In this document: piece by piece, positions 1 through 64,000 of the stretch | Numbering within the stretch: position 1 is the stretch's first letter | Layout: each line of letters starts with the position of its first letter | Origin: a virus | Taxonomy: Duplodnaviria; Caudoviricetes | DNA: 64,000 nucleotides | IMG/VR virus record: IMGVR_UViG_3300009776_000003 | Location: 6,708 to 70,707 of that record | Direction: 5' to 3' (one strand) | Translations under genes and position numbers: made by a program | The notes under the pieces: model-generated | Told to the model about the DNA's origin: nothing | Seen by the model: only the letters and a program-made list of their open reading frames with translations | The model's database searches: none

Positions 1-323
1 ATCTGGATGTTCTCTCGCTCGCTTCCTCCACCGTCTTGGAACTCTCTGATGTGTTGCGCTTCGAGCGTTTGGCCTCTAGGCAGTTCGCCTTCGAGTCTTC
101 CGCAAAACTCGCAGTAGCCTCGACTGTACTTTTTCACTAGATCGCGATGTGCTTTTGGTCTCCTGTATTTTGTTGCTTCACTGTCAGGCTTTCCCATAAA
201 CCGGATGTAGTTTCCGCATGATCCGCAATCAACGCGAGCGTAATGTGGCTTGCAATCCAGTAGGGTTACGATGTGTGGTCCATAGTTTCCGCAGCACTTG
301 CAGTTCTCAAAATGGGATTCCAT
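1..323 (-). CDS. HNH endonuclease with N-terminal Zn-ribbon (partial, runs off the window)
   Basis: Not in the ORF track. Manual translation: MESHFENCKCCGNYG...DCGSCG...YCEFCGRLEGELPRGQTLEAQHIREFQDGGGSERENIQI, matching the HNH pattern CxxC...LExxH...GG...N. The start overlaps the stop of the rep gene. Confidence 0.7.
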   Translation of the reverse strand, partial: MESHFENCKCCGNYGPHIVTLLDCKPHYARVDCGSCGNYIRFMGKPDSEATKYRRPKAHRDLVKKYSRGYCEFCGRLEGELPRGQTLEAQHIREFQDGGGSERENIQ

Positions 324-1275
324 CTCCATCCTCGTCGTTTGAAACGACTAGGCGTCCTCTACCGTTGCCATCGCTTCCAAAGCGAGGTTGTTGTGGTAAC
401 TTGTACTCAGAGCGGACTTCGTCCTCAGTTGGGAAGAAATCCTTGGTTGGCGTCGGCTGCTTTCCAACCGGCCTTCTGTTCCACGCAGCCGGAGACTCCT
501 CCCACCTCCGCTGGTTAAGGAAGGTAGAGGCGTGGCAGGCGTACCCTCGGCGGACATCATCAGATTCCGCGTAGATTTTGACCGCCTCCATGATCTCGGC
601 CACCGATGCGGTCTTGATGGCCTTCAACCACGCGCTGAATGCGGTAGGCTTTTTGACGCGGCCATGTTCTGGATAGATTTTCCAGAAGGCTGTGAAGTCG
701 TCGGCATACTCCAAATTGGAGTATCTTCCTTTCCCCTTCACGCGCTCCTTTGGTTGGTTATGGTCTGGTTCAGGTCTGGTCTGGTAGGCAGAGTTTTCAT
801 GGAGGTTTTGTGGAGGTTCTGTGGAGGCATGATCCTCCTCTATCATACCAGACTTTCTGGGGGGAACTCCGTTCCAGAACGTAAGTCCAAGCCTTGTAAG
901 CTTTTCCCTCCACACATTGTCTGCGTGAATGTGGATGTTGTGGATGGCGAGGTATACGTCACCCTCCACTCGGTCTAGGAAACCAGCCTCGATTAGGGCT
1001 GGTATCATACCTAGTATGTTACCTGGTATCATGCTAGGTATGTTACTTGGTAGGATACCTGGTATCTTACCTAGGGCGATTTCGACCGGATGACCGTACC
1101 ATCCTACGCCCCTTTCTATTGCCTTGTCACCCCAACTTCCTACGTCCCCTTGTGGGGCGTACTTATACGCCCAGTGCAGAAGTGATTCAACAAGTCCGAC
1201 CGCACAGTAGACTGGCATGTCAAGGAGCGTCGCCAGTTTTAAGAACTTCGGATGGTCCATGGCGTCCCTCTTCAT
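307..1275 (-). CDS. Phage replication initiator (replisome organiser)
   Basis: N-terminus MDHPKFLKLA..L...VGLVESLLHW, a QTRPEP linker and a C-terminal FTAFWKIYP...KK..AF.AW...HASTFLNQRRWE domain are typical of phage initiators. AAGGA RBS before the ATG at 1275. Lies in the replication module. Confidence 0.8.
   Translation of the reverse strand: MKRDAMDHPKFLKLATLLDMPVYCAVGLVESLLHWAYKYAPQGDVGSWGDKAIERGVGWYGHPVEIALGKIPGILPSNIPSMIPGNILGMIPALIEAGFLDRVEGDVYLAIHNIHIHADNVWREKLTRLGLTFWNGVPPRKSGMIEEDHASTEPPQNLHENSAYQTRPEPDHNQPKERVKGKGRYSNLEYADDFTAFWKIYPEHGRVKKPTAFSAWLKAIKTASVAEIMEAVKIYAESDDVRRGYACHASTFLNQRRWEESPAAWNRRPVGKQPTPTKDFFPTEDEVRSEYKLPQQPRFGSDGNGRGRLVVSNDEDGDGIPF
1001..1072. repeat. Six tandem 12-bp units GGTAT(C/G)(A/T)TACCT inside the initiator gene; probable ori iterons
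   Basis: ggtatcatacct/agtatgttacct/ggtatcatgcta/ggtatgttactt/ggtaggatacct/ggtatcttacct; the consensus unit is a GGTA-N4-TACC dyad. Confidence 0.75.
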
Positions 1276-1344
1276 GGGATAATTCCTTAGATTGGGTATG
1301 CACACCACCACGCATCCGTTCGCAGTGGTGTGCTGTAGTGGCGC

Positions 1345-1929
1345 TCAGAACGGAACTCCACCGTCGTCAACCGTCTCCGACTGGTTGTACGAGAACACCT
1401 CCTGTGTCGGTCCTACCGGCGGCGCAGGCACTCCAGACGGCTTCTGGCCGTTCCTCTTGATATTTCCTGCGATGGCACGCAGTTGGGCACCATAGGCCAC
1501 TGAGAGGGCTTTAGCGCGGTCTGGATCGATGTCAAGAGTATGGCGTGGGCTGTCGTCGTATCCACTGATCCAGTTGATCTTGAAGAAGACCTTGCCATCG
1601 CGCTGGTCGGCCTTTACGTCGAACTGGATCGGCGTGGGCTGCCAAGTCTTGGAGGCCAAGTCGTCGAAGCTTCCAGACCAACCAGCGTGTCGGATGAGTC
1701 GTTCGATGGCTTCGGTGTTGAGCGAGCCATCCTTCTTAATCACCCACACATCGCCGCTGGTGACGACATCGTACTCGCTCCAGTCATGCCAGTTGTCCTC
1801 GGCGAAGATCTCGTCAACGCGGCAGAGGAGCTTGATGGAGACAGCGCGGCTTGGAGCCGTCGCTTCAAACATGCCGTAATCAACGATACGGCCACGAAAC
1901 TTACCTTCTCGGTCAACAAAGTTCGGCAT
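1345..1929 (-). CDS. Phage single-stranded DNA-binding protein (DUF669-like)
   Basis: Follows the Sak4-like gene. Begins GKFRGRIVDYG and ends in an acidic DDGGVPF tail. GAAAGGA RBS. Confidence 0.7.
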   Translation of the reverse strand: MPNFVDREGKFRGRIVDYGMFEATAPSRAVSIKLLCRVDEIFAEDNWHDWSEYDVVTSGDVWVIKKDGSLNTEAIERLIRHAGWSGSFDDLASKTWQPTPIQFDVKADQRDGKVFFKINWISGYDDSPRHTLDIDPDRAKALSVAYGAQLRAIAGNIKRNGQKPSGVPAPPVGPTQEVFSYNQSETVDDGGVPF

Positions 1930-1934
1930 TGTGG

Positions 1935-2759
1935 TCACTGTCCTTTCGCAAAGAGTTGATCCCACAGCGCGGCACTTCCACGCTCGTAGGGAATTGGGTC
2001 AGAGAGCTTACGCGACTTGGCCCACCAGCTTGGCATCTCGGTGGGGTAGATGGTCCTGGTTCCGCCACCCTTGGCCTTGCCATCTTCGACGTACTGATCG
2101 AATGCGACGAACAGCAGGTGATCCACCCATTCCTTGACGCGGTGGCGCACTGAGTTTTTGCCAGACGGTGGAGACTGGAGGCGAGGCTCGTACCTGATCC
2201 AGTCGTCGCCTGCTGGATTGGGGACGGTGGTGACGCAGTCATGGCAAACGCAGACGACGTTCTTTCCGCTGCGAATCACCGCATCGAGATCTTGGAGCAG
2301 TTCGAGGAACGACTTGTAGACATGGGTCATTCCCTTTCCGAAGCCGAAGTCCTCGATGTTGGAGACCTTATGCCCCTTTTCATGGGGCACATTCTCGACC
2401 ACCCACTGGATCGCCATATCTTCGGCTCTGGTCAGAGAGTCGATGACGACGGCGGTGAACTGTTCCAGCAGCGTCCGGTCTTGGAGCACCGCTCGCAGCT
2501 CGCCCCAAGTGGTCGGCTGCACTCTGGAGACGTTGAGGAACTTGCTGCCATCTTCGAGGTCGATGATCAAAGCGCCGGTCAGCAGTGACGCCAGTTCGGT
2601 CTTGCCGACACCGCCGGTTCCGTAGAGGAGGACGCGCTGGACGCCAGCGTTGATTCCCTTAGAAATCGTCAGCTTGTTCGTCTCCGCAGGCTGCTGTGCA
2701 GGCTTGCTGTTGGGTTTCATCGGTGGCGGCGCCATTGGACGCGGCGGCGAGATTGCCAT
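1935..2759 (-). CDS. Sak4-like AAA ATPase (AAA_24) single-strand annealing protein
   Basis: Walker A RVLLYGTGGVGKT, Walker B VVIDSLT and GFGKG motif; sits between the exonuclease and SSB genes. Confidence 0.85.
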   Translation of the reverse strand: MAISPPRPMAPPPMKPNSKPAQQPAETNKLTISKGINAGVQRVLLYGTGGVGKTELASLLTGALIIDLEDGSKFLNVSRVQPTTWGELRAVLQDRTLLEQFTAVVIDSLTRAEDMAIQWVVENVPHEKGHKVSNIEDFGFGKGMTHVYKSFLELLQDLDAVIRSGKNVVCVCHDCVTTVPNPAGDDWIRYEPRLQSPPSGKNSVRHRVKEWVDHLLFVAFDQYVEDGKAKGGGTRTIYPTEMPSWWAKSRKLSDPIPYERGSAALWDQLFAKGQ

Positions 2760-3807
2760 TGGATAACTCCGTATGGGCTGTTGGGGAAATGAAAAACCCT
2801 TCAGGAAGATCATCTTCCGTTGGGTCGAAGTTTCTGGAACAAAGGTCAAAGTAGGTGCAGAACGAGCAGGTGTCTTTTCCTACCGTCCTGTACCAGCGAT
2901 CATGGAGGTGGGCATCAGCCATCGTTCGCTGGATGTCCCACAATTCCTGCTCGAACTGCTGGAGATCGCCATCGAGCCGAGGGATCTCCTGACGCGCGAA
3001 GTAGTAGGTCGGTCTGGCGCCGATGTCATCTACCAGTTTCTGCGCCCACTCTTCATCCTTCATGGTGCGGTTGAGCACCCTCCATCCCTTCGCCGGATCA
3101 CCGACCTGACGAGGCTTTCCAGCGGCTGTGTAGACTCGCTCACCATGCTCGTCTACGACGATCTTGAGTCCATCGTCATCGAGGATGGGGATGGGCGTGG
3201 CTGAGATGGTTGGCTTGCGGCAAACATCGTAGATTACGGTGTCTACTGGATAGCCGAGCTCGCGAGCCGCTAGGATGTAAAGGCTGACTTGTGGGTCCAT
3301 CCGCAGTCGCTTCCAGAGCGTGGAGTCGCTGTCGAGAGACTCGCCAAGCAGCTTGTGCTCCATGATGGCTAAGCGGCCATCTGGCAACTGGACGATGCCG
3401 TCAATCTTGCCAGCCAACATCCAGTTCACAGTTGGTCGGCCAGTCGCTGGATTACGCAGCGGCAAGCAGAACTCCTGCTCAGCCTTCAGATACTGGATGC
3501 CATCTGCTGCCCAGTACCAAGCGTAGCCGCTCAGTAGCGATGCCAGCGTGTAGGCTTCCTGTCGCCACTCTTGAAGCTCCATGGTGTCTGGAGTGGCGAG
3601 TGGGTTGTAGAGATCCCAGATAATCTTGGTGGCGCCCTCTTGGTCTTGGAAGACGGCCAGATGTTCCAGCGCCTCATGCCAGTTCGAGCCAAGTCTCAGT
3701 GCTTTGGCATCGACCGTCTTGCGAAGTCGCTGGTGGTAGCTGTACCAGTATCGCTTCCTGCAAGACTGGAACGCCAATTTAGACGAGTGTGTGAGAAGGC
3801 TAATCAC
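2659..3807 (-). CDS. PD-(D/E)XK exonuclease (RecB/AddB/Cas4-like, Fe-S type)
   Basis: SCRKRYWY, LAGKIDGIV...IMEHKL, QVSLY and terminal CSFCTYFDLC cysteines. GTG start after GGAGGAGG. Confidence 0.85.
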   Translation of the reverse strand: MISLLTHSSKLAFQSCRKRYWYSYHQRLRKTVDAKALRLGSNWHEALEHLAVFQDQEGATKIIWDLYNPLATPDTMELQEWRQEAYTLASLLSGYAWYWAADGIQYLKAEQEFCLPLRNPATGRPTVNWMLAGKIDGIVQLPDGRLAIMEHKLLGESLDSDSTLWKRLRMDPQVSLYILAARELGYPVDTVIYDVCRKPTISATPIPILDDDGLKIVVDEHGERVYTAAGKPRQVGDPAKGWRVLNRTMKDEEWAQKLVDDIGARPTYYFARQEIPRLDGDLQQFEQELWDIQRTMADAHLHDRWYRTVGKDTCSFCTYFDLCSRNFDPTEDDLPEGFFISPTAHTELSNGNLAAASNGAATDETQQQACTAACGDEQADDF

Positions 3808-3970
3808 TGCCGACCTCCTCCGTAAGCTCGCGTCGAACAATCGGCACATCGCCGTTTGCTCGGACTCCGATCCGCACCCTATCGTGATGGATGGCAAGGA
3901 CAACAATTTCGATGTCCCTGTCGTCGCCGATCAGGATGCTTTCCTTCAGTCTTCGAGTTAAAACCAACAT
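3800..3970 (-). CDS. csrA: Carbon storage regulator CsrA homologue (56 aa, missed by the ORF track)
   Basis: Manual translation MLVLTRRLKESILIGDDRDIEIVVLAIHHDRVRIGVRANGDVPIVRRELTEEVGSD closely follows the CsrA consensus. Confidence 0.9.
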   Translation of the reverse strand: MLVLTRRLKESILIGDDRDIEIVVLAIHHDRVRIGVRANGDVPIVRRELTEEVGSD

Positions 3971-4008
3971 AGAAGTCCCTTCTAGCGCATACCGCTAGAA
4001 GAAAACTG

Positions 4009-4191
4009 CTAGTCGGTAGCGCTGTCGGCTGTTCTTCGGATCGTTATTTCTTTGGGCGCATCGATCCTGATTTGCGCTCGTCCGCTGCGGACGGTTGTGA
4101 AAGAGATGACGACCTCGCGGTCGCCGCTAGGCTGGGGCGGTATTCGGAGGACGACTACGTCGCCTTCGCGCCTTGAGATAATGAGCCCCAT
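4009..4191 (-). CDS. csrA: Second, divergent CsrA-like protein
   Basis: MGLIISRREGDVVVLRI...AQIRIDAPKEITIRR retains LxxxRRxGD and APKExxIxR. Confidence 0.75.
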   Translation of the reverse strand: MGLIISRREGDVVVLRIPPQPSGDREVVISFTTVRSGRAQIRIDAPKEITIRRTADSATD

Positions 4192-4584
4192 GTTTCACCT
4201 GCTTGCTGGGCGGATGTCTCCTTGTGTGCTGGTCGGTTTCCCTTCGGCATCTCCCAGATGGCCGATCAGTAGTAATGCGGCTATCCCATAGCCGGAACGT
4301 CTTGCTCTAACAACGCACTCGGTGCGCTAGTGCTCAAAGGGCCAGCAACGTCATGCTGCTGGCGAGGCGTCACTGCCTTAACGAACCGAACCTCACTGCT
4401 CGGCGAACTTTGAAGTTGGGAGGTGCAGCGCTTTTGCGCCATCTCTGCAACCACATGCAGGATGCCGCTCAGACTCGTTCGCTCGCACTGCTTGAAGACG
4501 CGAACCACGCTCGGCTGCTTGAAGCGAGAGTCAAAAGCAGCGTTCTGGACGATGTCTGCGCCAGCGGGAGTCATGATCACGTTC

Positions 4585-4728
4585 CTAATAAGCCATAAAT
4601 TCCAAGATGAGAATGTATCCAAAGTACGCGGTAGCCAGCACCGCGAGGGTACGGAGCACCACGAAGATGGTCCTCATTGGAGAGTCTCCAGAAGCGGAGG
4701 AAGAGGTAACAGCGTTCTTGCCGTTCAT
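4585..4728 (-). CDS. Small putative membrane protein
   Basis: First ORF after the leftward promoter; hydrophobic stretch IFVVLRTLAVLATAYFGYILILEFMAY. Confidence 0.35.
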   Translation of the reverse strand: MNGKNAVTSSSASGDSPMRTIFVVLRTLAVLATAYFGYILILEFMAY

Positions 4729-4796
4729 GATCGCCTCACTGCGTATCCTCTGAGGTCGATTGACATCCATCAATCGCGAGCCTCAGTGTGGACGAT

Positions 4797-4824
4797 ATTC
4801 TAGCAGATCGTCAGTGGTTGTCAA
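4797..4824 (-). promoter_or_regulatory. Leftward sigma70-like promoter
   Basis: TTGACA-16 bp-TAGAAT on the minus strand, upstream of the csrA/replication operon. Confidence 0.65.
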
Positions 4825-4887
4825 CAGGCATTAACAAATATTTTTCTTCGCTCCGCAAGCCATTAGCGTATCTTTACTTAGGATGCC

Positions 4888-4916
4888 TTGACTTCAGCCG
4901 ATGTAAGTCCTAATGT
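4888..4916 (+). promoter_or_regulatory. Rightward sigma70-like promoter
   Basis: TTGACT-17 bp-TAATGT upstream of ORF 4938 and the integrase. Confidence 0.6.
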
Positions 4917-4937
4917 TATGACGCGGAGGGAAGCATT

Positions 4938-5270
4938 ATGAGAAACAAAGAGTTCGTGCCCCAGAGTCCAGAGACTCTGGAGGTCGTACTGTCTCGCATC
5001 GAGTACTACAGCGGAGTGATCGAGAATTGCGTGAAGGCGATGAGGGATCGCAAGATTGAGTTGATCGAAGTCAGCCACTTCAAGTCGGTAGGCCGAATGA
5101 TGATGGAGTTCAAGCGTTTCACCTCCTCAGTTCAGGAAGCGCTAGACAAGGAGTTGGAGCGCATTGGAATGTTCGGAGGCGGCGGTAACGATCCTGGTAA
5201 CGAGTCGGTCGAAAAACCGGCCATCAATGGCACCAAGTTGGTACAGCGCAAGAAGCGTAAGTTGAGCTAA
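4938..5270 (+). CDS. Hypothetical protein (helical, basic C-terminus)
   Basis: GGAGGGA RBS and coding-like sequence; no family recognised. Confidence 0.6.
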   Translation: MRNKEFVPQSPETLEVVLSRIEYYSGVIENCVKAMRDRKIELIEVSHFKSVGRMMMEFKRFTSSVQEALDKELERIGMFGGGGNDPGNESVEKPAINGTKLVQRKKRKLS

Positions 5271-5298
5271 GTCAACAGTTTACGGAATGAATGTTTCC

Positions 5299-5341
5299 TT
5301 TGCACGCAGGAGGTTGCCAGTTCGATCCTGGTCGGCTCCAC
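5299..5341 (+). other. attP core: 3' half of tRNA-Ala(TGC)
   Basis: TTTGCAC anticodon loop, GCAGG, GAGGT, T-arm GCCAG-TTCGATC-CTGGT and acceptor GGCTCCA. The 5' half is absent. Directly upstream of the integrase, with phage genes on both sides. Confidence 0.85.
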
Positions 5342-5346
5342 TAAAC

Positions 5347-5371
5347 TAACTTCTTTCGGCGAAAGGACTTG
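5347..5371. promoter_or_regulatory. Putative integrase-binding palindrome TAACTTCTT-N7-AAGGACTTG next to attP
   Basis: Imperfect 9-bp inverted arms with a 7-bp spacer abutting the tRNA fragment; similar copies at 43.5-44.4 kb. Confidence 0.55.
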
Positions 5372-5428
5372 CGACACCGACCGGACCAATCGAACTGCCC
5401 CTCCGCAGAACGTGGTAACGATTGGTAT

Positions 5429-6523
5429 ATGGTACTTTCGTACAGGCGTCGGCCAGATCGCAACACTGCCTTCTGCGAGTATCGCGGAGAGCGAATCCAC
5501 TTTCGCGGCAAGTACGGCTCGGCTGAATCGCTGGCCACTTACGAGCGATTCTGCCAAGCGGTAGCCGATGGCGACGCGGCAACTATACGGCGAATCTCGC
5601 TTTCCAAGACCGCGAAGCCGATGACGGTCGGTAGGCTCATCGACCGCTATCTGGAGTATGCTAAAGGCTACTACAGCTATGGAGAATACCACAACGTCCT
5701 GGCGGCTACGGCGCCGCTCAAAAGGCTCTGCGGTAACGACGCGGTAACGGATTTCGGTCCCATCAGGCTCAAGCATGTCCGCGAGGCTGGAGTCACCGGA
5801 TCGTGGCTCAAGCGGCCAGAGGATGCCGGTCGCCGTCCATGGTCCAGAACCACTGCGAACAAGTACGCCAAGATCCTGATCCGCATGTTCCGTTGGGGAG
5901 CCGAGGAGGAGCTGTTTCCCGCTAGCGTCGCCGCCGCCTTGGAGGTGGTCCGCAGCCTGCGGAAAGGTAAAACAGTTGGCGCAGAGGGGCAGAAAGTGTC
6001 CCCTATCGCTCAGAGCGTCGTAGACGCCACGCTGCCGTCCATGTCGCCGCAGGTGGCTGATATGGTCCAGATCCAGCTTCTGGCCGCCATGAGGCCACAA
6101 GGCGTTTATATGATGCGTCCATGCGACATCGACCGCAGTGGGGTGGTCTGGCTCTATGTGCCGGTCCAGCACAAGCAGAGCCATCTTGATATGGTCAAGA
6201 TCATCTGCCTCGGACCCAAGTGCCAGCAGATTTTGCTACCATATCTGGATCGCAACCCAGAGCAGTGGTGCTTTATAGGTCAGAAAGGTAATCGATTTAA
6301 TCACAATTCCTACATGCTGGCGATTCATCGAGCTTGCAAGCGAGCAGGCATTCCGCGCTGGAGCCCAAACCGGCTGCGCCACAGCGCCGCGACGCAGGTG
6401 GCAGCGAGGTACGATCTGGACTCAGCGCGTTGTCTGCTTGGTCATGGCAGCGTGACCACTACCATGATCTACGCGCAGCGAGACTTGGAGACGGCCTCCA
6501 AGATCGCTTTGGAGATTGGCTGA
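5429..6523 (+). CDS. int: Tyrosine recombinase / phage integrase
   Basis: Catalytic motifs MRPQG (R), NRLRH (xxR plus H) and LLGH...TTMIY (H, Y). N-terminal GKYGSAESLATYERF. Adjacent to attP. The ORF is open from 5369. Confidence 0.93.
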   Translation: MVLSYRRRPDRNTAFCEYRGERIHFRGKYGSAESLATYERFCQAVADGDAATIRRISLSKTAKPMTVGRLIDRYLEYAKGYYSYGEYHNVLAATAPLKRLCGNDAVTDFGPIRLKHVREAGVTGSWLKRPEDAGRRPWSRTTANKYAKILIRMFRWGAEEELFPASVAAALEVVRSLRKGKTVGAEGQKVSPIAQSVVDATLPSMSPQVADMVQIQLLAAMRPQGVYMMRPCDIDRSGVVWLYVPVQHKQSHLDMVKIICLGPKCQQILLPYLDRNPEQWCFIGQKGNRFNHNSYMLAIHRACKRAGIPRWSPNRLRHSAATQVAARYDLDSARCLLGHGSVTTTMIYAQRDLETASKIALEIG

Positions 6524-6669
6524 CGCACGATTGCGGCTTGCTCGCATTCGTCGCATGTGCGATGGCTGGAGTTAAGCCATCCGGCAGCCCTGTGCGGAGT
6601 CAGGTTCTTGGCCATAATCTCCGTCACTCTTCCATCGGTGATTAGGCACACGCAGTATCTAGCGCGCAT
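6469..6669 (-). CDS. Small protein convergent with, and overlapping the end of, int
   Basis: Strong AAAGGAG RBS and its own promoter; contains a CDEC motif. Confidence 0.55.
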   Translation of the reverse strand: MRARYCVCLITDGRVTEIMAKNLTPHRAAGWLNSSHRTCDECEQAAIVRQPISKAILEAVSKSRCA

Positions 6670-6729
6670 CTTACGCTCCTTTCCCCATTCAATGGGCCTC
6701 TTCGAGGTGGTGTGCGTGGAAGTTCGGTT

Positions 6730-6758
6730 AGCCTAATGTGAGTTGCGATTGATGTCAA
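6730..6758 (-). promoter_or_regulatory. Leftward promoter pointing into int
   Basis: TTGACA-17 bp-TAGGCT on the minus strand. Confidence 0.55.
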
Positions 6759-6865
6759 ATGTTTTTTGTGCGGATATGTGATGCAACATCATGCAACTCG
6801 TTTACAGATAACGAGATGCGAAAAACTACATCCGATTTTTGAGGCTTACTGGTAAACTGTTATGA

Positions 6866-7075
6866 ATGTCCGTTTACGAATGTGAGCTTTGCGAGACCGC
6901 CTTTCACCGGAAACTGACCAATGGACTCTGCGCTCGATGCCGCCGCCAAGTTACTCAAAGAAACTATGGAGGAGATTTCTCCGACCGACTCGCATATGGC
7001 TTTGAGCTACTTTCCGCAGCCGGAGACGACGAGGGTGAAGCGCAAGACGAAGCCGAAGCCAGAAGGTGTCCCTAA
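6866..7075 (+). CDS. Small Zn-finger protein
   Basis: CELC...CARC; extended -10 TGGTAAACT ends 8 nt before the ATG, so it may be leaderless. Confidence 0.6.
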   Translation: MSVYECELCETAFHRKLTNGLCARCRRQVTQRNYGGDFSDRLAYGFELLSAAGDDEGEAQDEAEARRCP

Positions 7076-7442
7076 GTACACTGGTGTTAGCTGGAGCCCT
7101 TACATCGGAAAGTGGACGGTCACGATAGGTCGCAAAGGTCGGAGCGTCAACTGCGGTTACTACGAGGACGCTGCCGAGGCCGCGATGATCTCGGACTGGC
7201 TGTCGTACCACATCCCTCGCGGCAACACCGGAAGGCCGACCAGATGGAACTTTCCCAACCGAATTGCCGAGCGAGAGTCGCCCACACCGCCTAGTGGACT
7301 CGCGCTGGAATACGCCATTTTGTATCTACGCAAGTTTGGAATTGTCTATGACCCCAATCCCCCAAGAGCCGCCAACGATCCCCCAACTGATCAGCAACAA
7401 GAATACGACCCAACACTGTTGCGATTCAATCCCTACTTCTGA
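7035..7442 (+). CDS. AP2-domain DNA-binding protein
   Basis: KYTGVSW...GKWTVTI...G.SVNCGYYEDAAEAA matches the AP2 pattern; GTG start chosen. Confidence 0.75.
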   Translation: MKRKTKPKPEGVPKYTGVSWSPYIGKWTVTIGRKGRSVNCGYYEDAAEAAMISDWLSYHIPRGNTGRPTRWNFPNRIAERESPTPPSGLALEYAILYLRKFGIVYDPNPPRAANDPPTDQQQEYDPTLLRFNPYF

Positions 7443-7608
7443 ACCGCGTCCAGTTGGTGATCGCATCATCATTCGCCTCGCTGGCGATAGCACATTCGAG
7501 AAGGGGATGTGCGAGATTCAGTTCATGAGCGATGGAGAGTTGCGCATTACGGCACTTCGATCCATGGAAATTCTCATGGTGGATGAAGTGCATAGGGCGA
7601 TCCAATGA
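7348..7608 (+). CDS. Hypothetical protein, possibly a very divergent CsrA fold
   Basis: RPVGDRIIIRL...EIQF...ELRITA.RSMEILM.DE loosely parallels the CsrA beta-strand pattern. Confidence 0.35.
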   Translation: MTPIPQEPPTIPQLISNKNTTQHCCDSIPTSEPRPVGDRIIIRLAGDSTFEKGMCEIQFMSDGELRITALRSMEILMVDEVHRAIQ

Positions 7609-8366
7609 GACTCTTCACTTGCTTCAAGTATTTCGGCGAGCATGACATGCTTCGCCTTCGGCAGATGGAACTGGCCGAATTCGATCCAGTCTTGGTAGTG
7701 GTAGAGGGATCGAACGACTACGTTGGCCGAGATCGCAAGCCTGCGTTCCCTTATCCGTTTGCGGACAATGTCTTCTACCACTACGGCCCATTCGACGGCA
7801 GCGATCCATGGGACCGCGACTGGAATGCTTGGCAGATGTTGTGGGAACTTCTGGGCCGAGCGGAGCCGGATGGCGACGACATTGTCGTACTGAGTGACTG
7901 CGATGAGATCCCATCGCCTGCGGCCATTAAGTGCTTCGAGCGGATCGATGAACCGCATCCACTGTTCTACTGCTTGCAGATGCCCACGTTCTACTACCAT
8001 CTCAACCTGCGCTGCGATCAGCAGATAATCCGCAAGCCGAAGATCTTCCGCTGGAAGGACGCGGACAGGATCGACATGACGGCGAAGGATTTCCGTCTGA
8101 TGGAGCATGGTCCAGCGATTACCAGCGGTGGCTGGCACTTTAGCTATATGTGGCGGCCCATTGCTGACAAGATCGCTGCCATTGCTCACACCGAATTCCA
8201 TGATCCAGAGTATACCGACGACTCAAAGATCAAGGATCGAGTAGATCGCATGGTTGATCTGTTTGACCGTCCGTACACCTATAAGCTACTGAGCGATTGG
8301 TCGAGTCTGCCAAGATGTGTGCAGGAACATCCTGAGCAGTTCTCTCACCTGCTTAGGGTTGAGTGA
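7605..8366 (+). CDS. GT17-like (beta-1,4-N-acetylglucosaminyltransferase-like) glycosyltransferase
   Basis: CFKYFGEHDMLRLR..EL...VVVE, DIVVLSDCDEIP and GGWHFSY motifs. Confidence 0.85.
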   Translation: MRLFTCFKYFGEHDMLRLRQMELAEFDPVLVVVEGSNDYVGRDRKPAFPYPFADNVFYHYGPFDGSDPWDRDWNAWQMLWELLGRAEPDGDDIVVLSDCDEIPSPAAIKCFERIDEPHPLFYCLQMPTFYYHLNLRCDQQIIRKPKIFRWKDADRIDMTAKDFRLMEHGPAITSGGWHFSYMWRPIADKIAAIAHTEFHDPEYTDDSKIKDRVDRMVDLFDRPYTYKLLSDWSSLPRCVQEHPEQFSHLLRVE

Positions 8367-9052
8367 TGCGACCAATCTTTGTGATCCAGCACGTCTGCGC
8401 GGTGAACGATTACGAACTGCTATTGGCTAGACAGATTGGAAGATTTGAGAAGCATGGCCTAACCAAATCTGCGGTTCGGCACATCGTTGGAATCGTTGGC
8501 GAGAGGGTGCGTCCTGACGAGTACGAGTGCTTGCAGCATAAGATGTCCACGCGGTACTTGGGGATCTTGACGCTGGGAGAGGAGCCTACGCTAAAACTGC
8601 TGCATCGCGTGGCGATGATCAATCCAGAGGCGGCAATACTGTACACGCATCTTAAGGGGATCACGCACTCTCGCGACGAAGAGTGTCAAAGCGCATGGAA
8701 CGACTGCATGATGTGGCATCTGGTTGACAACTGGGAGGAGTGCGTCGAGAAGCTAGATGAGTGCGATGTGGTGTCGTCCATTTGGAGCGAAAAGCCGTAC
8801 CCTCACGCCAATGGAAATATGTTCTGGTGCACTGGTGAACATGCTGTCAAATGCGGTCTGCCGGTTCAGTTGTGCAACCGTTACGACTGCGAAGCGTGGA
8901 TCGGCAAAGGCAATCCGAAGGTGGCCCACGCCTTTACTCCCAATCGCGACCTGTATGAAGCGCTGGTTCAGCCGAGCGAGTACGAAAAAGAAGTCATCGA
9001 ATGGAACATAAGGGAACCTCTATCATGTACGGATTCTCAGAAAGCACTCTGA
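8363..9052 (+). CDS. Putative glycosyltransferase-like protein
   Basis: ILYTHLKG...W..CMMW..V.NWEEC...L...D...HANGNMFW...R..CEAWIG, a pattern recurrent in viral glyco loci. Confidence 0.55.
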   Translation: MMRPIFVIQHVCAVNDYELLLARQIGRFEKHGLTKSAVRHIVGIVGERVRPDEYECLQHKMSTRYLGILTLGEEPTLKLLHRVAMINPEAAILYTHLKGITHSRDEECQSAWNDCMMWHLVDNWEECVEKLDECDVVSSIWSEKPYPHANGNMFWCTGEHAVKCGLPVQLCNRYDCEAWIGKGNPKVAHAFTPNRDLYEALVQPSEYEKEVIEWNIREPLSCTDSQKAL

Positions 9053-9576
9053 AGGATCGTGTTGAACTGGCCGACTTGCTCAACGAAAGGCTGCTGCTGG
9101 GCACAGCGGTAGAAATTGGTACACTTCGAGCCGATTATGCAGCGGCGTTTCTGGCGAGGTGGAATGGAAAGAGGCTGGTGACGGTAGATCCCTTCGTGGG
9201 AAATTTAGAAAATTACGACGACACTTGCAATACCCCAGATCGAAGCGGCGACCGAGAAATTGCCTACAACGCGCTGAAGGGCTATCGCGAGCGAGCGATC
9301 ATGTTGCGCGACACATCCGAAGAAGCAGTCAAACTGTTCGCTGACGGCTGCCTCGACTTCTGCTACATCGACGGCAACCACGCGCTGGTGGATCAGGACA
9401 TCAAGCTCTGGTGGCCCAAGATGAAAAGCGGCGGATTGTTCGCAGGTCACGATTGGGACAGTTGGCATCAGTATGTGATCCCAGCATTGGAGGACTTCAC
9501 TAAGCGTGAGGAAGTGGCGGTTCGTTTGATTCCTGCATCGAACGTCTCTGGGAGTTGGTTCGCGTGGAAGCCATGA
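9025..9576 (+). CDS. Class I SAM-dependent methyltransferase (Methyltransf_24-like)
   Basis: VEIGT, LVTVDPF, DFCYIDGNH and LWWPKMKSGGLFAGHD motifs. Confidence 0.85.
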   Translation: MYGFSESTLKDRVELADLLNERLLLGTAVEIGTLRADYAAAFLARWNGKRLVTVDPFVGNLENYDDTCNTPDRSGDREIAYNALKGYRERAIMLRDTSEEAVKLFADGCLDFCYIDGNHALVDQDIKLWWPKMKSGGLFAGHDWDSWHQYVIPALEDFTKREEVAVRLIPASNVSGSWFAWKP

Positions 9577-10094
9577 CCGTACCGCACGAAGAGATGCCGC
9601 AGCGAAAGTGGCTGAGGACAGAGTATCTGCCGTCTCTCAATGGAACGGCGCTTTACATTGGAGTCCGCTGGTACTGTGAGGATTACTGGAAGCTAGTTCC
9701 AGATCCAGATCTGTTCTGCACAGTTGACATAGATCCGGCGCAGGCGCACTTTGGGAGCCCCAAGAACCACTATGTCTGCGATGCGACATCACTGTTAGTC
9801 AGAAGCAGGTATGACCATGTGTCTGCTTTCGGACTCTTTGGGATGCCAGACAGCCATCTAAAGACGCCCAGCAAGATCGTTGAATTCCTCCGCTTGTGCG
9901 CCAGTGCCGTCAATGACGGTGGAACGCTAATGTTTTCGTGTGGAACAAGAACCCTCAACATGGAGCAGGTGAACGAGATATGTCAGCAACTATTGACACC
10001 AGACTGGATAGCCCTGAAGGACTGGACGCTAAAGCCGTCACCAGAACACAGCGAGGAACGGATCTTGTGGATACGCCGCTGCCAGAACTCCTAA
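9573..10094 (+). CDS. Putative SAM-dependent methyltransferase
   Basis: ALYIGV, TVDIDP, VCDA and YDHV motifs; DGGTLMF. Confidence 0.6.
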   Translation: MTVPHEEMPQRKWLRTEYLPSLNGTALYIGVRWYCEDYWKLVPDPDLFCTVDIDPAQAHFGSPKNHYVCDATSLLVRSRYDHVSAFGLFGMPDSHLKTPSKIVEFLRLCASAVNDGGTLMFSCGTRTLNMEQVNEICQQLLTPDWIALKDWTLKPSPEHSEERILWIRRCQNS

Positions 10095-10660
10095 ACGGTA
10101 GGCGGCTGCTGTGGATCGTAGCGCACCATGACGACATGGAACTGTACAGCGGTGGGTTGCTGACGCTTGTGCCAGATGCGAAGAAGGAATGTGTGGTCAT
10201 GACGGCACCGGCTCCTAATCGGCCAGACACTGGAACTCGCGAGGGCAGTTTTCGGCAGGTGTGCGGTTTGATGGGAGTGGACGGATGGGGATACGGATTG
10301 AAGGATTACTCTCCTAGCACACCGGCACATCAGATCGAGTGGAGGGACTTTGGCGGCGTTAAGCCTCATGGCGTACCGGAGTTCATCATCTCCAGCGGAT
10401 ATGCAGGAGAGCCAAACCGCGTCTATCCGCAAGGGCATGTAGTCCATCGACTGACCGGATTTTTCGCGAAGAAGTTGGCGAGAGAACTGGACGTTCCGCT
10501 CATCGAGTTCTCGATCAATTCTCACTTCGACTGGATCGTTCGTTATGCGGTGGCTGCAAAGAAGCAGTTGCTGGACTTCTATCGAGCAAACTGGGACTAC
10601 ACGCAATACTGTCTTTGGAATACTGTGGAAAGGTTTGCACTATGGCATCACCTGCTCTGA
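9980..10660 (+). CDS. PIG-L family de-N-acetylase
   Basis: LWIVAHHDDMELYSGGLL (AHxDD), TRE and HVVH motifs; start uncertain. Confidence 0.8.
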   Translation: MSATIDTRLDSPEGLDAKAVTRTQRGTDLVDTPLPELLNGRRLLWIVAHHDDMELYSGGLLTLVPDAKKECVVMTAPAPNRPDTGTREGSFRQVCGLMGVDGWGYGLKDYSPSTPAHQIEWRDFGGVKPHGVPEFIISSGYAGEPNRVYPQGHVVHRLTGFFAKKLARELDVPLIEFSINSHFDWIVRYAVAAKKQLLDFYRANWDYTQYCLWNTVERFALWHHLL

Positions 10661-11370
10661 TCACCTTCGTATCGGAGGACTATCAGGACACGCTCCACTT
10701 GACGATCCCATCGTGGTTGCGCGTTGCGGCGTGTATGATTGTCATTTACACAGACTTCGATCCTAGCTTGGATCGGCGCTACACGCTGCTGAGAGATCCT
10801 AGAGTAAAGGTAGAGAGATGCTTCGAGCCGGTTAACTGGGTTGAATGTTCCAAGAGGCAGTATCAGTGTGCAATGAAGTTCATGTATGAACATGACAATC
10901 CGTTCGCATTTCTGGATGCAGACTGTTATGTGATGCGAGATTTCTTGGAAGTATTCGAGACTGGGTGCGATCTTGCCGCTACGAGGATGTACACCGATCC
11001 GCACTCCTACACTGGAGGAACCTCGACATCTGGCGTCTTCTTCGCGCAGAACAATGAAAGGACCATGCGGTTCCTTGAGGTGTGGGAGGCGATGTCTCTG
11101 GAGTACGAAAGTGCCGGATTGCATTCCAAGCCATACGCTGCCACGTTTGCGCAGTATGCGTTCAGTGGTGTTCTTCACAGCGCTCACGCGACCGGAGAGC
11201 CATGTTCGGTGGCGAGGCTGGACGAACACATTTACAACTGCGAGCACAGTGACATCGAGAAGTGGAAGAAGCTCTGCGCTGAGCACAAGCCAGCTATCAT
11301 CCACTTCAAGGGCCGCAGTTTTCGCAACGACCAATTCCGAGAAGAGATGATCCAGTTGGCCACCGCATGA
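10642..11370 (+). CDS. GT-A nucleotide-diphospho-sugar transferase
   Basis: FAFLDADCYV (DxD), SGVFF, AQYAF, HIYN and IIHFKG motifs. Confidence 0.75.
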   Translation: MASPALITFVSEDYQDTLHLTIPSWLRVAACMIVIYTDFDPSLDRRYTLLRDPRVKVERCFEPVNWVECSKRQYQCAMKFMYEHDNPFAFLDADCYVMRDFLEVFETGCDLAATRMYTDPHSYTGGTSTSGVFFAQNNERTMRFLEVWEAMSLEYESAGLHSKPYAATFAQYAFSGVLHSAHATGEPCSVARLDEHIYNCEHSDIEKWKKLCAEHKPAIIHFKGRSFRNDQFREEMIQLATA

Positions 11371-12053
11371 CGCTAATCCTTACTACCTGCTTTTCTACCG
11401 TTACTTGTCCGCAGCGCGGTAAGTACGCGAACGTAACGCAAGATCTCATTGCTCCATGGTGCGATAGCGTTGTCGAGCATGGACTGCATGGCATGGTCTA
11501 TTACGACAGATTGCCTGCCGGAACTGAGGAGCGGTGGCCTGAGATCGCTTTCGTTCCAAGAGCACCTTCGTTCATAGCGTCTTGCAATGATGTTCGCTTT
11601 CTCTACTACGCTGCCACGCTGCGAGAGAAGAACATCAGAGAGGATGTTGTTGCGGCCACTGATATGTTTGATGTAACGGTGGTGGGCGATCCAGCAAAAG
11701 AGCTTGGCGACTATCCGCTTGGTTTTGGACTTCAAGGCGAGACTATCGGAAACAACGTCGCTGTTCGCAATAAGCTGCTGGAATGCTATGCGAAGAACGA
11801 TGTCAATCGAATGAACGACCGACCCATTGTTGCCGCAGGTACGATGGTGGGACGGTTCAAGGAGTTCAGAGAGCTGATCCATCGTCTCGCAAGGTCCATT
11901 ACGATTCAGGTTGCCAATGGAATATGGAACTCCAACATGGCCTGCCTACAGAAGGTGCTCAATGGAATGTATCCAGATCTCTCGCAAGTCAAGCTAGGAC
12001 TGGATTGCTTCGTCCATGAATGGACCGGAATGCGTAGTGAGAACTACATCTGA
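11367..12053 (+). CDS. Putative glycosyltransferase-like protein
   Basis: NDVRFLYY, VAATDMFDV and AGTMVG motifs; embedded in the GT operon with overlapping stop/start. Confidence 0.5.
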   Translation: MTLILTTCFSTVTCPQRGKYANVTQDLIAPWCDSVVEHGLHGMVYYDRLPAGTEERWPEIAFVPRAPSFIASCNDVRFLYYAATLREKNIREDVVAATDMFDVTVVGDPAKELGDYPLGFGLQGETIGNNVAVRNKLLECYAKNDVNRMNDRPIVAAGTMVGRFKEFRELIHRLARSITIQVANGIWNSNMACLQKVLNGMYPDLSQVKLGLDCFVHEWTGMRSENYI

Positions 12054-12742
12054 TGCTAACCGTCATCGTTCCCACCTGCTCCAACGAATCGCTGGAGAAG
12101 TTCCTTCCCAGTTTCTACAAGTACTGCGACGCCAATCTGGTGGTCGTCTTCAACGGTGAGGAACGCCAGCCCAAGATCCCCTACGGCCACTGCATCTACC
12201 ACCCCAAGCGGATCGGCTACACCATCGCCGTCAACGAGGCGTGGGACTGGATCAACCAGCCTCGGCTGCTTTCGGATGGAGATATGGTGGCGGTGGTTAA
12301 TGACGACGTAGAGTTCGCTGGAAGGTGCTTCGAGCCGCTGGTAGATGCGATCCGACGCGGCGCCGCACTGGCTGCACCGTCCGTACAGCCCATTGGCCGA
12401 GATGGCTTGTGGGCCAGATCTGGAGAGCCATACCGTTGGGTCTTCGCCGAAGGCTGGCTATTCGTTACAACGGCTGGCTGGATACGCCGCGCTGGAGAGA
12501 TTGCCCCAATGGGGATGATGGTGCCCCAGATCTACGATGCTGCATTCACTCCTGCTTATTGTGAGGATTGCGACTTTTCGATTCGCTTATACGAAGCGGG
12601 TGGAAAAATTTTCAAAGTTCCTGTTCCGGCCATTCACCGCAGGTCTCAGACGTTCTCTAAGTTGGGTCCACTAAAGGACTTATGGTGGTCTAGGAGCCGC
12701 GAGTATCTTATCGCCAAGTGGCGGCTGGATACCATAGCATAA
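12053..12742 (+). CDS. GT2 family glycosyltransferase
   Basis: MLTVIVPT, AVVNDDVEF and YCEDCDFSIR motifs. Confidence 0.85.
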   Translation: MLTVIVPTCSNESLEKFLPSFYKYCDANLVVVFNGEERQPKIPYGHCIYHPKRIGYTIAVNEAWDWINQPRLLSDGDMVAVVNDDVEFAGRCFEPLVDAIRRGAALAAPSVQPIGRDGLWARSGEPYRWVFAEGWLFVTTAGWIRRAGEIAPMGMMVPQIYDAAFTPAYCEDCDFSIRLYEAGGKIFKVPVPAIHRRSQTFSKLGPLKDLWWSRSREYLIAKWRLDTIA

Positions 12743-12778
12743 GCAAAACTTATAGTGTTAATAAGAATTGCTTATAGT
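12739..12778. promoter_or_regulatory. Tandem operator-like dyads ATAAG-N5-CTTAT(AGT) upstream of the head operon
   Basis: ATAAGCAAAACTTATAGT (12739-12756) and ATAAGAATTGCTTATAGT (12761-12778), 22 bp apart. Confidence 0.55.
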
Positions 12779-12842
12779 ATCATGCGGCTAAGCCTGAATT
12801 CTTTCCCACCCAATTTCCGCTCCCCCCTCCCAAGGAGCGTCG

Positions 12843-13880
12843 ATGTCGGACGATCTTTCCTCCACCTCTACAAGTAGCCTTGAAGACGATCTTCGAGCGT
12901 CTATGCAGGCTATGTCTCCAGAGGCTCCAGAAACGTCTACGGAGCCCACAGAGGCCACTTCTGCACCAGAGGCTACTTCTGAGCCTGCGACCGAGGATAC
13001 GCCCTCTGGCGAGCCAGAAGACGGTCTAGCACTCGCTCGCTATGCGGATGCGATGCTGGGCTCCAGTTACAGCAGCAAGTACAAGAACGATCAGGAAGCG
13101 ATTCTTGGTTGGCACAACGCAGTTCAGCGACTGTCGCAGCGTGACGAGGACGCAGCCTACGGCAGGCAACTCAAGGAGTACGAGAGTGAGTTCAGATCGT
13201 TTTTGGAGTCTCGCCAAAGACCTGCTCAAGCTCCTCCTGCCGAGCAGCTTCAGCAAACCAACCTCCCAACCATCAGAGACTATGAGCGCTGGAAAAATGA
13301 AATCGCCCAAAAAGGTGAGCAAGCCTCCCCAGAAACGATCCGCCGTTTCACCGAAGCCAACGAAAAAATCCAAGAAGCCATGCTGAACTTGGCGTTCCGG
13401 CCTCATGAAGTATTGAAGCCGGTCGTCAAACCAGAGGTAGAGCAACTCGCTCAGCAGGCACAGCAGTACACGCAGCAGCTCGCTCAACAGCAGCAGCAGA
13501 TGGCGTGGCAGAACTGGATCGGTGAGAACCGAAGCTGGATCTTCGAGGGTGGAGAATACGGCAAACCGCTGACACCTTACGCGCAGCGCTTTATGGGCCA
13601 CCTCCAGAACGCGGCTCAACGCCAGATGCCCATCGACGCTGGTTTCCAGTACGCCCACGCCATGGCTGGCATGGAGCAACTTCAACAGCAGCAGCAAGCT
13701 CAGCAGGCAGTGGCGCCGAAGGTCGAAGCTCCTAAGAAGCATGCCACTCGGCAACCGGCCATTGCGGCGCCAGCCAACGCGGAGCCGAGCTACCAGGATC
13801 TAGTGGACAAGATGGATCTCGAACAGCACCTGCTTTACAACCTGCGAAAAGCGCAGGCATCGGCAGGATCTGTGACTTGA
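12843..13880 (+). CDS. Capsid scaffolding protein
   Basis: Acidic, low-complexity N-terminus and Gln-rich coiled coils; immediately upstream of the MCP. Confidence 0.65.
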   Translation: MSDDLSSTSTSSLEDDLRASMQAMSPEAPETSTEPTEATSAPEATSEPATEDTPSGEPEDGLALARYADAMLGSSYSSKYKNDQEAILGWHNAVQRLSQRDEDAAYGRQLKEYESEFRSFLESRQRPAQAPPAEQLQQTNLPTIRDYERWKNEIAQKGEQASPETIRRFTEANEKIQEAMLNLAFRPHEVLKPVVKPEVEQLAQQAQQYTQQLAQQQQQMAWQNWIGENRSWIFEGGEYGKPLTPYAQRFMGHLQNAAQRQMPIDAGFQYAHAMAGMEQLQQQQQAQQAVAPKVEAPKKHATRQPAIAAPANAEPSYQDLVDKMDLEQHLLYNLRKAQASAGSVT

Positions 13881-13926
13881 TACAGGCTTGCGCTCAAGCC
13901 GCGAGCGGAGGGGGCGGCTTGGGTGC

Positions 13927-13971
13927 GGTGTGGCAGAGAGGATACTCCCACCGGACCCTCTCTGTCACACC
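13927..13971 (+). other. 15-bp stem-loop in the MCP leader
   Basis: GGTGTGGCAGAGAGG / CCTCTCTGTCACACC with one G-T pair, followed by AATTTT. Confidence 0.6.
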
Positions 13972-14068
13972 AATTTTAGACAGTCCCTCCGCAGCCGCTT
14001 ATCAACCCTCCGCTTCTCACAGCCGCCAAGCGTAACACTACACACATCCTCACTGAGGAGCGATACAG

Positions 14069-15172
14069 ATGGCAACTTCTGCCGCGACAACGACAGTCAT
14101 GACGCCTAATGCGCGGATTGACGTTAGTGTGATCAATGATCACATTAAGAAGCTGACTGAACCATTGTACAGAAAACATCTTCTGCTTGGCATGATGCGC
14201 AAGAAGGGTCGCATCATCAGCAATTGCAGTGGGAAGGGCTTCGACTGGAGAGTCAAGTTCCGTCGCGCCACGCCGCAGACCGGCGACGACATGTCCACCA
14301 ACACCTTTCAGCGCATGAACCGCTACAAGAAAGCCGAGCTTCCTTGGCGGCGTCTCTGGTACGGCGAGGCGATCTCCGATTTCGAGAAGCGGTGCGCTGG
14401 TGGGCCGGAAGCGCTGATCAAGTTGGTCAGCGAGTGGGCCAAGTCGGCGACTGACGACTGCAACGAGTACTTCGCCACCGAGATTTTCGGTGACGGCGAC
14501 TCGACCACCACGCCGGATCACATCCATGGATTGGAGACGCTTTTCAAGACGAATACCGGCTACGCTGCGATCTCCAGTTCGGTCTTCGTCAAGACCGGAA
14601 ACTCCGACACTTATGCTGGCCTGTATACGCAGGTCGGCAAGTATTCCAGCGACTGGACTGGAACATTCCCTGATGGCACCGGAAGCGAGACCTATCATTT
14701 CTGGAGTCCATGGTGGGTCGATACGACCAACGCCAACCACAGCGCCTCCACGAAGACTTGGCCCAATACTTGGCGTGAGTGCTTACGCAAGCTGAGCACT
14801 GCGCAGCAGGCGCTGGTTGGGCAACAGCCAGACATCATCATCCTCGCGCCTGAGTACTTGCGTCAGGCGAAGGAAAGCCTCGATGCGAAAGAACGCATTG
14901 AGGTTACTGCCGCCAGCGATGCGGTCGATTTGGGCTTCAAAACCGTCAACTTTGAAGGAATCGAACTCGCGGCAGAATACGGCGTCTCTGGCGTCGGCTA
15001 CGGAGTTTGCTACGACAAGATGGAGCTGCGTCTGCTTGGCCAGAGCCAACTGTTCGAGGCCAAGAAGGACTACGACATCGAGACGAATACTGATCGTCTC
15101 CTTCTCGAATGCTACTCCAACATGAAGTTCGAGTCTCCCATCTACTTCAGCAAACTCTCGGCTGTCTCCTAG
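14069..15172 (+). CDS. Major capsid protein
   Basis: 367 aa, after the scaffold and before the decoration gene and terminator. GAGGAG RBS, strongly biased codons, and a pattern typical of HK97-fold coats (IHGLE, DIIIL, GFKTVNFEG). Confidence 0.8.
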   Translation: MATSAATTTVMTPNARIDVSVINDHIKKLTEPLYRKHLLLGMMRKKGRIISNCSGKGFDWRVKFRRATPQTGDDMSTNTFQRMNRYKKAELPWRRLWYGEAISDFEKRCAGGPEALIKLVSEWAKSATDDCNEYFATEIFGDGDSTTTPDHIHGLETLFKTNTGYAAISSSVFVKTGNSDTYAGLYTQVGKYSSDWTGTFPDGTGSETYHFWSPWWVDTTNANHSASTKTWPNTWRECLRKLSTAQQALVGQQPDIIILAPEYLRQAKESLDAKERIEVTAASDAVDLGFKTVNFEGIELAAEYGVSGVGYGVCYDKMELRLLGQSQLFEAKKDYDIETNTDRLLLECYSNMKFESPIYFSKLSAVS

Positions 15173-15197
15173 TTTCTCACGAAAGGACAAGTGAACC

Positions 15198-15758
15198 ATG
15201 AGCGTTTATCCGACACTGCCATTTCCGCGTGGGCAAACCTACGGAGACGGCCAACTGACCTTGACCGATACGACTGCCAAGCATCTGGAAGGCAAGCGAT
15301 TCCGCGTGCCTGACACGCTGCATGGCACGAAGGGGGATGTCGTTCTTCGCGTTGTGAAGAACGATGCTGGCGCCGATCTCACCATCAGCAAGCGCGTCCT
15401 CAAGTGGTCAACCGCTTCCGAGGACGACATCGGCAATCGCGTGGACGGCTGGGCCACCGCCTCGGTCCATGGCAAGCCGATTGACGACTACTACCTCGGT
15501 CGCAAGACGACCATTCCAGACGATGACCTTTTCTATGTAGTGGACGAAGGTCCATGTGATGTACTGATTTCCACCACTACCTCGACTGCTATCTCGGCTG
15601 CTGGAAAGCCGGTTCAGGTCGCAGCCGCTGGTTGCGTTGGGCAGTGCGCCGACAACAAGATCTCCATCGGAACCGCGCTGGAGGCGAAGAGTACGGCTGC
15701 ATTGACGGCAGTGGCCATCTATGTCCATGCCGGAATCATCACCAACTACAACGCCTAG
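15198..15758 (+). CDS. Capsid decoration/cement protein
   Basis: Directly after the MCP; VVDEGPCDV and IGTALEA motifs of cement-like proteins. Confidence 0.6.
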   Translation: MSVYPTLPFPRGQTYGDGQLTLTDTTAKHLEGKRFRVPDTLHGTKGDVVLRVVKNDAGADLTISKRVLKWSTASEDDIGNRVDGWATASVHGKPIDDYYLGRKTTIPDDDLFYVVDEGPCDVLISTTTSTAISAAGKPVQVAAAGCVGQCADNKISIGTALEAKSTAALTAVAIYVHAGIITNYNA

Positions 15759-15774
15759 TTGTTCGCAGTTCAAC

Positions 15775-15810
15775 GGACTGGCGGTACTCGCCCCACCGCC
15801 AGTCCTTTTT
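15775..15810 (+). terminator. Rho-independent terminator
   Basis: GGACTGGCGGT-9 nt-ACCGCCAGTCC-TTTTT. Confidence 0.85.
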
Positions 15811-15844
15811 CAAACCTCCCCAAGCCTCCAACCCAAACCGAGCC

Positions 15845-16633
15845 ATGTACCGAATCTGCGTGATCTTGCCGACCGGCTTCTCGTACACCTGTCCTGATCT
15901 GTCCACTTGGGTTTTCCGATGGGCGTATCATCTCCATCTCGATCAGGACATCGCCGGTCTCGACTGGTTTCAGGTCAAGAACTGCCGCATCGATCTGATG
16001 CGCAATATGGGAGTGGCCCACGCGAGGGCGACCAAAGCGACCCATATCCTCTGGATCGATCCAGACATGGTGCTGGACAAGTACCTCGGCAAGACAGCGT
16101 CAGGAGAGCCGGTTGCAAACTCACGCTTCAAGCCGTTCTGGCAGACCGCGTGGAAGTTCATCAAAGAGCATCCGATGTCGATTGCGGCGGCACCTTACTG
16201 CGGTTGCTACCCGCTGAGACCTTGGCATGTCTTCACCAAGAACGAGAGCGACAGATTGGTCCGCGTGGATCACGAAACTGCGCGCAACCTGCGGGGCTGG
16301 ACAGCGGTAGAGGCGGTCGGAACTGGCGCCATGCTTATGGACGCGAGGATCTTCGACCGATTGGAGCAGCCTTACTTCAGAGACTCTTATCAGGACGAGA
16401 CGCATACCAAGTTGCGACTGACGCAGGATGTGGATTTCTGTCTGCGGTGTCGCGGCAAGGGAGTCGGCATCTACGTCAACTGGGACACGCCAGCAGGACA
16501 CTGGCAGAACTCGGTGGTCGATCCGCCCTATCTGGAAGAGATCGAACACTACGAAGCTCCTGTACCTTTGGCCAACGATCCATCGGTCCCAGTGTTGACG
16601 ATGGAGGGTGGTGGCGACAAGGCATGGACATAA
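15845..16633 (+). CDS. GT-A (GT2-like) glycosyltransferase inside the head/packaging operon
   Basis: ICVILPT, IDLMRN, HILWIDPDM, VEAVGTGAMLM and QDVDFCLR motifs. Confidence 0.8.
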   Translation: MYRICVILPTGFSYTCPDLSTWVFRWAYHLHLDQDIAGLDWFQVKNCRIDLMRNMGVAHARATKATHILWIDPDMVLDKYLGKTASGEPVANSRFKPFWQTAWKFIKEHPMSIAAAPYCGCYPLRPWHVFTKNESDRLVRVDHETARNLRGWTAVEAVGTGAMLMDARIFDRLEQPYFRDSYQDETHTKLRLTQDVDFCLRCRGKGVGIYVNWDTPAGHWQNSVVDPPYLEEIEHYEAPVPLANDPSVPVLTMEGGGDKAWT

Positions 16634-17226
16634 CGCGCAGGCGACCCACTAACGCTTTCGGAAGATGCGTTAAGGCGAGGTTTACAGAAGTCTTCAGGAC
16701 TCGCCAGCGGTTTTACTCACTGCCTAGCAAGATCAGGAATTTCAAAGCGTGGTTGGCTTCTCGGCACATGAAGGCTGGCGGCGAGGACTTTCCAATTCTG
16801 GTGATGTACGCGCTGCTCGACAAGATCCAATCGCTCTGCGATCTGCACATGCCGCACAGCGAATGCGACTGCGGGCCTGAGCAGTACGAGTGCGAACACT
16901 GCGGAGGTCGGAGATGGATGAGCATGAAGCAGTACATGGATCGGATGGACAAGGAGCAGGAACGCCGAGAGATCGAACAGATGTATCAGCAGTTGGAACG
17001 CTCGCTTGGAGTACCCCAGTCAAATTCCTCCCAAAAAGACAAACGGCGTACTCGGAAGGGCTCCTCAAGAGCAAGGGCAGGACTTTCTACGTTCGTGCCT
17101 TTGGAGACGCAGCTCAATGGCTCGCAGACACGAAAAAAGAAGCGCTCGTCCAGATCGAAGGCTGGCTCCAACCATACCGATGGAGAACGACCAACCGATG
17201 TCGAAGGGAACGAGTTTGCATTGTGA
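16624..17226 (+). CDS. Hypothetical protein with Cys/His cluster and coiled coil
   Basis: CDLH...HSECDC...CEHC; the K/R/S-rich tail overlaps the next ORF. Confidence 0.5.
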   Translation: MDITRRRPTNAFGRCVKARFTEVFRTRQRFYSLPSKIRNFKAWLASRHMKAGGEDFPILVMYALLDKIQSLCDLHMPHSECDCGPEQYECEHCGGRRWMSMKQYMDRMDKEQERREIEQMYQQLERSLGVPQSNSSQKDKRRTRKGSSRARAGLSTFVPLETQLNGSQTRKKKRSSRSKAGSNHTDGERPTDVEGNEFAL

Positions 17227-17285
17227 TCCGAACGATCAAGACGCTCAGAGCAAATCCCAAGTCGGTCTATAGGGATGTGATGTGA
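16914..17285 (+). CDS. Divergent OB-fold SSB-like protein lacking an acidic tail
   Basis: VGTL...VKFLP...FYVRAFGDAAQWLA...KK..LVQIEGWLQ..RW...RERVCIV aligns by eye with bacterial SSB (VFG.LAE...KG..VYIEG.L..RKW). Confidence 0.6.
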   Translation: MDEHEAVHGSDGQGAGTPRDRTDVSAVGTLAWSTPVKFLPKRQTAYSEGLLKSKGRTFYVRAFGDAAQWLADTKKEALVQIEGWLQPYRWRTTNRCRRERVCIVIRTIKTLRANPKSVYRDVM

Positions 17286-17623
17286 TGGCGTACCCAAGAC
17301 AAGAAGCCGACAACCTGCTGCGTGAGTTGACCAAGAAGTCAATGGCAGCCGCCAACATCAACGTCTTCATCGAAGAGATGATGAAGCAGTTCGGTGGTCC
17401 TGGTGGCTTGGCCAGAGAGATGCGATTGCTTTACGACGATGCACCGCCTTCGGTCAAGGCTCGCATCGCAGATGGACTGGTAACGCTGATGCTCAAGACC
17501 TCGGATGCAGGTAATCCAGAGGACTGGCTTGAGCCTCAAGATCTCGAAGCGCTGGCTCGCAACGAAATCAAGAAACTGCTGCTAGAGGAAGATGGTAGAC
17601 GGCTTGATGAAGAGATCGGCTGA
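17285..17623 (+). CDS. Probable terminase small subunit
   Basis: Small helical protein immediately upstream of, and overlapping, TerL. Confidence 0.5.
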   Translation: MAYPRQEADNLLRELTKKSMAAANINVFIEEMMKQFGGPGGLAREMRLLYDDAPPSVKARIADGLVTLMLKTSDAGNPEDWLEPQDLEALARNEIKKLLLEEDGRRLDEEIG

Positions 17624-19271
17624 CGCGCTCCGCATGAGTGCTCAGCCGAGAATCGAACCTATAGATCTCCGCGCGGAGTGCATTGCTCGCGCCAAGCGGA
17701 TGCTCTCGGTTCGCGCCAAGCGGATGTACGAGGGGCTGGCCCTCTATCAGCCGCTGCCTGCCGTCGTTCCGTTTCACTCTAGCTCAGCCAAGTGGCGGCT
17801 GTTGGACGCATCCAATCAGAGCGGTAAGACGCTGGCTGGCGCCGTAGAACTAGCCCGCTGCGTTCTTGATCAAGATCCCTACCGTAAGTACCCTCGCCAA
17901 AACGGCAAAGCCATCGTCGTTGGGCTGGATGAGAAACACTTGGCTGATCCGATCTGGGTCAAGCTCGGAGAGCCTGGTGCCTTTCACATCATCCGCGACG
18001 AGCACACCAAGCTATGGCGAGCTGTTCGACCAGACCCAGAGAATCCCAGACGACTCGATCCCTACGATGCGGCATACAGAGAGAAGTGGAAGGATGCCCC
18101 TCCGCTCATTCCTCAACGTATGCTCGTCGGTGGCCAGCCTACTTGGTACGACAAGGGCAAGCGAATCCCTCACTCGCTCAACCTTCGCAATGGCTGGACG
18201 GTTCGTTTCACTGGATCGAAGGGCAAGGCTGAACAGGGCACCCAATACCGCTTCGGCTGGATTGACGAGCACATCGAGGACGAGAGCCACTACGTTGAAA
18301 TGAATCGCGGATTCATGCGCCACGCAGGAGTTGGCGTGTGGACCGCTACGGCACAAACCGTTAATTTCCAGCTTACTGACCTGCGCGAACGAGCCGCCAA
18401 AGGCGAGAAGAAGATCCTCGCCATCCAGTTGCTGCTGGAAGACAACCCCTTCATCTCGACCGAAGCGAAGCAGGACTTCTTCGACATCCTCTCTGAGGAC
18501 GAGCGAGCAGTCCGCTTCTACGGTAAGCCAGCCATCGCTGGAAGACTCATTTACTGGATGTTCAAGCCGCAGGAAGACCATGGCTGCGAGCCGTTTGATA
18601 TCCCAGATGATTGGTCGAGATACATCTTCCTTGATCCTGGTCGTCAGAACTGCGGAACCATCTTCGTTGCGGTAGATCCAGAAGAGAAGCACCGCTGGGT
18701 CTACGACAGTTTCATCCTGCGGCACAGTGATGCCTCTACTTGGGCGCATGAAGTCAAGATGCGTCAAGGCAAGCGTAAGTACGAGTGCGTGGTGTGCGAC
18801 CAGCGAGCCGGTAAGCAGACCTCGATGGGTCGCTCGACCGGCGACACCGTTGCACACCACTACTTTCAAGCGCTGATGGAGGAAGGCGTCTCGCTGCGGA
18901 GAGTTGGCAGTATGGACGGTTTCTTCGCTGCTAGTGCTGATGTATCCGCGAGAGAAGAGTGCCTCATCCAGTGGATGGCCATCCGAGAGATCGGTCCCTT
19001 CACTGGATCACCGCTGCTGAAGATGTTTCGTGGTCGCAATAAGGATCTTGAGCGACAGATTTACCGAGCGCACATGAAGCTCGACAGAGCCGACAAGCGT
19101 GAGCGCTTGGAGAGTGATGCCCTAGACTGCCTCGAATACGCGGCAGCCTATAACCCAACCTATTACCCACCAGAGCCAATCGACAACTCACGCGACGACA
19201 AAGTCTACCAAGCCTACCTTCGTCGCAAAGAGGGTCGTAGTCGCCAACTTGCAGGCGCTGTGTTGGGGTAG
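17592..19271 (+). CDS. terL: Terminase large subunit
   Basis: Walker A ASNQSGKT, Walker B FGWIDE, RNase-H-like IFLDPG and C-terminal DALDCLEY. Confidence 0.9.
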   Translation: MVDGLMKRSADALRMSAQPRIEPIDLRAECIARAKRMLSVRAKRMYEGLALYQPLPAVVPFHSSSAKWRLLDASNQSGKTLAGAVELARCVLDQDPYRKYPRQNGKAIVVGLDEKHLADPIWVKLGEPGAFHIIRDEHTKLWRAVRPDPENPRRLDPYDAAYREKWKDAPPLIPQRMLVGGQPTWYDKGKRIPHSLNLRNGWTVRFTGSKGKAEQGTQYRFGWIDEHIEDESHYVEMNRGFMRHAGVGVWTATAQTVNFQLTDLRERAAKGEKKILAIQLLLEDNPFISTEAKQDFFDILSEDERAVRFYGKPAIAGRLIYWMFKPQEDHGCEPFDIPDDWSRYIFLDPGRQNCGTIFVAVDPEEKHRWVYDSFILRHSDASTWAHEVKMRQGKRKYECVVCDQRAGKQTSMGRSTGDTVAHHYFQALMEEGVSLRRVGSMDGFFAASADVSAREECLIQWMAIREIGPFTGSPLLKMFRGRNKDLERQIYRAHMKLDRADKRERLESDALDCLEYAAAYNPTYYPPEPIDNSRDDKVYQAYLRRKEGRSRQLAGAVLG

Positions 19272-19294
19272 GTCAACCGCCAAAGGAGTTCTTT

Positions 19295-19654
19295 GTGGAT
19301 TGGAAGTTTCCAGAGATTGAAGTCAGTGACCCTGTTGAATTCACGATCCGTCCTGGTCAGGCGGACACCTCGCTCGCTTGGGTCGTTCGCAAGCGTGCTC
19401 GCAGTTGCGATGTGCTGACCTTCGTAGGTGGCCGACCAGTGCTCCGCGAAGAGTGCATCCACGCTGACGATCCAGACTTGGCTGATCGCATGGATATGTT
19501 CAACGACGGCACCATCGGTGGCGTGTTCCGCATCGCCAAGTACATCCAAGACAATCGCAACCTCAGCCGCAGGATTCAGCGCTGCGAAGAGTTTTGCAGC
19601 GATCTGAGCAAGCGGCTTGAGGATCTTGGCAAGCTCATGAAGAACGGTAGGTAG
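19295..19654 (+). CDS. Hypothetical protein
   Basis: AAGGAG RBS; fills the gap between TerL and portal. Confidence 0.6.
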   Translation: MDWKFPEIEVSDPVEFTIRPGQADTSLAWVVRKRARSCDVLTFVGGRPVLREECIHADDPDLADRMDMFNDGTIGGVFRIAKYIQDNRNLSRRIQRCEEFCSDLSKRLEDLGKLMKNGR

Positions 19655-19655
19655 C

Positions 19656-21602
19656 ATGGACATCCTCAACTCGATTGTGCGGCTGTGGCTGAAGCAGATC
19701 GATCGCGCTCGCAAGGACAAATGGGAGCGCTTCGGCAAGACCGCCGACCGAGCATGGGGATTCCTCGGCAAGGGCTACAAGGATCTCTACATCGAGTGCG
19801 ATGATCCCACCTTTCCAGATGGAAAGGGAGCACCGTACTTCAAGGTAAAGATCGCCAAGAGCCGAGAGTACGTCAACCTGATGCTGCCGTACTTGCATCA
19901 CAAGATTCCTCATCGGCAGGTGACGCCAGACCGGCCACCGATTCCACCGGAATTGATTGGTTTGCCTCCTGGCGTCCCCATGCCGCCGTCACCGATGCAG
20001 ACTCGCGACCAGATGTTGGCGTGGATGCTGCACTGGTGGCTCAATTACCTGCCTCGCATCAGCGGACTGGCCGACGAGTGCCGACTGGCGATACCTGAAG
20101 CGCTGGTCAAAGGTCGCGGTGTGGTGTGGCATGAGATGATGGAAGGCCCTACCGGCTTCGTTCCATGCTCCACCTATGACAGCGTGGACAACCTGCTCAT
20201 CGATCCAGACTCCAGTCGCTTGCGTGATGCTGGATATACGGTACGCATCCGCAGGCGTAGTCTGTGGCGGATCTCCGAAGAGTTCGAGATTCCCAGAGAG
20301 CAGCTGAAGTCGGCCCACTACAGCAACTTCTCGGAGGCCGCGTGGGATGCGCTGGGTCATCCAGACTTTACCGCCGACCTGAAGGAAGACGAGAAGGGCG
20401 ACGTAGGAATCTACTACGAAGTCTACTCTCGTATGGGCATTGGCAACAAGTTCTTTGGCGCCGACGAGGACGCGAAGAAACTGGCCGAGGCATTGGGCGA
20501 GACCGGCGACAACGTCTGGCTCTGCGTGATGCCTGGTGTCCCATACCCACTGAACCTGCCTCCGTGGATCACTGGCGGCGGTGACGCTGCTTCGCTGTTC
20601 TCAGAGATCCAGCGACGGATCGAATGGCCCATTAAATTCTACGGCAATCCGTTCAATCCTTGGGCCTTCAGTCCACTGGACTTTTACCCCAACACCGACA
20701 ACTGTTGGGCCACTAGTCCACTAGAAGCAGCGCTGCCACTGCAAGCGTTCCTCGATCACGCCTACAGCTTCCTGATGAGTAAGGTCCGCACCACCTGCCG
20801 AGACCTGATCATCACCTCGGCGGCGCTGGACGAAGACATTCGCACCGCACTCATCGAGGGATTGGATCAAGAGGTCGTCACCGCGAAGGGGGAGGTCCGT
20901 AAGGATCTCAGCGAACTGGCGTATGTGCTCCAGTTCCCAGCGATGAATGGCGACCTGATGAACGTCATCTCCATGGCAGAGCGCGCCTTCGAGCGACAGA
21001 CAGGTCTCGATCCTCTGCTCTATGGCGGCGTGAACCAGCAGATGCGATCCGCGCAGGAAGCGTTCGTCAGGCAGGACAACCTAAGCAACCGGCCAGACGA
21101 CATGGCCCAGTGTACGGAGTCCTGGCAGTCGCTGATCTCTGCGAAGGAAGCGGCTGCCACCAGAATGCACACGCCTGCGGAAGTGGTGTCGCCACTGTTC
21201 GGTGGAAGGACGCTGCCGGTTCCTACGCAGATGGGAATGACTGAGGTTCCGCTGGAGCAGATCTGGACCAACGTCGTCAACACGCCAGACGAGAACCTCG
21301 CCTGTAGCGAAGTGGACTATACGGTCGAAGCTGGCAGCGGTCGGCGTAAGAACAAGCAGAAAATGACCAGCGATGCTCAGGCGCTGACTCAGACTCTCCT
21401 GCAACCGATGTTCGCGGTCGCTCAGCAGACTGGCAACACGCAACCGTTTAACGCACTACTGGACATTCTCGGTGACGCGCTGGACATCGACATGACCAAG
21501 CTCCATATCCAGCCACCACCGCCCCCACCGATGCAGGCGCCGCCACAAGGACCGCCGCCTGAACAAGGACCACCCCAGCCCCAAGGACCACCCAATGGTT
21601 AG
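19656..21602 (+). CDS. Portal protein (P22-like)
   Basis: 648 aa after TerL; LLIDPD, helical C-terminal part and Pro/Gln-rich tail. Confidence 0.8.
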   Translation: MDILNSIVRLWLKQIDRARKDKWERFGKTADRAWGFLGKGYKDLYIECDDPTFPDGKGAPYFKVKIAKSREYVNLMLPYLHHKIPHRQVTPDRPPIPPELIGLPPGVPMPPSPMQTRDQMLAWMLHWWLNYLPRISGLADECRLAIPEALVKGRGVVWHEMMEGPTGFVPCSTYDSVDNLLIDPDSSRLRDAGYTVRIRRRSLWRISEEFEIPREQLKSAHYSNFSEAAWDALGHPDFTADLKEDEKGDVGIYYEVYSRMGIGNKFFGADEDAKKLAEALGETGDNVWLCVMPGVPYPLNLPPWITGGGDAASLFSEIQRRIEWPIKFYGNPFNPWAFSPLDFYPNTDNCWATSPLEAALPLQAFLDHAYSFLMSKVRTTCRDLIITSAALDEDIRTALIEGLDQEVVTAKGEVRKDLSELAYVLQFPAMNGDLMNVISMAERAFERQTGLDPLLYGGVNQQMRSAQEAFVRQDNLSNRPDDMAQCTESWQSLISAKEAAATRMHTPAEVVSPLFGGRTLPVPTQMGMTEVPLEQIWTNVVNTPDENLACSEVDYTVEAGSGRRKNKQKMTSDAQALTQTLLQPMFAVAQQTGNTQPFNALLDILGDALDIDMTKLHIQPPPPPPMQAPPQGPPPEQGPPQPQGPPNG

Positions 21603-22071
21603 GAGACTCTCCAGAGAGGATCGCCTGCGACTGAGGAGCCGCATTGGTATCCCAGCCATGCTAGGCAGCAACAAGCGATTTATGGCCGACACGCCGCACT
21701 ACGACGCATTTGGGACGAAGTGGAGGGCCGAGCAGGCTATTGAGGCAGCGCGGCGTGCAGGCGTGAATCCGACCGGAAAGAAGTTTATTACACAGCTTTG
21801 CCGCAAAGGAATGCCCAACGATCCAGAGGCGTGGGTAGATTCGCTGGATGATGTCCGCAGAGTCTGCGAGAAGCGAGGCTGGGGCTGCGACGGTGCGGTG
21901 AAGGTGTCCCAGCCGTCGATCAGCGTCGAAGATCCAGAGCCTTGCATCGCTGACGACATTGTGGAATCCATGATCGAAGACAAGGAAGTCGAGACTAAGC
22001 AGCCGATCACTGGCAAGGAACGCAAGGACTTGAAAGAGTCGCTCAAAAAGAAACACACTCCGAGGAAGTAA
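21595..22071 (+). CDS. Hypothetical virion-morphogenesis protein
   Basis: Coupled to the portal gene; coding-like. Confidence 0.55.
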   Translation: MVRRLSREDRLRLRSRIGIPAMLGSNKRFMADTPHYDAFGTKWRAEQAIEAARRAGVNPTGKKFITQLCRKGMPNDPEAWVDSLDDVRRVCEKRGWGCDGAVKVSQPSISVEDPEPCIADDIVESMIEDKEVETKQPITGKERKDLKESLKKKHTPRK

Positions 22072-22074
22072 GCC

Positions 22075-23256
22075 ATGGCACAACCGCTGCTATATACATA
22101 CTACGATGCGCTTGCTGCGGCTACCGACTTCCTCGGCGGCAACGCGACCAGCGCCGCACAAGGCGAGATCAAGCGAGCGATCCAAGCGGCGTATCGCGAG
22201 ATCAATGACATCCATGATTGGAAGTTTCTGTACAAGCAAGGTAGGGTTCATTTGGTCGCTCCATACACCACTGGAACCTGTACGTATGATCACTCTGGGG
22301 GCAGTACCTGCGAGAACCAGCTCACCCTCACCACTGGAACATGGCCGTCTTGGGCAGCTAGCGGCGTCGTCCAGATCGGAACCGAGAACTACTTCTGCCA
22401 TGTTGCGGCTCGCAAGAGCGACACCGTCTTGCAGTTAGACCCCACGCTAAATCCTGGTGAGGACGTTTCCACCGCTTCGACATACAGCATCTTCAAACAG
22501 TGGTACGATCTGCCTTGGGACTTCAGCGAACTGTCGGAAGTGTGGACCGAGGACAGCTACAAGAACGCACCGATCCTCGGATGGAATGACTTCGAGGCTG
22601 TTACGAAGTACAACACCGAGACTGGAACACCTGACTACTACTGCGTCCGTCCGGTTCAGGATCTCTACGGTACGATGGGACTGTGGATCTACCCACGCGC
22701 CGATGCCGCAGGAGTCATCGACTTCATCTACAAGCGCAAGCCTCGCCAGCTTCGCTACAGCGGTTGGGACGCCAACGATACGGTGGGCACCATTACGGTC
22801 GTCGCTGGAAACGCTGGCGTCACTGGAAGCAGTACTGTATTCGCCTCTAGGCATGTCGGTTCGGTGCTACGAGTCGGCTCTGACTCTACCCACATTCCCA
22901 CCGGACTCGATGGAAACTATCCGTTCGATGACGAGCGGATCATCTCTGCGTACACTGGCGCCACTGCGGTCACTCTCGACACCACGATCACTACTAGCCG
23001 CAGTGGCGTCAAGTACTGCCTCACCGACCCCATCGACCTTCACCCCATTGTCTACACTGCGTTTCAGCGGTGCGTCGAAAAGCATCTGGCCATTGCAAAG
23101 AACATGCAGAACAAGGCCGAGGTGTTTGCCGCCTATCAGGACGCACTGTTCATCGCCAAGAACGCAGACTGCTATACCACACCACGCCAAGTCGCCGCGC
23201 ACCGTCCCTCGCCGACCACTCGACTCGCCGATTACTCTGTAACCGACAATATGTAA
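22075..23256 (+). CDS. Head-tail adaptor protein with inserted beta domains
   Basis: Helical N-terminus (IKRAIQAAYREI..HDWKFL), GTPDYY and LWIYPRADA motifs of podoviral adaptors. Confidence 0.65.
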   Translation: MAQPLLYTYYDALAAATDFLGGNATSAAQGEIKRAIQAAYREINDIHDWKFLYKQGRVHLVAPYTTGTCTYDHSGGSTCENQLTLTTGTWPSWAASGVVQIGTENYFCHVAARKSDTVLQLDPTLNPGEDVSTASTYSIFKQWYDLPWDFSELSEVWTEDSYKNAPILGWNDFEAVTKYNTETGTPDYYCVRPVQDLYGTMGLWIYPRADAAGVIDFIYKRKPRQLRYSGWDANDTVGTITVVAGNAGVTGSSTVFASRHVGSVLRVGSDSTHIPTGLDGNYPFDDERIISAYTGATAVTLDTTITTSRSGVKYCLTDPIDLHPIVYTAFQRCVEKHLAIAKNMQNKAEVFAAYQDALFIAKNADCYTTPRQVAAHRPSPTTRLADYSVTDNM

Positions 23257-23267
23257 GGAGTTCTTAG

Positions 23268-23546
23268 ATGGCACTCTCTGCCGATGCGAAAAGGTATCTC
23301 AATACGGCAATGGCCAACGATACGCTCGGAGCGGAAATCGCCACAGCCATGGACGCCAATACGGTGAAGACCGGCATTACGTCTGGTCAGGCCGCAGCCA
23401 TTGCTGCAAACACGCTGAAGACCAGCTTCCCCTACTCGCAGGCAGCGACGGTGACGGCAGTAAGCCTTACCGCGACCACTGCCGTCGTCCGCGCTCGCGT
23501 CAGCGCGATCCTAGTCAAACTCAAGGCAGCTAAGTTGATGGCATAA
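23268..23546 (+). CDS. Small Ala-rich virion protein
   Basis: TAAGGAG RBS; within the structural operon. Confidence 0.55.
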   Translation: MALSADAKRYLNTAMANDTLGAEIATAMDANTVKTGITSGQAAAIAANTLKTSFPYSQAATVTAVSLTATTAVVRARVSAILVKLKAAKLMA

Positions 23547-23548
23547 TT

Positions 23549-23725
23549 ATGGCTGAACGGCCCAGACGCACCGTAAAGATCCGCGAGTTCAGCGGAATGG
23601 TGTCGAACCGAGGGCCACTGGTCGGAAGACCCTCTGACGCCAAACTGCTGATCAACTGCCGGTCCATTTCTCCTGGTGTACTGGAGGTGCGTGGCGGTAT
23701 GCGCCCACTCCAGTTTAGGAGTTAA
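23549..23725 (+). CDS. 58-aa peptide resembling the N-terminus of podoviral tail nozzle proteins
   Basis: Manual translation MAERPRRTVKIREFSGMVSNRGPLVGRPSDAKLLINCRSISPGVLEVRGGMRPLQFRS; missed by the ORF track. Confidence 0.6.
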   Translation: MAERPRRTVKIREFSGMVSNRGPLVGRPSDAKLLINCRSISPGVLEVRGGMRPLQFRS

Positions 23726-23727
23726 TC

Positions 23728-24231
23728 ATGGCGTATGTTCCAGTGACTTGTGCATGGTACGACAGCGACGGCTGGGACATGCATAGCACTCCGATCTACG
23801 ACGATACGACGCAGCCTTATACCCTCACCAACAGTTACTGGTGTTGGCATGAGTTGGCTGAGTATTCCGACCGACCGCCAGTGCCGTCAGGTTCAGCAGT
23901 TCGCTACCTGCGGCAGTTGTCCACTACCGGCTGGGGCGCAGGTTCGGCAGGCGTGGCATCGGTAGTTGATCCTGGCGGCACCAATCTCCACGCGATCAAG
24001 TTCACTTCCACCGTACTGACCAACCTATCGGCTGGCGAGTACTGTATCTGCTGGTTGTATAACCGCAGCGGAACGCACTGGGCTTACTACCAGCGGATCA
24101 TCATTCAAGATCCTGCTGGCGGCGGCTCTGGTCGCGTGATCTCTCTTTATACCTACGACACGCCTGAAGCGGTCAACGTCGTCTACGAGACCGAGGGTGG
24201 CAGTCTGATTGTGGGACAAGATCCAGCATGA
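23728..24231 (+). CDS. Putative virion structural protein
   Basis: AGGAG RBS; beta-rich; within the tail operon. Confidence 0.55.
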   Translation: MAYVPVTCAWYDSDGWDMHSTPIYDDTTQPYTLTNSYWCWHELAEYSDRPPVPSGSAVRYLRQLSTTGWGAGSAGVASVVDPGGTNLHAIKFTSTVLTNLSAGEYCICWLYNRSGTHWAYYQRIIIQDPAGGGSGRVISLYTYDTPEAVNVVYETEGGSLIVGQDPA

Positions 24232-26309
24232 CAACCACGCTCAAAACAGGACTGAACACCTACCAGCCGCTGTGCATGGCCACTGCGCCAGACGGCGTGC
24301 TGTACGGTCACAACGGTCTTGATCGACCCATTCGCTGGGACGGCAGGACTTCTACCTCGCAGGACAGTGGGATAGATGCTCCAACCACTGGACTCACCGT
24401 CGCGTCAAGCGGCAGCGGGACCATCTGGGGCGACTACAAGATCTACGTTCGCTTCTGCGATGCGGACGAAACGGCATCCAGTTGGAGTACTTCGGCAGTT
24501 ACCTCGGTAGCTTCTGGTACTCCAGTCGCTGGATTTGACTATACCAATATTCCAGTCTCTTCCAACTCTCGCATCACCAAGCGCCAGATCTGGCGAAACA
24601 CTAAGGATCAGTACATCACTTGGTACTTGGATGCCGAGATCAACGATAACTCGACCACCACTAGCCACACCACCTACACCGACGACCAGTTGGTGGCCAG
24701 AGATTCGTTGCGTCTGCTGACGAAGGATGGATGGCCCAACGCCAACAGGTTCACCCCACCTCCTCGGTGGATGTCAGTGATTGTAGGTTACGCGGATCGC
24801 ATGTGGTTTCTGGTGCCTGCGGATTACAGTGCTGGAAAGGTGACGGCCAGCACCACCACTGCCACCGCCAGTGGCGTCCGCTTCAATACCGGCATGATTG
24901 GCTGGAAGGTGCGAGCGTCTGGCCGCACTCCTGGTCGGATCATCTCGATCACCACCACCACCATTACCTATAGCTCCACCTCGGCTGGTCTGGGAACAGT
25001 GGGCGATTACTACTCGGTGACGCCTACCGCAGACGAGCGCAACCGCATTTACTTCAGCGAAGCGAGCGAGCCAGAGAGTGTGCCAACGGTCAACGCGATT
25101 GACTGCCAAGATGATGGCGATGTGCTCACTGGTGCCGCCGCTTTCGCTGGATCATTGTACCTGTTCAAGCAGCGGCACACCTACCGACTGAGCACTGCTG
25201 GCAATCCTCGCAAGGACGCTAACATCATGCCAGCCAGTGGGCGTGGTTGTATCAACCAGCGGTGCTGGTGCCGCGTGGAAGACAGTCTGTTCGTTGTCGA
25301 TCAGGCTGGCGCCTATATGTTCAGCGGTGGTGGAGCGCAGCCCATCAGCGGTCCAGTACAGGACTACTGGCGCAGTCGCATTAACTGGGCGCAGCAAAAG
25401 TGGTTCCATGTGGCCTACAGTCATCCAGAGGAAACGGTCAAGTTCTATGTCGCCTTCGACTCCGAGACTTGGCCGAAGCACGCGCTGTGCTACCACACTC
25501 GATTGCAGAACTGGTGGCTGGAAGACTACGAGTTCGACATCGGCGCCTCGGCAGTGTGCCCCATCGCTGGTACGGATCGGCTCATCGTTGGCAGTGAGTC
25601 TGGAGTTCAGCTCACCAACGAGGGGATCTTCGACGGCTTCGCTTACGAGGCTGCGGAGAATGAGGAGGAACTAGACTCCTCAGTCACTACCACTGTTCGC
25701 GGTACGGTGACTGGTGCTGCGGCCACGCGGATCGAGGACAGTGCCGCCAACTGGGACTTCAGCGGCTGGAACTCCAGTCCAGAGACCGTAGGCGCACCGC
25801 TGGTGGTGATCCATTCGGATGGTTCCTACGAGACCAAGCGGATCTCCAGCATCACTGGAACATCGATCATTGTGCAGACCAGCTTTGATGTGACGCCAAG
25901 CGTAGGCGACACCTACCAGATCGGAGGCATTCCCTACGAAGCTATCTTCGGCGCCTTCGAGATCCTAGAGAACGAGCGCCACAATGTACGCTCGGTTCGC
26001 GTTGGCTACCAGCCGCTTGAGCAGGACGGCACACTGAACGTCAGCGCGTACTACAACCACTCCGAGACCGCTCGCACGCTTGGCCATATCCCCTACGACA
26101 GCGATACTGGACTGTCCATCGCTAGAAGCAGCGAGAATGCGGTAATCGATCTGGAGAAGACCGAAGGCGTCAGCCCCTCGGTCGATGTCAGTGGTCACAT
26201 GGAAGGCGGCACTCCAGCGGATCGGTTCATTACCATCAAGCTCAGTGGCGTGACTGGCAGGCAGAAGCCGAAGATCTACTTTGTGGATGTGGATGGGGTG
26301 GAGTCCTAG
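24228..26309 (+). CDS. Tail nozzle / tubular protein B-like (P22 gp10-like)
   Basis: Beta-propeller repeats (RIYFSEASEPES, GDVLTG, SLYLFK, GRGCINQR) and position before the fibre and ejection genes. Confidence 0.7.
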   Translation: MTTTLKTGLNTYQPLCMATAPDGVLYGHNGLDRPIRWDGRTSTSQDSGIDAPTTGLTVASSGSGTIWGDYKIYVRFCDADETASSWSTSAVTSVASGTPVAGFDYTNIPVSSNSRITKRQIWRNTKDQYITWYLDAEINDNSTTTSHTTYTDDQLVARDSLRLLTKDGWPNANRFTPPPRWMSVIVGYADRMWFLVPADYSAGKVTASTTTATASGVRFNTGMIGWKVRASGRTPGRIISITTTTITYSSTSAGLGTVGDYYSVTPTADERNRIYFSEASEPESVPTVNAIDCQDDGDVLTGAAAFAGSLYLFKQRHTYRLSTAGNPRKDANIMPASGRGCINQRCWCRVEDSLFVVDQAGAYMFSGGGAQPISGPVQDYWRSRINWAQQKWFHVAYSHPEETVKFYVAFDSETWPKHALCYHTRLQNWWLEDYEFDIGASAVCPIAGTDRLIVGSESGVQLTNEGIFDGFAYEAAENEEELDSSVTTTVRGTVTGAAATRIEDSAANWDFSGWNSSPETVGAPLVVIHSDGSYETKRISSITGTSIIVQTSFDVTPSVGDTYQIGGIPYEAIFGAFEILENERHNVRSVRVGYQPLEQDGTLNVSAYYNHSETARTLGHIPYDSDTGLSIARSSENAVIDLEKTEGVSPSVDVSGHMEGGTPADRFITIKLSGVTGRQKPKIYFVDVDGVES

Positions 26310-28546
26310 TGCAGCCTCGTAATATCTCGCGCATCTCTGAAGCGCTCGCCAAGATCTCAGGAGTCACACCTGAGATCGCCGCTGAGGTTGCCATCGCACT
26401 ATGCCAGTCGGAGGATGACGTTGATCGCGGCGGCACGCTGACCCTCACTGGCAACCACCCTTCGGTGGATCGCGGTTACAGCACCTACGGCAGCGATAAC
26501 AACCTGCTGCCTACGCCTCCGGTCAAACCTCCAGTGATCTCGCAGGCGGTGCTGCAAGTAGACAACGCCTCCAATGGCCTCTCTAGCAGGCGTGGAGACA
26601 ACGGCTACGCCATCAACGTAGACGATGGGATAGTTCGCAATGCTGGCGAGAGTTGGCTTCTGAAGCACGCCTACGTCCAATCTGTTGGCACTGTGGAGGA
26701 CAGTAGAGCGGACGAGCTAACTACCAGCGATCCGACCTATTGGGTTGCCGACTGTCTGGAATGTGAGGAGAAGGGTCGCAACCTCTCCAATGTTCCAGTG
26801 AGGGTGTTCTACGATAGCCAGTTGACTCGTCCTGACGTTGGCACCGTCACTCGCTACATGCGAGATACCAACGGACTGGCGTGGGGCTTCAACTCCATCG
26901 TCAGCAGCTACGTTGGCAGCACCTACATCTCTGGCACCGTAGTCCGTTGGGCTAAGGCGACTGCGGAGTGGACTTGGGACAGTATTGACGCGGTTGGCCA
27001 AGCGGTGTGCGTGGATGTGGACGACATCTACGGCAACAATCCTGGTGCCACTACTGCGAGAGTCTACATCCGAGCGACCTCTGGCCAAGATCCCAATGTC
27101 CAGACCGATGACATCATTGGCTGGATGGCCGATACCACCGACACGCGAGTCTGCGTCAGTGGTGGATGGGACGACAAGATCGGCACCATTAAGATCCTCG
27201 AACCAGGAAAGTCGGTTCCTGGTGGATGGGTCGAATACACCGCGTTAAGCTGCAAGTTCCCAGTCGGTGCTTCGGCTACGGTTACGGAGTACAACGAGGG
27301 ATCTTCTGGCGGCAGTCACCCCATTCGGCCAAAGGCTCACAGCAACAGCGAACCGAGCACCAGTACCTCGATCATCAACACCGACTGGACTGGCGATTGG
27401 TACGATACGGCGTGGATGCTGGATGATATCACGCTCAACGTACCGACGACGACTAATACGACTGGCATCAATACGACCAATGTCGTCATCGTCGCCATCA
27501 ACACCAGCACCACCCACATCACGCTTGGATCGTCCAGCGTATCCAATGTCAATGTGGTAGTGCCGATCATAATGGCTGCCGCCACTCCGTCCATCAACGG
27601 TGCGGTCGTTACGATCAACGACTACAGTGGCAACAGTGGGGCAACGGCACCGACGCTGACCGGAGACATCGACATCGAGGACTCTGGCACGCTGAGCGTG
27701 TCCGGTACGATCACCATCGATCCGACGACGATCACGCCGGTACTGACTGGAGAGGGTACGGTTGCACTGACCGGACTAGACATCTACGGCTCCATCGTTG
27801 TCAACAATACCGACATAGTCGTCCGCGTAACAGCCACCTGCTCTACGACGGTGGTTTCAGTCAGTGTTGGGGACCACGCGGCGCATGATCATGATTGGTC
27901 TGACAACGTCGAGCATGACGTACTGGTGACTACTGGCACGCCGCTACCGGCCAACACAGAAGCCATCGATATCGGTAAGTTTACTGACGAATTCTCGGCG
28001 GTCGGATATACGCACTACGTCTCGGTAGTGGCGCACACGCACTCCGTCATCTGCCATTCGACGGTTGTTCCTAATCCGCACAGCCATGAAGTAACCGACA
28101 CGCTTGGGATTAGTCCGCAGCAGCACACGCACACATTCACCGACACCTTCGCTGTCTCGTCGTTCTCTCACTACCACACTGGATCGGCTTCGCTGACAGC
28201 GGCCAGCCATGATCACAACGTCACCGATACGCTGGCGGTGTCGTCTCACGTTCATACGATCAACCATGGCCACACCTCAGCTACGCACACGCACACGCAG
28301 GCAACGCACAGCCACAGCGCAGGCGGTGCCACCAGCATTTCTATCGCACACACCCACGCGGTGATCGATCCTGGTCATACGCACGTAGCCGATTCCCACC
28401 AGCATACGATCTACGATCCTGGTCACAAGCATCAGGTAGTGACCACGCTAGCGATCACTGGATCACTGTATCACGCGACGGAGGATTATCGACCTCCGTT
28501 CCTAGCTCTCAAATTCATTAAAAGGGTAGGACCAGGAGGGACGTAA
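26309..28546 (+). CDS. Tail fibre/needle with collar domain and 14 HxH motifs
   Basis: Collar-like VPGGW...KFPVGA...GGS; 14 HxH doublets; C-terminal RPPFLALKFIK. Confidence 0.75.
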   Translation: MQPRNISRISEALAKISGVTPEIAAEVAIALCQSEDDVDRGGTLTLTGNHPSVDRGYSTYGSDNNLLPTPPVKPPVISQAVLQVDNASNGLSSRRGDNGYAINVDDGIVRNAGESWLLKHAYVQSVGTVEDSRADELTTSDPTYWVADCLECEEKGRNLSNVPVRVFYDSQLTRPDVGTVTRYMRDTNGLAWGFNSIVSSYVGSTYISGTVVRWAKATAEWTWDSIDAVGQAVCVDVDDIYGNNPGATTARVYIRATSGQDPNVQTDDIIGWMADTTDTRVCVSGGWDDKIGTIKILEPGKSVPGGWVEYTALSCKFPVGASATVTEYNEGSSGGSHPIRPKAHSNSEPSTSTSIINTDWTGDWYDTAWMLDDITLNVPTTTNTTGINTTNVVIVAINTSTTHITLGSSSVSNVNVVVPIIMAAATPSINGAVVTINDYSGNSGATAPTLTGDIDIEDSGTLSVSGTITIDPTTITPVLTGEGTVALTGLDIYGSIVVNNTDIVVRVTATCSTTVVSVSVGDHAAHDHDWSDNVEHDVLVTTGTPLPANTEAIDIGKFTDEFSAVGYTHYVSVVAHTHSVICHSTVVPNPHSHEVTDTLGISPQQHTHTFTDTFAVSSFSHYHTGSASLTAASHDHNVTDTLAVSSHVHTINHGHTSATHTHTQATHSHSAGGATSISIAHTHAVIDPGHTHVADSHQHTIYDPGHKHQVVTTLAITGSLYHATEDYRPPFLALKFIKRVGPGGT

Positions 28547-29349
28547 TGGGAGACCAAGCAGATCTCGCTCCGAGACCAAAGAAGCCGAATGCAGGCGACG
28601 CTTTTCAGATGCGTCGAGACAACGCCAGACCAGATCCGTTTCAAGCCAACAATCGACCGCAGGCGATGTTTCAAGCTGCGGCGCCAGACTGGAACGACTG
28701 GACTCCAATGCTGGCCCAGTACCAGTCTCAGCTTGGAATGCTTGGCGCACTGACCGCAGCCAATGCGGCCAAGACGGCAGCGTATCTGAACTCACAGTCT
28801 GGTATTCCAGCGGCTCAGGCAGCGTGGCATGGCGCCGATATGGGATACCTCGGCAACTTGGCCAATGCTCAAGCGAGTCAGAATGCGGCAGGCATGAACG
28901 CTCAGCTTGGCGCAGGTGCGTTGCCATGGCAGTACGCTACGGCGGTACACTCGCAGGTTCCTGGTGCGCAGGCCAGCATGTACGGCAGCCTACAGAACGC
29001 ACTGGCCAATATGTACGGTGCGCAGCAAGGATCGGAGGCTAGCAAGTACGGATCTTGGGCCAACGCCTACGCCTCGATGCAGAACTCCGCAGATCAGAAC
29101 CAGACCATGCGAGGTATCGCTCACTTCGATCCTTGGGCGCAGGTCAACTCGGCCAACGTCAACGCGATTGGTGGCCAGAATATCGCTGGCATCAATGCTC
29201 AAGGACAACTGGTCAACACCGCCCTCCAGAACCAAGCTCGCCAAGGCGCTCTCGATTCCCTCATGAACTATCTCCAGCCGTTGATGCAGAAGCTGTCTGC
29301 ACCGATGAGCTTCGGCATCAATACCAATTACGGAGCAGGCATAGCTTAG
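28546..29349 (+). CDS. DNA ejection / internal virion protein
   Basis: A/Q/G/N-rich low-complexity protein after the tail genes. Confidence 0.55.
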   Translation: MGDQADLAPRPKKPNAGDAFQMRRDNARPDPFQANNRPQAMFQAAAPDWNDWTPMLAQYQSQLGMLGALTAANAAKTAAYLNSQSGIPAAQAAWHGADMGYLGNLANAQASQNAAGMNAQLGAGALPWQYATAVHSQVPGAQASMYGSLQNALANMYGAQQGSEASKYGSWANAYASMQNSADQNQTMRGIAHFDPWAQVNSANVNAIGGQNIAGINAQGQLVNTALQNQARQGALDSLMNYLQPLMQKLSAPMSFGINTNYGAGIA

Positions 29350-29358
29350 GAGTTAAAC

Positions 29359-30294
29359 ATGCAAAGCAGCAGCAATCCATTTGGCGGCTGGAATCCATCG
29401 AATCCATGGTATAACGTAGGCGGTACGCCGAATGTTCCAATCGCACCTGTAGCCAACAGGCCACAACAAGGCGCTGGAGGCTTCGGCTTAGGCGGCGGTG
29501 GAGGTGGCGGCTTCTGGGGCCAGCCTCCTGTGCTCTCAGCACCACCTCAGATCAACATTCCGCAGGCGCCGCAGCAGCCGACCTACATGCCGTACCTGCC
29601 CAATGCGACAGCGCCGCCAAGCTATCAGCCGCCAATGCTTCCTGGTCAGTTTGGACTAGACAACTATCGGATGCAGCCAGTTGGGCCAGCGCCGTCTGGT
29701 CCGAGGTATCCAGTCTCTGGATCACCATACCAGCCTGACCGAGCCTTTGCCAACCCAACGATTCCCAATCAGTACCAGCCTCAGCCGCTTACAGGATCGT
29801 ACCAACCACCCCAAGGAGTCGCGCCGCTTGAATACCTCAATGCTAATCCGTTTGCAGCACCAGTATCCCAACAGCCATTCGACTGGCAGCGGATGTATCA
29901 GATGCTCCAGCAGCCGCAGCCGAGGATGGGGCCGGTGCCGGATAACTATCGCCAGCCGAATCCGCAGGCTGCCTCGCCCCAACAGGTCAATACCGGCATC
30001 ACCGCTCCAAAGCTGCCAAGCCCAGTAGCTCCGACGCAGGTGCCGCAAGGAAATGGTCCGTTCCAGAATGCGGTAGCTTGGAATGCCAACGCTGCACAGC
30101 AGCCGCTGGCGATGAATGCTAATCGGCAGCGGTACGGTCAAGGCGCCGACCTGACCAATCAGTTCCAGCAGGCGCAGAGTAACGCTGGTCTCGGTTGGGC
30201 TGGCATCAATCAGGGACTCCAAAACCTGCTGGCCCAGTTCCAGACTCGCGGTTTCAACCAGATGCTCCCCTCACTGATGCAAGGACTTTTCTGA
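29359..30294 (+). CDS. Pro/Gln-rich internal virion protein
   Basis: AGGAG RBS; P/Q-rich; within the ejection cluster. Confidence 0.5.
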   Translation: MQSSSNPFGGWNPSNPWYNVGGTPNVPIAPVANRPQQGAGGFGLGGGGGGGFWGQPPVLSAPPQINIPQAPQQPTYMPYLPNATAPPSYQPPMLPGQFGLDNYRMQPVGPAPSGPRYPVSGSPYQPDRAFANPTIPNQYQPQPLTGSYQPPQGVAPLEYLNANPFAAPVSQQPFDWQRMYQMLQQPQPRMGPVPDNYRQPNPQAASPQQVNTGITAPKLPSPVAPTQVPQGNGPFQNAVAWNANAAQQPLAMNANRQRYGQGADLTNQFQQAQSNAGLGWAGINQGLQNLLAQFQTRGFNQMLPSLMQGLF

Positions 30295-30752
30295 TGTTCA
30301 GGACCATGCCATTCAGTCCCAGCGGTGGGACGCAAGATCAGCAGAGGTGGAGCATCAACACCTCGATCCGACCGCAGACGATATACCCCAGTGGGTTCTC
30401 GTCAGGCTACGGAAACATGGCCGCTGCGACCGAGGCGCCAACCAGAGAGGACGCCAGACAGAACTGGTACAGGATGGGGGTGTCGCAGCGTAGCCCAATG
30501 CTCCAATACGGACAAGGAATTGACTACGGCCAGCAGTTGGCCAACTCGCTGATGGCCAGACCCATTGCCCAACAGCAGATGCAAATGGAGGATGCCTCCA
30601 ACTTGCTCGCTGGTCAGCAGGCTAGAGAGCAGGAGGCGCAGCAGTGGGCACAGTATGGGCTCAGTGGGCTTGGCAATCAGCTTCAAAATAACCTCAGTCA
30701 GCAAGGTGGCGTGATGCAGTTGCTGGCGCAGTTGATGGGAATGTGGAGGTAA
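30294..30752 (+). CDS. Gln-rich internal virion protein
   Basis: ATG overlaps the previous stop; Q-rich helical sequence. Confidence 0.5.
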   Translation: MFRTMPFSPSGGTQDQQRWSINTSIRPQTIYPSGFSSGYGNMAAATEAPTREDARQNWYRMGVSQRSPMLQYGQGIDYGQQLANSLMARPIAQQQMQMEDASNLLAGQQAREQEAQQWAQYGLSGLGNQLQNNLSQQGGVMQLLAQLMGMWR

Positions 30753-30753
30753 G

Positions 30754-31776
30754 GTGATGATTTATAACAATCCAACCGTTGCAGCGTTGGAGGAAGTCCT
30801 CAATAGGCTGCGGTCACTACCGGCAGCGCCTCCACAACCGTCGTTCATTCCTGGTTCCGAAGGTCCACCGCCCACTGCCAACGGAGGCTTGGGGCCAAGT
30901 CTTGGATGGATGATCGGCAACACTAGGCCAATGGTCAATGTTGGCACGCAAGGACTGCCGCAGGTTCCGATTACGCCTGATCCGAGAGCGATGCAGGACG
31001 AGCTGAACCAGCGAACTGCCGCACTACAGAAGGCCGCAGGTGCCGCCAGAGGTCGAGCCAGAGGTGAGGTGACTTACGCCAGTCCTGGTGACGAGGATGC
31101 GTGGAAACGGTGGAAGTCCATGGCTGTTGCTCACCACCTGATGGCGCAGGCTGGCCAAGACAATCCGATCCGCTGGCCTGGTGAATTCCATGGAATGGGT
31201 GTTCCTGCCGAGCGAGCGAAGGAGGTTGCCAGTATCTCGAAGGGTCGCCGAGAGAAGATGGCAGCGGCGAAGAACGCTGCGCAAGGACGCATCATGGCGA
31301 AGAAGAATGATATTCCAGCCGCTGTTTGGGAACCATGGGCCAAACAACAGCAAGGAGGGGACTTATCGCCAGAAGAGTTGGCCATGCTGAATCCAGCGGC
31401 AGGCGAGATCGCTAAGGAACTGGACCCCAACTTCCAGAAGGCGGCGCTGATGGCCTCGCTCTTTGGCGGTCTTGGAAACATGGCCGGTCAAGGTGTTCCA
31501 ATGGATCTGGCGAAGGTCAACGAGATCATTGCCATGATCGATTCACTGAGCGCGAAGCCTGCACCTCCAGCGGCGCCGGAACCTCCAGCCAATCCTGAAC
31601 CTCCTCGGATGGTTGCTCCGTCCTTCATTGCTCCCAACGCACCGCCAGCCTCCAATAACTTCCTGCCTGACATAGTGGCAGCAATTGGCAAGTGGTTTAG
31701 GGATTCGCAGGTTCCCATTGGAGCGGTTCCGCCCAACAACTCGTTGCACCTGTGGCCTCGCGGCGCTGGCATCTAG
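30754..31776 (+). CDS. Putative ejection protein
   Basis: Ala/Pro-rich; immediately before the largest gene. Confidence 0.5.
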   Translation: MMIYNNPTVAALEEVLNRLRSLPAAPPQPSFIPGSEGPPPTANGGLGPSLGWMIGNTRPMVNVGTQGLPQVPITPDPRAMQDELNQRTAALQKAAGAARGRARGEVTYASPGDEDAWKRWKSMAVAHHLMAQAGQDNPIRWPGEFHGMGVPAERAKEVASISKGRREKMAAAKNAAQGRIMAKKNDIPAAVWEPWAKQQQGGDLSPEELAMLNPAAGEIAKELDPNFQKAALMASLFGGLGNMAGQGVPMDLAKVNEIIAMIDSLSAKPAPPAAPEPPANPEPPRMVAPSFIAPNAPPASNNFLPDIVAAIGKWFRDSQVPIGAVPPNNSLHLWPRGAGI

Positions 31777-31792
31777 CAACTGAGGTACTTTT

Positions 31793-34700
31793 ATGGCCGG
31801 TCTCCAGCTTCCGCAGTTGCGATTGTCTCTCGATCCGCTTTCATTCATGAACGCACCCTCCTACGGTGGGAGGGTTCGCAGTTTTATTCCAGACCCCACT
31901 CCTGAAGAGGAACAATCCCTCCTCGGCCACACTATTGGCGCCCTCCAGTACCTCGGCGAGACTTTGGATAAACCTGGAGCCGCCGCGAGAGGTGCGCTGG
32001 TGGGTGATTGGGGACAACTAGCCAACCTTATCCCCTTCAGCGATACGTTGGGGATCACTGATCCGAATAAGAGGGTTAGTGGGAGGGATGTGCTGGAGAG
32101 GGCTGGTCTAGCACCGAAGAACGAGGAGGGGTTGGACCGCTGGGATGTGGCTGGACTGGCTGCGGAGATCGCGCTTGATCCGATGATCTGGATCAGTGGT
32201 CCGACGAGGGCGCTGACTGGTGCTGGAAAGGCGGCTGTGGAGGCGTCTAGGGGCCTCGCTAAAGGCAGAACTGTGACCGAGGCTGCCAATGCCTTAGCCT
32301 CGCTCTCAGAGGCTTCTAAGGCCGCTCAGGCGGCCCCCAGCCTCGCCTCCTCGGTCAAGGCGATGTACAACCTGAAGAACGCTCCGATCATGGGGCTCAA
32401 TCCTGCTCAGCGGCTATCGGAAATGGAGCAAGGGTTGCGTGGGGTGACTAGCATTTCCGCCCCATGGCCACTGAATCAGCTACCATTCCTCAAGGACAAG
32501 GCTCTGGTTCTCGGTGCCGGTCAAGGAACGGCTGCCAAGTGGATGCAAAGTGCGTACAGGAACGCATGGTATGGGGCGTGGAGTCCGCTGCGACCACTGC
32601 GATCCATCTTCAGCGGCGAACTCAAGGGACTGCTTGGAGCGGATAGGCAGATTGCTCAGGACGTTTCCAATAGCTTTGCCGCCAACCTGCACGCACTGAT
32701 AACGGATGTCATGCCGCAGAAGATTGCCAAAGACAAGGAACTGGCTGGTTACTACAACACGCTAAAGCAGTTCCATGTCAACGCTGGCGACGATCTTGGC
32801 GCCCCAATGTGGGACGACTTCTCGCTGTACCTCATGAACCAGAACAAGGCGTTCGGAGATGCGGCCCATATGACCAAAGAGCAGGTGAAGTCGTTGTTCA
32901 ATGTTCCAGTCGATGACATCGAGAAGATGGAACTGCTCAACAAATTCACCGACCAGTGGGATGAGGTCATGCACGCGGCAACCGACCTCACCAAAGACCC
33001 AATGTACAGAGCGTATCTGGACTTTGGTGGTAAGGGTAGCGAACTGGACGACAACTTCGCTGCTCACTTCCCGCACTTCCGTCCGAAGGATGCCAGACTA
33101 CGCAAGTCTTGGGATGCGATGGGCGTGATCCGCCAGTTGCAGACCAACTTTGGCTACGCAACGAGGAGAAAAGATCCGCTTCGTGACGTTCCTGGTGCGT
33201 CCTTAACCATACAGCGAATGTCCACAGACGCCAGCTTGGTTGGAACCAAGCATCTCAGCGCCGAGGAAAGGTTGGCCAGAGAGACAGCCATGAAGGAATG
33301 GCTGGTCGCCAATACGGAATGGGGTATGGCGAACAGGACTGGAGACAATGCGCTGGCCGTTCCGCAGATGCCGCATGAGGTTCCACGCAGCATTGATGAG
33401 CTTAGTTCGGCAGACCTGACTCATGAGTACGTCTGGAAGCGGTACTTCAAGCCGCAAATGGATCAGATGTTTGGCACGCAGAATGGAATACCAGCCAATG
33501 CGTTTGTCAAAGCTCTGGACGACGAAGGCGAGGCGATTCGTAAGCCGCTGACGGAAGTGTTCGCCGATGTGCGAGACAAGAAGCTGCCTGAGATGGTGGA
33601 CTACTTCAGCAAGATACCGAAGGAAGCAGCCGATGGCTTGCTGAAGAACGGACTGTTCAGCTCCAGTTATCTTGACAGCCACAGCGACTACCTCCACAAC
33701 TTAGCGGACTCCATGTCCAATTTGCTTACGATCCACAACATCATCCACAAGACAGCGAAGGAGGGCGATAGTGGCCTGTCGGTTGCGGAGTTGTGGTCAA
33801 GGATCGTAACGCCGAAGGGTCGTCCAGCATTGGACGCAAGAGGGTTGAAGCGATGGGCGATCAATCACGCAGCCATGAACGGCGTGGAACTGAGTGATGT
33901 TGACGACGACATCTTCAAGGCGTTCCTGCGTGGCGACATTGATCCAGTCAAGCGTGGACCTGGAACCACCATGATTCAGTATGGTCAGGTGGCTGGAGAC
34001 GACACCACCACTGTCCAGAAGGAAGCGGCCCAGAAGATTATGGACTACACCATGTCGCAGAAGGTTCCTGAGCGGATGCTCAAGACGCTGAATGCGTACA
34101 TTTCTGTCGATAGTCCAAAGGAACGCGGAGCTATAGCAGAAGCGATTCATTCGTTCACCAGTTGGTGGAAGGCAGGACAGACCGCTGGTGTGCTGCTGCC
34201 AAACATTAGTTTTCAAGTTAGGAATAGATTGGATGGTCTGTGGCGAAACTTGACGCAAGCTGGAAAGGACACCTATTCGTCGCTTGACCTCCACGACGCA
34301 ACGAAGCAATTCAAGAAGTGGGCAAGAGGCAATAAAGACGTTCCGCTCGCGGCTTTCTTTCAGGAAGCCTTCGACAACGAGATCATGGGACAGAAGACTC
34401 GCATGATCGGAGAGACCGCCGGTTCTGCTGGCAGGGAGGCAGAAGGTCCAGTCACCATCGCAGATTTATTCTCTCCTGTTAAGCGAGTGATGAGCAAGGA
34501 GGGGCGATACGAAGGGTGGCGCAATCCGTTTAATGTGAGAGGCACTGGCACTGCGAGGAAGTTAGCCGAGAAGGCTGGAGTCCAACCAGGAGAGGTTCCC
34601 CAGTTCTTCATGGCTGAGGTTGGAGACAAGGCGTACGCGCTGGTCGAGCAACTTAACCGCATTCCAGTGTTCGCAGCACTGCGAAAGAATGGATGGAACA

Positions 34701-35560
34701 TCTCGCAAGCGAAGGACTTTACGGACGCCGTCCAATTCGATTATTCAAAAATTAGCCCTCTAATGCGGAAGGCTAAGGATCTTATACCGTTTGGGTCGTT
34801 CATAGGCCGAAATTTGCCATTTGTGGCTGAAAATATTATCAACGCACCAGGATCTGCGTACTCACAAACGATCCGAGGGATCGAGTGGATGCGTAAGGCT
34901 AGCTCGTCATACGTTCCATCGTTCCTGCGAGAGAAGTCTGGCTTCCGCTGGCCTTTCGGTGAGTACGGTGACGAAGAGGCTCCGTTCGTTTACTCGCTCG
35001 GATTGAGCGTTGAGGGCGTCAATCCTTTCGTGTTCCAAGACTACGGCCCATTGAAAGGCGCACCTGATCTTACAACTACTGGGGCGAGGCTGTTCTCGCA
35101 AACCAACCCTCTGCTCACTGGCGCCTACAAGCTCATATCAAATCGTGATCCCTACAGTGGGCGCGACGTAGGCGACATGGAAGGAATCTTGGGTCTCACT
35201 GGACCAGCGGCCACGATGACCTCGATGCTTCCTACGAGAGTCATTCGAGATGCGATGATGTGGACCGACTCTCGCAAGGGGCTTGGCGTTAAGGCCCTCG
35301 ACTACCTGAGCGGCGCAAAAATTGGCAGCTACAACTTGCAAAAATGGAAAGAGCGAGATCTGCGCGATGCTCTGATGCAGTGGTTGCAGCAGAAGCCATT
35401 CGTCAGAGTTATGGAAACCCCATACGTTCCAAAGGAAAACAGGGGCAAGGTCTCAGCGGAGACGCTTCGTGAGTTGTCTCTTTACGGAAAGGTCGCGCAA
35501 AAGTACGCTAAGGAAGTCATCAAAGAGAAGAACAGGCGACAGCAAAAGGAGGCAGGCTAG
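31793..35560 (+). CDS. Large internal virion (ejectosome) protein
   Basis: 1255 aa, last gene of the structural operon; helical, with a C-terminal QFDYSK...IPFGSF..RNLP region as in podoviral core proteins. Confidence 0.65.
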   Translation: MAGLQLPQLRLSLDPLSFMNAPSYGGRVRSFIPDPTPEEEQSLLGHTIGALQYLGETLDKPGAAARGALVGDWGQLANLIPFSDTLGITDPNKRVSGRDVLERAGLAPKNEEGLDRWDVAGLAAEIALDPMIWISGPTRALTGAGKAAVEASRGLAKGRTVTEAANALASLSEASKAAQAAPSLASSVKAMYNLKNAPIMGLNPAQRLSEMEQGLRGVTSISAPWPLNQLPFLKDKALVLGAGQGTAAKWMQSAYRNAWYGAWSPLRPLRSIFSGELKGLLGADRQIAQDVSNSFAANLHALITDVMPQKIAKDKELAGYYNTLKQFHVNAGDDLGAPMWDDFSLYLMNQNKAFGDAAHMTKEQVKSLFNVPVDDIEKMELLNKFTDQWDEVMHAATDLTKDPMYRAYLDFGGKGSELDDNFAAHFPHFRPKDARLRKSWDAMGVIRQLQTNFGYATRRKDPLRDVPGASLTIQRMSTDASLVGTKHLSAEERLARETAMKEWLVANTEWGMANRTGDNALAVPQMPHEVPRSIDELSSADLTHEYVWKRYFKPQMDQMFGTQNGIPANAFVKALDDEGEAIRKPLTEVFADVRDKKLPEMVDYFSKIPKEAADGLLKNGLFSSSYLDSHSDYLHNLADSMSNLLTIHNIIHKTAKEGDSGLSVAELWSRIVTPKGRPALDARGLKRWAINHAAMNGVELSDVDDDIFKAFLRGDIDPVKRGPGTTMIQYGQVAGDDTTTVQKEAAQKIMDYTMSQKVPERMLKTLNAYISVDSPKERGAIAEAIHSFTSWWKAGQTAGVLLPNISFQVRNRLDGLWRNLTQAGKDTYSSLDLHDATKQFKKWARGNKDVPLAAFFQEAFDNEIMGQKTRMIGETAGSAGREAEGPVTIADLFSPVKRVMSKEGRYEGWRNPFNVRGTGTARKLAEKAGVQPGEVPQFFMAEVGDKAYALVEQLNRIPVFAALRKNGWNISQAKDFTDAVQFDYSKISPLMRKAKDLIPFGSFIGRNLPFVAENIINAPGSAYSQTIRGIEWMRKASSSYVPSFLREKSGFRWPFGEYGDEEAPFVYSLGLSVEGVNPFVFQDYGPLKGAPDLTTTGARLFSQTNPLLTGAYKLISNRDPYSGRDVGDMEGILGLTGPAATMTSMLPTRVIRDAMMWTDSRKGLGVKALDYLSGAKIGSYNLQKWKERDLRDALMQWLQQKPFVRVMETPYVPKENRGKVSAETLRELSLYGKVAQKYAKEVIKEKNRRQQKEAG

Positions 35561-36321
35561 GCGACATGCTTCCATGTCTTTCGCAGCAAGATGGAGCTTA
35601 CGACGGTCTGTGTAACCGAGAATAGCTTTCCAATCTTCTCCTGCGACATCGTACCGGCCAACCTCCTTATCTCCCTAACGTCATCTTCATTTAACTTCGC
35701 GGCCCACTGCTTGGTTCCGCGCGTTCCGCATGGCTTGATGACGATGGGGCGCTTTACGTCTGTGTAGCCATTCCCTCTCGCTATGCTTGTTATGGCTCCG
35801 CCTGAGACTCCGAAGTGTTTGGCCACATCACCAGCGTACATCGTTTTGTACATTTCCACAATCTTGGGAATGTCTTCGTCCTTTAGCTTAGCGTTTCCAC
35901 TTCTCCTCCCAAGACCTGACGTTCCATGCCGCTTCTTATCCTCTATGTTTTCTTCTCTGGTTCCGTAGTGTAGGTTGCTAAGGTTTGCGTTGGATTTATT
36001 GCCGTCTCGGTGGAGCGTTTCCATTCCATCAGGTTTCGGACCAACAAACGCCAAGAGGACTAGGTGGTGTACCTTGACGGTCTTTCTCTTGTTGTGTATG
36101 CAGATCACCAAGTCAGGATAACCTTGGCTTTTCGACGGCTTTAGCTTTCTCCATGTGATTCGGAAGTCGCCGACCTCGGTGGGCTTATGCCAGTTTCTGC
36201 AACTCCACACCTCGCCTCGATCAGTAACGGCGTAACCAGGATAATCAGGAACGTGCCTAATCTCTCCATCAACCTCTGGTAGCGGCGGCAAGATACTGGT
36301 ATACTTTCCACATGTGGCCAT
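35557..36321 (-). CDS. NUMOD4-HNH homing endonuclease with C-terminal HTH repeats
   Basis: IRHVPDYPGYAVTDRGEVWS (NUMOD4), VHHLVLLAFVGPKPDGMETLHRDGNKSNANLSNLHYGTREEN (HNH_3) and two AKL...I..IR repeats. Confidence 0.9.
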   Translation of the reverse strand: MATCGKYTSILPPLPEVDGEIRHVPDYPGYAVTDRGEVWSCRNWHKPTEVGDFRITWRKLKPSKSQGYPDLVICIHNKRKTVKVHHLVLLAFVGPKPDGMETLHRDGNKSNANLSNLHYGTREENIEDKKRHGTSGLGRRSGNAKLKDEDIPKIVEMYKTMYAGDVAKHFGVSGGAITSIARGNGYTDVKRPIVIKPCGTRGTKQWAAKLNEDDVREIRRLAGTMSQEKIGKLFSVTQTVVSSILLRKTWKHVA

Positions 36322-36354
36322 TCTTAGAACCTTTCTGTTAAGGGTGGCCAATAG

Positions 36355-36385
36355 AAGCAGGCTGGACTACAGATCCAGCCTGTTT
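36355..36385. other. 12-bp stem-loop upstream of the HNH gene
   Basis: AAGCAGGCTGGA-7 nt-TCCAGCCTGTTT. Confidence 0.55.
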
Positions 36386-36533
36386 CGTTTATACCAGTAA
36401 GTGCAAATCCAGTGGAGGCGCTAGCTCATTGATCTAGCAACGAACACCACAAGGGACCATATAATCGCGACTGAGAATCCAACCGCCGCCCATATTTTCC
36501 ACTCTCTCCTTTCCTCGTCATGTCTTGGTTTCT

Positions 36534-37346
36534 TCATTTGAACTGTCCATTCGAGAATCTATTGAGGGGTAACTGCGGCATGGCCCACAGTGGCTTTCCG
36601 GATTTTAGACAACTATCGTAGTAAGAAATCCTATCTGCTAATGGCTGCCAATAATAAATCATTCCTTCCGCCGTCTTAATCCCCTTCCTGCGCAGCTCGT
36701 CTGATAGCTTGCCAATCGACTCTCCTTGCTTCCATCGCCGGTGCATCTCTGCGATGGTCTCACGCTCATCAGGCGCCGGTTCGTAAGCTATCACCCTCCA
36801 CCGATGCGCTGAGATCTGAATCTTCTTGCGCTTGAATCCAAACGCTCGCATCGGTCGCACCACCAATCCTCTCGCTTTTCGCCAAGCAATCGCTTCCTTC
36901 GTCTTCTTGGAATGCTGCTTGAGGAACAGGTCGGCGGCAAGCAACTGCGAGGTGATAATCAACACACACATCGGATCATCCATATCAATGTAGACGCCGC
37001 CTAGATGCTCTAGGCAGATGATCCTCACTCCTGATCTGTGCAGCGTGAGCAGCGTCAGGAGGGCACTGGTGAGGTTTCTGCTGAACCTGTCCCATCTCGC
37101 GGTGATCAGGATGTCTCCTGCTTTCAGGTGGGTGAGGATCTTCTGGCCATCTGGTCGATCCTCGAAGCAGATGCCGCCAGAGACATTGTTGTCCTCGAAG
37201 ATATGCTCGACTCGCAGGCCAAGCTCCTTGGCCTTGTCTCGTATCTTCTCGTTCTGGCGCTCGATGGAATCCTCATCCTCGATTGACACTCTACTGTAAC
37301 CGTAGGTCTTGCCTACGACTGGTCGGTTACTCGATTTTGCGATCAT
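36534..37346 (-). CDS. Serine recombinase (resolvase catalytic domain plus short recombinase domain)
   Basis: YGYSRVS...SIERQ, FEDNNVSG...RP, GDILITARWDRFSRN; AAGGAGG RBS. Confidence 0.92.
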   Translation of the reverse strand: MIAKSSNRPVVGKTYGYSRVSIEDEDSIERQNEKIRDKAKELGLRVEHIFEDNNVSGGICFEDRPDGQKILTHLKAGDILITARWDRFSRNLTSALLTLLTLHRSGVRIICLEHLGGVYIDMDDPMCVLIITSQLLAADLFLKQHSKKTKEAIAWRKARGLVVRPMRAFGFKRKKIQISAHRWRVIAYEPAPDERETIAEMHRRWKQGESIGKLSDELRRKGIKTAEGMIYYWQPLADRISYYDSCLKSGKPLWAMPQLPLNRFSNGQFK

Positions 37347-37363
37347 ACGTTACAATCCTCCTT

Positions 37364-38080
37364 ATGGATACATCTAATTGGCCAAAGGTTTCCTGCTTGT
37401 GTATCGCAGGAAAGTCACGCTACAACGCCACTGTACTCTTGCCAGTGGCGGTCCAGTGCTTTATCGAGCAGGACTATCCGAACAAAGAGCTGGTCGTTGT
37501 TTACGACGACAACTGGAAAGCTGTCGGCAGTGTGAGCCAGCGGTTCGACTGTAAGGATGTCCGCTGGCATGTCACCGACAAGGCGCCACTTGGAGCGCTG
37601 AGGAACAAGTCGATAGAGTTCGCCAGTTCTGGTCTGCTGGTGCAGTGGGATTCGGACGACGCATTCCATCCTCACTACGTTTCTGTGATGGTTCGCACCC
37701 ACCTGCAATCGCAGCTCCCAGTCTTCCTCAAGCGCCAACTGGTTTACGACCTGCAACGAGATGTTGCCGCCGTTCGCAGTTTTCCAAAGACTTGCATTCA
37801 TGGAGCCAACCTCCTGCCCAGAGGTGACTGGCGATACCCAGAGATTGGCGCCACCGAGGATACGGAGATCCTCAAGCACTTTCCGCATGTAGCTTTGCTC
37901 GATGCGCCAGAGTTGTACCTGCGGATGTTTACAGGCGACAACACTTGGGATCGCCTCCATGTCATGCGAGAAGCCTCCGAATGGCCCAGTGGTACTTGGA
38001 TGATACCTGAGAGGGCGATAGAGTGGGTTAGGGAAGTCACCTCTCGCTACTCTTCTTCCGATACTTCGGTTTCTGCCTAA
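37364..38080 (+). CDS. GT2 family glycosyltransferase (lone plus-strand gene)
   Basis: KVSCLC, AVQCFIEQDYPNKELVVVYD, LGALRN and VQWDSDD motifs. Confidence 0.85.
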   Translation: MDTSNWPKVSCLCIAGKSRYNATVLLPVAVQCFIEQDYPNKELVVVYDDNWKAVGSVSQRFDCKDVRWHVTDKAPLGALRNKSIEFASSGLLVQWDSDDAFHPHYVSVMVRTHLQSQLPVFLKRQLVYDLQRDVAAVRSFPKTCIHGANLLPRGDWRYPEIGATEDTEILKHFPHVALLDAPELYLRMFTGDNTWDRLHVMREASEWPSGTWMIPERAIEWVREVTSRYSSSDTSVSA

Positions 38081-38185
38081 TCACCTCCCTGATCTTCTCG
38101 ATAGATAGATCATCAATGTCGCGCTCGATGATCTTGATCATCTTTCTGGCGACAGTGCGGAGGGTTGGTTTGGGTGGTTTCTTTT

Positions 38186-38431
38186 TCATTTGGTCGCCTC
38201 TCCAAACATCACGCCAGCAAGCCCACTGATCGCGTCTAAGTGGCGATCCTTGCAGTGCTGGCATTCTCGATTGAACAGGAAGTTGCCGCAGCTTGTGCAG
38301 TGCGTTGAATGCACCCACAGTTCGCGGTCATCCAGTTTGCGGTCGTTGACAACGTCTCTGACTCCCTTGCAGTACTGGCAGACGCTGCGCATCGATCTGG
38401 TCTTTTGACCGCAGAATCGGCAATGGGCCAT
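38186..38431 (-). CDS. Multi-Zn-ribbon small protein
   Basis: CRFC/CQYC/CTSC/CQHC; GGAGGTGA RBS. Confidence 0.65.
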   Translation of the reverse strand: MAHCRFCGQKTRSMRSVCQYCKGVRDVVNDRKLDDRELWVHSTHCTSCGNFLFNRECQHCKDRHLDAISGLAGVMFGEATK

Positions 38432-38602
38432 AAGTCACCTCCAATAGTTCTCACCTCAAAACCCCACCACCCCAGCCGCCTAGCGTGAGGTGCGCGCTGG
38501 CGGCATGTTGCGGCCCTATCCGCTAGGGGTGGTGGGTAAATACGTTAGCTAAAGCCCCACCTGCCGGTCGCGAACCGGCTGATCGCGTGGGGGTGGGTGG
38601 GT

Positions 38603-38839
38603 TTAGTGAGACTCGTACTCAGAGGATCGGTCAACAATCAAACGCTTTCCATTGTAGGTCTGATTGCCGCGAATCTTGCCGCAAGTGCAGTCCTTTTGGT
38701 AGCACAGTTCACGCCGCGCTCTCTTGAGCTGCCCAGCGGTTGGATAGATGACGCACTCGTTGTGAATGTGCGATAGCACCTCACAACGTAGCGTTACGCT
38801 GGTATTGTGGAAGTCGTTTCTAAGCGTTACCAGTGGCAT
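38603..38839 (-). CDS. Hypothetical early protein
   Basis: GGAGGTGA RBS; bounded by hairpins. Confidence 0.7.
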   Translation of the reverse strand: MPLVTLRNDFHNTSVTLRCEVLSHIHNECVIYPTAGQLKRARRELCYQKDCTCGKIRGNQTYNGKRLIVDRSSEYESH

Positions 38840-38948
38840 AGCTTCACCTCCAAGCTATCTTGCCCAGCGGTTCCGCGCTGGTCGGTGGTGCCGATAGCGG
38901 CTACCTCACATACGCAGGCTGGCTAGACTGCGTATGGTGGGGTGGTCG

Positions 38949-39134
38949 CTATAAGACCGGCCGTCCGTAGTAGTCAGGAACATTAGTGTCCCATTTCCTC
39001 TCGCAGTTTTCGCAGTAGACTTCGCGCGGAGGATGTACAGTCGAGTCTACGACCGGATGGGTAAATTGCGCGTGCCCACACACTGGGCATTCCCAAGAGT
39101 AGGCTGGAGTAAGACGTACAGGTTCGCGCCGCAT
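38949..39134 (-). CDS. Small Zn-ribbon protein
   Basis: WECPVCG...CENC; its stop TAG is the first triplet of the hairpin element. Confidence 0.6.
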   Translation of the reverse strand: MRREPVRLTPAYSWECPVCGHAQFTHPVVDSTVHPPREVYCENCERKWDTNVPDYYGRPVL

Positions 39135-39138
39135 TGGA

Positions 39139-39540
39139 TCACGCCTTTCTGCTGTTGGCGACTTCATGCCACAGTTCGGTATCGCCATGGATAAACCTTG
39201 CCGTCTGCGTATCGACCCAGTCGTCGTGCTCTGATCCGGTCTGTACAAGGTCGTAGACGATCTCGCCAACTGCGCGGCTGGTATCTCCGTCTAGGTTCTG
39301 GAGATACACCCTCATGTGAGTAAACATCTCTAGCCACATGCGGCGCAGTTCGTCAAAATGGACTTGTGGGGTCATTGGCTCATCCTCTTTTAGTGGGCTT
39401 ACTGGGCTTGCTGGAATGCTGCGCCGTTGGCGCAGTTCGCCGATTGCGTGAACGACGTTTCCGAATGGTCCGCCACATCCGCGATATTCCGCGAATTTGG
39501 CTACCATTGCATCTAGCTCGGTGTCTGTGAGGATTTTCAT
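39139..39540 (-). CDS. Hypothetical protein
   Basis: GGAG RBS; coupled to the upstream ORF. Confidence 0.55.
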   Translation of the reverse strand: MKILTDTELDAMVAKFAEYRGCGGPFGNVVHAIGELRQRRSIPASPVSPLKEDEPMTPQVHFDELRRMWLEMFTHMRVYLQNLDGDTSRAVGEIVYDLVQTGSEHDDWVDTQTARFIHGDTELWHEVANSRKA

Positions 39541-39722
39541 TGATACTCGATCTCCACTGCATTGTGTAATTGCCGCAAGACATGCAAGATTTCTCTTGCT
39601 CTCTCGCGATCCTTGCAAGATTTCCGCATTGCCTGAACATCGATCGCGTAATCGATCTCTCCTGAGTCTTGCCCGCTGCCGCGAATGACAATCGCGCACA
39701 GTACGGTGTCTGATGTTTTCAT
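39537..39722 (-). CDS. Hypothetical protein
   Basis: GAAAGGAAGGA RBS; overlapping stop/start. Confidence 0.55.
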   Translation of the reverse strand: MKTSDTVLCAIVIRGSGQDSGEIDYAIDVQAMRKSCKDRERAREILHVLRQLHNAVEIEYQ

Positions 39723-39979
39723 GCTGTCCTTCCTTTCCATGGGTTGTTGGTGTGAAAACTTGTAGCGATAGCCTGCACAGTGCGGTATCGCTTGGTGTCG
39801 GTTTGGCCCCTACGTTCCAGTAGTCCCATCACGCGAAGTGCGCGCTTGTAGGGGGTGTCGTAGTGGTATTCGCCTTGATCGAAAAACGCCTCGCGCAATA
39901 CTCCTCTACCGCGCTCATTTAGGCCAGTTACGAAAAACTGCTTTCTGCAACGGACCACTTTGGGGAATAGTCTTGCCAT
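39719..39979 (-). CDS. Hypothetical early protein
   Basis: GAGGTG RBS after the hairpin. Confidence 0.65.
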   Translation of the reverse strand: MARLFPKVVRCRKQFFVTGLNERGRGVLREAFFDQGEYHYDTPYKRALRVMGLLERRGQTDTKRYRTVQAIATSFHTNNPWKGRTA

Positions 39980-40076
39980 TTTGCACCTCGGTTCTAAGGG
40001 TTAAAGTAATCTAGCGGCTACCTCGGACGCGCGGAGGGTGAGGGCCGCGCGTAATGGGGTGGTCGCTAGGGGGCTG

Positions 40077-40544
40077 CTACTTTTCAACCCCTTCCTTTCT
40101 ACGTTCGTAGCCCTTGCACCCTTCGCAATCGCCTAGCCAGTTATTGGCGATCTCGTCGTAATCTGCCCTCTCGATTGCAGATTGCAACAGGTTGCCATAC
40201 AGTGATACTCCATCGAGCGGATTGCCGTCTTCTACGCTGTCTCTGATTGTTTTCGCTAGGTTGTATCTAGCGACTTGGGATCGCGTGAGAACCTCATTAG
40301 GTTCAGCGGTATCCCACGCTGTTCTGGCTGTATCCCAAGCCCAGCGGTTGCTGCCTTCCTCATCCATGATCCAGAGATTTACGCACCAAGTTTCGTAGTT
40401 CGTCCAGCCATTGTATGTGGTGTCCTCTGGTTTGCGCGCTTCTGCCAGAGCATTCACTAGCGCGTTGTGTTCCTCGCGCAGTTCGCCGCTTTCGCGCTTG
40501 CCGATAACGCGATTAGGCCATAGCCAAGATTGAAAGGATGACAT
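40077..40544 (-). CDS. Phage early protein with YNGWTNYETW motif
   Basis: YNGWTNYETWCVNLWI is a recurrent phage DUF motif; GAGGTG RBS. Confidence 0.75.
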   Translation of the reverse strand: MSSFQSWLWPNRVIGKRESGELREEHNALVNALAEARKPEDTTYNGWTNYETWCVNLWIMDEEGSNRWAWDTARTAWDTAEPNEVLTRSQVARYNLAKTIRDSVEDGNPLDGVSLYGNLLQSAIERADYDEIANNWLGDCEGCKGYERRKEGVEK

Positions 40545-40655
40545 ACTTGCACCTCTGCCCAGTGGGGCGTTAGGGGGTTGCTTCTCCGCACACTACCCTT
40601 ATGCTGCGCTCGCAGCGTAGGGGTAGGGCGCGGAGGTGGCGCCCTAGGGGGTAGG

Positions 40656-40820
40656 TTATCTATTGGCCCTTAAGGCCAGTAGGAATGCCAGACGGCCAAT
40701 CTCTTGCGACACAACTTCCTCGGCGCGTTCCAGTTTCAGGCCGCCGCTGACGGCTTTGCGGATTGCAGAGTAAATTGCCTTGCGGAGCGTGTATTCTATC
40801 TTAGCAATCGGCTTGTTCAT
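40656..40820 (-). CDS. 54-aa hypothetical protein (missed by the ORF track)
   Basis: MNKPIAKIEYTLRKAIYSAIRKAVSGGLKLERAEEVVSQEIGRLAFLLALRANR; GAGG RBS. Confidence 0.6.
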   Translation of the reverse strand: MNKPIAKIEYTLRKAIYSAIRKAVSGGLKLERAEEVVSQEIGRLAFLLALRANR

Positions 40821-40843
40821 TTCTGCCTCTTGGGGTAGGGTGG

Positions 40844-41587
40844 TTATTCTTCAATGTACGCGAAGTATCCTTGTTCCCTCAGTTCAAAACAGCGCGCTTG
40901 GGCCGATTCGTCAGAGTAGAAAGTTTCGGTATTGTCGCCGAGATCGTTCCAGTGGATTACATAGGCGATAGCGTATTGTGCGATATCTTCCCAGTCGATG
41001 GATTCGGCGACGCGTTCCCAATGGATACACATGCCACTTCCATCTTCATACCAGTATTCGCAAGCATTGTCGGCTACCTCTGAAAATAAATCCCACATGG
41101 CGCCGCTGTCTGGCCAATTGAATTCTGCCTCAAAGCGCTTCTCTAAGTGGCGCTCAAGGTCTCTGCGGTAGCAATTGTCGAAAGTCTCTTGAGATTCCTC
41201 ATATTGAATCTCTGAATAGCGCTCCTCATCTAGGATCGGATGGTCGTTCAGCCGATCATGCGCTTCCATCCATGCGCGGAAAGCATCAGTAATCTGGCCA
41301 TTGCGATAAACGCGAATGCTGTACCCATCCACCCATCCGCAAGCCCAATGGCCATGGTGCTCTGGAAAGCAATCAGGGTCATCGCCATCCATGAATGGTT
41401 CCATGGTATCGGCGAGCGCTTCAGCATTGGCGCGATCAAGTGGGCCGCTGTCACGATTGCAAGTGTACACAATGGTCCATTGGTCCGGATCTTCCGGCCT
41501 ATCGTGCCAGCCGAAGCTTTCGAAATGGCGCCAGTTACCAGCGGCTTCGCGCGCTGCGCTTTCGAGATCGGAATGGAGAGTTGTCAT
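40844..41587 (-). CDS. Acidic phage early protein (NRDS...HWACGWV...HPILDE family)
   Basis: Motif set recurrent in phage early regions; GAGGTG RBS. Confidence 0.75.
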   Translation of the reverse strand: MTTLHSDLESAAREAAGNWRHFESFGWHDRPEDPDQWTIVYTCNRDSGPLDRANAEALADTMEPFMDGDDPDCFPEHHGHWACGWVDGYSIRVYRNGQITDAFRAWMEAHDRLNDHPILDEERYSEIQYEESQETFDNCYRRDLERHLEKRFEAEFNWPDSGAMWDLFSEVADNACEYWYEDGSGMCIHWERVAESIDWEDIAQYAIAYVIHWNDLGDNTETFYSDESAQARCFELREQGYFAYIEE

Positions 41588-41686
41588 AATCACACCTCAC
41601 AGAACTAGGGGTTTAGGGAAAACCAGCCACCACTACGCTAGCGCTAGGCCAGCGCAGAGGTGGGCGGTTTGGCGCCGCCCTAGGGA

Positions 41687-42067
41687 TTACTGCTTTGCTG
41701 TTTCGTAGGGATACGGATTGCTTTCTCTGTCAGCATACCAGCGCTTAAAGGCTTGCGATTGTTCGTCTGTCCTGTATTGGCAGACGGTTATTTCCTCAAA
41801 GTCCTGTTGGTTAGCAACTGCGCTGTCATGATGCAGGTTTCCTGTTGCCGTTAGTGGCTCAGAACAAGCGAAACGAGAGATCGTCAAACCCAACCCTGCA
41901 TTTCCGTCTCTGGCGGTAATCTTGATTGCCCTATTGCCGTCTGCGGATCTAATCCAGATCTCCGGCTGGCCGTTAGGCCAAAGGATAACTTGGGCGCCGT
42001 TGAACAGCGCAGACGGATTGTCGAATAGTTCGGCATACTGCTTTTTTGTTCTGCGGTATTTGGCCAT
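41687..42067 (-). CDS. Hypothetical early protein
   Basis: GGAGGTG RBS; bounded by hairpins. Confidence 0.7.
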   Translation of the reverse strand: MAKYRRTKKQYAELFDNPSALFNGAQVILWPNGQPEIWIRSADGNRAIKITARDGNAGLGLTISRFACSEPLTATGNLHHDSAVANQQDFEEITVCQYRTDEQSQAFKRWYADRESNPYPYETAKQ

Positions 42068-42150
42068 AATCGCACCTCCGAGAATAGGGATAGGGAACAC
42101 AACCGTACACACTCTAGCCCTTGGGAAAGGGCTAGGGGGTGGAAGGGGTG

Positions 42151-42666
42151 TTAAGCTATCCGACCACTAAACGCATGAATGTTGCGTGTGCCGACATGAG
42201 GATTAGAACAGCCCCTTATGATCCTGTCTACTTTGCCATAGCATCTTGGCCAATCAATGGTTGTACCGTCGATAGTGAGCTGAGCTGGTGAGATCTCAGG
42301 ATAGCCGTCTTTCTCCCAGTCTCGCTCGGCTGAGGTGAATTGTTCATTCTGCTCTAATCCGCAGGCGGTTCCGTTCTCCAGAATGAGGATAGTGTGACAT
42401 CCCTCATGATAGAGCGCGATAGGGGCTATTTGCCGAAGTGCATCGCAAGATAGCATTACGCTTGCGACATGAGGGGCCATTGTGTCGCCAGTGTTCCAGT
42501 TTTCGGAAAGCTTAACGTCTTCTGGGAGACCATAGGCATCGCAGAAGATACGCTTACCCTTTCGAGTAAGATCGGTAAGAATGCGAAAGCCAAGATTGTC
42601 GGCCTCACCTGTAAGCAGATCGAAACCGTATGCTCCGAGATCTAGCAAGCAACTAATGGTCTTCAT
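42151..42666 (-). CDS. Hypothetical early protein
   Basis: GAGGTG RBS; LLTGEADNLGFRILTDL motif; bounded by hairpins. Confidence 0.7.
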   Translation of the reverse strand: MKTISCLLDLGAYGFDLLTGEADNLGFRILTDLTRKGKRIFCDAYGLPEDVKLSENWNTGDTMAPHVASVMLSCDALRQIAPIALYHEGCHTILILENGTACGLEQNEQFTSAERDWEKDGYPEISPAQLTIDGTTIDWPRCYGKVDRIIRGCSNPHVGTRNIHAFSGRIA

Positions 42667-42739
42667 GGTACACCTCAAGTGATAGGGAGTAAACGCCACA
42701 CATAGAGACGCCAGCGTACTGGCGTCGTTAGTGGGGCGG

Positions 42740-42931
42740 TTACAGTCTAGGCACCTCTGAGAACAGGACCACGTTGCCTTCAATAGCCACTACGCCGCCG
42801 CGCTCGATTGCTGCGTGTGTGGCCGCTTCAAGCGTAGGATAACGGCCACAAAGGGCAGATGAGTTTTGAATGTTCTGGAGAATGTAAGGGTTGGCTGCCT
42901 TCCATCGTTCCACGTCGGATCTGGTAGTCAT
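42740..42931 (-). CDS. First gene of the small-gene array, hypothetical
   Basis: GAGGTG RBS; MTTRSDVERW... Confidence 0.6.
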   Translation of the reverse strand: MTTRSDVERWKAANPYILQNIQNSSALCGRYPTLEAATHAAIERGGVVAIEGNVVLFSEVPRL

Positions 42932-43199
42932 CTGAGCACCTCGCTTGATAGGGGATAGGGCAAACATGCTTATAAGATATCGGACTTTGGCCAGCGAATC
43001 AAGAGCATAAAGACAGACAAAGATAGATGTTGACAGGCATTCAGAGAATTTTGGCGACGCAAAGCTATTGGCGGCAATCGCTTGGAAGTATTCCGAGAAA
43101 ATTCTTGGATTGAAAATGGCGAGAGACAGCGGACACTCGGTATTCCAGTAATGATGGAGGATTGATTGACGCAAGGCAATGTCCGTTAACGGATTGTGT

Positions 43200-44766
43200 G
43201 GGCTTGACTGAAATTGCCAAGTTTGTTGTGGCAATTAGGTGGGGGATGAGAGGCGCGAGAGACAGTATATATGGTCGGTGCGAGAGACGGCGCCGAGAGC
43301 GCTCAGAGCTGGGATCAGTCTCGGAGGCGACCAGGCCGAGACCGAGACCGGATCAGCCGAGACTGATCAGGTGAGACTGGTGGGGAGCATCGCTGGCGAG
43401 AGGTGGCGGCGGATGGCTGGCGAGAGGTGGCTAGCGACGCATGCGCAGGCGCGATAGAGATACTGTCAAGCGACGATTTGGCGCAAGTCGTTGCGGGATA
43501 AGGAGTTGTGGTCGATGATAGCGTGGTTGTCTACACTTGTAGACGACGTAAGTCGTTGTGGCGTAAGGGGTTACGGTTCGAATTTTACCCCAAAAATACC
43601 GAATTTCGGCCGTCGGATACAATCCTCAATAGCCTTTTTCCCTTACAGGGGGGGCGGCAACGTCGCAACCTCTTGCGGCGCAGCCACTTGCGCCGACGCG
43701 CCGACGACCCCGCACGCCGCCACCCATCCCCCGCAGCCCCCCATCGCCGATCCGACCGTCCTTTTGGATACCTTACCACTCGAATATACGCCACCACCCT
43801 CAAGTGTATCATTTTGATACACTCTTCTGGGTGGTACCCATCATATATGCTGGCCAACTGTATCAAAATTGAACACTTCTGGCGTCACCACCCCTTCGAG
43901 CGCCATCACTTTGACTACACTTCGCCCTCCCTCACCTCCTAGATCCCTTCCCCTCGAAATACGCGCCTCCCACATCGCCTACGAGCCTCACCAGAGCCAC
44001 TTCTCCCTCACCCCCATAATTCCACCCTCGGCCTTCCCTAGCCCCTCCGCGCTCGCTGTGGCCTCACTCAGCCTCGCACTATCGCCACTTGCCGTACCCA
44101 CCACTGGAACACTCGTACCAAAAACTGGACCGTCTCTCTGGGATACCTTACCGCCGAAATATACAAAGTGATCATTCGCCTCACCTACCTTACCAACTTA
44201 GTCATCAATTCCCAAAACAGGAATCTCAAAACGTTGCCACCAAAGGACTTACGAAAACCTTGACAAAAAACAAGCATACACTTGTACAGGAGTGTATACA
44301 TTTTCTATACACCCCCCTACCTCGCCATAACTCTATTCCCCACAACCACTTGCGCCGATTTTTCGCCTTTTCAAACTGACCGTCAAAAAAAATAGTTGCA
44401 GTTTTTGAGTGACTATGGTACGCTGCGAGCAGCCGCTTAAGCGACTTAGCTGCGAGCATCCTCAGCAGTCTAGCTTATCGGCCAACTTCGCAGTCACGCT
44501 ACTACGCTATACAGCACTCTCCCGCTGAGGCGTGTCTGCTTAAGCATCGAAGCGAGTACTTCGCGAGATGCGCTTCCGCAGTCAATGCGAAGCTATTGCT
44601 TACTAGCGCTAGGAACTAAGCGCTCAGACTTAGGTACTTAAGCGCTCGAAGTCACGCCAACTGGCTCGGTGACGCTTCGCTTCAACTTGGTGCGGTAGTC
44701 TTCTTCAAAGCGAAGCGCAAAGCACAGCGAGCGGGAGCGAGCGGGTCGAGGCGAGTAGCGTGAGCG
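43200..44766. other. Large non-coding control region (candidate packaging, terminus or origin region)
   Basis: No credible ORFs. The plus strand is G-rich before a G7 run (43648-43654) and C-rich after it. Contains multiple dyads and direct repeats. Confidence 0.65.
43484..44352. repeat. Five copies of the 9-7-9 palindrome related to the attP-adjacent site
   Basis: 43484-43508, 43549-43573, 43666-43690, 44227-44251 and 44328-44352. Confidence 0.65.
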
Positions 44767-44979
44767 TTAAGCGAGCCTCGACTGCCGAGGTGTGAAGCTC
44801 ACCGGCGCGGTGGTCAAACCGCAAGAGTCTGCGTCACCGTCACAGCGGACTGGTGGGCAAATAGCGCTTGGAGCCAGCGAGGGCTCTGGGCCACCACTGG
44901 CGCCACCAGACCCACTAAGCAAACCACTCTCATGGAAAGCGTCTGGAGTGGAGAACACATACACTTCCGCCGCGGCGCC

Positions 44980-47900
44980 TCACTGGAACACCTTTCGCAC
45001 TTGCAGGCCATTGAGGCTTCCGCCGACATCGGATAGGTCTATCAAGATCGAATCCTTGAAGACTTCCTCAATGTCCTCGTTGTCACTGGACAGCCTGTCG
45101 TAGGCTTTCGCTGAAACGTGCAGGTTCTCGCCGTCAAAGACGACTGTGTCTGTACCGTTCAATACCGGCCTCCTGATGATGCATATTCCGGTCAGCGAGT
45201 ACATTGCCGCGAATTTCATTGCTTCCCTTTCTGTGAGCCTCTCTTCCTCAGCCTCATCACCAACCCCTCGAACTTCTCCACCGGCATCAACCTAGTGAAG
45301 TTCCATGCTGCCGCCATCCTTCTAGCTTCATCCAGATACAGCGGATGGTGACACTCATCATTGGACCAATCCAAGCATTCTCCATTGAATCCGCACGCTC
45401 GGTCTTTGGCGTACTTCTCGCAGTCGGAGCACTGGTAGACGGTTAGTCTTCGCATGACTCAGTCTTATACGCCTTGTGGATCTTCATTGGCTCCAATCCA
45501 GTACTCACACTCCCCACTCACCGCATCAAACGGTGCATCCATGAACCATGACTGCCTAGCGCTAGCTGGCGCGCTGTACCGATAGCAGGTGTCCTTCTTG
45601 GGACACACTACCATGGTATCCAGCGCTGATGACAGCAGTTTCTTGATGCCGTCGCAGAGTGTGATGTCAGTCACCCCACCCTCCTTCTCACAACGTCACA
45701 TTTCCGCCAGTCCTACTGGCGCCTTTCCTTCCAGAACTCGCTCATCTCACCTGTCACCGCGTCACTGATGTTCCTGTACTTGCCGCTGAAGTGCTTTCCA
45801 GTTGGATCGCTTCTGCCGAACACAACCGCCTCGTATGATCCAGTGCAGTCTGGCACCAGTCTAACTGCATCGCCGTTCCAGCGACCTTTCATGCCTTGTT
45901 GGCCATGCGGCCACAGCAGCCATAGGAGCGCGTCGCTGGCTTTCGATCCGAACAATTCCAAGAACTTCGCGCCTCCACCAAGATCATGCGGATCAATGTA
46001 CTCACGCTTTGCGTCGTTAGCGATGATGTAGTAGATGCCCATTACTGGCCCCTCCCCTCAGCCCTCAGTTCCACTTCCTCTAGCACCTTCGCATACTCAG
46101 CCCTAGCGAACTCAATCATCCTATCGATAGTCGCGCTCAACTGCTCCAATGGAATATCGCAGTCGAACATCACCTCATTGCCGCAAGGATCGGAAAGCCA
46201 AGTTTCCACGCCTGCGTGGCTACCGCCGACATACAAGTCCCACTCCAGCGGCAACCTCTCCACCGCATCCATGAGCGCCTTACCCAACTTCGTCCACTTG
46301 TCCAGTTCCATGGTTCTCCTTTCGAGCGATTGTTGTTCAAGGAATGTGCGGCCAAACAGGAAGAAGTGCATCTGGATAATATCCGCAACACTTATCCACG
46401 ATTGCCGGCACTTTTATCCGCAATCAGCTCATACTCCTTCACCTCCGGTAAGCTCTCCAGCGGCTTCTCTGGGGCCTTCTGCGGCTGAGGCTTGCAGGTA
46501 CGCCTGCGGCGCCGAAGTCCGAAGGGAAGGCACGCTAGGGCCGCCAGGAAGGTTCTGCGTGTTGTGTTCACAAGTTCTCCTCCACGACCAGCTTCGCCTT
46601 GACCGGCTGGACGATGATGTCCAAGTCCTGTTGGACGATGTTCGTCGCGTATCCGGTATCGAGAGCGACCTCAAGCATGACTGGAACACCGCCCACGCTC
46701 TCTCTGATCAGCATCCTTGGCTGACCAAGTCGGTAGTACACCATGCCCTCGCCAACTCTTACCATCCTGAAGCCATCCGCTTGCCTGCGGTCTTCAACGT
46801 CCATTGCGATCTCCTTTCAGACTTGTTTGCTTGGTTTTGTACTTTCAATCACTTCCTTAAATGCGTCCCTCACCGCAGCTACCTTCGTCACCGCCGCATT
46901 GATGTGGAAGGTGGCCATACTGATCTCGTCGTTGAGCTTCTTTGGAGGCTCCAGTTCGTAGCGCCGCAGCCAGAACTCATGGTGCATCAGTTCAAAGCAG
47001 GTGTCGATGAGCCGCTGCATTGACGCGCTGAAGTAGGGGAGTTGGTGTTCGTAGTTGTTCATCGATCCACCTTTCCGTTGTTTCGCTTGCGATTCCTGCA
47101 ATCGTACTCGCATGGCTCTGCCCAGTTCTTCGCGTACTTCTCTGCCACCATCTTCTCCAACAGTCTTGCCGCGATCTCGATGTAGGCGACCGCGAGGTCG
47201 ATGGTAACGGAGTCATCTGGTTCGATCTCATGCGTCACGCACATGACGTTAAGCACCTTCGCTATGGCGATGTCACTTTTGAACCGCGTGTCTCGCAGAA
47301 GGATTGCTACGCTTTCTGGCGTATGTGGGCTACTGTCGGTCACTTTCCCCTCCTTCTAGTTACGTTGCTGTCGATGATTCCTTGGCCCCTTTTGATGTAA
47401 TCTTCCTCGGACCATGGTGGGTAGACTTGCTGGACTCTCGCCCACACTTTGCGCTTCCGCTGTTTGTCCCACAGCGTAACCTTACGGATGCCGATGAAGC
47501 CCTCTTCGCGAATCCTGCGCGCCGCCTCAGCGATCTCCTCCTCGGTAGGCATATATGCCGCTTCGTTACTACGTTTCGTTTGGTTGTAGGCGGCGATCAC
47601 TGCCTTCCTCCTTGAGTTCCTTGAGCTTGCGGATGATGAAAGCGCGGCGCTCTAGGTCTTGGATTTGCCTTAATTCGTCGTCAGTAACTTGGTAGTCTTC
47701 TATGGCCTCGATGACTAGCGGCTTGATGGATGGATCGGAGTTCAGTGCCTCTAGGGCGGCGGTGACGTTTTCGTTGGCGTACCGCTCTGGCTGTCCGTCG
47801 TTGAACGTAATGAGTAGGCAATACAACATCGCAAAAGCGGTAGCAAACAAACCAATGGCCGCCAAAACGTCATTAGATCTCATGCTTCATCCATCCAGAG

Positions 47901-48111
47901 CCGGAGGCAATTCGATCCCAGCGCGATTGCACTCTTCCCTCAAGTCAGCGACCCACCTAGCCTGATCCTCGATTGGCAGGATGTTCACCAGCGAGACAAT
48001 ATGCTTGTGTATTAGTCGCTCATGCTGGATAATTTCTAGCAGAGATTTGTTCATCATGCCGAGCGCATCGACAATCTTTCCAATCGAGGCCCACAAGTCT
48101 TGTTCGCTCAT
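44980..48111 (-). CDS. Run of about 12 tightly coupled small hypothetical genes (e.g. 44980-45219, 45216-45455, 45465-45674, 45713-46042, 46042-46311, 46392-46571, 46568-46804, 46817-47062, 47059-47343, 47340-47600, 47569-47883, 47887-48111)
   Basis: Overlapping stop/start pairs and RBSs. 45465-45674 (ITLC.G...CP.K..CYRY.A...RQSWF) and 45713-46042 (MG.YY...N..K.EYIDP...GRW.GD) carry recurrent phage motifs. Some internal boundaries are approximate. Confidence 0.6.
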
Positions 48112-48274
48112 GCTTCATCCCCTTGCACAGTTCACTACGCAGTGAAACTGTGCATTCCAGTGAATCATTTGCCCTTCTCTCGCATGGCATCAACCGCGAT
48201 TGCTGTACACCATGCAGCCAGCCGCACTAGCGGGAGCAGCACCATCATGATCGTTATGCCGAATAGGATCTGGT

Positions 48275-48601
48275 TCATTTGCCATTCGCCTTGCCCACCT
48301 CCACGATCAACCGGCAGATGGCCTGCTGGTAGTTCGGTGAGTCTTGCGACACTTCCAAGTACTGTACGTCTCTTAACGCATTCACCACATACCAAGCGTT
48401 GCCGCGGTAGATCCACTCGACAACGCGACCGTCTTCTAATCGCTCGTCTGCCTCAATCGTCCACGATGTTGTGTACTTCTCTAGCCACTCCACCATCTGC
48501 GGCAGCAGCGAGTAGTCGGTGGAGAAGGGTGACGGCCAGCTTTTGGGAAGCAACTTTACTCCCATCGCTTCCGCAACGGCTTGGTCTAGGTCACTACTCA
48601 T
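48275..48601 (-). CDS. Phage ABA-sandwich-like domain protein
   Basis: LDQAVAEAMG...PFSTDY.L..QMVEWL...AICR..V pattern. Confidence 0.55.
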   Translation of the reverse strand: MSSDLDQAVAEAMGVKLLPKSWPSPFSTDYSLLPQMVEWLEKYTTSWTIEADERLEDGRVVEWIYRGNAWYVVNALRDVQYLEVSQDSPNYQQAICRLIVEVGKANGK

Positions 48602-48831
48602 TTCGCTTCTCCTTTCGCTTGCTCCACCGCACACTCAACAGCATCTCGTATCTCGTCGGACAACGTCTCGCGGTTCGACGGAAACTCCAGAGAGTCGCCG
48701 TCATCGTCAACTAATTCAACGCTAACGCTTCCTCGGTAAATTGTGATGGTAATATCCCACTTTTCAGGCAGCAGTTCGGCGGCTTCTTCAATTGCCGAGC
48801 CGATTCGTGTCCGTTCTGCTATGTCCATCAT
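48598..48831 (-). CDS. Hypothetical protein, paralogue of 46042-46311
   Basis: Both share G.A...A.E.LP..WD...V...L.D..G....F...LS..I...E.A. Confidence 0.55.
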   Translation of the reverse strand: MMDIAERTRIGSAIEEAAELLPEKWDITITIYRGSVSVELVDDDGDSLEFPSNRETLSDEIRDAVECAVEQAKGEAK

Positions 48832-48873
48832 TTCGCTTCTCCTTTCTCCCTCTCTCCCACCCACACCGCAGCC

Positions 48874-49587
48874 TCACATGCGGCACACTCTGCATCTTTC
48901 ATTACAATTTTCTCCTCGTAGCTTGCGGCCACTTCTAAACTCGTTTCTTAGATCATCGAGGCTCGCTGGCCACGTATCGCGACCTGGCGAACGGAATGTG
49001 TGGCCGTACTTCCGCTCGATCTCTACAGCCCGCTCGTAGATGGATGGGTATCGTTCCAAGAGCGTTTTCCACTCGCCCAGTCTTTGCCCATAGCACCACG
49101 CACAGTCGGTACGATTCGGCACGGTAACGCCTCTGTCTTCTAGGTATCCCCATACATCTTCTGCGGTCCACCCCCAATCACGCAGCGGATAGCTCTGCTT
49201 GACTGCTGGCATGTCGCCGTAAATCCCCTCTCGCATTTCTTCGTCCGCTCGTAACCCAACATACTGCACACATGGGGCGTTCTCTGTTAACCATTTAATA
49301 GTCGGCACAATTTTCAGGAGTCTCGTACACCAGCGAGCGCGGAAGGACGGCAACGCAGATTGAGCCTCAATGAGGTGTCGCAGTCCGTCTATGTCACCAT
49401 ACGGTTGAAGCCGCGTTAATGGAGCTTGCAGAAGGTGTTCTAGCTTGCGCCAATGGTCGTGCATCTCAGGTAGTTCGTTGCCGACTGGCGTAATGAGGTA
49501 GACGTACTCCTCTGGTTGCACTTCTCGCAGGCGAAGCGCCATTGCCGTTGAGTCCTTGCCGCCGCTTAGTGCTACGACGTGTTTCAC
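48874..49587 (-). CDS. PAPS-reductase-family (PP-loop) protein
   Basis: HVVALSGGKDSTAM, RWCTRLLKI, VGLRADE, YPL.DWG and DCAWC motifs. Confidence 0.85.
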   Translation of the reverse strand: MKHVVALSGGKDSTAMALRLREVQPEEYVYLITPVGNELPEMHDHWRKLEHLLQAPLTRLQPYGDIDGLRHLIEAQSALPSFRARWCTRLLKIVPTIKWLTENAPCVQYVGLRADEEMREGIYGDMPAVKQSYPLRDWGWTAEDVWGYLEDRGVTVPNRTDCAWCYGQRLGEWKTLLERYPSIYERAVEIERKYGHTFRSPGRDTWPASLDDLRNEFRSGRKLRGENCNERCRVCRM

Positions 49588-49970
49588 TCAGTCTCCCTCC
49601 CCCCCACCCACACCGCAGCCTCGCATATCGCGGTGCGGAGGTCTTTGCCTTTGCTAGCACATTTCTCGTTGCCATCACGCACGCAATAGCATCTCCAATC
49701 ACACTCGCCAACGTATTCGATTGTCTCTAGTGCGTTCTGCTCCACCAGCCACCGCAGCACGCGGTAGTTGGCGGCGTCGTCGGTGAGGTAATCATCCCAC
49801 TCGACTCGCTTGTCCCATTCCAAATTGCGGGCAGCGAGAGGCATGGCGTTCAATACCGGATCGGTGACCGAGTACAGCACTTCGCCGTTTTCCAGTACAA
49901 GGTCATACGTTATGGTCGGCTCCCCCCCTATCGCCCTCCCCACTCGCTCGTTGGTTAGGTCACTCATCAT
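49584..49970 (-). CDS. Phage ABA-sandwich-like domain protein
   Basis: DYLTDDAANYRVLRWL...LRTAICEAAV pattern. Confidence 0.5.
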   Translation of the reverse strand: MMSDLTNERVGRAIGGEPTITYDLVLENGEVLYSVTDPVLNAMPLAARNLEWDKRVEWDDYLTDDAANYRVLRWLVEQNALETIEYVGECDWRCYCVRDGNEKCASKGKDLRTAICEAAVWVGGRETE

Positions 49971-51900
49971 ACCAATCCTCCGGCCTTCGCTTCCCGCAAT
50001 GGACGCACTCACTCACGCATCCCCATCGGTCGTACTTGTACTCATGGTCGTCGCAACAGTCTTCGCAAACGGCTGGCTCTGGATTGATGTCCGATGGGCC
50101 GAGGTTGGCTTGCTTGCCGCATTTGTGACAGCGGAAGATGTCGTAGACCATGCTAGCCCTCCATCGTCCACCACCACGAGATATGCAACGGTACACATGG
50201 CATCAGGCAGATCCACAGATCGACGCAGTTACCGATCCGCTTCCAGTACGCACCTATACACAGGTTTCTCGGCTTGAACTCAAAACCAATATGCCAGCCT
50301 CTGCGTCGTTTGCTGATCTCGCATGACCGCTTGTGATACGTGAACTCTCCGTCTGTTGGACAACCGCAGTTTGCGATGTTCATAGTTACCTCACTTCAGA
50401 ATATGCACCAACTTACTCTTCGCACACTTCCTGCACTGTTTCCAGCACAAAACGATTTCTTCTCTATACCTGACTCCTGTTCCCAATCCACAGGACACAA
50501 GCACCTCTTGCTTTGTCTCGTAGTCGTGCCAGCATGGCAGCAGGCGGATCAAGCGGCTGAATATCATAAGTCACCTTTCATCTTTTGATATTCAGCCACA
50601 ATCCTGCCAATGTGCGTGTCCTGGTGTGGAATATCACGTTCATGGCATAGTGCAGCTAATATCCGCTGATACATAATGTTCAGGTCAGTCTGGCCGTCTG
50701 CGATCTTTTTCCAGTGGTCGCACTGCTTTCGCAGTTGCTCACACTCCACCTCTGCCGCAGACTCCTCCCACAACTCCTTGCACTCATCTCTCAGCAACCG
50801 ATGCACTTGCGTCTCAAACGCTTCCCTGTCAAACACCTCCTCCATCGGATCGCGTGGGCTAGCGTCCCTCGCCTCGACTACGGCGTCTAGCGCTAGGTTT
50901 GCGATTTCCGCAGTGATGCGGTTGAGTATTTGTTCTGGCGACTCGCTCATTGCCTCACTCCCCATACCTTTGCAATCTCCTTGCACAACTCGCTATGCTT
51001 CTGCCCCTCGTCGGTCTTCCAGTGTGCCAGACATTCTATTGAGCACACTGACGGATGGGCTTGCTTGAGGAGGGACCGCAGTCTGTAGTTGTCATCCATG
51101 AGACGCAATGCGTTCTCGTGCTGCACCCTATGCTGTAGCGTCCTTTCTTGTAGCTTGCTCCGCATCTTCTCAAACGCCGCCTTCAGCCTCTCGTTGTCCG
51201 CTGCGGCAGAGTCTAATGCCCTCGACAGTTCGTCGCAGCCATCGCATGGTAGGCTGCTACCACAATCACAGTTATCGCTCACTCGCTATCCTCCAATTCG
51301 CCGCTGAGTAGTTTTGGTATCTCCCCATACCCCACATCTCGGAGTCGGTAGAAGCTGAGTTCGTTCCACCACTCCAGCCTCGCTTCAAGCCTGCACAACC
51401 AGTCGCGGTAGCTGTCGCGTTGCTTCGTGACGGTGTTGAGGTCGCGTTGCAGCCGCGTGTTCTCTGCGGTAAGACGATCCATCTCCTCGTCCATTGCAAT
51501 CACCGTTCGCTGCAACCGCTCGACTTCGGCCTGCATTTTTACCACAGCGTCCAACCCATCTCCTTGCGTAATTCCGTCCGCTGCCATGATGCTCTTCATG
51601 CTCTCCATGTCCGTGTGAAGCAGCTCGCATGCGCGGCCATGACTGATCTCGCCGCAAGCAAACGCACACTTGACGAGCAATGTTCGAGTCCCCTCTGGAA
51701 CATCTACGTCGCGCAGGTGCTTTGCTATCGCCCGCTCGACTTCGAGCTTCTGATTAAGTCTCTCGACTTCGGCCTTGAGTTGTGCAACCTCGTCTTCATA
51801 GCACTGAGCCGCACGCTTATACTTCCCATCAATAGTCTGAAAAGTACCGCAACTAAAGCTCGGTGCGCTGCAGAATGGACACGCGATTACAATGGTCACT
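49960..51900 (-). CDS. Run of small hypothetical genes (Zn-finger 49960-50151, 50153-50383, 50391-50567, 50564-50950, coiled-coil 50947-51282, coiled-coil/HTH 51279-51900)
   Basis: Overlapping stop/start pairs; CxxC pairs; 50391-50567 found manually; HTH-like GEISHGRACELL. Some boundaries are approximate. Confidence 0.55.
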
Positions 51901-52219
51901 CCCCACCTCCAATCGCCGCCACCAACGCCTCGCAGATTTGGCGTGGGGTGCAACATAAGATATCTACCACAAACCACGATAGCCCATTGTCGGCAGCGCG
52001 AACGCACCGCCGCTTGTCTAGCGCCATCGAAAACTTGAATACGGTTTCTCCGTCCATTTCTCGCAACCGCTCCAGCAACGGCTGGCAGTCGTCGCGGTAC
52101 TTCTGTGGCCACCAAAAACGCTCTCCGTCATCCAGTGTCGCATCGCCGTATTCGTCCGCTGGAATGTATTCCCACCCCATCCACTCCGCGATCTTGGTGA
52201 GGAGTTGTTCGTCGGTCAT
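51896..52219 (-). CDS. Third ABA-sandwich-like protein
   Basis: LLTKIAEWMGW...P....D...LLERL...TPRQICEALVA pattern. Confidence 0.45.
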   Translation of the reverse strand: MTDEQLLTKIAEWMGWEYIPADEYGDATLDDGERFWWPQKYRDDCQPLLERLREMDGETVFKFSMALDKRRCVRAADNGLSWFVVDILCCTPRQICEALVAAIGGGE

Positions 52220-52686
52220 CTCGCTTCCCTCCACAAAAGGACTGCACACACAATGATAGAAACCACACTCGCCAACAGAAACGTCCCAACCACATGGATC
52301 GCTTCGCTCATGAGCACCTCCTGCGAATCCAATCGAGTTCTCGCATGGCTGCGGATCTGAAGTCTTCAGTATGCAACAGAAACTCACCGCACTGCTCGAT
52401 CATCTCTCGCTCCGCATCCGAGAGACTTTCGCTCGGCTCCTTCAGTGAGAAGATGGTGCAGGCTAGCGTAGCGAGCGTGTAGCACTCGCATCCAATGTCC
52501 TTGAGGGATTTGGCTACCGCCAGTGTGGTAGCCGTAGAATCTTGGGATCTGGCTTGGTCGTCGGCCATCACTGCCTCGCTGCTAGAGAGTCGCAATCACT
52601 GCGAACGAATCACCGACATCGATGGTGATTATACAGCGGTGGCTAGACTACTTCAATGGGTAAATGGCCATTTTTGGCCAAAAACA

Positions 52687-53154
52687 TCAAAGTTTTTTCA
52701 TGGAGGAGATCGGCACCAAGACGCATGGCTCTATGTCGCTTTGCGCCTTGACGATGCGCTTGCAGCCAGCGATCTTCTGCTGCGAGCCATCTACCTCGCC
52801 GATCTCGATGTAGAGGATGGTGTCGGTGAATTTGACGACGTAGTACGCTGGAACATTGAACCCAACACTCGCCATCCAAAGAGCCATGAACTTTCTGGCA
52901 TTTAAGAAGCAGGTATCAAACTTGGTCGAAGCGTGAGATCTGGCTTTCACTTCGACCAGCGACTCCATGCGATCATCGCGGACGGTGTAGCCGTCGATCT
53001 GGTGGAACTGAGGAAAGCGATGAGTCTTGCAGCCCCACTTCTCCTCGATGAGCGCGAAGACCTCGTCCTCGTTCTTGAAATCCTCCTCGGTGGAGTACGA
53101 CATGCCTTGCGGTGTCTTGCGCAGTTGGCGAGAGTAATAGCTAGTTGTCATCAC
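52687..53154 (-). CDS. PD-(D/E)XK nuclease (resolvase-like)
   Basis: QIDG...LVEVKAR...FDT motif. Confidence 0.7.
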   Translation of the reverse strand: MMTTSYYSRQLRKTPQGMSYSTEEDFKNEDEVFALIEEKWGCKTHRFPQFHQIDGYTVRDDRMESLVEVKARSHASTKFDTCFLNARKFMALWMASVGFNVPAYYVVKFTDTILYIEIGEVDGSQQKIAGCKRIVKAQSDIEPCVLVPISSMKKL

Positions 53155-53395
53155 TCCCCAGATCGTCTAGGAGGTCGGTTTCTTCTTCGAGCTTGTTGAG
53201 CACTCTTCGCACCATCTGCTCCAAGATGCCAACGGTCATGTGATGAGATCCGATCCATTGGCTGAGGATGGTGAACTCCTTGCGCTGAGTGGTCTGCATG
53301 TCCTCCTTGAGCAGACAGATGGCGCCATGGTCGAAGCGGCTGCACAGTTCTTCTACCAGATCGATGGTTGAGACAAGGCTCAGATCGCTTTCCAT
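53141..53395 (-). CDS. Hypothetical protein
   Basis: Coupled ORF; coding-like. Confidence 0.55.
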   Translation of the reverse strand: MESDLSLVSTIDLVEELCSRFDHGAICLLKEDMQTTQRKEFTILSQWIGSHHMTVGILEQMVRRVLNKLEEETDLLDDLGSDDN

Positions 53396-53727
53396 CAGTA
53401 CGTCCTAATCAGACCGAACTTTTGCAGAATGGAAGCCAAGTCCGCAGAGACCCAATCGACCCAGTCCTCGTCAACGTCCCATAGAGCCGCGTGGAGGCAC
53501 TCATGCAGCAGTATTCTGGCGAGCTTCGGTGGATTGCCCAGTAGCGCTGGATCGAGCCTGATGCACTTGTGGGCGACGTTAGGGGCATCTACGTCGGCAG
53601 CGTATCGCTCTGGCTTCTCCCACACGATCCTCCACCGCTTGCCATGGATGTTGACCGTCTGCGGCAGTTTGGCGTTGCGCAGATCTTCCTGCTGGCTGTC
53701 GAAGACTTCGCTCTGTCCATCACTCAT
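53395..53727 (-). CDS. Small HExxH metallopeptidase-like protein
   Basis: IRLD...ILLHECLHA zincin motif. Confidence 0.7.
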   Translation of the reverse strand: MSDGQSEVFDSQQEDLRNAKLPQTVNIHGKRWRIVWEKPERYAADVDAPNVAHKCIRLDPALLGNPPKLARILLHECLHAALWDVDEDWVDWVSADLASILQKFGLIRTY

Positions 53728-54146
53728 TTTCCACCTGTTCTTTTCAGGTCTTCAATGCAATGGTCCCTGAAGTCGAATTCTGCCCCAAAGATCTTGCGAA
53801 ATATCTCGGTAAGCATGGTCTCTGGATCGGCCCCAAGCTCCTCAACGCAGTCACCGAAGGTGAGGATCGATCCATTGCCAATCATCCAGTGGAACGACAA
53901 TCTAGCGCGCTCGATTGTATCCTTACGCCGTATTCCAATGGAGGCTTCATCGACATATCGGCGCAGGTCGTCGCAGGCTTCCTTGATGATGTCGAAGGCT
54001 ATCTCCTTGATTGCGCGATCACTGGAGCGGATCACGCGGACCTCTTCAGGCCACAGCTTGCGGATGAAGTGGCGGCGCTGGTTCTCAGCCTTCGTCCATC
54101 TATTGCGCCGGTGGACGCTCGGCGCTGACGGTGCAGCAGCGATCAT
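53724..54146 (-). CDS. Hypothetical protein
   Basis: Coupled ORF; ARLSFHWM...TFGDCVEELGADP. Confidence 0.55.
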   Translation of the reverse strand: MIAAAPSAPSVHRRNRWTKAENQRRHFIRKLWPEEVRVIRSSDRAIKEIAFDIIKEACDDLRRYVDEASIGIRRKDTIERARLSFHWMIGNGSILTFGDCVEELGADPETMLTEIFRKIFGAEFDFRDHCIEDLKRTGGK

Positions 54147-54160
54147 GGTGGCTGGTGAGT

Positions 54161-56365
54161 CTAGGCTACTGGTTTCCGTAACGTAGTGCTCGCTTCTGCT
54201 GCTCGATTGAGAGAGGTGCTGGAAGTCGCTGCTTTTCCTATGGTCGTACTACTCTCGGCTGCCTTTGGGAGTGTTCTGTTTGACTCCGATGGTCTGCCAA
54301 TGCTGTCAGATGGCACAACCACCCTCCTTAGTACCCTTCCCCATCCTGCCTCGATGGTGATCGTCTCGCCTGACACGAACGATTCGTTGCTGATGATGTC
54401 AACGACATTCGCACCACCCCAGTCTAGCGTGACGGTCTCGTCTGTACTCTCGTCGGTCAGCGCATCGTATCCGCTGATTCCGTTCCACCAGACGTTGTCG
54501 GCGCCAGCTCGGAAGTGGTTGTTGACTAGGACTAGATACTCGTCATCGCCGTATTCCATTACATTGGCGATTAGCTCCGAACTGCCCAGATTGACAGCAG
54601 GCGTGAATGGGAGTTTGTTGGCAATGTCTGCTTGGAGTGCGGCCAGAAATAGCCTGAACTCCTCGCCAGTCATTCCGGCAGTTGACGCGGATGAGTAGTA
54701 TGGGGCTAGGCTAGATAAGTCTTCATCGTATGAGCTATAGCCAGCCTCTGCGTATGTTCCATCGAGTGCCGTTACGCCATCGAGTTCCGTTACCAGCACG
54801 CTATCGTGCGAACACATGACCGTTCCGCCACCATCTACGAATGCTTGCAGTGCGGTAAGCTCGGAGCGGCTGATGTAGTATGCGCATGGAACTATGATGC
54901 ACTCGTAGTTGCTTGGAACGCCATCGGCGATGTCTGGCGTGTACAGCCAGTCTAGCGGCTCGCCGAGTCCGAGACATGCGTAGTAGGTCCACGCTGCGGA
55001 TGCGCTACCGATCCAGTAGCGGCATTTGGAGTATGGCGTGGCAAATGTAGTTGAGTTCCTGCCATGCTCGTACATCTCGTCTGTTGTCGAGACGTAGATC
55101 GCCATCCTGCGCTGCTTGGGAGCCCAGTTCATCAGCAGCGTCTGGTGGTCGTCTCCGATTTCTCGGAACTGTCGCAGCGTCTCCCAGACTTCAGCGCCGT
55201 TGGTGTTCAGTTCGCCTGTTGTCCAGTCTCGAAAATACGCCCACCCCCAGTGAGTGGTTCCATGCGACCCCATCGCTAGCGAAAGCCAGCATCCAGCGGA
55301 GAATACGTCAGGAGACGCACCTCTGGAATATGTGGTTCCGCCGTAAGTCCATGGCTCAGCTATGTGTGGGCCAACGAGTATCCTTCGACTGGTAGCTTCT
55401 TCAATGCGATTGTGCGCGCGAATCCTCTCCACATGCCAAGCGGATTGTAGGTGAGCGAATGCGCTCATCGTCAGATACCAGCACTCCGCGTGATCACATC
55501 CGCTGAAACATCCAAGTTCGTAGATCGGATCGAAAGAAAGCTTGAACTCTGGCCAAGCTGCGTGGGCAATCTCACCGAGCATGGCGAGATGTGCTTTCCA
55601 GCTCCTGCGGGCGTAGTGCCAGCTTAGGCTCAAAAAGGTCTCGTCGTCGTCCTCGACAATTGCAGTGTCGGCGGCGCCAGTGGCTGATGGCCATAGCGTC
55701 AGCGAGTCAATTCCGTCATTTGCGGCGGCAGCGTTGGCCACATCGCCAGCCATGATGGCTGCGTCTTCTTCGCTTTTGGCCAGCAGGCCGACCAGCGTTG
55801 GAATGTTCTTGACGTAGTTGGCGATGTCGATCAACTGGCCCTTGATGCCTAGATCGATGGCGTCTCCATTGGCTGGATTCACCATCAGCGCCGTTCCCCA
55901 GTACTGATTGCGGAATGTTCCGACATACTCTGGAGAACTGGCCGACGACAGCGCGTTGGCTAGGGCCGTTGTATAGAAGTTCCAGTAGAGAACTAGCGGA
56001 GCATCGTTGTCCTCTACAAATGTCTTCCATGGATCTGACAGAACGTAGTTGCTCGCCGCCCCACCGCTGGTAAGCTGGAACAGCGAGAACCGATCCATGA
56101 GGGCAGCGGCGTTTGTCGCGTCAGTGATGTCATAGCCAGTGACATAGTAGACGTTGGCCATGTCCCACCACTTGGTATGCCAAGTGTCGGAAACGTCTAC
56201 CGTAAGCGCCGTTTTTCCGCTGATGGTTTGGAGTGACGATTCAAGATCTTCGAGCAGCGCGGTACGCTCTCCACCGTAGATCGTGGTGTACTTATCAGCG
56301 GCGCCTTGAGCGGTGCCGGTGACGGTAGCCAGATCACCTGCGGTGAAGGTGTAGTTGGTCGCCAC
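54161..56365 (-). CDS. GH42-like glycoside hydrolase-related protein with trimerisation-type domain, probably virion-associated
   Basis: LAMGSHGTTHWGW barrel end, then YECIIVPCAYY...LQAFVDGGGTV (GATase-like trimerisation domain); GTG start overlaps the upstream stop. Confidence 0.6.
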   Translation of the reverse strand: MATNYTFTAGDLATVTGTAQGAADKYTTIYGGERTALLEDLESSLQTISGKTALTVDVSDTWHTKWWDMANVYYVTGYDITDATNAAALMDRFSLFQLTSGGAASNYVLSDPWKTFVEDNDAPLVLYWNFYTTALANALSSASSPEYVGTFRNQYWGTALMVNPANGDAIDLGIKGQLIDIANYVKNIPTLVGLLAKSEEDAAIMAGDVANAAAANDGIDSLTLWPSATGAADTAIVEDDDETFLSLSWHYARRSWKAHLAMLGEIAHAAWPEFKLSFDPIYELGCFSGCDHAECWYLTMSAFAHLQSAWHVERIRAHNRIEEATSRRILVGPHIAEPWTYGGTTYSRGASPDVFSAGCWLSLAMGSHGTTHWGWAYFRDWTTGELNTNGAEVWETLRQFREIGDDHQTLLMNWAPKQRRMAIYVSTTDEMYEHGRNSTTFATPYSKCRYWIGSASAAWTYYACLGLGEPLDWLYTPDIADGVPSNYECIIVPCAYYISRSELTALQAFVDGGGTVMCSHDSVLVTELDGVTALDGTYAEAGYSSYDEDLSSLAPYYSSASTAGMTGEEFRLFLAALQADIANKLPFTPAVNLGSSELIANVMEYGDDEYLVLVNNHFRAGADNVWWNGISGYDALTDESTDETVTLDWGGANVVDIISNESFVSGETITIEAGWGRVLRRVVVPSDSIGRPSESNRTLPKAAESSTTIGKAATSSTSLNRAAEASTTLRKPVA

Positions 56366-56715
56366 TACCCACTCTCCCCAACGGTAATGCACCCACAGAC
56401 GGAGACTGAAGTACTGAGGTTCAGGACGATGGCCTCGCCTGCGCCGGTTCTCGACCAGCCGAACTCGTTCTTCGGCAGCATGAAGCCAGCGGTAGCCGAG
56501 GTGGTGTCGTTGAGCTTCAGCGGAGTGGCTGCGCTAGCGATCATGGAGCCGGATGTGCAGGTGACGTAAACGTCCACTGCCTCTGCCGCTTGGAGCACCA
56601 TGGAGACCGGCCACAGTTCCTTTCCAGTCGCTGCCGAGACAATAGTGTTATTGCCAGCAGTCGAGCACGAAATGGATTCGTGGCGGATCTTTGTGAAGGT
56701 CGGTTCGTTATACAT
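56365..56715 (-). CDS. Small beta-sandwich virion protein
   Basis: GNNTIVSA..GK...GW..T.AGEA..LNLS pattern common in phage tail regions. Confidence 0.6.
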   Translation of the reverse strand: MYNEPTFTKIRHESISCSTAGNNTIVSAATGKELWPVSMVLQAAEAVDVYVTCTSGSMIASAATPLKLNDTTSATAGFMLPKNEFGWSRTGAGEAIVLNLSTSVSVCGCITVGESG

Positions 56716-56727
56716 GATTGTCCTTTC

Positions 56728-58491
56728 TCATAATGGCCAAAGCCCAAGTCCTAATGCCGCATCGCCGCCGCGTCCCGCCGCATTTGGTTCCATTTCGGCA
56801 AATACATCCTGTTCCGCTGTCCCCATCATCCACCCCAACAAAAACGGATTCATCCTCTGCACCTCCGCAGGTGGTGCCGCTCCATCCAACCCAGTGCCGG
56901 TGAGGATGTTGGCGGCGTAAAGAGAAACAGCGTCAACGTAGATGGTGTTAGAGGTCGTAGAACTGCGAGTAATACTAAAGTTTGTGCTATCTGGCGTGAT
57001 TGAGGCATTGAATGCCTGAAACGACGTTGATAGCGTGTGATAATTAGTAACGGCTGCCGCTTCTACCTTGAATGTTGGAGTACCACTTGCCGCTCGTGCG
57101 TAGATTGTGTAGTTATATTGCTTTCCTGAGGTAACGATAGACTGACGAACCAACACTAAACTGTTTGACCCATCCACCGTCAACGCCGCCGCATTCGTCC
57201 CTGAATAAACCACCGTATCCTCTCGCGTTACGGTCGAGGTGCCTGCTACGCTCTCCGTCCAATTGGCCGCGTTGGTGGAGGTGGTCCAGTCCTCGAAGCC
57301 GCCGTTCAGGATACTCGGCGTGCTGATGGATTTGAGGGAGACATCGTCGAAGTAGGCGATGCCACCTTCGGTGGCTGGACAATAGAGGTATACCTGCAAT
57401 TGCGTCGTACTGGCTGGAGCCGTAATATCGGCTGTTACGAGTCCATACGCCCCAGCGGTAATTCCAGTGCTTGTTGTGCCAATGCTATCTTTCCACGATC
57501 CATCGTAATACCTGAGTCTGTACCGACCTGCATTCGTCCCATCTCCGGCAGCCCACAAAGAAAGCCTGTACGTGGTTCCAGCAGTAGCCGACACCGCTTG
57601 ATTAAGACTGGTCAATAACCCAGCGCCCGCAGTCACTTTACATGCGTTGGTGCCAACATGCTTGAGAGTTGTCTCGACTTCGATGTTTCCATCCGTTACG
57701 CCTTCGCTCCAGTTGGCAAAATTCGCTGGCGGTCCCGCAGCCGTTACAGTCTCAAAACCGCCATCAACTACCAACTCGCTCCCATACACCCTCGGACTAA
57801 TAATCGCCGCAGCCGACAGCGTCAAATCATTGCTGCCATGCGAGTCCGCAGCGGTGGTGCCTGAGGCGTTGAGATACCAGTAGCTCACCAGACCGCTTTT
57901 CAACTGCGCACCATCCGTTCCGGCGATGCCCCAAGCGTTGTACTTGTAGGGTGTGCCGCTGTTGTAGAGGAAGGCGACTTCGGCGGCGGTGAGGAGGCGG
58001 GAGTGGATGCTGAGGTCTTGGACGTTCCCATCGTAGTACACAGACAAACTGCCTTTTCCAACCTGAAAGGCGTTTGTTGAATTTATCGAACTCGCCGCCA
58101 AAGACGAAATGTCTACCGTTGCAGCGGGAACCAACACGCCGTTCAGATACAACAACATATTTCCATCGCGGTCATAGGTGACTGCAAAATGCGTCCATGT
58201 TGCCAGCGGGATGACTGTCGTTGCGTGACTGACGGTAGTAATACGGCTCGACCCATTGCAAATCATGCCAATCACGTTTCGAGAGCCGTCGATGGTTACG
58301 TTGTAGCCGGTATCAGCAGTGGAGTCGCAGCCCTTGTACACTAGGCGAGTAAATGCCGCAGCACTGGTGAGCCTTATCCAGCCAGAAATTGCCCAGTCCG
58401 ACGTGAGCATGTCCAGCCCACTCTGCGCAGCGTCGGTGATGGCGAACCACGACTTATCGGTAGCGACAAACGAAACAGCGTTAGTAGCCAT
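56728..58491 (-). CDS. LamG / CBM4-9 carbohydrate-binding receptor-binding-type protein
   Basis: ISGWI...WTHFAVTYD...LYLNG (LamG) and two (L/V)..GGFE CBM-like repeats. Confidence 0.8.
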   Translation of the reverse strand: MATNAVSFVATDKSWFAITDAAQSGLDMLTSDWAISGWIRLTSAAAFTRLVYKGCDSTADTGYNVTIDGSRNVIGMICNGSSRITTVSHATTVIPLATWTHFAVTYDRDGNMLLYLNGVLVPAATVDISSLAASSINSTNAFQVGKGSLSVYYDGNVQDLSIHSRLLTAAEVAFLYNSGTPYKYNAWGIAGTDGAQLKSGLVSYWYLNASGTTAADSHGSNDLTLSAAAIISPRVYGSELVVDGGFETVTAAGPPANFANWSEGVTDGNIEVETTLKHVGTNACKVTAGAGLLTSLNQAVSATAGTTYRLSLWAAGDGTNAGRYRLRYYDGSWKDSIGTTSTGITAGAYGLVTADITAPASTTQLQVYLYCPATEGGIAYFDDVSLKSISTPSILNGGFEDWTTSTNAANWTESVAGTSTVTREDTVVYSGTNAAALTVDGSNSLVLVRQSIVTSGKQYNYTIYARAASGTPTFKVEAAAVTNYHTLSTSFQAFNASITPDSTNFSITRSSTTSNTIYVDAVSLYAANILTGTGLDGAAPPAEVQRMNPFLLGWMMGTAEQDVFAEMEPNAAGRGGDAALGLGLWPL

Positions 58492-58500
58492 CAGCGGCTC

Positions 58501-58821
58501 CTACTTATTTTTGGCGGCGTCAATGGCAGCTTGCTTCTCGACGTTCTCAACGAACTTCGTTCCGATAAGCGGACTTTTGGCGTTCTCGGCAGTCAGCCTC
58601 GCGCGTGCTTCGTCTTTGACCTGATACCACGCGACTTGGAGAATATCCTCCTGCGAGAGCGCTTTGCCGTCTTTGCCAACGCAGTCCTTCAGCGCGACGG
58701 TGGTGGTGAGGTAGATGTCCGCTCGGCCAGATGTCGGCGTGACTTTGAAAGCCACGCCCCAGCCGGTCGGCTCTTCTGGCGGTTCGAGTTTCATGTAGCA
58801 GGTGGTGATTTCTTCGGCCAT
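58501..58821 (-). CDS. Hypothetical protein (possible fibre chaperone)
   Basis: AAAGGA RBS; lies between fibre-like genes. Confidence 0.5.
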   Translation of the reverse strand: MAEEITTCYMKLEPPEEPTGWGVAFKVTPTSGRADIYLTTTVALKDCVGKDGKALSQEDILQVAWYQVKDEARARLTAENAKSPLIGTKFVENVEKQAAIDAAKNK

Positions 58822-58839
58822 TATCGGTATCCTTTCGTG

Positions 58840-59775
58840 TTAGGCGTTGCGTCCGACAGAACAGTATCGCGTGTACTCCGCACCGCCGTAGGTAAACGTA
58901 AACGCGACCTCCGCGACTTGACCAGCACTCAGCCGCGTGCTCGTCTCTTCGTGTACCCACGCCTTGGTGCCAAACACTACCGGCGTTTGGGCGTTGACAA
59001 CCACCGTATCGTCTTTGAGTAGGACGCTGATAAGCGGCGTGCTGATACTCGCTTGAGCGATGGGGATACCGTTGAGGCATGGGATCAGCACGTACTGGTC
59101 TTTGGTCGCTGAGCGGTAGAACTTGCCTTCAATCGTGACGACATCGAATTCTGCCGCAAGCTCCGTTGCCGTATCGACACCAGCAAGCACCGCGTTATAC
59201 GCCGTCTCGTACCAGAGGATTTCGTAGGTCGTATCGCTACTGGGATTGGTTTCCCACGCTGGCGTGACCGTACAGACTTTCGTGGTGGCGTTGTAGGCAG
59301 TAATGCGTCGTACCTGATTGTTAGCCGAACCGCTGCCGCCTGCGCCACCAGTGCCTCCGGTTGTCTTCACCAATGCACCGGCGAAGTGGTTTTCAATCGC
59401 GGAGGCGTCTGCGGCTAGCGTAATGCTGGTGTTGCCTCCAGCCTGTGCAGTGCCGCTAGCCAGTACCGGCAGCACTCGCGGATAAACGACGAGCACCGTA
59501 TTCTTCGCGGTAGGCGAACCGTCGCTGTCCTTGGCTTGGATAAGCAGAACATTGCCGTTCGTCTCGTCGCCGGTCAGCGTGAGGTAGCCGGTGCCGGTGC
59601 CTACGGCTGTTACTTCGTTCGTGCAGTCGCCGTATGCGGCGTAGTCAATGCTGACTTCTGTGTCCGCCGTTCCGGCGTTAGTTGGATCGCCGTCTGCATC
59701 AAGCATTACGACAGGGCAGTTCCATTTGGCACCCTGAATACAGTCGCGGAGATTGTGAGTAGCGCTGTTGGCCAT
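58840..59775 (-). CDS. Virion structural protein (beta-rich, T/G/A-rich)
   Basis: GTAQAG..TSITLA...VRRITAYNATTKV.TV...W.T.P repeat typical of phage tail proteins. Confidence 0.6.
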   Translation of the reverse strand: MANSATHNLRDCIQGAKWNCPVVMLDADGDPTNAGTADTEVSIDYAAYGDCTNEVTAVGTGTGYLTLTGDETNGNVLLIQAKDSDGSPTAKNTVLVVYPRVLPVLASGTAQAGGNTSITLAADASAIENHFAGALVKTTGGTGGAGGSGSANNQVRRITAYNATTKVCTVTPAWETNPSSDTTYEILWYETAYNAVLAGVDTATELAAEFDVVTIEGKFYRSATKDQYVLIPCLNGIPIAQASISTPLISVLLKDDTVVVNAQTPVVFGTKAWVHEETSTRLSAGQVAEVAFTFTYGGAEYTRYCSVGRNA

Positions 59776-59776
59776 G

Positions 59777-60445
59777 TTAAGTCATCCTCACGCAAGGAGG
59801 GAGTAGGAGTGATCGTATATTGTTTGGTACTGCCCAAAACCGTCTGACTTGTGGATTAGACGTAACCACCGGCGCATTGTCTGTCCAGTCGTCAAAAATA
59901 CAGCGTGTTAGGTTAGTGCCGTTGTCGAACGACGCAAAACCTGGATTCCCTGCCGAGAGCGGTGAAGCGTCTGCTATTCCTGAACCACGTTCAGTTCCGT
60001 CCACGTCAAGATGGATAACAGTAGACGCGCCACTACCTGATACCCACAGCCTAACGGTGTGGTCGGAGCCCCAAGGGACGTTAAGTGTGGTGGTGAAATA
60101 GTCTACGAACACGCCGTTTTTGTTCAGGCCAGCTCGCCCGAAATTCAAGGCGTTCTGCGTCCCCAAATAGGCCGCATAGCCCATGTTCGTGCCGTCCGAA
60201 CGGATGGTAACGTAGCGTCCGTTGTAATAGGCATCTAGCCCCTTGAAAACGATCTGGCTTTCATCGCGTGTGCTAGTGGTGTACCTGCCGCCACCGGACG
60301 CACTTGTGCTGGCCACTTTAGCCAGTCCGCTATTGATTTTCATATTTGCGACAACGTATGTCGCGGTAACATCTCCCCAATTTGCATCGTGCGTTGCGAG
60401 TGCTGTGTCATCAACGCCAGTAAAACTATCAGAAGCCATCTGCAT
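59777..60445 (-). CDS. Lectin-like beta-sandwich virion protein
   Basis: ASDSFTG..., L...G.PGF...FDDW pattern. Confidence 0.55.
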   Translation of the reverse strand: MQMASDSFTGVDDTALATHDANWGDVTATYVVANMKINSGLAKVASTSASGGGRYTTSTRDESQIVFKGLDAYYNGRYVTIRSDGTNMGYAAYLGTQNALNFGRAGLNKNGVFVDYFTTTLNVPWGSDHTVRLWVSGSGASTVIHLDVDGTERGSGIADASPLSAGNPGFASFDNGTNLTRCIFDDWTDNAPVVTSNPQVRRFWAVPNNIRSLLLPPCVRMT

Positions 60446-62543
60446 TCCTTATAAGCGTTGGATTTCCGGCCACCACAGATACTGTTAATTGCGCGGTAGC
60501 GGTCGTCTCGTCATCGCCGTTCGCGGTCAGTATATAGGTGGTTGATTCTGTAGGTCGCACCGTAACGCTCCCATCGGCGGCAGTCGCGCCTGGAACCCCT
60601 GATAGCGTGACCGTATTTGCATCGGTGGTTGTCCACGACAGCGTGACCGCCTCACCGCGCACAACGGATTCCGCCGTCGCCGCAAACGTATTGATCGTTG
60701 GTGGAACGACTTCAGATTGCAGAATCAGGACCGCGCCCTCAGCGTTGCGAAGGCTTATTTCTGTAATCGGATCTCCCAACGCGCCGGTAGAGTCCACACT
60801 CCTATACGTGCCTCCTAGTGAGTACGGTCCTGTCAGCGAGGTATCGCCGCATACAGAATCACGCAAGCCTTTGGACGAAACTCCCAACGGTTTGAACAGG
60901 ACTTTTCCCTTGGTAAAGGTGCGCCCATAGACCTTGCTGTAGTATCCTGGATTTCCAGGATTTGCAACAGGTGAAGCTGTTATTTCGGCCATCTCGCTCG
61001 TAGGCGTTCCGATATCAACCTCTAGCGCGCCAAACCACTGATATAGTTGCGGGTCGTATGTAAAATTCGTTGCGTGGTTGTAGGTCAACCATACGCCGCC
61101 AGCGGTCGGATAGTCAGCTGATGGGTAGACGCACAGATAATAGGCGGCAAGTGCGGCTACTTGATCTCGGCCTAAACTGACTCCATACGCCGACGCCTCC
61201 TGCCAGCGCCAGTGTATGCCGATGTTTGCATCGTAGGATCGCATGGCAGTAAGCACACCGCCGATACGTGATGCAAATAGGTCGTACTGCCACGCAAACA
61301 TACCAGCGTAAGTTTCCGCCAGCGAGATATCGTGGTACTGGAATCCGTCATATGCGGATGCGTTTCTCAAGTCGGATGCTATATTTGGTGCCCACACTTT
61401 GTCACCAAATGCGGCAGGAACTGCTGCGGCTTGAGTGACTACTGCTGCGCCGGTGGCGGTGTTATTGGGAGCCTCCTTGAACACGCCAATATTGCTCAGA
61501 TTGTAAGATGCAAAGTTATCCTCAAAGACGCCGTTATAATCCGTAGTAGAGTCCGCGTAGTCGCGCAGATATTGAGCGTGCCACGCAACTGCGTTTGCAT
61601 CTGCGCTCATCCAAAAACGGCGAAAATAGGCGTTGCCAACGCCGTAGGTTGCCCGCGCATGATGCTGGAAGCGGGCTGTCGCGTTAGCATTCACTGGGGA
61701 CGCATACTCTGCATCATTAAGCCATCCGTCGCTATCGAGATCATTTGCAGAATCCCATGCATAAAAACGCCAAGCGCCGCTGCTATATGAAACCGGCCTG
61801 TCTTGCAACCGCTGACCAATAGTTGGAGGCGTAGCGGGCGTTTCGGTTGTTTTTACGCGGATATAGTAGGCGTTGTAACTGTCGGTGCTTACTTTTGTCC
61901 ACGCCCAATCGGTTGGCGGCGCAAACGACACCGTCCCGCTAGCGGCAAAATCACTCGTTCCGTCCGTTACCGTCAGTGCCGACCACGCCTCGCCGTCCCA
62001 GTATTCCCATGACAAATCCGCACCAGAAGCAGCGACCGACATTGTGAGACGAACTTGGCTGAAACGACCTTCCGTGTATCCGAAATACACGTACTCGTCT
62101 GTGTCGGTTAGACACTGGGTAGCAGTGGTTGTTCCGATAGACGAGTATGCTGATCCGTTGTAGTACCAGACTGTCGTAAACTGCTCAACGTCCAGCAGTT
62201 CATCCGTTCCTGACTTTGTCGCATTTGCGTCCCAGTGCCAGAACATTGCCTCGTATTGTGCAGGCGTAAGACCTTGGGAGTCTCGCCAAGCAAGCCGATG
62301 CAGACCGATTGTCGAAAACGTATTCGTCGCTCTCGGCGAGGCGTATGTCAACTGGATCGTGTTCGCCGCGTCCGTCCATTCTGGATAGTCCGCAATCTGA
62401 TACTGGTCGGCAATCACGATGTCAAAGTGTTCCGCCGTGAACTGTAGTGACTCGACCGTGTACTGATACGGATAGCGATAATCCCAGATGAACGTCCGCA
62501 CGCTCGGATAATGGCGATTCGCGGTTATGTCGATCTTGGCCAC
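60429..62543 (-). CDS. Putative glycoside hydrolase (GHL15-like) with C-terminal Ig/PKD-like domain
   Basis: FWHW, NGVFEDN, AALAAYYL, DIGTP and VYGRTFTKGKV motifs, then GEAVTLSWTTTDA..VT...V.PT.STTY.LTA. Confidence 0.6.
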   Translation of the reverse strand: MAKIDITANRHYPSVRTFIWDYRYPYQYTVESLQFTAEHFDIVIADQYQIADYPEWTDAANTIQLTYASPRATNTFSTIGLHRLAWRDSQGLTPAQYEAMFWHWDANATKSGTDELLDVEQFTTVWYYNGSAYSSIGTTTATQCLTDTDEYVYFGYTEGRFSQVRLTMSVAASGADLSWEYWDGEAWSALTVTDGTSDFAASGTVSFAPPTDWAWTKVSTDSYNAYYIRVKTTETPATPPTIGQRLQDRPVSYSSGAWRFYAWDSANDLDSDGWLNDAEYASPVNANATARFQHHARATYGVGNAYFRRFWMSADANAVAWHAQYLRDYADSTTDYNGVFEDNFASYNLSNIGVFKEAPNNTATGAAVVTQAAAVPAAFGDKVWAPNIASDLRNASAYDGFQYHDISLAETYAGMFAWQYDLFASRIGGVLTAMRSYDANIGIHWRWQEASAYGVSLGRDQVAALAAYYLCVYPSADYPTAGGVWLTYNHATNFTYDPQLYQWFGALEVDIGTPTSEMAEITASPVANPGNPGYYSKVYGRTFTKGKVLFKPLGVSSKGLRDSVCGDTSLTGPYSLGGTYRSVDSTGALGDPITEISLRNAEGAVLILQSEVVPPTINTFAATAESVVRGEAVTLSWTTTDANTVTLSGVPGATAADGSVTVRPTESTTYILTANGDDETTATAQLTVSVVAGNPTLIRNADGF

Positions 62544-62545
62544 GC

Positions 62546-62866
62546 TTAGCCTCCGTTCGGTTCCGCACCCAATTGACGAGCGATGCCGTCAACCTGCGCG
62601 GCGGTGTGTTCGCAGTCCTTGTGATGCGTTTCAGCCGCTTGGTAGTGCTTGTCTGCTTTGTTGCAGAGGTCTTTGAGGTTCGGTGCTAACTCACGCATTG
62701 CGGCGGTCACTTCGCGTGTGTTCTGGCGGCTGTCCTCGATGAGCGAGTTGAAGGTATTTTGTGCGTTGTACATCAGCCATGCCGCGATAACGCCGAGTGC
62801 GCCGTAGTTGATGAGGGTTTTTAAGCCGCCGTTGAAGAACCAGCTTTGAAATGTCTTGACCACCAC
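62546..62866 (-). CDS. Holin-like membrane protein
   Basis: One N-terminal TM segment (LINYGALGVIAAWLMY) followed by a coiled coil. Confidence 0.45.
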   Translation of the reverse strand: MVVKTFQSWFFNGGLKTLINYGALGVIAAWLMYNAQNTFNSLIEDSRQNTREVTAAMRELAPNLKDLCNKADKHYQAAETHHKDCEHTAAQVDGIARQLGAEPNGG

Positions 62867-62880
62867 TTTATCTCCACTTT

Positions 62881-63045
62881 CTAGTGAAGGTGTTCGTATT
62901 CCTTCACTCGTTCAAGATCGCTCGTTCTGCCGCAGCGTGGGCAGGTGAACTGGCGTATCCTTTCCTCCGCAGGAAACTCTGCGACTTGATGGCAACGCGG
63001 ACAGACGATCCGCTGCCACTTCGGATGTCTCTTGAGTTCCTGCAT
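62881..63045 (-). CDS. 54-aa Zn-ribbon protein (missed by the ORF track)
   Basis: MQELKRHPKWQRIVCPRCHQVAEFPAEERIRQFTCPRCGRTSDLERVKEYEHLH. Confidence 0.55.
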   Translation of the reverse strand: MQELKRHPKWQRIVCPRCHQVAEFPAEERIRQFTCPRCGRTSDLERVKEYEHLH

Positions 63046-63082
63046 TTAGCCGCTCATCGACACGATGAGCCTAAGATGCCGT

Positions 63083-63463
63083 TCACGAACCGCCTACGCG
63101 CACCGCTGATTGCGTAGGCACATAGAGGCTGAAAGGGTTGGCGCGGCGAAGGGCGTTACGGAGAATAGAAAGAGAGTGGAGACCAACGTACTGATCGGCG
63201 ACGCGAGTCTTTCGCACGCCGTTTTCCATGGTGACAACCACAACTACCGAGGTTGGGATGCGATTGACTCCATACGCTCTGGCGTAGTTGAGGTTCTTGT
63301 TGACATCGACTATCCAGACTGCGATTCCATCCTGTTGCAGCCTAGCGATTGTGGGCTCCATTTGGCGGCAAAATTGGCAGTTCTTGGGCGAGGTGAAGTA
63401 GACGACGCCTACTTCGTAGTCTGGCGGCGCGGAGAGGAGAGTGAAGAGGAGGAGTGAGATCAT
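63083..63463 (-). CDS. Exported thioredoxin-fold protein
   Basis: Hydrophobic N-terminus, YFTSPKNCQFCRQMEP (CxxC) and GVNRIPT. Confidence 0.8.
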   Translation of the reverse strand: MISLLLFTLLSAPPDYEVGVVYFTSPKNCQFCRQMEPTIARLQQDGIAVWIVDVNKNLNYARAYGVNRIPTSVVVVVTMENGVRKTRVADQYVGLHSLSILRNALRRANPFSLYVPTQSAVRVGGS

Positions 63464-63798
63464 GATTCGTTCGATCCTTCCTGCGGAGGCGATAGCAGAA
63501 TGAAGATCGAAATGAGCGAAGCAATCAGTTGGAGTATTTCAGGAAGGTGCGACTTGATCCAGTCGATGAGACTTCCCCAATCGAACGGAGCTGATACTCC
63601 AGCCATGACTTGTTCAGCGTGATAGCCAATCGCCGCATCGTCTTCGATCTCGTCCAGCAGATCGATACGCTTGCCAGCCCTGTTCCAACGGTGTGGAGAG
63701 CGGATTGCATTGTGGAGAACATTTGCGTCCTCTTCGGATATTTCCCCACGAAGTTCTGCGAGGCGAACGGCGCGACGGAAGGCGAGGCGGAACAGCAT
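63460..63798 (-). CDS. Hypothetical protein with hydrophobic C-terminus
   Basis: FDWGSLIDWIK..LPEILQLIASLISIF. Confidence 0.6.
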   Translation of the reverse strand: MLFRLAFRRAVRLAELRGEISEEDANVLHNAIRSPHRWNRAGKRIDLLDEIEDDAAIGYHAEQVMAGVSAPFDWGSLIDWIKSHLPEILQLIASLISIFILLSPPQEGSNES

Positions 63799-63804
63799 GG
63801 CAAC

Positions 63805-63915
63805 CTACCTACAGAACGCATCCCAAAACGTGTAAGCGAACCACGCGAACGCAGCGCCGATGCCGATGGCAACTCCAACAACCAGACATCCGGCGACGAT
63901 GAGCGTGATCTTCAT
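63805..63915 (-). CDS. 36-aa membrane peptide
   Basis: MKITLIVAGCLVVGVAIGIGAAFAWFAYTFWDAFCR; overlaps the stop of a truncated upstream gene. Confidence 0.45.
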   Translation of the reverse strand: MKITLIVAGCLVVGVAIGIGAAFAWFAYTFWDAFCR

Positions 63916-64000
63916 GAAAGTGGGTCGGAGGATTCTTCGATAACTTGGCGGCACGCCCATCCATCCGTAAACGGCGTATTGGTAAAGTACGTTTCAGGAA

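Follow-up and report, generated by a model that had tools for sequence, protein, structure and literature searches.

Two dissimilar CsrA genes with a putative coupling hairpin in the early operon of a phage that probably infects Phycisphaerae

CsrA is a major post-transcriptional regulator in bacteria. Two genes of this family lie side by side in a 70,707-bp IMG/VR virus record that has direct terminal repeats, is rated complete and includes an integrase. The stretch analysed here (hereafter the window) comprises 64,000 nucleotides, i.e. bases 6708–70707 of that record. DNA of the phage has been found in anaerobic digester, sludge, activated sludge and wastewater metagenomes of several studies.

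The two genes, csrA2 (4191–4009, minus strand) and csrA1 (3970–3800, minus strand), are the third and fourth genes of a leftward early operon. A near-consensus sigma-70-type promoter (4797–4824, minus strand; TTGACA, 16 nt, TG-n-TAGAAT) precedes it, with 11 of 12 consensus matches plus the extended −10 TG, and is the only such site between 3600 and 5500. Over its −10 box lies a 22-bp imperfect palindrome (4791–4812, no strand; GACGAT-N10-ATCGTC), a candidate operator that occurs once in the window against 0.26 copies expected by chance and is suggestive through its position only. Gene 1, orf61 (4585–4770, minus strand), is hydrophobic in its C-terminal half, has a coding score of 0.15 per codon and matches no family above cut-off; gene 2, orf97 (4281–4574, minus strand), has a poor Atlas model (pLDDT 0.31) and no match in Pfam or PHROG. 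Downstream of the csrA pair are a PD-(D/E)XK nuclease (gene 5; 2659–3807, minus strand; 61.4 bits), an AAA_24 ATPase (gene 6; 1935–2759, minus strand; 100.5 bits), orf194 (gene 7) and a replication initiation protein (gene 8; 307–1275, minus strand; phrog_9474 and phrog_270, ∼1e-20), followed past the window start by HNH (gene 9), a DnaB-type helicase (gene 10; DnaB_C, 143 bits) and, further on, RusA. This order agrees with the initial annotation, which had placed tandem csrA genes at the head of a replication operon; its coordinates for the two frames are exact, but it omitted the strand, which is minus for both. The csrA2 leader (4192–4280, minus strand) holds three GGA motifs, one of them ACAAGGAG about 30 nt upstream, at a GGA count equal to background and with no significant structure (z = 0.19). 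Its ribosome site, AGGTGA, lacks a GGA and is of the same kind as the sites of a gene array at 38–43 kb.

The csrA1 gene encodes a near-canonical CsrA of 56 residues that is cut after one helical turn. It scores 67.6 bits against Pfam PF02599 (cut-off 27; E = 9e-19), matches phrog_9500 (‘CsrA-like regulator’) at 1.7e-13 and falls below the NCBIfam equivalog cut-offs for housekeeping CsrA (57.5 vs 73 for NF002469 and 54.8 vs 70.1 for TIGR00202). Its structure model (pLDDT 83.9) shows the expected strands and a helix restricted to residues 47–50. All RNA-pocket residues are kept (L2, L4, R6, R7, V42, I44, R46, E48 and L49, with a two-residue shift), and in the β4–β5 loop Asn-Gly-Asp replaces Pro-Lys-Glu. 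The best PDB match is 5DMB, the FliW-bound CsrA of Geobacillus, which fits a putative descent of csrA1 from a FliW-type CsrA.

The csrA2 gene encodes a divergent CsrA of 60 residues with a longer β2–β3 hairpin and no C-terminal helix. It passes the PF02599 cut-off of 27 by less than 1 bit (27.9 bits; E = 2.4e-6) and, at 18.5, does not reach the NCBIfam housekeeping-CsrA equivalog cut-off (73). The HMM search that the initial annotation had proposed as a check therefore places both proteins in the family and upholds its distinction between one near-canonical and one divergent copy. The AlphaFold model of csrA2 has a pLDDT of 86.5, and each of its best 14 PDB matches is a chain of CsrA, RsmA or RsmE (TM 0.54–0.65). 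Searched exhaustively with phmmer, 1.84 billion representatives yielded only two short relatives (48% and 39% identity), both Pfam CsrA proteins that share the extra loop after strand β2; the large proteins at the top of the same list are artefacts of beta-rich repeats (e.g. Calx-beta). A profile built from these sequences recovers 1874 CsrA-family proteins, many of the RsmN/RsmF type. For both phage genes the start is unambiguous, the ATG being the first start codon to follow the upstream stop, and aligns with position 1–2 of the family profile. Both chains also have the CsrA protomer fold (i.e. five strands in about 55–70 residues, matching solved CsrA chains), and strands β1 and β5 are unpaired in both monomer models, as expected of a swapped dimer. 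A third, weakly CsrA-like frame that had been proposed at 7348–7608 (plus strand) is not a CsrA: it has no match in Pfam, NCBIfam or PHROG, hhalign gives a probability of 1.9% over 15 columns, and the frame is doubtful as a gene (coding score 0.049 per codon).

The residue pattern of csrA2 had been read correctly from its translation. The protein retains RRxGD and APKExxIxR (as SRREGD and APKEITIRR), carries an insertion of about eight residues after strand β2, modelled as strand and turn (E12–20 and E23–35) in a longer hairpin, and lacks the conserved Glu: in a 34-sequence alignment, Glu-Leu stands two residues beyond the key Arg in 33 sequences, and csrA2, the sole exception, has Ala55-Asp56. 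Its pocket positions thus read L3, I5, R7, R8, I49, I51 and R53, with Ala55 and Asp56 at the final two. The chain ends seven residues past Arg53, the C-terminal helix is absent from the model, and no frameshift that would restore a Glu-Leu ending was found in the sequence near the 3′ end of the gene. In RsmE, the Arg6–Glu46 salt bridge is indispensable, and in Escherichia coli CsrA the I47A substitution is among the strongest RNA-binding defects, with RNA-binding roles in CsrA also for R44, V42, I47 and L2/L4 (PMC6692469). Because of these findings, the Ala55-Asp56 pair leads us to regard csrA2, as judged from its sequence, as a genuine member of the family whose β5 edge is damaged and in which the β1 residues and the key Arg are kept. 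Given its marginal Pfam score and the two missing pocket residues, RNA binding by csrA2 may depart from the usual mode.

The marginal score and the loss of two conserved pocket residues could also mark csrA2 as a functionless passenger gene, neutral or in decay. We consider this very improbable: the frame is intact, and its start, one codon past a stop, is unambiguous; the model is confident; the protein is identical on five contigs from three sources; and translation of csrA1 appears to depend on csrA2 (see below). Furthermore, a variant contig from sludge differs at nine positions in the nuclease gene and at none across the two csrA genes and the hairpin between them, so that csrA2 DNA is unchanged where its flanks differ. 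The natural variants amount to csrA1 G40D in one low-depth contig and zero in csrA2, and such contig differences are too few to gauge selection. As both proteins are recorded as called genes on the five contigs, the earlier remark that csrA1 is missed by the ORF caller does not hold in general.

The two copies are not the product of a recent duplication, as far as their sequences tell, because no pairwise BLASTP alignment is obtained between them; they are about 27% identical in the family alignment, and their nearest relatives differ. The term ‘paralogues’ is thus inappropriate if taken to imply recent duplication.

The junction of the two genes is occupied by a predicted hairpin (3963–4017, minus strand) in which the 3′ end of csrA2 is paired with the start region of csrA1. 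The spacer between the genes is 38 nt long, and the fold has an energy of −27.9 kcal/mol (z = −5.25 vs shuffles). In this fold, the region around the csrA1 AUG is base-paired with the final two sense codons of csrA2 and its UAG stop. A 9-bp core and an outer stem bury the csrA1 ribosome site AAGGGA, and the ten ribosome-site positions are all paired. When an identical 61-nt frame was folded around each of the 96 predicted starts, the csrA1 start region proved to be the most structured (mean −11.6, s.d. 4.8, next best −20.0). The hairpin additionally fits a weak terminator pattern. A stop codon of an upstream gene within a stem that buries the next start is the classic layout of translational coupling. 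A ribosome finishing csrA2 would melt the 5′ arm and free the csrA1 start, so that translation of csrA1 would fall mainly to ribosomes coming straight from csrA2, and both proteins would be made together in early lytic growth. We infer this joint early synthesis because of the promoter position and because the hairpin includes the csrA2 stop. The csrA1 stop and the GTG start of the nuclease share bases (GTGATTAG), and six bases upstream of that start, within the csrA1 3′ end, is the nuclease ribosome site GGAGGAGG; therefore, the chain of coupling would extend into the nuclease. Overlap and coupling are frequent among unrelated phage genes and are no proof of joint function.

The coupling bears on how the two proteins might work. 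A CsrA pocket is formed by strand β1 of one chain and strand β5 of the other. One possibility is an obligate csrA1–csrA2 heterodimer, in which csrA2 β1 and csrA1 β5 would form a canonical pocket, and csrA1 β1 and the degenerate csrA2 β5 an altered one; such a dimer could occupy one GGA site at a time instead of bridging two, and would then have a target range unlike that of the host homodimer. Adjacent genes with structure-based coupling fit proportional synthesis of two partners, csrA2 alone has no Glu for the inter-chain salt bridge to Arg6, and the absence of a second copy from other viral CsrA loci (see below) suggests that the pair is no routine duplication. On the other side, csrA1 appears also coupled to the unrelated nuclease gene, the interleaved cores of two proteins with about 27% identity may be incompatible, and a natural heterodimer of CsrA paralogues is undocumented and undemonstrated (PMC7366521). 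Coupling and the lost Glu thus favour a mixed dimer only weakly, and an obligate heterodimer appears fairly unlikely.

Alternatively, csrA1 and csrA2 could form two independent homodimers with separate targets, like RsmA and RsmN/RsmF of Pseudomonas, their pairing being a matter of operon packing only. The Met-Gly-Leu start of csrA2 and its lack of a C-terminal helix resemble RsmN/RsmF-type proteins, and the differing nearest relatives of the two copies suggest separate acquisitions. However, a csrA2 homodimer would lack the equivalents of Glu46 and Ile47 in both of its pockets, and its insertion is predicted as a longer hairpin rather than the helix of RsmN. We therefore regard separate homodimers as a tentative reading, somewhat improbable but less so than an obligate heterodimer.

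Of 185,579 species genomes, just two have an exact match to a 32-nt piece of the tRNA-Ala half at attP (from the variable loop to the acceptor end). Both are MAGs of the Phycisphaerae, one assigned to the Tepidisphaeraceae and the other to the Phycisphaerales; in each, the match sits within a tRNA-Ala(TGC) gene. On this single 32-nt tRNA match, the host of this temperate phage probably belongs to the Phycisphaerae (Planctomycetota). CsrA is present in 228 of 251 genomes sampled from this class. Each of the two candidate host MAGs has two canonical long CsrA genes (∼90 bits on Pfam), with fliW immediately upstream of one of them and with Ile51 and Asn55 present in the CsrA protein. One of the MAGs has two extra divergent CsrA copies with loop insertions, which are not located in recognizable relatives of the phage. 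FliW is a host protein that switches CsrA off, and, as judged from the gene context, CsrA is under FliW control in the candidate host lineage. No fliW was found in the phage.

In Campylobacter jejuni, docking of FliW needs V51 and N55 of CsrA and is lost when residues 56–75 are deleted (PMC7829508). When its two-residue insertion is taken into account, the last residue of csrA1 corresponds to position 54, one residue before the Asn position, and neither phage protein has the C-terminal helix and extension with Ile/Val51 and Asn55 that characterize the FliW-regulated subgroup. Because both proteins end before the docking residues, in sequence and in the models, they would be beyond the hold of FliW.

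Our preferred reading combines these observations: (i) coupled early synthesis would flood the cell with minimal CsrA proteins immune to host FliW; (ii) by binding to leaders with a GGA in host mRNAs, and possibly in phage mRNAs, they would reset translation during takeover; and (iii) csrA2 would have different RNA targets or act as a partner of csrA1. We assign this reading, i.e. coupled early synthesis of two FliW-blind minimal CsrAs that reset translation, a probability of roughly 0.5. The more specific proposal that coupling enforces an obligate asymmetric heterodimer, with one canonical and one reshaped pocket and invisible to FliW, is unlikely and ranks below the heterodimer reading in its general form. 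If it holds, a CsrA heterodimer would be documented in nature for the first time, together with a viral override of the planctomycete FliW–CsrA partner switch.

A different possibility is that the pair acts on the phage itself, i.e. on its own leaders (by autoregulation or by sorting early from accessory genes), in place of a CI-type repressor and sparing genes with GGA-free ribosome sites. In line with the initial annotation, no CI-type repressor is recognizable: neither an HTH_3 match above cut-off nor an S24 repressor was found in the phage, and no classical repressor was recognized in Atlas look-ups of orf110 and orf97, which occupy candidate repressor positions. The GAGGTG sites without a GGA that had been pointed out in the 38–43 kb array are likewise confirmed, a GGA within 20 nt of the start being present in 3 of 10 array genes and in 69 of 86 genes elsewhere (Fisher p = 0.002), and the ribosome site of csrA2 is GGA-free while that of csrA1 contains a GGA. 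However, GAGGTG is an ordinary variant of the Shine–Dalgarno sequence, and the link of the GGA-poor array to CsrA is only a correlation; the GGA count of the csrA2 leader is at background. An Rfam search detected no known RNA family, hence no CsrB/RsmY-type sponge, and a GGA-rich stretch at 52039–52238 (minus strand) was rejected as a sponge RNA, being coding. Moreover, the palindrome on the −10 box hints at ordinary transcriptional repression by an unrecognized DNA-binding repressor, and the missing CI is for that reason weak ground for a CsrA-based switch. A CsrA-based switch between lysis and lysogeny thus has little support, and we consider the phage-internal reading quite improbable.

The phage proteins might instead repress translation of host defences (e.g. 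CRISPR-Cas) or poison host CsrA by forming dead heterodimers with it. In Serratia, RsmA acts as a repressor of three CRISPR-Cas systems, and an anti-CRISPR-like role has been proposed for phage homologues (PMC8450108); the position of the pair at the operon head, with predicted early expression, would suit such a role. Yet nothing links the csrA genes to a defence system in the window, and although host CsrA (90 bits) and csrA1 have a fold in common, an interaction between them is hypothetical. This reading is about as improbable as that of a phage-internal switch.

We then surveyed other viral CsrA genes and possible relatives of the phage. CsrA genes are common in phages: IMG/VR contains at least 383 confirmed CsrA stretches (from one degenerate pattern), and csrA1 is matched by 19 GenBank phage records, each with a single CsrA copy. 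Among 97 other IMG/VR viral CsrA loci (2.5–4 kb of flank on each side), many of which are redundant Pseudomonas prophages, none contains a second CsrA-family ORF, while the HMMs used detect both csrA genes in the window; nor do other proteins of the phage match any of these loci. No GenBank phage matches csrA2 at E ≤ 1. A metagenome scan with csrA2 gave only one RsmN-like and one canonical CsrA in unrelated contexts and no phage relative, a nuclease search of IMG/VR found no relative of the phage, and 401 genomes of the host class yielded no phage relative and only weak matches to ordinary CsrA.

Phage copies of CsrA are catalogued but hardly studied, Bci being the one functional case found. 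As a natural experiment, the present locus is compact: it sets a canonical copy beside one whose pocket is damaged and adds a putative built-in device that ties csrA1 translation to csrA2. It allows a clean test of mixed dimers between natural CsrA paralogues, and it raises the question of whether trimming of the docking helix lets phages evade proteins that antagonize CsrA. It also adds regulatory biology for phages of Planctomycetota, a very poorly known group.

Several known systems resemble parts of this arrangement. Mercante et al. (2009) reportedly engineered a CsrA heterodimer with one dead pocket; like the heterodimer considered here, it would have one working RNA site, but it was made in the laboratory. 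The FliW-partnered ‘ancestral’ CsrA of Bacillus subtilis, Geobacillus (5DMB) and C. jejuni includes the best structure match of csrA1, and fliW–csrA operons occur in the candidate host; in contrast, the phage proteins end before the FliW-docking residues and the phage has no fliW. Like csrA2, RsmN/RsmF of Pseudomonas (4K59, 4KJI) begins with Met-Gly-Leu, has an insertion between β2 and β3 and lacks a C-terminal helix, and RsmN-like proteins are retrieved by the csrA2 profile. However, RsmN keeps Glu-Leu after the key Arg and has a helix in its insertion, whereas csrA2 has neither and carries a hairpin extension of about eight residues.

Closest in setting are the CsrA/RsmA homologues already described in phages (PMC8450108, PMC7366521), i.e. 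PHROG 9500 and 8397, RsmM/Bci of Pseudomonas aeruginosa phi297/F116-like phages, and those of Burkholderia DC1 and Vibrio VvAW1. They are likewise small CsrA-domain proteins of the same Pfam family in temperate phages, and the same use has been proposed for them, namely manipulation of host post-transcriptional control (PMC8450108, PMC7366521, PMC7546807); the prophage protein Bci affects infection, quorum sensing and motility (PMC7546807). Whereas CsrA is single-copy in all 19 GenBank phage records and 97 IMG/VR loci examined, the phage analysed here has two very different copies with putative translational coupling and a candidate planctomycete host. What appears to be new is that a canonical copy is paired, in putative coupling, with a degenerate one, that the FliW-docking region is trimmed and that the setting is planctomycete.

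Ribosome sites in the small-gene array on the minus strand (window 38000-43300) are mostly of the GAGGTG type and lack GGA: the triplet is present at the sites of 3 of 10 array genes, compared with 69 of 86 genes elsewhere (Fisher p = 0.002). A gap left by simple gene calls is filled by two small overlapping minus-strand genes (window 52218-52310 and 51905-52222), which encode, in this order, a hydrophobic peptide of ∼30 aa and a protein of ∼105 aa whose start lies at an ATGA; the stretch is coding, though GGA-rich. The final gene of the leftward arm lies outside the window (L122:35-1828 in genome coordinates, minus strand), and its 597-aa product has weak matches to LAGLIDADG_3 and to papain-like peptidase C1, both near or below the cut-off.

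At the head of the leftward early operon, a 22-bp palindrome (GACGAT-N10-ATCGTC; window 4791-4812) exactly covers the -10 box of the early promoter. It occurs in one copy and is not significant by count; from its position, it is a possible operator of an unrecognized repressor. Further along this operon, the nuclease gene of a variant from a sludge metagenome differs by nine substitutions, all in a 73-nt segment (window 3259-3331) with identical flanks. The segment looks like a small recombination patch.

The closest viral homologues of csrA1, with 57-59% identity, are the CsrA copies at L009:2984-3166 and L011:3998-4174. Both have ends that degenerate past the RNA-binding Arg, with Asp replacing Glu and no helix, so C-terminal trimming may recur among viral CsrA proteins.

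The attP (window 5300-5345) adjoins the integrase and corresponds to the 3' half of tRNA-Ala(TGC). Exact matches to this half were found in the genomes of two species only, a Tepidisphaeraceae MAG and a Phycisphaerales MAG (loci L020 and L021), which leads us to predict a host in the Phycisphaerae (Planctomycetota). The candidate host genome G001 contains two additional divergent CsrA paralogues, L026 (G001:C80:10105-10281) and L027 (G001:C11:1102-1272), and no genes of this virus occur in the neighbourhood of either. Both paralogues have loop insertions after beta2, and their beta4-beta5 loops are non-APKE, similar to that of the phage csrA1.

Follow-up and report, generated by a model that had tools for sequence, protein, structure and literature searches.

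Gene cassettes with a reported role in virion glycosylation occur in two mycobacteriophages, Corndog (gp35-38) and Che8 (gp108-110), according to accounts that cite Freeman et al. 2023 (PMC12363180, PMC12619734). In Corndog a methyltransferase and three glycosyltransferases (GTs) are located two genes before the major head gene, and in Che8 three GTs and an HNH gene are located at the genome end joining the structural arm. The chlorovirus PBCV-1, an algal virus of 330 kb, builds its capsid N-glycans with the proteins A064R (two GT domains and a methyltransferase domain), A061L, A111/114R and A075L, and domain A064R-D2 is a metal-independent GT whose family was missed by standard searches (PMC9614988). 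This virus-encoded machinery is soluble and cytoplasmic, with several GTs and two methyltransferases, and its product is a methylated capsid glycan. Sugar-modifying genes of a different kind form the Gtr-type and other O-antigen conversion modules of the temperate phages P22, SfV, epsilon15 and D3. These modules are small and are made up of integral membrane proteins (GtrA, GtrB, GtrC, Oac and Wzy variants).

Here we describe a locus in a metagenome-derived temperate phage with a complete genome of 70.7 kb (IMG/VR record IMGVR_UViG_3300009776_000003). Coordinates refer to the window, the whole stretch of 64,000 nucleotides that was analysed. The features discussed below are as follows.

6921..7442, plus strand: HNH endonuclease gene
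7605..8366, plus strand: g1, GT17-like GT-A glycosyltransferase with a DCD motif
8366..9052, plus strand: g2, DUF8361 (PF27674) protein
9025..9576, plus strand: g3, predicted cation-dependent O-methyltransferase of the Methyltransf_24 type
9573..10094, plus strand: g4, possible class I SAM methyltransferase fold with a degenerate glycine loop
10067..10660, plus strand: g5, probable PIG-L/LmbE-like metal-dependent deacetylase
10642..11370, plus strand: g6, GT-A nucleotide-diphospho-sugar transferase with a DAD motif
11367..12053, plus strand: g7, probable glycosyltransferase
12053..12742, plus strand: g8, GT2-like GT-A glycosyltransferase
12743..12842, plus strand: AT-rich spacer
12843..13880, plus strand: scaffold gene (345 aa)
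14069..15172, plus strand: major capsid protein gene
15198..15758, plus strand: cement-like decoration protein gene
15845..16633, plus strand: g9, GT-A glycosyltransferase
37364..38080, plus strand: g10, lone GT2 gene beside a serine recombinase

The first-pass annotation had described eight translationally coupled genes directly before the scaffold and capsid genes, and its plus-strand ORFs (7605-12742), their coordinates and their overlapping junctions are all present; 100 nt separate g8 from the scaffold gene. When each gene is read from its likeliest start codon, neighbours join by ATGA (upstream small ORF/g1, g3/g4 with the g4 start at 9573, and g6/g7), by TGATG (g1/g2 and g7/g8), or by longer overlaps of 28 nt (g2/g3, g3 starting at 9025), 28 nt (g4/g5, g5 starting at 10067) and 19 nt (g5/g6, g6 starting at 10642). 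A public protein collection has identical gene calls for g2 (228 aa) and g5 (197 aa), and its call for g4 is three codons longer than ours (176 versus 173 aa).

The locus had been proposed to build glycans, and a pathway for building and tailoring glycans is the right class, with three to five GTs in the block (g1, g6, g7, g8 and perhaps g2). Family matches bear out the proposed GT17, methyltransferase (g3), DxD GT-A, GT2 and g7 assignments, which we regard as well supported predictions. g1 matches PF04724 (Glyco_transf_17; E = 6.2e-15, 55.5 bits, cut-off 26), g3 matches PF13578 (E = 4.5e-12, 47.2 bits), and g6 matches PF03407 (Nucleotid_trans; E = 2.4e-10, 41.2 bits, above cut-off). The g3 family profile also matches PDB 6g7d (9e-14) and COMT-like O-methyltransferases. 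g8 falls just under the cut-off for PF00535 (Glycos_transf_2; 22.0 bits, cut-off 23.3) and hits phrog_29879 (E = 2.2e-5). The support for g7 is at the PHROG level (phrog_1579, glycosyltransferase, E = 2e-7); it had no match among Pfam or PDB sequences.

The other three genes are less clear-cut. g2, previously called GT-like, belongs to DUF8361 (ESM Atlas feature score 0.98; structure TM 0.83-0.89), a family of mainly viral proteins for which a search at E <= 1e-3 gives 1648 cluster representatives. Its conserved residues (H, E, YxHxKG, WR, HxxGNxWW and E) include no DxD motif, and its neighbours in phage loci are glycan genes; g2 is a putative metal-independent glycan enzyme. g4 is weakly methyltransferase-like: the lead came from an ESM Atlas feature (score 0.94), and alignment to Methyltransf_11 by hhalign gives a probability of 17% (E = 1.4e-3) versus at most 2.2% for shuffled g4. 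The g4 sequence is an orphan: a collection of 5.8 billion protein clusters yielded no homologue. g5, another orphan, is probably a divergent PIG-L/LmbE-like deacetylase. PF02585 matches only its N-terminal 34 residues (E = 0.037), and a custom PIG-L HMM scores 14.2 bits versus 6.6 for the best of 200 shuffles. It has the motifs AHHDD (residue 19) and HVVH (residue 124), the latter pairing with HPDH in hhalign comparisons (85.6% in local mode, 78.6% in global mode), and its single-sequence fold reaches a pLDDT of only 35.

Both of the additional GTs that had been proposed outside the block hold up, the first by a GT-A fold model and the second by a GT2 match above cut-off. The second, g10 (PF00535, 24.7-25.1 bits), possibly belongs to the same glycan chemistry as the block. 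The first, g9, has the alignment motifs RN..A, DxD and (S)TEDV and a GT-A fold in an AF2 model (pLDDT 78), for which Foldseek finds GT-A proteins in BFVD. Among PDB structures, the model is closest in fold to GT-A enzymes that modify proteins and to a viral GT (COLGALT1, STIV A197, LH3 and ppGalNAc-T2), at TM scores of only 0.42-0.51, from which the acceptor type is not readable. All ten enzymes are soluble and lack a membrane helix: no 19-residue window in any of them has a mean Kyte-Doolittle score >= 1.6. Elsewhere in the genome we found no genes for a flippase, polymerase, lipid-carrier transferase or sugar-nucleotide synthesis, and there is no ligase, Gtr-type or acyltransferase membrane protein.

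Comparison with related phages indicates that the block is an insertion. In a closer relative, L290, the gene order is HNH, scaffold, capsid, cement, a g9 homologue (GT-A), terminase and portal, with the HNH homologue directly 5' of the scaffold gene, so the eight genes are a lineage-specific insertion inside the rightward structural block, after its first gene. That first conserved gene, the HNH endonuclease (matches to phrog_99, phrog_3593 and phrog_4578), forms the left border of the insertion. The block is absent from all 80 IMG/VR relatives and from the closer relatives L289 and L290, and is therefore dispensable for this virion type. It is three genes away from attP and int, a usual neighbourhood of lysogenic-conversion genes. 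Another relative, G009 (the record of L045), has a different trio of GT2 genes at another module border, after a 1347-aa tail gene, which suggests that such accessory cassettes are swappable.

The g9 family has a different history. It occupies the slot between capsid and terminase in 34 of 68 evaluable relatives, and was found only in that slot; its homologues in L289 and L290 match at E = 1e-60 (7e-60 in L290). Because of this restriction, and because no deep branch of the capsid tree lacks the family (at least 4 changes are needed), g9 seems to be an old head-module gene, ancestral in the phage lineage, rather than a moron. Fusion of the g9 family to a Methyltransf_24 domain occurs in eight relatives, and L006 has the two as neighbouring genes (9 loci together). 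Since g3 is of this same type, a Rosetta-stone argument links g9 to the block.

The proteins encoded just downstream of the block (scaffold, capsid and cement-like; 12843..15758) are candidate acceptors for a glycan. The capsid protein matches phrog_9953 (E = 1.8e-15) and the cement-like protein has a weak match to Phage_cement_2. The scaffold, which has no family match, was called by its position and its L290 homologue (E = 2e-24); for the large terminase and portal, the calls use position and conservation. The order scaffold, capsid, cement-like is conserved in relatives. A Ser/Thr-rich N-terminal extension (ATSAATTT) is private to this capsid protein and absent from relatives, which lends weak support to virion glycosylation; the capsid and tail proteins have no serine repeat or long Ser/Thr tail like those of mycobacteriophages. 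The spacer before the scaffold gene has a GC content of 0.40, the lowest of any 100-nt block within 4.5-16 kb, and contains CTTATAGT twice, 22 nt apart, a motif found nowhere else in the window, as well as a moderate hairpin (z = -2.2). It aligns with the HNH-scaffold spacer of L290, which includes the promoter-like sequence TTGACA-N18-TAGAAT, and it may be a promoter or operator for the scaffold and capsid genes. The earlier description of the locus as fused to the capsid operon is thus overstated. We found no site resembling a terminator between g8 and the scaffold gene.

In layout, the locus resembles the Corndog and Che8 cassettes: a run of overlapping genes for soluble GTs just before the head genes, with a methyltransferase as in Corndog and an HNH gene as in Che8, in the order HNH, block, scaffold, capsid. 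We found no sequence homology between the enzymes by phmmer, BLASTP or the family profiles that we built. This phage has eight plus two enzymes rather than three or four, including a GT17, a DUF8361 protein and a PIG-L-like protein, unlike Corndog and Che8; it lacks their type of C-terminal Ser/Thr acceptor tail, and its glycan is a predicted one. The likeness to PBCV-1 lies in the several soluble GTs and two methyltransferases (g3 and the possible g4), here in a much smaller tailed phage. Like the metal-independent A064R-D2, DUF8361 lacks a DxD motif, and in other viruses it is fused to GT-A and Methyltransf_24 domains. From the Gtr-type modules, which it resembles in being an accessory set of sugar-modifying genes close to the attP and int of a temperate phage, the locus differs in having ten soluble enzymes and no membrane component.

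The g1, g2 and g3 types also recur together in glycan islands of uncultured phages, cyanophages and giant viruses, DUF8361 being present in giant-virus contigs too. In 11 of 80 viral loci a GT17 domain is fused to DUF8361 or encoded beside it, and in L122 GT17, DUF8361 and Methyltransf_24 all lie within 5 kb. Neighbours in these islands are rich in Methyltransf_24, Methyltransf_23, GT2, GT1, GT11, sulfotransferase and sugar-nucleotide genes. The islands often include their own sugar-nucleotide synthesis genes, whereas this phage has none, and here the island has been inserted into an unrelated lineage, at the start of its structural block. Because IMG/VR phage contigs, several of them 50-75 kb, have runs of glycan genes around DUF8361, the suggestion that such a large pathway is unusual for a phage of this genome size is weakened.

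The main rival to virion glycosylation is remodelling of the host surface, a reading that we consider possible but rather unlikely. The block would then be a lysogenic-conversion or host-takeover cassette, whose soluble enzymes act at the inner membrane face on lipid-linked or nucleotide-linked host glycans (LPS core or O-unit, exopolysaccharide, or surface glycoprotein glycan); the host would export the altered product, changing a receptor and blocking superinfection, or altering cell recognition. A lineage-specific insertion, missing from all relatives examined and close to attP and int, fits this reading, as does the swappability suggested by the G009 trio. Bacterial chromosomes, several of them from Planctomycetota, have DUF8361 genes as well, and the sugar-nucleotide, sulfotransferase and fucosyltransferase genes around DUF8361 in phages are typical of surface-glycan islands. 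A soluble prophage GT that alters cell-wall polymers is moreover known, TarP of Staphylococcus aureus prophages. However, the genome lacks all the membrane and lipid-carrier components listed above. The block is translationally coupled, runs in the direction of the structural block and follows that block's first gene instead of sitting at an outer edge or on the opposite strand; no terminator-like site sets it apart from the scaffold gene, and the fusion of g3-type methyltransferases to the head-module g9 points to the virion.

Other soluble targets are improbable. Host proteins, small molecules, or free cytoplasmic or secreted oligosaccharides would suit an all-soluble set of enzymes, and viral GTs with non-structural targets exist, such as the baculovirus ecdysteroid glucosyltransferase (PMC9614988), but nothing in the neighbourhood points that way, and such a target would not explain why g9 has stayed fixed in the head module across distantly related phages. 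Least probable is hypermodification of phage DNA, in which glycosylated and methylated bases evade restriction. DNA hypermodification by viral GTs is a familiar phenomenon, T-even phages being one example (PMC9614988; Pyle et al. 2024, as cited in PMC12619734); g9 adjoins the packaging genes, and PHROGs labels the g3 family 'DNA methyltransferase'. Against this, the g3 profile is that of cation-dependent O-methyltransferases, not DNA methyltransferases, and the block is not near the replication module. The complete genome contains no thymidylate-synthase-type base hydroxymethylase, nor any other base-modifying enzyme among the Pfam matches of its non-structural genes. We know of no precedent for a de-N-acetylase and O-methyltransferases acting on DNA sugars.

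Decoration of the virion with a glycan, as the first-pass annotation had proposed, is in our view the best single reading, with about an even chance of being correct, and the host-surface alternative stands beside it. The more specific chemistry of GlcNAc addition and then de-N-acetylation, and the Thr/Ser-rich tail proteins put forward as acceptors, gained no support from the analysis. In its favour are the position of the block inside the structural block, the age of g9 in the head module and its Methyltransf_24 fusions, the fold matches of g9, the ten soluble enzymes and the lack of flippase, polymerase, lipid-carrier transferase and sugar-nucleotide genes. By analogy, the mycobacteriophage-like layout and the A064R-like combination of soluble GTs and methyltransferases, with GT/DUF8361/methyltransferase fusions in other viruses, also favour it. 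Against it count the dispensability of the block, its proximity to attP and int, the candidate promoter in the spacer, the lack of homology to mycobacteriophage enzymes and of their Ser/Thr tail, and the weak assignments of g2, g4 and g5.

We infer the acceptor, the order of steps, the sugars and the late expression in the following scheme for virion glycosylation. Late in infection g9, the proposed priming enzyme, would attach the first sugar, in the cytoplasm, to a protein of the virion, with capsid and cement as the likeliest acceptors. The block's eight enzymes would then extend and tailor it with host nucleotide sugars and SAM, using the O-methyltransferase g3, the possible second methyltransferase g4 and the probable PIG-L-like de-N-acetylase g5, so that the released particle would bear a methylated hetero-oligosaccharide. 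What is new is that the block is an insertion, as read from the L290 gene order, and that g9, with its predicted GT-A fold, belongs to a head-module family that is present in half of the relatives, apparently ancestral, and often fused to an O-methyltransferase domain of the g3 type.

The window belongs to a complete viral record of 70,707 bp. There is a 123-bp overlap between the two ends of the record, which IMG/VR lists under direct terminal repeats, and its CheckV completeness is 100%. The phage is known solely from metagenome assemblies, this one and four others, with digester or sludge samples as the source. A block of eight plus-strand genes directly before the scaffold and capsid genes, which the first-pass annotation had described as a glycan-building locus, is present in the window between an HNH endonuclease gene and the putative scaffold gene, at the head of the structural block. 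The genes concerned are:

5369-6523, tyrosine integrase
6921-7442 (+), HNH endonuclease
7605-12742 (+), the eight-gene block, g1 (7605-8366), g2 (8366-9052), g3 (9025-9576), g4 (9573-10094), g5 (10067-10660), g6 (10642-11370), g7 (11367-12053) and g8 (12053-12742), consecutive and with overlapping stops and starts
15845-16633, g9, a glycosyltransferase gene of the head module (262 amino acids)
37364-38080, g10, a lone GT2 gene

Taking the best start codon for each gene, the junctions within the block are ATGA, TGATG or overlaps of 19-28 nt. On the 3' side of g8 there is a gap of 100 nt, followed by the putative scaffold gene, the major capsid gene (phrog_9953) and a cement-like gene, and then by g9, small packaging-region genes, and the large terminase, portal and tail genes. 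We call the gene after the spacer a putative scaffold gene from its position and from a homolog (E = 2e-24) in the contig L290 described below; it has no family match. An open frame at 7264-7608 (+), also with no family match, shares sequence with the 3' end of the HNH gene, and its stop is joined to the g1 start by ATGA; if it is real, it is likely that just its last 35-50 codons form a small coupled gene.

By its sequence, g1 is a clear match to the GT17 family with putative GlcNAc specificity, in agreement with the first-pass annotation: it scores 55.5 bits against PF04724 (CAZy GT17, cut-off 26), covers profile positions 81-308 of 348, and contains a DCD motif of the DxD type. The product of g3 is predicted to be a cation-dependent O-methyltransferase (Methyltransf_24/COMT-like), with 47.2 bits against Methyltransf_24 (cut-off 26.3). 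When its family profile was compared to PDB, the best match was 6g7d (9e-14), followed by cation-dependent O-methyltransferases of the COMT type, and because of these matches the PHROG label 'DNA methyltransferase' on g3 is misleading. We take 6g7d to be a mycobacterial sugar 1-O-methyltransferase and do not count this as evidence; a literature search for 6G7D found no paper. Among the other transferases, g6 matches Nucleotid_trans (GT-A) at 41 bits, g8 scores 22.0 bits against GT2, slightly under the cut-off of 23.3, and also matches a PHROG galactosyltransferase family, and the sole match of g7 is to a PHROG glycosyltransferase family (E = 2e-7). Comparison of g7 and g8 with the g9 family by hhalign found no relation. 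The two further transferases proposed outside the block hold up, since g10 is above the GT2 cut-off and the AlphaFold model of g9 has a GT-A fold.

Homologs of g4 and g5 were not detectable in 5.8 billion protein clusters, where word-based searches retrieved only g4 and g5 themselves, and PDB sequence searches with g2, g4, g5 and g7 gave no meaningful match. On motif and profile evidence, g5 probably encodes a very divergent PIG-L/LmbE-like enzyme. Its motifs AHHDD (residues 19-23) and HVVH (residues 124-127) have the spacing of the PIG-L motifs AHPDD and HxxH, and an HMM that we built for PIG-L gives it 14.2 bits, as against 6.6 for the best of 200 shuffled sequences. Using the alignment on which this HMM is based, of 14 bacterial PIG-L proteins retrieved with PF02585, hhalign gave 85.6% in local and 78.6% in global mode, and the global alignment places HVVH on the PIG-L HPDH and AHHDD on AHPDD. 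The de-N-acetylase originally proposed here has the support of motifs, HMM and hhalign, but it does not reach the curated Pfam cut-off (15 bits against PF02585, cut-off 28.2, with matches only to the first 34 profile positions). A single-sequence AlphaFold model of g5 has a pLDDT of 34.8 and no usable fold. Two methyltransferases had also been proposed; g3 is well supported as one, and g4 is a possible, not an established, second. It has no Pfam or PDB match, a degenerate glycine loop, and no relation to the Methyltransf_24 family by hhalign. Against a Methyltransf_11 alignment hhalign gave 17% (E = 1.4e-3) over motifs post-I to IV, with shuffled sequences at 2.2% or less, and a protein language model gave a lead to class I SAM methyltransferases (score 0.94).

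The g2 protein has no match in the copy of Pfam that we used, and the ESM Atlas assigns it to DUF8361 (PF27674; features 0.98, structure TM 0.83-0.89). This family lacks a DxD motif and has invariant or near-invariant positions that comprise His, Glu, YxHxKG, WR, HxxGNxWW and Glu. An exhaustive HMMER search found 1648 DUF8361 cluster representatives at E ≤ 1e-3, many of them within proteins of 500-2600 residues. The few bacterial homologs at the stringency used include several from Planctomycetota, Chlamydiota and Actinomycetota. Comparison of the DUF8361 profile with PDB sequences yielded nothing meaningful, hhalign found no relation between DUF8361 and the g9 family, look-ups of the clusters of ten multidomain DUF8361 proteins gave no informative names, and a literature search for DUF8361/PF27674 found no paper.

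At least 432 IMG/VR contigs, phage-sized as well as giant-virus, contain DUF8361 genes. GT17 domains are fused or adjacent to DUF8361 in 11 of 80 fetched loci, and in one locus (L122) Methyltransf_24, GT17 and DUF8361 all lie within 5 kb. Among 139 neighboring genes scanned in 13 phage loci, the Pfam families seen most often were Methyltransf_24 (8 genes), Methyltransf_23 (7), GT2 (6) and GT1 (5), followed by GDP-mannose dehydratase, epimerase and sulfotransferase (4 each), and GT17 and GT11 (3 each). By PHROGs, two major-head-protein families account for four further matches among these neighbors, and two neighbors belong to phrog_1574, a family also matched by g9. Because the neighbors of DUF8361 are glycan genes, g2 belongs to glycan islands. 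Multi-gene glycan islands are not rare in mid-sized phages, which weakens the earlier argument that a pathway of this size would be unusual for the genome size. Some viral contigs contain giant open reading frames of 2388-3409 aa (L099 3891-11057, L101 2608-11667, L132 45-10274); L099 and L101, contigs of 40-57 kb, have DUF8361 and GT17 domains in one polypeptide, and L132, from a giant-virus MAG, has two DUF8361 domains. With this locus, DUF8361, a family that is large, mostly viral and without a described function, gains a first functional context.

From its structure model (pLDDT 78), g9 is predicted to be a GT-A fold glycosyltransferase with a DxD motif. The model has at least 173 PDB matches at E ≤ 1e-3, and among the matches listed all are GT-A, the best being the collagen galactosyltransferase COLGALT1, STIV A197, the LH3 transferase domain and ppGalNAc-T2. 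Among viral proteins it is closest to GT-A proteins of uncultured phages, some with fused methyltransferases. By sequence, g9 has no Pfam match, its profile found nothing meaningful among PDB sequences, and a tblastn search of GenBank phages with one of its homologs found nothing. An alignment of 31 g9 homologs shows shared RN..A, DxD and (S)TEDV motifs, with D72 and D74 of the DxD motif invariant.

Relatives of the phage were sought through the capsid. BLASTN with the region and TBLASTN with the capsid protein against GenBank phages gave no match, nor did single-protein IMG/VR scans with the capsid protein and with g1. A large protein collection contains 19 capsid homologs, of which P0002 (54% identity, encoded on a 71.5-kb contig), P0009 and P0014 are the nearest, and IMG/VR contains at least 214, with 27-38% identity. 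We fetched 80 of the IMG/VR loci. The gene order in every one of the 80 is scaffold, capsid, (cement), slot, terminase, portal, and none has a homolog of g1, g2, g4-g8 or g10. No glycosyltransferase was found when 133 dereplicated genes that precede the relatives' scaffold genes were scanned with Pfam. Eleven records that are at least 90% complete (about 56-63 kb) lack any GT2 match. The g9 family is more deeply rooted than the eight-gene block. Of 68 IMG/VR relatives that could be evaluated, 34 have it in the slot between capsid and terminase, and it is absent from the rest of those loci. On a quick, midpoint-rooted capsid tree with long branches, g9 occurs on all deep branches and at least four changes are needed; provisionally, the simplest reading is that g9 is an ancestral gene with a few losses.

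A Methyltransf_24 domain is fused to the C-terminus of g9 in eight loci, and in locus L006 the two are adjacent genes. The fusions in the head module of relatives include:

L049 13154-14581, g9-Methyltransf_24 fusion
L063 13399-14784, g9-Methyltransf_24 fusion
L028 12009-13667, g9-Methyltransf_24 fusion
L027 3760-5379, g9-Methyltransf_24 fusion
L042 10427-11827, g9-Methyltransf_24 fusion

The Methyltransf_24 enzyme of this phage is g3, inside the block; among internal links from the block to g9, the fusion is the strongest. In another relative (L070 12727-14505), about 140 extra N-terminal residues precede the g9 domain. The slot between cement and terminase genes in relatives (for example, L071 11950-13491 and L077 11957-13324) also yielded, among 58 dereplicated proteins scanned, repeated matches to endonuclease VII PHROG families (the commonest, phrog_1035, with up to 8 members) and four to an HNH family, which suggests homing-type endonucleases in the head module.

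Closer relatives came from JGI metagenomes, which we scanned with a capsid of 41% identity. In the 52-kb contig L290, the leftward early genes abut a rightward block of HNH, scaffold, capsid, cement, a g9 homolog (E = 7e-60), terminase (E = 3.5e-144) and portal. Therefore, the eight-gene block is an insertion between the HNH gene, which opens the rightward structural block, and the scaffold gene. The relative whose terminase is most similar, G009 (record of locus L045), has three GT2-like genes at 6105-11174 on the minus strand (L163, G009:C1), among small genes that directly follow a 1347-aa tail gene. These three genes are unrelated in sequence to the enzymes in the window and make up another, independent transferase cassette, so in this lineage such cassettes are gained and lost at the borders of modules.

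No stretch of the region is more AT-rich than the 100-nt spacer that precedes the scaffold gene (GC 0.40). This spacer contains the direct repeat CTTATAGT twice, 22 nt apart (12749-12778 (+)) and nowhere else in the window, folds into a moderate hairpin, and aligns with the HNH-scaffold spacer of L290 (8640-8760), which contains TTGACA-N18-TAGAAT. Thus the capsid genes may keep their own promoter, and the block may be transcribed from upstream together with the HNH gene. A sigma-70 scan, whose consensus may not be that of the host and which therefore has little weight, found no plus-strand promoter in 4.8-19.5 kb. Between the scaffold and capsid genes, at 13900-14045 (+), there is a very stable hairpin (-63.5 kcal/mol, z = -4.65; none of 200 shuffles as stable), whose long stem includes 15 bp of perfect pairing; it may serve in RNA processing, in attenuation or in setting stoichiometry. 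The scaffold protein has a low-complexity Thr/Ser/Glu/Pro/Ala tract, TSTEPTEATSAPEATSEPAT, near its N-terminus (residues 31-50, window 12933-12992).

To our knowledge, virion glycosylation by phage-encoded enzymes has been demonstrated only in a few mycobacteriophages, where it shields particles from antibodies. Corndog gp35-38 and Che8 gp108-110 have a reported role in capsid and tail-tube glycosylation (PMC12363180, PMC12619734). In the Corndog record, gp35-38 are a methyltransferase and three transferases with overlapping genes, located two genes before the major head gene; in the Che8 record, gp108-110 and an HNH gene are found together at that end of the genome which connects to the structural arm. 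The likeness to our locus is in having glycosyltransferase genes, with or without a methyltransferase, in or beside the structural operon. Phmmer searches against Che8 gp108-110 and Corndog gp35-38 gave no match, as did the g9, Methyltransf_24 and DUF8361 profiles against the mycobacteriophage enzymes. BLASTP hits to these enzymes (an 11-protein database) all had E ≥ 0.036, and TBLASTN of g3 against 50,697 phage records found no mycobacteriophage. At most, the locus would work like the mycobacteriophage system, without being a member of it by descent. A second functional analog is found in chloroviruses, whose machinery combines soluble multi-domain transferases with two methyltransferases and includes a metal-independent transferase domain that standard searches miss (PMC9614988). 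DUF8361 has an indirect likeness to one chlorovirus domain, A064R-D2 (residues 213-438): it is viral, lacks DxD, has about 210 residues, and is fused to GT-A and methyltransferase domains. As a lead, DUF8361 may be the family of A064R-D2.

The ten enzymes have no predicted membrane helix (maximum 19-residue Kyte-Doolittle hydropathy below 1.6 in all). Among the products of the non-structural genes are a DnaB-like helicase, nucleases, a resolvase, RusA and a PAPS-reductase-like protein, and by Pfam these genes include no flippase, polymerase, lipid-carrier transferase or sugar-nucleotide enzymes; a thymidylate-synthase-type hydroxymethylase is not present in the genome. These absences argue against both DNA glycosylation and a self-contained surface-polysaccharide pathway, and the gene set agrees with a soluble acceptor being modified in the cytoplasm by use of host nucleotide sugars. 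We give about even chances to virion glycosylation by the block and g9; the sole hint of an acceptor is a private ATSAATTT extension at the capsid N-terminus.

Remodeling of host glycans, which we consider possible and the less probable of these two readings, draws on the position of the block three genes from attP and int. Gtr and O-antigen conversion modules, however, include a membrane-embedded flippase, a lipid-carrier glycosyltransferase or a serotype-specific glycosyltransferase, and none of these Pfam families occurs elsewhere in the genome. A soluble target other than the virion would fit the same cytoplasmic gene set and seems rather improbable. Modification of DNA, to which the PHROG label on g3 would point, is very unlikely: we largely reject DNA glycosylation on the O-methyltransferase profile of g3, the non-structural gene content and the lack of a hydroxymethylase.

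With virion glycosylation as the preferred reading, we regard the locus as a large, non-homologous variant of the head-module transferase/methyltransferase cassette, with g9 as the candidate for an ancestral priming enzyme. If the cassette glycosylates the virion, this trait would extend to a quite different, uncultured lineage, with unrelated enzymes and a far larger pathway. More tentatively, an uncultured lineage of tailed phages of about 50-70 kb may have had a protein glycosyltransferase in its capsid module since its origin, often fused to a sugar O-methyltransferase. In this phage it would have expanded to a chlorovirus-like pathway of about ten enzymes, making a branched, methylated and partly de-N-acetylated capsid glycan by means of virus-specific, metal-independent DUF8361 transferases shared with giant viruses. 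If true, complex self-encoded capsid glycans would be a trait common to phages and giant viruses. The value of the finding lies in the comparative pattern rather than in this single locus: ancestral g9 alone, and g9 together with the eight-gene insertion, form a testable pair for how capsid glycan complexity is added.

Follow-up and report, generated by a model that had tools for sequence, protein, structure and literature searches.

The spacers between the small genes at 38432-42931 probably act as mRNA punctuation (stabiliser, processing or attenuator hairpins together with a translation leader), and gene content there would change by ordinary mosaicism at gene borders; from the sequence, we put the probability of this reading at about 0.55. 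Positions are those of the window, the 64,000-nt stretch of DNA that was analysed, which belongs to a 70.7-kb phage genome from digester and sludge metagenomes. The array is one leftward run of ORFans on the minus strand (A1 to A12), among which seven spacers hold eight long imperfect hairpins, H1 to H8 (Table 1). We see in the locus a modest variation on regulatory cassettes known from phages, because its hairpins look like mRNA punctuation and translation-start modules and not like integron-like recombination sites. RNA processing or termination signals of the T7 early region type appear to be a better reading than the attC-like or HUH-like sites that the original prediction had put first.

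Table 1. Genes, leaders and hairpins of the array and its distal end.
Feature	Position	Strand	Description
A1 leader	42932..43000	-	5' leader of first array gene; shared GTTT-CCCTAT...GAGGTG motif, read in mRNA sense
A1	42740..42931	-	63-aa ORFan; GAGGTG SD
A2	42151..42666	-	171-aa ORFan
A3 leader	42068..42105	-	GTGTT-CCCTATCCCTAT-N6-GGAGGTG-N6-ATG
A3	41687..42067	-	126-aa ORFan; other, unrelated ORF in its place in X4
A4	40844..41587	-	247-aa ORFan
A4-A5 spacer	40821..40843	-	short; C-tract and SD only (TAA CCACCCTACCCCAAGAGGCAGAA ATG), without long hairpin
A5	40656..40820	-	54-aa ORFan; replaced in X4 from start codon on
A6	40077..40544	-	155 aa; DUF7249, Pfam PF23907, E 8.7e-9
A7-A10	38949..39979	-	four small ORFs (86, 61, 133, 61 aa), overlapping or tightly packed; no hairpins between them
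A11	38603..38839	-	78-aa ORFan
A12	38186..38431	-	81-aa ORFan; last gene with hairpin spacer ahead of it
Small serine recombinase	36534..37346	-	PF00239, E 1.6e-25; distal end of same leftward run; context
H1	38463-38538	-	in 171-nt A11-A12 spacer; two complementary foot pentamers, unused by minimum-energy fold
H2	38550-38605	-	in 171-nt A11-A12 spacer
H3	38895-38951	-	A10 stop codon (38949-38951) is right foot
H4	40008-40072	-	paralogue of H3
H5	40566-40652	-	strongest fold; TTAGGG...CCCTAG foot; CACCUCC inside on mRNA strand
H6	41603-41686	-	CTAGGG...CCCTAG foot; sole element folding better on mRNA strand
H7	42106-42146	-	CTAG...CTAG foot
H8	42692-42739	-	directly after A1 stop; variant foot

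Reading of the ORFs and spacers bore out the unit that had been described for this region, namely strong SD, short ORF, stop codon, C-rich tract and long hairpin. All hairpin coordinates were likewise confirmed, each fold lying at or within a few bases of where it had been placed. The hairpins are confined to the gaps between cistrons of a single co-oriented gene run and start at the stop codon or a few nt beyond it, and most array genes have an SD of the GAGGTG type 5-8 nt ahead of the ATG. On the mRNA strand, the stems have 19-30 pairs with single mismatches in H1 and H3-H6, and 13-17 pairs in H7 and H8. Every spacer is more stable than its own dinucleotide shuffles on both strands (z -1.4 to -5.3). 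Nowhere else in the genome do strong folds cluster as densely as in the array: when all 70.7 kb were scanned in 80-nt sliding windows, 21 windows reached the cut-off of -38 kcal/mol or lower, and 8 of the 21 fell in 38454-40673.

A TAG...CTA foot had been claimed for the stems. It is paired in the minimum-energy folds of H3, H4, H5, H6 and H7 and left unpaired in that of H1, and H8, predicted as a variant at 42694-42738, does have a variant foot. The idea that stop codons form stem feet holds for A10 in H3; the A11 stop (38603-38605) can, on reading the sequence, extend H2 by TAAA/TTTA pairing. Although CTAG is depleted genome-wide (163 seen versus 270 expected), the array spacers, which sum to 766 nt or 1.1% of the genome, hold 12 of the 163 copies, a 7-fold enrichment. 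They also hold 14 of the 36 copies of TAGGG and 6 of 11 of CTAGGG, and the enrichment of these feet is 7- to 36-fold. Structure is conserved between H3 and H4, which are 57-nt paralogues. Their 14- and 13-nt arms are identical, as predicted; their inner stems, which had been taken as different, align without gaps, with five identical pairs, three doubly compensated and none broken. Other spacers share 24-25-nt stretches at 72-76% identity.

We propose that the spacers are composite punctuation modules on the polycistronic mRNA transcribed leftward from an accessory gene run (early or moron-type). Each module begins at the stop codon, where the C-rich, G-poor tract is the 5' arm of a long irregular hairpin of about 13-30 pairs; a G-poor leader, a strong GAGGTG SD and the ATG follow. 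The hairpin may stabilise the 3' end and/or serve as a double-strand-specific processing site (RNase III-type) or as a partial attenuator, and would divide the transcript into independently stable units, while the leader would provide efficient initiation separately to each small ORF. Genes would turn over by ordinary mosaicism, as in other phages, with junctions where genes meet, and not by site-specific recombination at hairpins. We infer both the action of the hairpins in RNA and their particular function there.

Counting for mRNA punctuation are the lack of a U-tract in the hairpins, their start near stops, the compensation between H3 and H4, the compositional nature of the strand bias, the layout of a second phage, the variant junctions at the start codons of A3 and A5, and the hairpin retained when A3 is replaced. 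A terminator scan of the array spacers found none; U-tracts mark the likely terminators elsewhere, namely those at 13945-13990, behind the capsid gene, and at 36358-36382, the one following 15756, and that of the last spacer in the second phage. In that phage, a contig unrelated in sequence (L022), an array has the same order of stop, C-tract, hairpin, leader motif and SD, and the same antisense folding advantage. The leader motif GTTT-N0-3-CCCTA is common to A1, A2, A3, A4 and A7 (five of nine genes) and sits 3' of the hairpins. The A1 leader has the same sequence downstream of a non-coding control region; the post-hairpin motif, since it thus also leads the first gene, is part of the 5' UTR.

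In T7, RNase III cleaves the early transcript at five sites between cistrons (PMC4858673). Like these sites, R0.3-R1.3, the array elements are irregular hairpins of about two helical turns between cistrons of a polycistronic transcript, early in T7, and carry no U-tract (PMC4858673); once cut, the upstream message would keep a hairpin at its 3' end and the downstream message would carry a uniform leader. The length and irregularity of H1 and H3-H6 fit double-strand-specific processing substrates, whereas two elements, H7 and H8, fall short of typical RNase III substrates with their 13-17 mRNA-strand pairs. There is no sequence relation to the T7 sites, cleavage in the array is putative and the host is no enterobacterium, and the CTAG feet and C-tract are array features foreign to T7. 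The array also resembles the SAS/ESAS elements of Cluster K mycobacteriophages, in which a subset of genes, all in one orientation, carries a conserved asymmetric motif immediately ahead of the start codon. Imperfect inverted repeats with a variable spacer precede SAS in about half the cases, and the elements have no known function (PMC3203893). However, the array motif (GGGATAGGAGCCC) and host differ, and the array stems, which begin at the stop codon of the gene before, are far longer than the 17-bp repeats of ESAS with their 4-13-bp spacers.

Two further features weigh against mRNA punctuation. The outer stems on the mRNA strand contain C·A mismatches and are 3-17 kcal/mol less stable than on the complement, H6 excepted. 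The strongly enriched CTAG/TAGGG feet and the 100% identical H3/H4 arms beside diverged loops point to recognition by a sequence-specific factor, which a purely structural RNA role leaves unexplained.

The non-coding strand had been predicted to fold better. When both strands were folded, plus-strand energies were lower in 6 of 7 long spacers, and the asymmetry of G-T on the plus and A-C on the mRNA strand claimed for H3, H4 and H5 is real. G·U pairs number 21 on the plus versus 5 on the mRNA strand overall (H3, 3 vs 0; H4, 5 vs 0; H5, 8 vs 1). H5 folds at -57.5 kcal/mol (plus) versus -42.4 (mRNA) and H8 at -28.3 versus -24.9 (17-18 pairs); H6 is opposite, with -36.6 (plus) versus -42.4 (mRNA) and three G·U pairs on the mRNA strand. 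Composition accounts for most of the strand bias. Spacer fold energy was -50.0 (plus) versus -42.3 (mRNA) kcal/mol in the real sequence and -37.7 versus -32.0 in dinucleotide shuffles, which keep about three quarters of the plus-strand advantage (5.7 of 7.7 kcal/mol). The plus strand folds better because untranslated mRNA in this phage is generally C-rich and G-poor: C makes up 52% and G 17% of the 30 nt that follow stops, and the late structural-gene leaders that we read are similar. Because G is kept out of untranslated mRNA, 3' arms have A in places where G would pair, so that C·A arises on the mRNA and G·T on its complement; the better fold of the non-coding strand is a by-product. The bias had been offered as evidence for ssDNA folding, but shuffled sequence reproduces most of it.

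The C-rich tract might instead load a Rho-type termination factor after the stop while the hairpin pauses polymerase, giving graded or antitermination-controlled expression. The base composition after stops, matched in the second phage (C/G counts of 13/6 to 18/4 in its five C-richest spacers), and the missing U-tract would agree with such polarity or attenuation, as would the position of the array, since lambdoid early operons are comparably placed downstream of a control region. However, rut sites are longer and unstructured, while the C-tracts here are merely about 15-30 nt and mostly inside a stable hairpin; the late leaders are C-rich and G-poor too, and this composition is therefore common to UTRs in general rather than a specific signal. 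We regard the Rho-type mechanism as unlikely.

Somewhat less likely still is a function in DNA or antisense, in which the palindromes bind a dimeric phage or host protein (as operator-like sites or sites of the small serine recombinase) or act as plus-strand ssDNA or antisense RNA. The feet enriched despite CTAG depletion, the invariant H3/H4 arms next to diverged loops and a residual bias beyond shuffles (plus-strand z slightly more negative in 6 of 7 spacers) speak for it, as does the serine recombinase found at the end of this gene run and of its counterpart in the second phage. But the feet vary among elements (TAGCG, TAGGG, TAGCC) and therefore do not define one common site; neither a plus-strand promoter nor a U-tract accompanies them, H6 is reversed, and serine recombinases use short dsDNA sites, of which no repeated example was found.

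Array variants in one sludge metagenome (X4) support the view that the array is a plastic collection of small ORFans. They have unrelated ORFs in place of A3 and A5, and A4 with a 498-bp internal deletion (40963-41462). Breakpoints had been expected at the TAG/CTA feet; the two clean replacement junctions lie instead at the start codons of A3 (42065) and A5 (40816, with a loose end). Upstream of the ORF that replaces A3, H7 and the 38-nt leader are kept, the leader differing by two 1-nt deletions (42095, 42101).

These junctions bear on the idea that the hairpins are attC-like or HUH-like ssDNA recombination sites delimiting mobile gene cassettes. Like attC sites, they are imperfect hairpins at ORF 3' ends, with structure better conserved than sequence and a strand nucleotide skew (PMC5027507); the stop codon is included, the non-coding strand folds more strongly and gene content varies among variants. 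However, no array spacer contains the R'/R'' cores (RYYYAAC...GTTRRRY; features per PMC5027507), and AAC/GTT cores, R/L boxes and IntI are absent. The tyrosine recombinase, one of the enzymes proposed, is a phage integrase of the ordinary kind, scoring 25 bits where the integron-integrase cut-off is 265, and the phage encodes no Y1/HUH transposase. Integron-type cassettes would have their boundary at the hairpin 3' end; the A3 replacement breaks at the ATG, away from the hairpin, and retains hairpin and leader. With the strand bias largely compositional as well, we consider this proposal, which is not supported, highly improbable.

The spacer modules might also serve mainly as homology patches at which ORFans are swapped, deleted or circularised by the recombination machinery of phage or host, as mobile regulatory cassettes resembling the PeSLs of T4-type hyperplastic regions. 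PeSLs are composite stem-loop intergenic modules beside ORFans in a plastic region, where close relatives differ by inserted or replaced ORFs (PMC2839356, PMC4122927). Here too stem-loop modules flank ORFans and variant replacements have junctions inside the conserved leader/start region; the identical 13-14-nt H3/H4 arms, the stretches shared among other spacers, and a PD-(D/E)XK nuclease and an AAA_24 protein encoded by the phage agree with such exchange. But PeSLs have a strong sigma-70 promoter and a working terminator, whereas no sigma-70-like promoter was detected in a scan of the spacers, nor a U-tract; a weak candidate just upstream of the A1 leader (TTGATT-17-TATCTT, 8/12 matches) is below the scan threshold. 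PeSL copies are similar enough for homologous exchange, and the similarity of the array spacers, short and low, is far under that. Further X4 breakpoints lie inside genes (39883, 40963-41462, 41545), as random mosaicism filtered by selection predicts. We think this origin doubtful, about on a par with the Rho-type mechanism.

A1 had no match in Pfam or PHROG, and A10 has weak, sub-threshold zinc-ribbon matches. The nearest relative of the serine recombinase among 1.84 billion representative proteins is 34% identical. The homologues of A2 are distant (37-47% identity), and a Thermoguttaceae MAG contains one of them; the 47% homologue, which we fetched, lies in a tightly packed operon without long spacers. 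Homologues of A6 occur in many different phage contexts.

The source record is a complete 70,707-bp IMG/VR virus with direct terminal repeats, and the window takes in its bases 6708-70707. Nearly identical DNA is present in metagenomes from anaerobic digesters, activated sludge, sludge and sediment. The structural genes, from about 7 to 35.5 kb, point rightward; beyond 35.5 kb nearly all genes are leftward. The leftward run holding the array of small genes (A1, the first, to A12, the last) begins below a 0.6-kb non-coding region and continues past A12 into a small serine recombinase and then an HNH endonuclease. Pfam or PHROG families are absent for most of the small array genes, A6 being a DUF7249 protein, and when ten array proteins were looked up in 90% protein clusters, each cluster had one or two members.

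Coordinates of phage features referred to in the text (window numbering)
Feature	Position	Strand	Remark
CsrA homologue and divergent 60-aa neighbour without family match	3800-3970 and 4009-4191	minus, minus	
Tyrosine recombinase	5369-6523		Sole one in the phage; phage integrase, about 32 kb from the array
Terminase	17592-19271		In the rightward structural block
Small serine recombinase	36534-37346		PF00239
Array A1-A12	38432-42931	minus	
Hairpin H1	38463-38538		Leftmost in the array spacers
Hairpin H8	42692-42739		Rightmost in the array spacers
Non-coding region	42932-43600		Upstream of the array

All array genes start with ATG, in most cases with a GAGGTG-type Shine-Dalgarno sequence (SD) 5-8 nt before it. 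A7 to A10 overlap or abut; elsewhere the spacers measure 73-171 nt at seven boundaries and 23 nt at one. In the mRNA sense, each module opens with a stop codon (mostly TAA), followed by a C-tract, a long hairpin, a short leader poor in G, and finally SD and ATG. The 5' arm of the hairpin is the C-tract, often CCCC(C)TAG, and about 20-45 nt separate the hairpin from the SD. Five leaders (A1, A2, A3, A4 and A7) have GTTT-N0-3-CCCTA(T) in common, and because A1 has this motif yet follows the putative control region and not a hairpin, the motif is a 5' UTR element.

The observation from which the analysis started was real and well described: one or two long imperfect hairpins were found in every long spacer where they had been placed. 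With single mismatches, the mRNA strand forms 26 pairs in H1, 22 in H3, 19 in H4, 28 in H5 and 30 in H6; H7 (13 pairs) and H8 (17 pairs) are shorter on this strand. H3 and H4 each contain one asymmetric 3x2 internal loop, and a regular pattern of extrahelical bases was not seen. Folding the whole genome in a sliding 80-nt window gave 21 windows of -38 kcal/mol or lower, 8 of them within 38454-40673, and each spacer was stabler than its own dinucleotide shuffles on both strands (z -1.4 to -5.3). At 1.1% of the genome, the array spacers hold 12 of its 163 CTAG, 14 of its 36 TAGGG and 6 of its 11 CTAGGG sites, CTAG being depleted genome-wide (163 seen, 270 expected). From this enrichment, the TAG...CTA motif claimed for the stem bases (feet) is a real and local signal.

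H3 and H4 were originally described as having identical outer arms and different inner stems. They align over 57 nt without gaps at 84% identity, with identical arms of 14 and 13 nt. The inner stems are not unrelated, however, since in the 8-pair inner helix five pairs are identical, three are doubly compensated and none is broken. Sliding the partner columns, as a control, destroyed the pairing. H3 and H4 are paralogues maintained as hairpins, not unrelated inserts.

We read the spacers as mRNA punctuation, acting at the RNA level, with a probability of roughly 0.55. Owing to a long irregular hairpin at the stop codon, the upstream message would be stabilised and/or cut by a double-strand-specific nuclease, or partly attenuated, and a G-free leader with a strong SD would let initiation occur independently at every small ORF. 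Mechanistically, the closest model is the early transcript of T7, in which RNase III cleaves five intercistronic hairpins (PMC4858673). T7-type signals are intercistronic hairpins of at least about 20 bp with mismatches, a size that H1 and H3-H6 approximately reach; no Rfam family matched the array hairpins, and among the sequencing runs listed as carrying the phage DNA none was an RNA run. Terminators had been named with RNase III sites as the ordinary alternative to recombination. A scan for a hairpin plus T-run detected no intrinsic terminator in the array spacers, and TTTT follows only H1 and H6 among the array hairpins. Whereas a canonical terminator has a G+C-rich stem and a direct U-run, the array hairpins lack the U-run, which likely terminators elsewhere in the phage and in L022, an unrelated phage contig, do carry. 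Rho-type attenuation at the array spacers, where no intrinsic terminator was seen and the 30 nt past the stop codons contain 52% C, 17% G and 11% U in the mRNA sense, seems unlikely. A consensus scan, whose reach is confined to sigma-70-like promoters, found none on the minus strand of the array spacers. As a general mechanism, unmasking of the SD by the terminating ribosome through anti-SD-like CACCUC sequences in the hairpins was rejected: with the first 15 nt blocked, SD accessibility shifted by 0.07 or less in five of seven spacers (A11, +0.13; A12, +0.23).

The original prediction also held that the plus (non-coding) strand should fold better, and drew on this for possible single-stranded DNA recombination sites. 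The plus strand did fold better in six of the seven long spacers, with 21 G·U pairs on the plus strand versus 5 on the mRNA strand, mostly in H3, H4 and H5 and reversed in H6. The mean energies of the real spacers were -50.0 (plus) and -42.3 (mRNA) kcal/mol, but the dinucleotide-shuffled spacers kept most of this gap (-37.7 and -32.0 kcal/mol), and the spacer z-scores of the two strands were close to each other. The strand bias is largely compositional: the complement always folds better because it is G-rich and G pairs with both C and U. Late-gene leaders, including that of the capsid gene, are also C-rich and G-poor (12740-12845, 13878-14071 and 15756-15850), which shows that exclusion of G from untranslated mRNA is a genome-wide habit. 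In the hairpins, A takes the place of a pairing G in the 3' arm, and the result is C·A in the mRNA but G·T in the complementary strand. Such a bias gives no evidence for a DNA strand as the working form. For scans made on sequence only, the warning is that C-rich untranslated mRNA alone can make the non-coding strand fold better, and that such folding needs a shuffle control before it is read as evidence of a single-stranded DNA site. Leaders of late structural genes at 12740-12845, 13985-14068 and 15810-15850 are long, C-rich and G-poor and end with a CCCAAG-type sequence before the SD.

The evidence does not support reading the hairpins as integron-like. The defining features of attC sites are the R' (RYYYAAC) and R'' (GTTRRRY) cores at the hairpin base, with the AAC triplet as the crossover point (PMC5027507). 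No GTTRRRY turned up in the array spacers when both strands were searched by regular expression, and the only paired RYYYAAC/GTTRRRY matches sit within the coding sequence of A3. An attC site also has extrahelical bases and an unpaired central spacer, through which the bottom strand becomes the recombinogenic one. A cognate IntI adjoining the array was not found, and the phage tyrosine recombinase, proposed as a candidate enzyme, scored 25 bits on TIGR02249 (cut-off 265) and 27 bits on NF011946 (cut-off 435). A HUH-like reading of the hairpin feet (IS200/IS605 or REP/RAYT type) finds no support either, as a PF01797 search of the complete 70.7-kb genome, positive in control genomes, found no Y1 HUH transposase.

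Contigs of four other metagenomes (X2, X3, X4 and X6) were compared with the phage over 36000-45000. X2 and X3 had zero differences wherever their contigs cover, and variants were found in X4 (sludge) and X6 (sediment). One X4 contig, apart from two 1-nt deletions, matches 42065-42395, a stretch comprising part of A2, H7 and the entire A3 leader. Beyond the left edge of this match, at the A3 start codon (42065), the contig has more than 250 nt of unrelated sequence opening a different ORF. In X4, the A3 ORF is thus swapped with the leader (42068-42105) and H7 kept. At attC sites, in contrast, cassettes meet at the hairpin's 3' end and the leader moves with the downstream ORF. Since such a boundary would part the hairpin from the leader, the A3 replacement speaks against attC, and with the cores and IntI also missing, the attC-like reading of the hairpins is very improbable. 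A second X4 contig departs at 40816, the A5 start codon, into a different ORF. Other X4 breakpoints lie near the H5 foot (40575, with an indel) and inside A7 (39883) and A4 (41545). X6 lacks most of 40.5-43.2 kb, and the match resumes at 43528. The A3 and A5 junctions represent two events in one metagenome (X4), and the junction evidence as a whole consists of short assembled contigs from two samples, covering one end of the replaced blocks. Assembled contigs cannot reveal rare excision circles; the single joint seen is a 498-bp deletion within A4 in X4 (40963-41462). Being a multiple of three, it keeps the frame, which points to A4 being dispensable or able to do without 166 codons. Such a breakpoint pattern is the usual outcome of gene-border mosaicism in phages. 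The X4 and X6 pattern matches this mosaicism: ORFs are replaced, but the breakpoints do not single out the TAG/CTA feet.

A similar layout was found in L022, a 20.5-kb contig carrying an A6 homologue (46% identity), beyond which no other protein or DNA common to it and the phage was detectable. In L022, a non-coding region is followed by small genes with 48-99-nt spacers, a resolvase is last, and convergent tail genes lie beyond. The spacers have a C-tract straight after the stop codon (C/G counts 13/6 to 18/4 in the five C-richest) and then a G+C hairpin; in several, a small stem-loop comes next, its loop reading CTATCAC and its stems covarying, followed by CCCAAGC, the SD and ATG. The antisense strand of L022 folds better in real and shuffled sequence alike. 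The independent recurrence of the layout argues for a functional punctuation module, tied to expression, in a shared kind of host. In this Logan contig (L022:2145-5012, plus strand as mRNA sense), the CTATCAC loops stand on 4-5-bp stems (GCGG/CCGC, GGCA/TGCC and GGATG/CATCC), and all six copies are on the sense strand, five of them in leaders.

PeSLs and SAS/ESAS are the closest models in terms of genome logic. T4-type PeSLs are cassettes of stem-loop and promoter that flank ORFans and mediate shuffling and formation of mini-circles (PMC2839356, PMC4122927). In each such element an early sigma-70-like promoter adjoins a stem-loop that acts as a transcription terminator, and indels between close relatives end in the elements. 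Like PeSLs, the array modules flank ORFans. Of the X4 junctions, two coincide with the leader/ATG of a replaced ORF and one is close to the H5 foot (40575), while others fall inside genes. Unlike PeSLs, the modules have no detectable sigma-70 promoter and the copies are little alike. Homology-driven shuffling, on which both these junctions and the low similarity of the copies bear, is improbable. In Cluster K mycobacteriophages, SAS/ESAS comprise a start-associated motif preceded by imperfect inverted repeats (PMC3203893). This 13-bp motif, GGGATAGGAGCCC, lies 3-8 bp before starts, whereas the array leaders have GTTT-CCCTA(T)...GAGGTG instead, so the likeness is in logic only. Differing from PeSLs in promoter and copy similarity and from SAS/ESAS in motif, the array would be a variant of the phage regulatory-cassette class.

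A sequence-specific factor may recognise the CTAG feet and the invariant arms. The hairpins, with their leading C-tracts and CTAG feet, and their CTATC-type leaders might be recognition elements of an intergenic punctuation system common to at least two unrelated arrays each ending in a small serine recombinase, in which a dedicated factor reads the feet and couples expression control with cassette exchange; we consider this a long shot. That factor, of phage or host, would be a nuclease, an RNA-binding protein or the recombinase. DNA-level binding of the spacers, with the same local signal at their feet, is likewise doubtful. Read as mRNA punctuation, the locus is of moderate interest and otherwise an ordinary regulatory arrangement of a plastic accessory-gene run, and a clean case of an uncultured phage arranging a block of orphan genes with a hairpin, a G-free spacer and a strong leader for each ORF. 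If proteins or nucleases do recognise the CTAG feet, the modules could serve as portable punctuation of expression in a poorly studied host group, and the array would join PeSLs and SAS/ESAS as a third independent instance of regulatory cassettes marking gene-swap points.

The CsrA homologue encoded by the phage scored 57.5 bits on the CsrA model, under the cut-off of 73. No link between it and the hairpins was found, GGA motifs being present in only three array SDs. Plus-strand loops acting as a CsrB-like sponge for this protein were rejected, as GGA is not consistently in the loops.

Intermediate relatives were absent from the collections searched. The nearest relative of the serine recombinase among 1.84 billion representatives is 34% identical, and its contig stops before any array. 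Homologues of A2 and A6 are all at or below 47% identity, and the A2 homologue fetched (47%) sits in a tightly packed operon without long spacers. Searches for close relatives via A4, the recombinase and the H3/H4 arm pattern in IMG/VR, via the recombinase and the H7 pattern in JGI metagenomes, and via the terminase in GTDB genomes gave nothing usable. Terminase relatives with 41-45% identity lack the CCCCTAGSG motif and have scattered strong hairpins; no comparable array was found in them. Contigs with an identical A2 (L007-L011) gave no covariation because they are 100% identical to the window. Weak hints suggest that the host may belong to Planctomycetota: one A2 homologue comes from a Thermoguttaceae MAG, and another homologue shares its contig with a DUF1559-type gene.

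The non-coding region upstream of the array carries many plus-strand repeats of G(C)CGAGA(G/C) at 43119-43431, with GCGAGAGAC three times and a tandem 24-mer, GGC(T)GGCGAGAGGTGGC, twice. The repeats resemble iterons or operators, and the region may be an origin or control region. A palindrome, GTCTACA-CT-TGTAGAC, lies just beyond 43528, left of which X6 diverges. A perfect 10-bp hairpin at 36358-36382, with a T-run on the plus-strand side and CTTCTATT on the minus, is likely a bidirectional terminator between the recombinase and the HNH gene; as it lies 0.8 kb past the end of the rightward late operon, late transcripts would run antisense through the HNH gene. Two overlapping ORFs compete at 37283-38080 (+) and 37415-37960 (-), where public gene calls disagree, and the plus-strand ORF matches Glycos_transf_2 with 24.4 bits, barely above the cut-off. 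Within the DUF7249 gene, a 50-nt stretch (40369-40418) is 86% identical to L022, and many unrelated metagenome contigs start or stop matching near it, with loose ends at 40371-40419 in X3 and X6; this stretch is a conserved core of a widespread phage gene.
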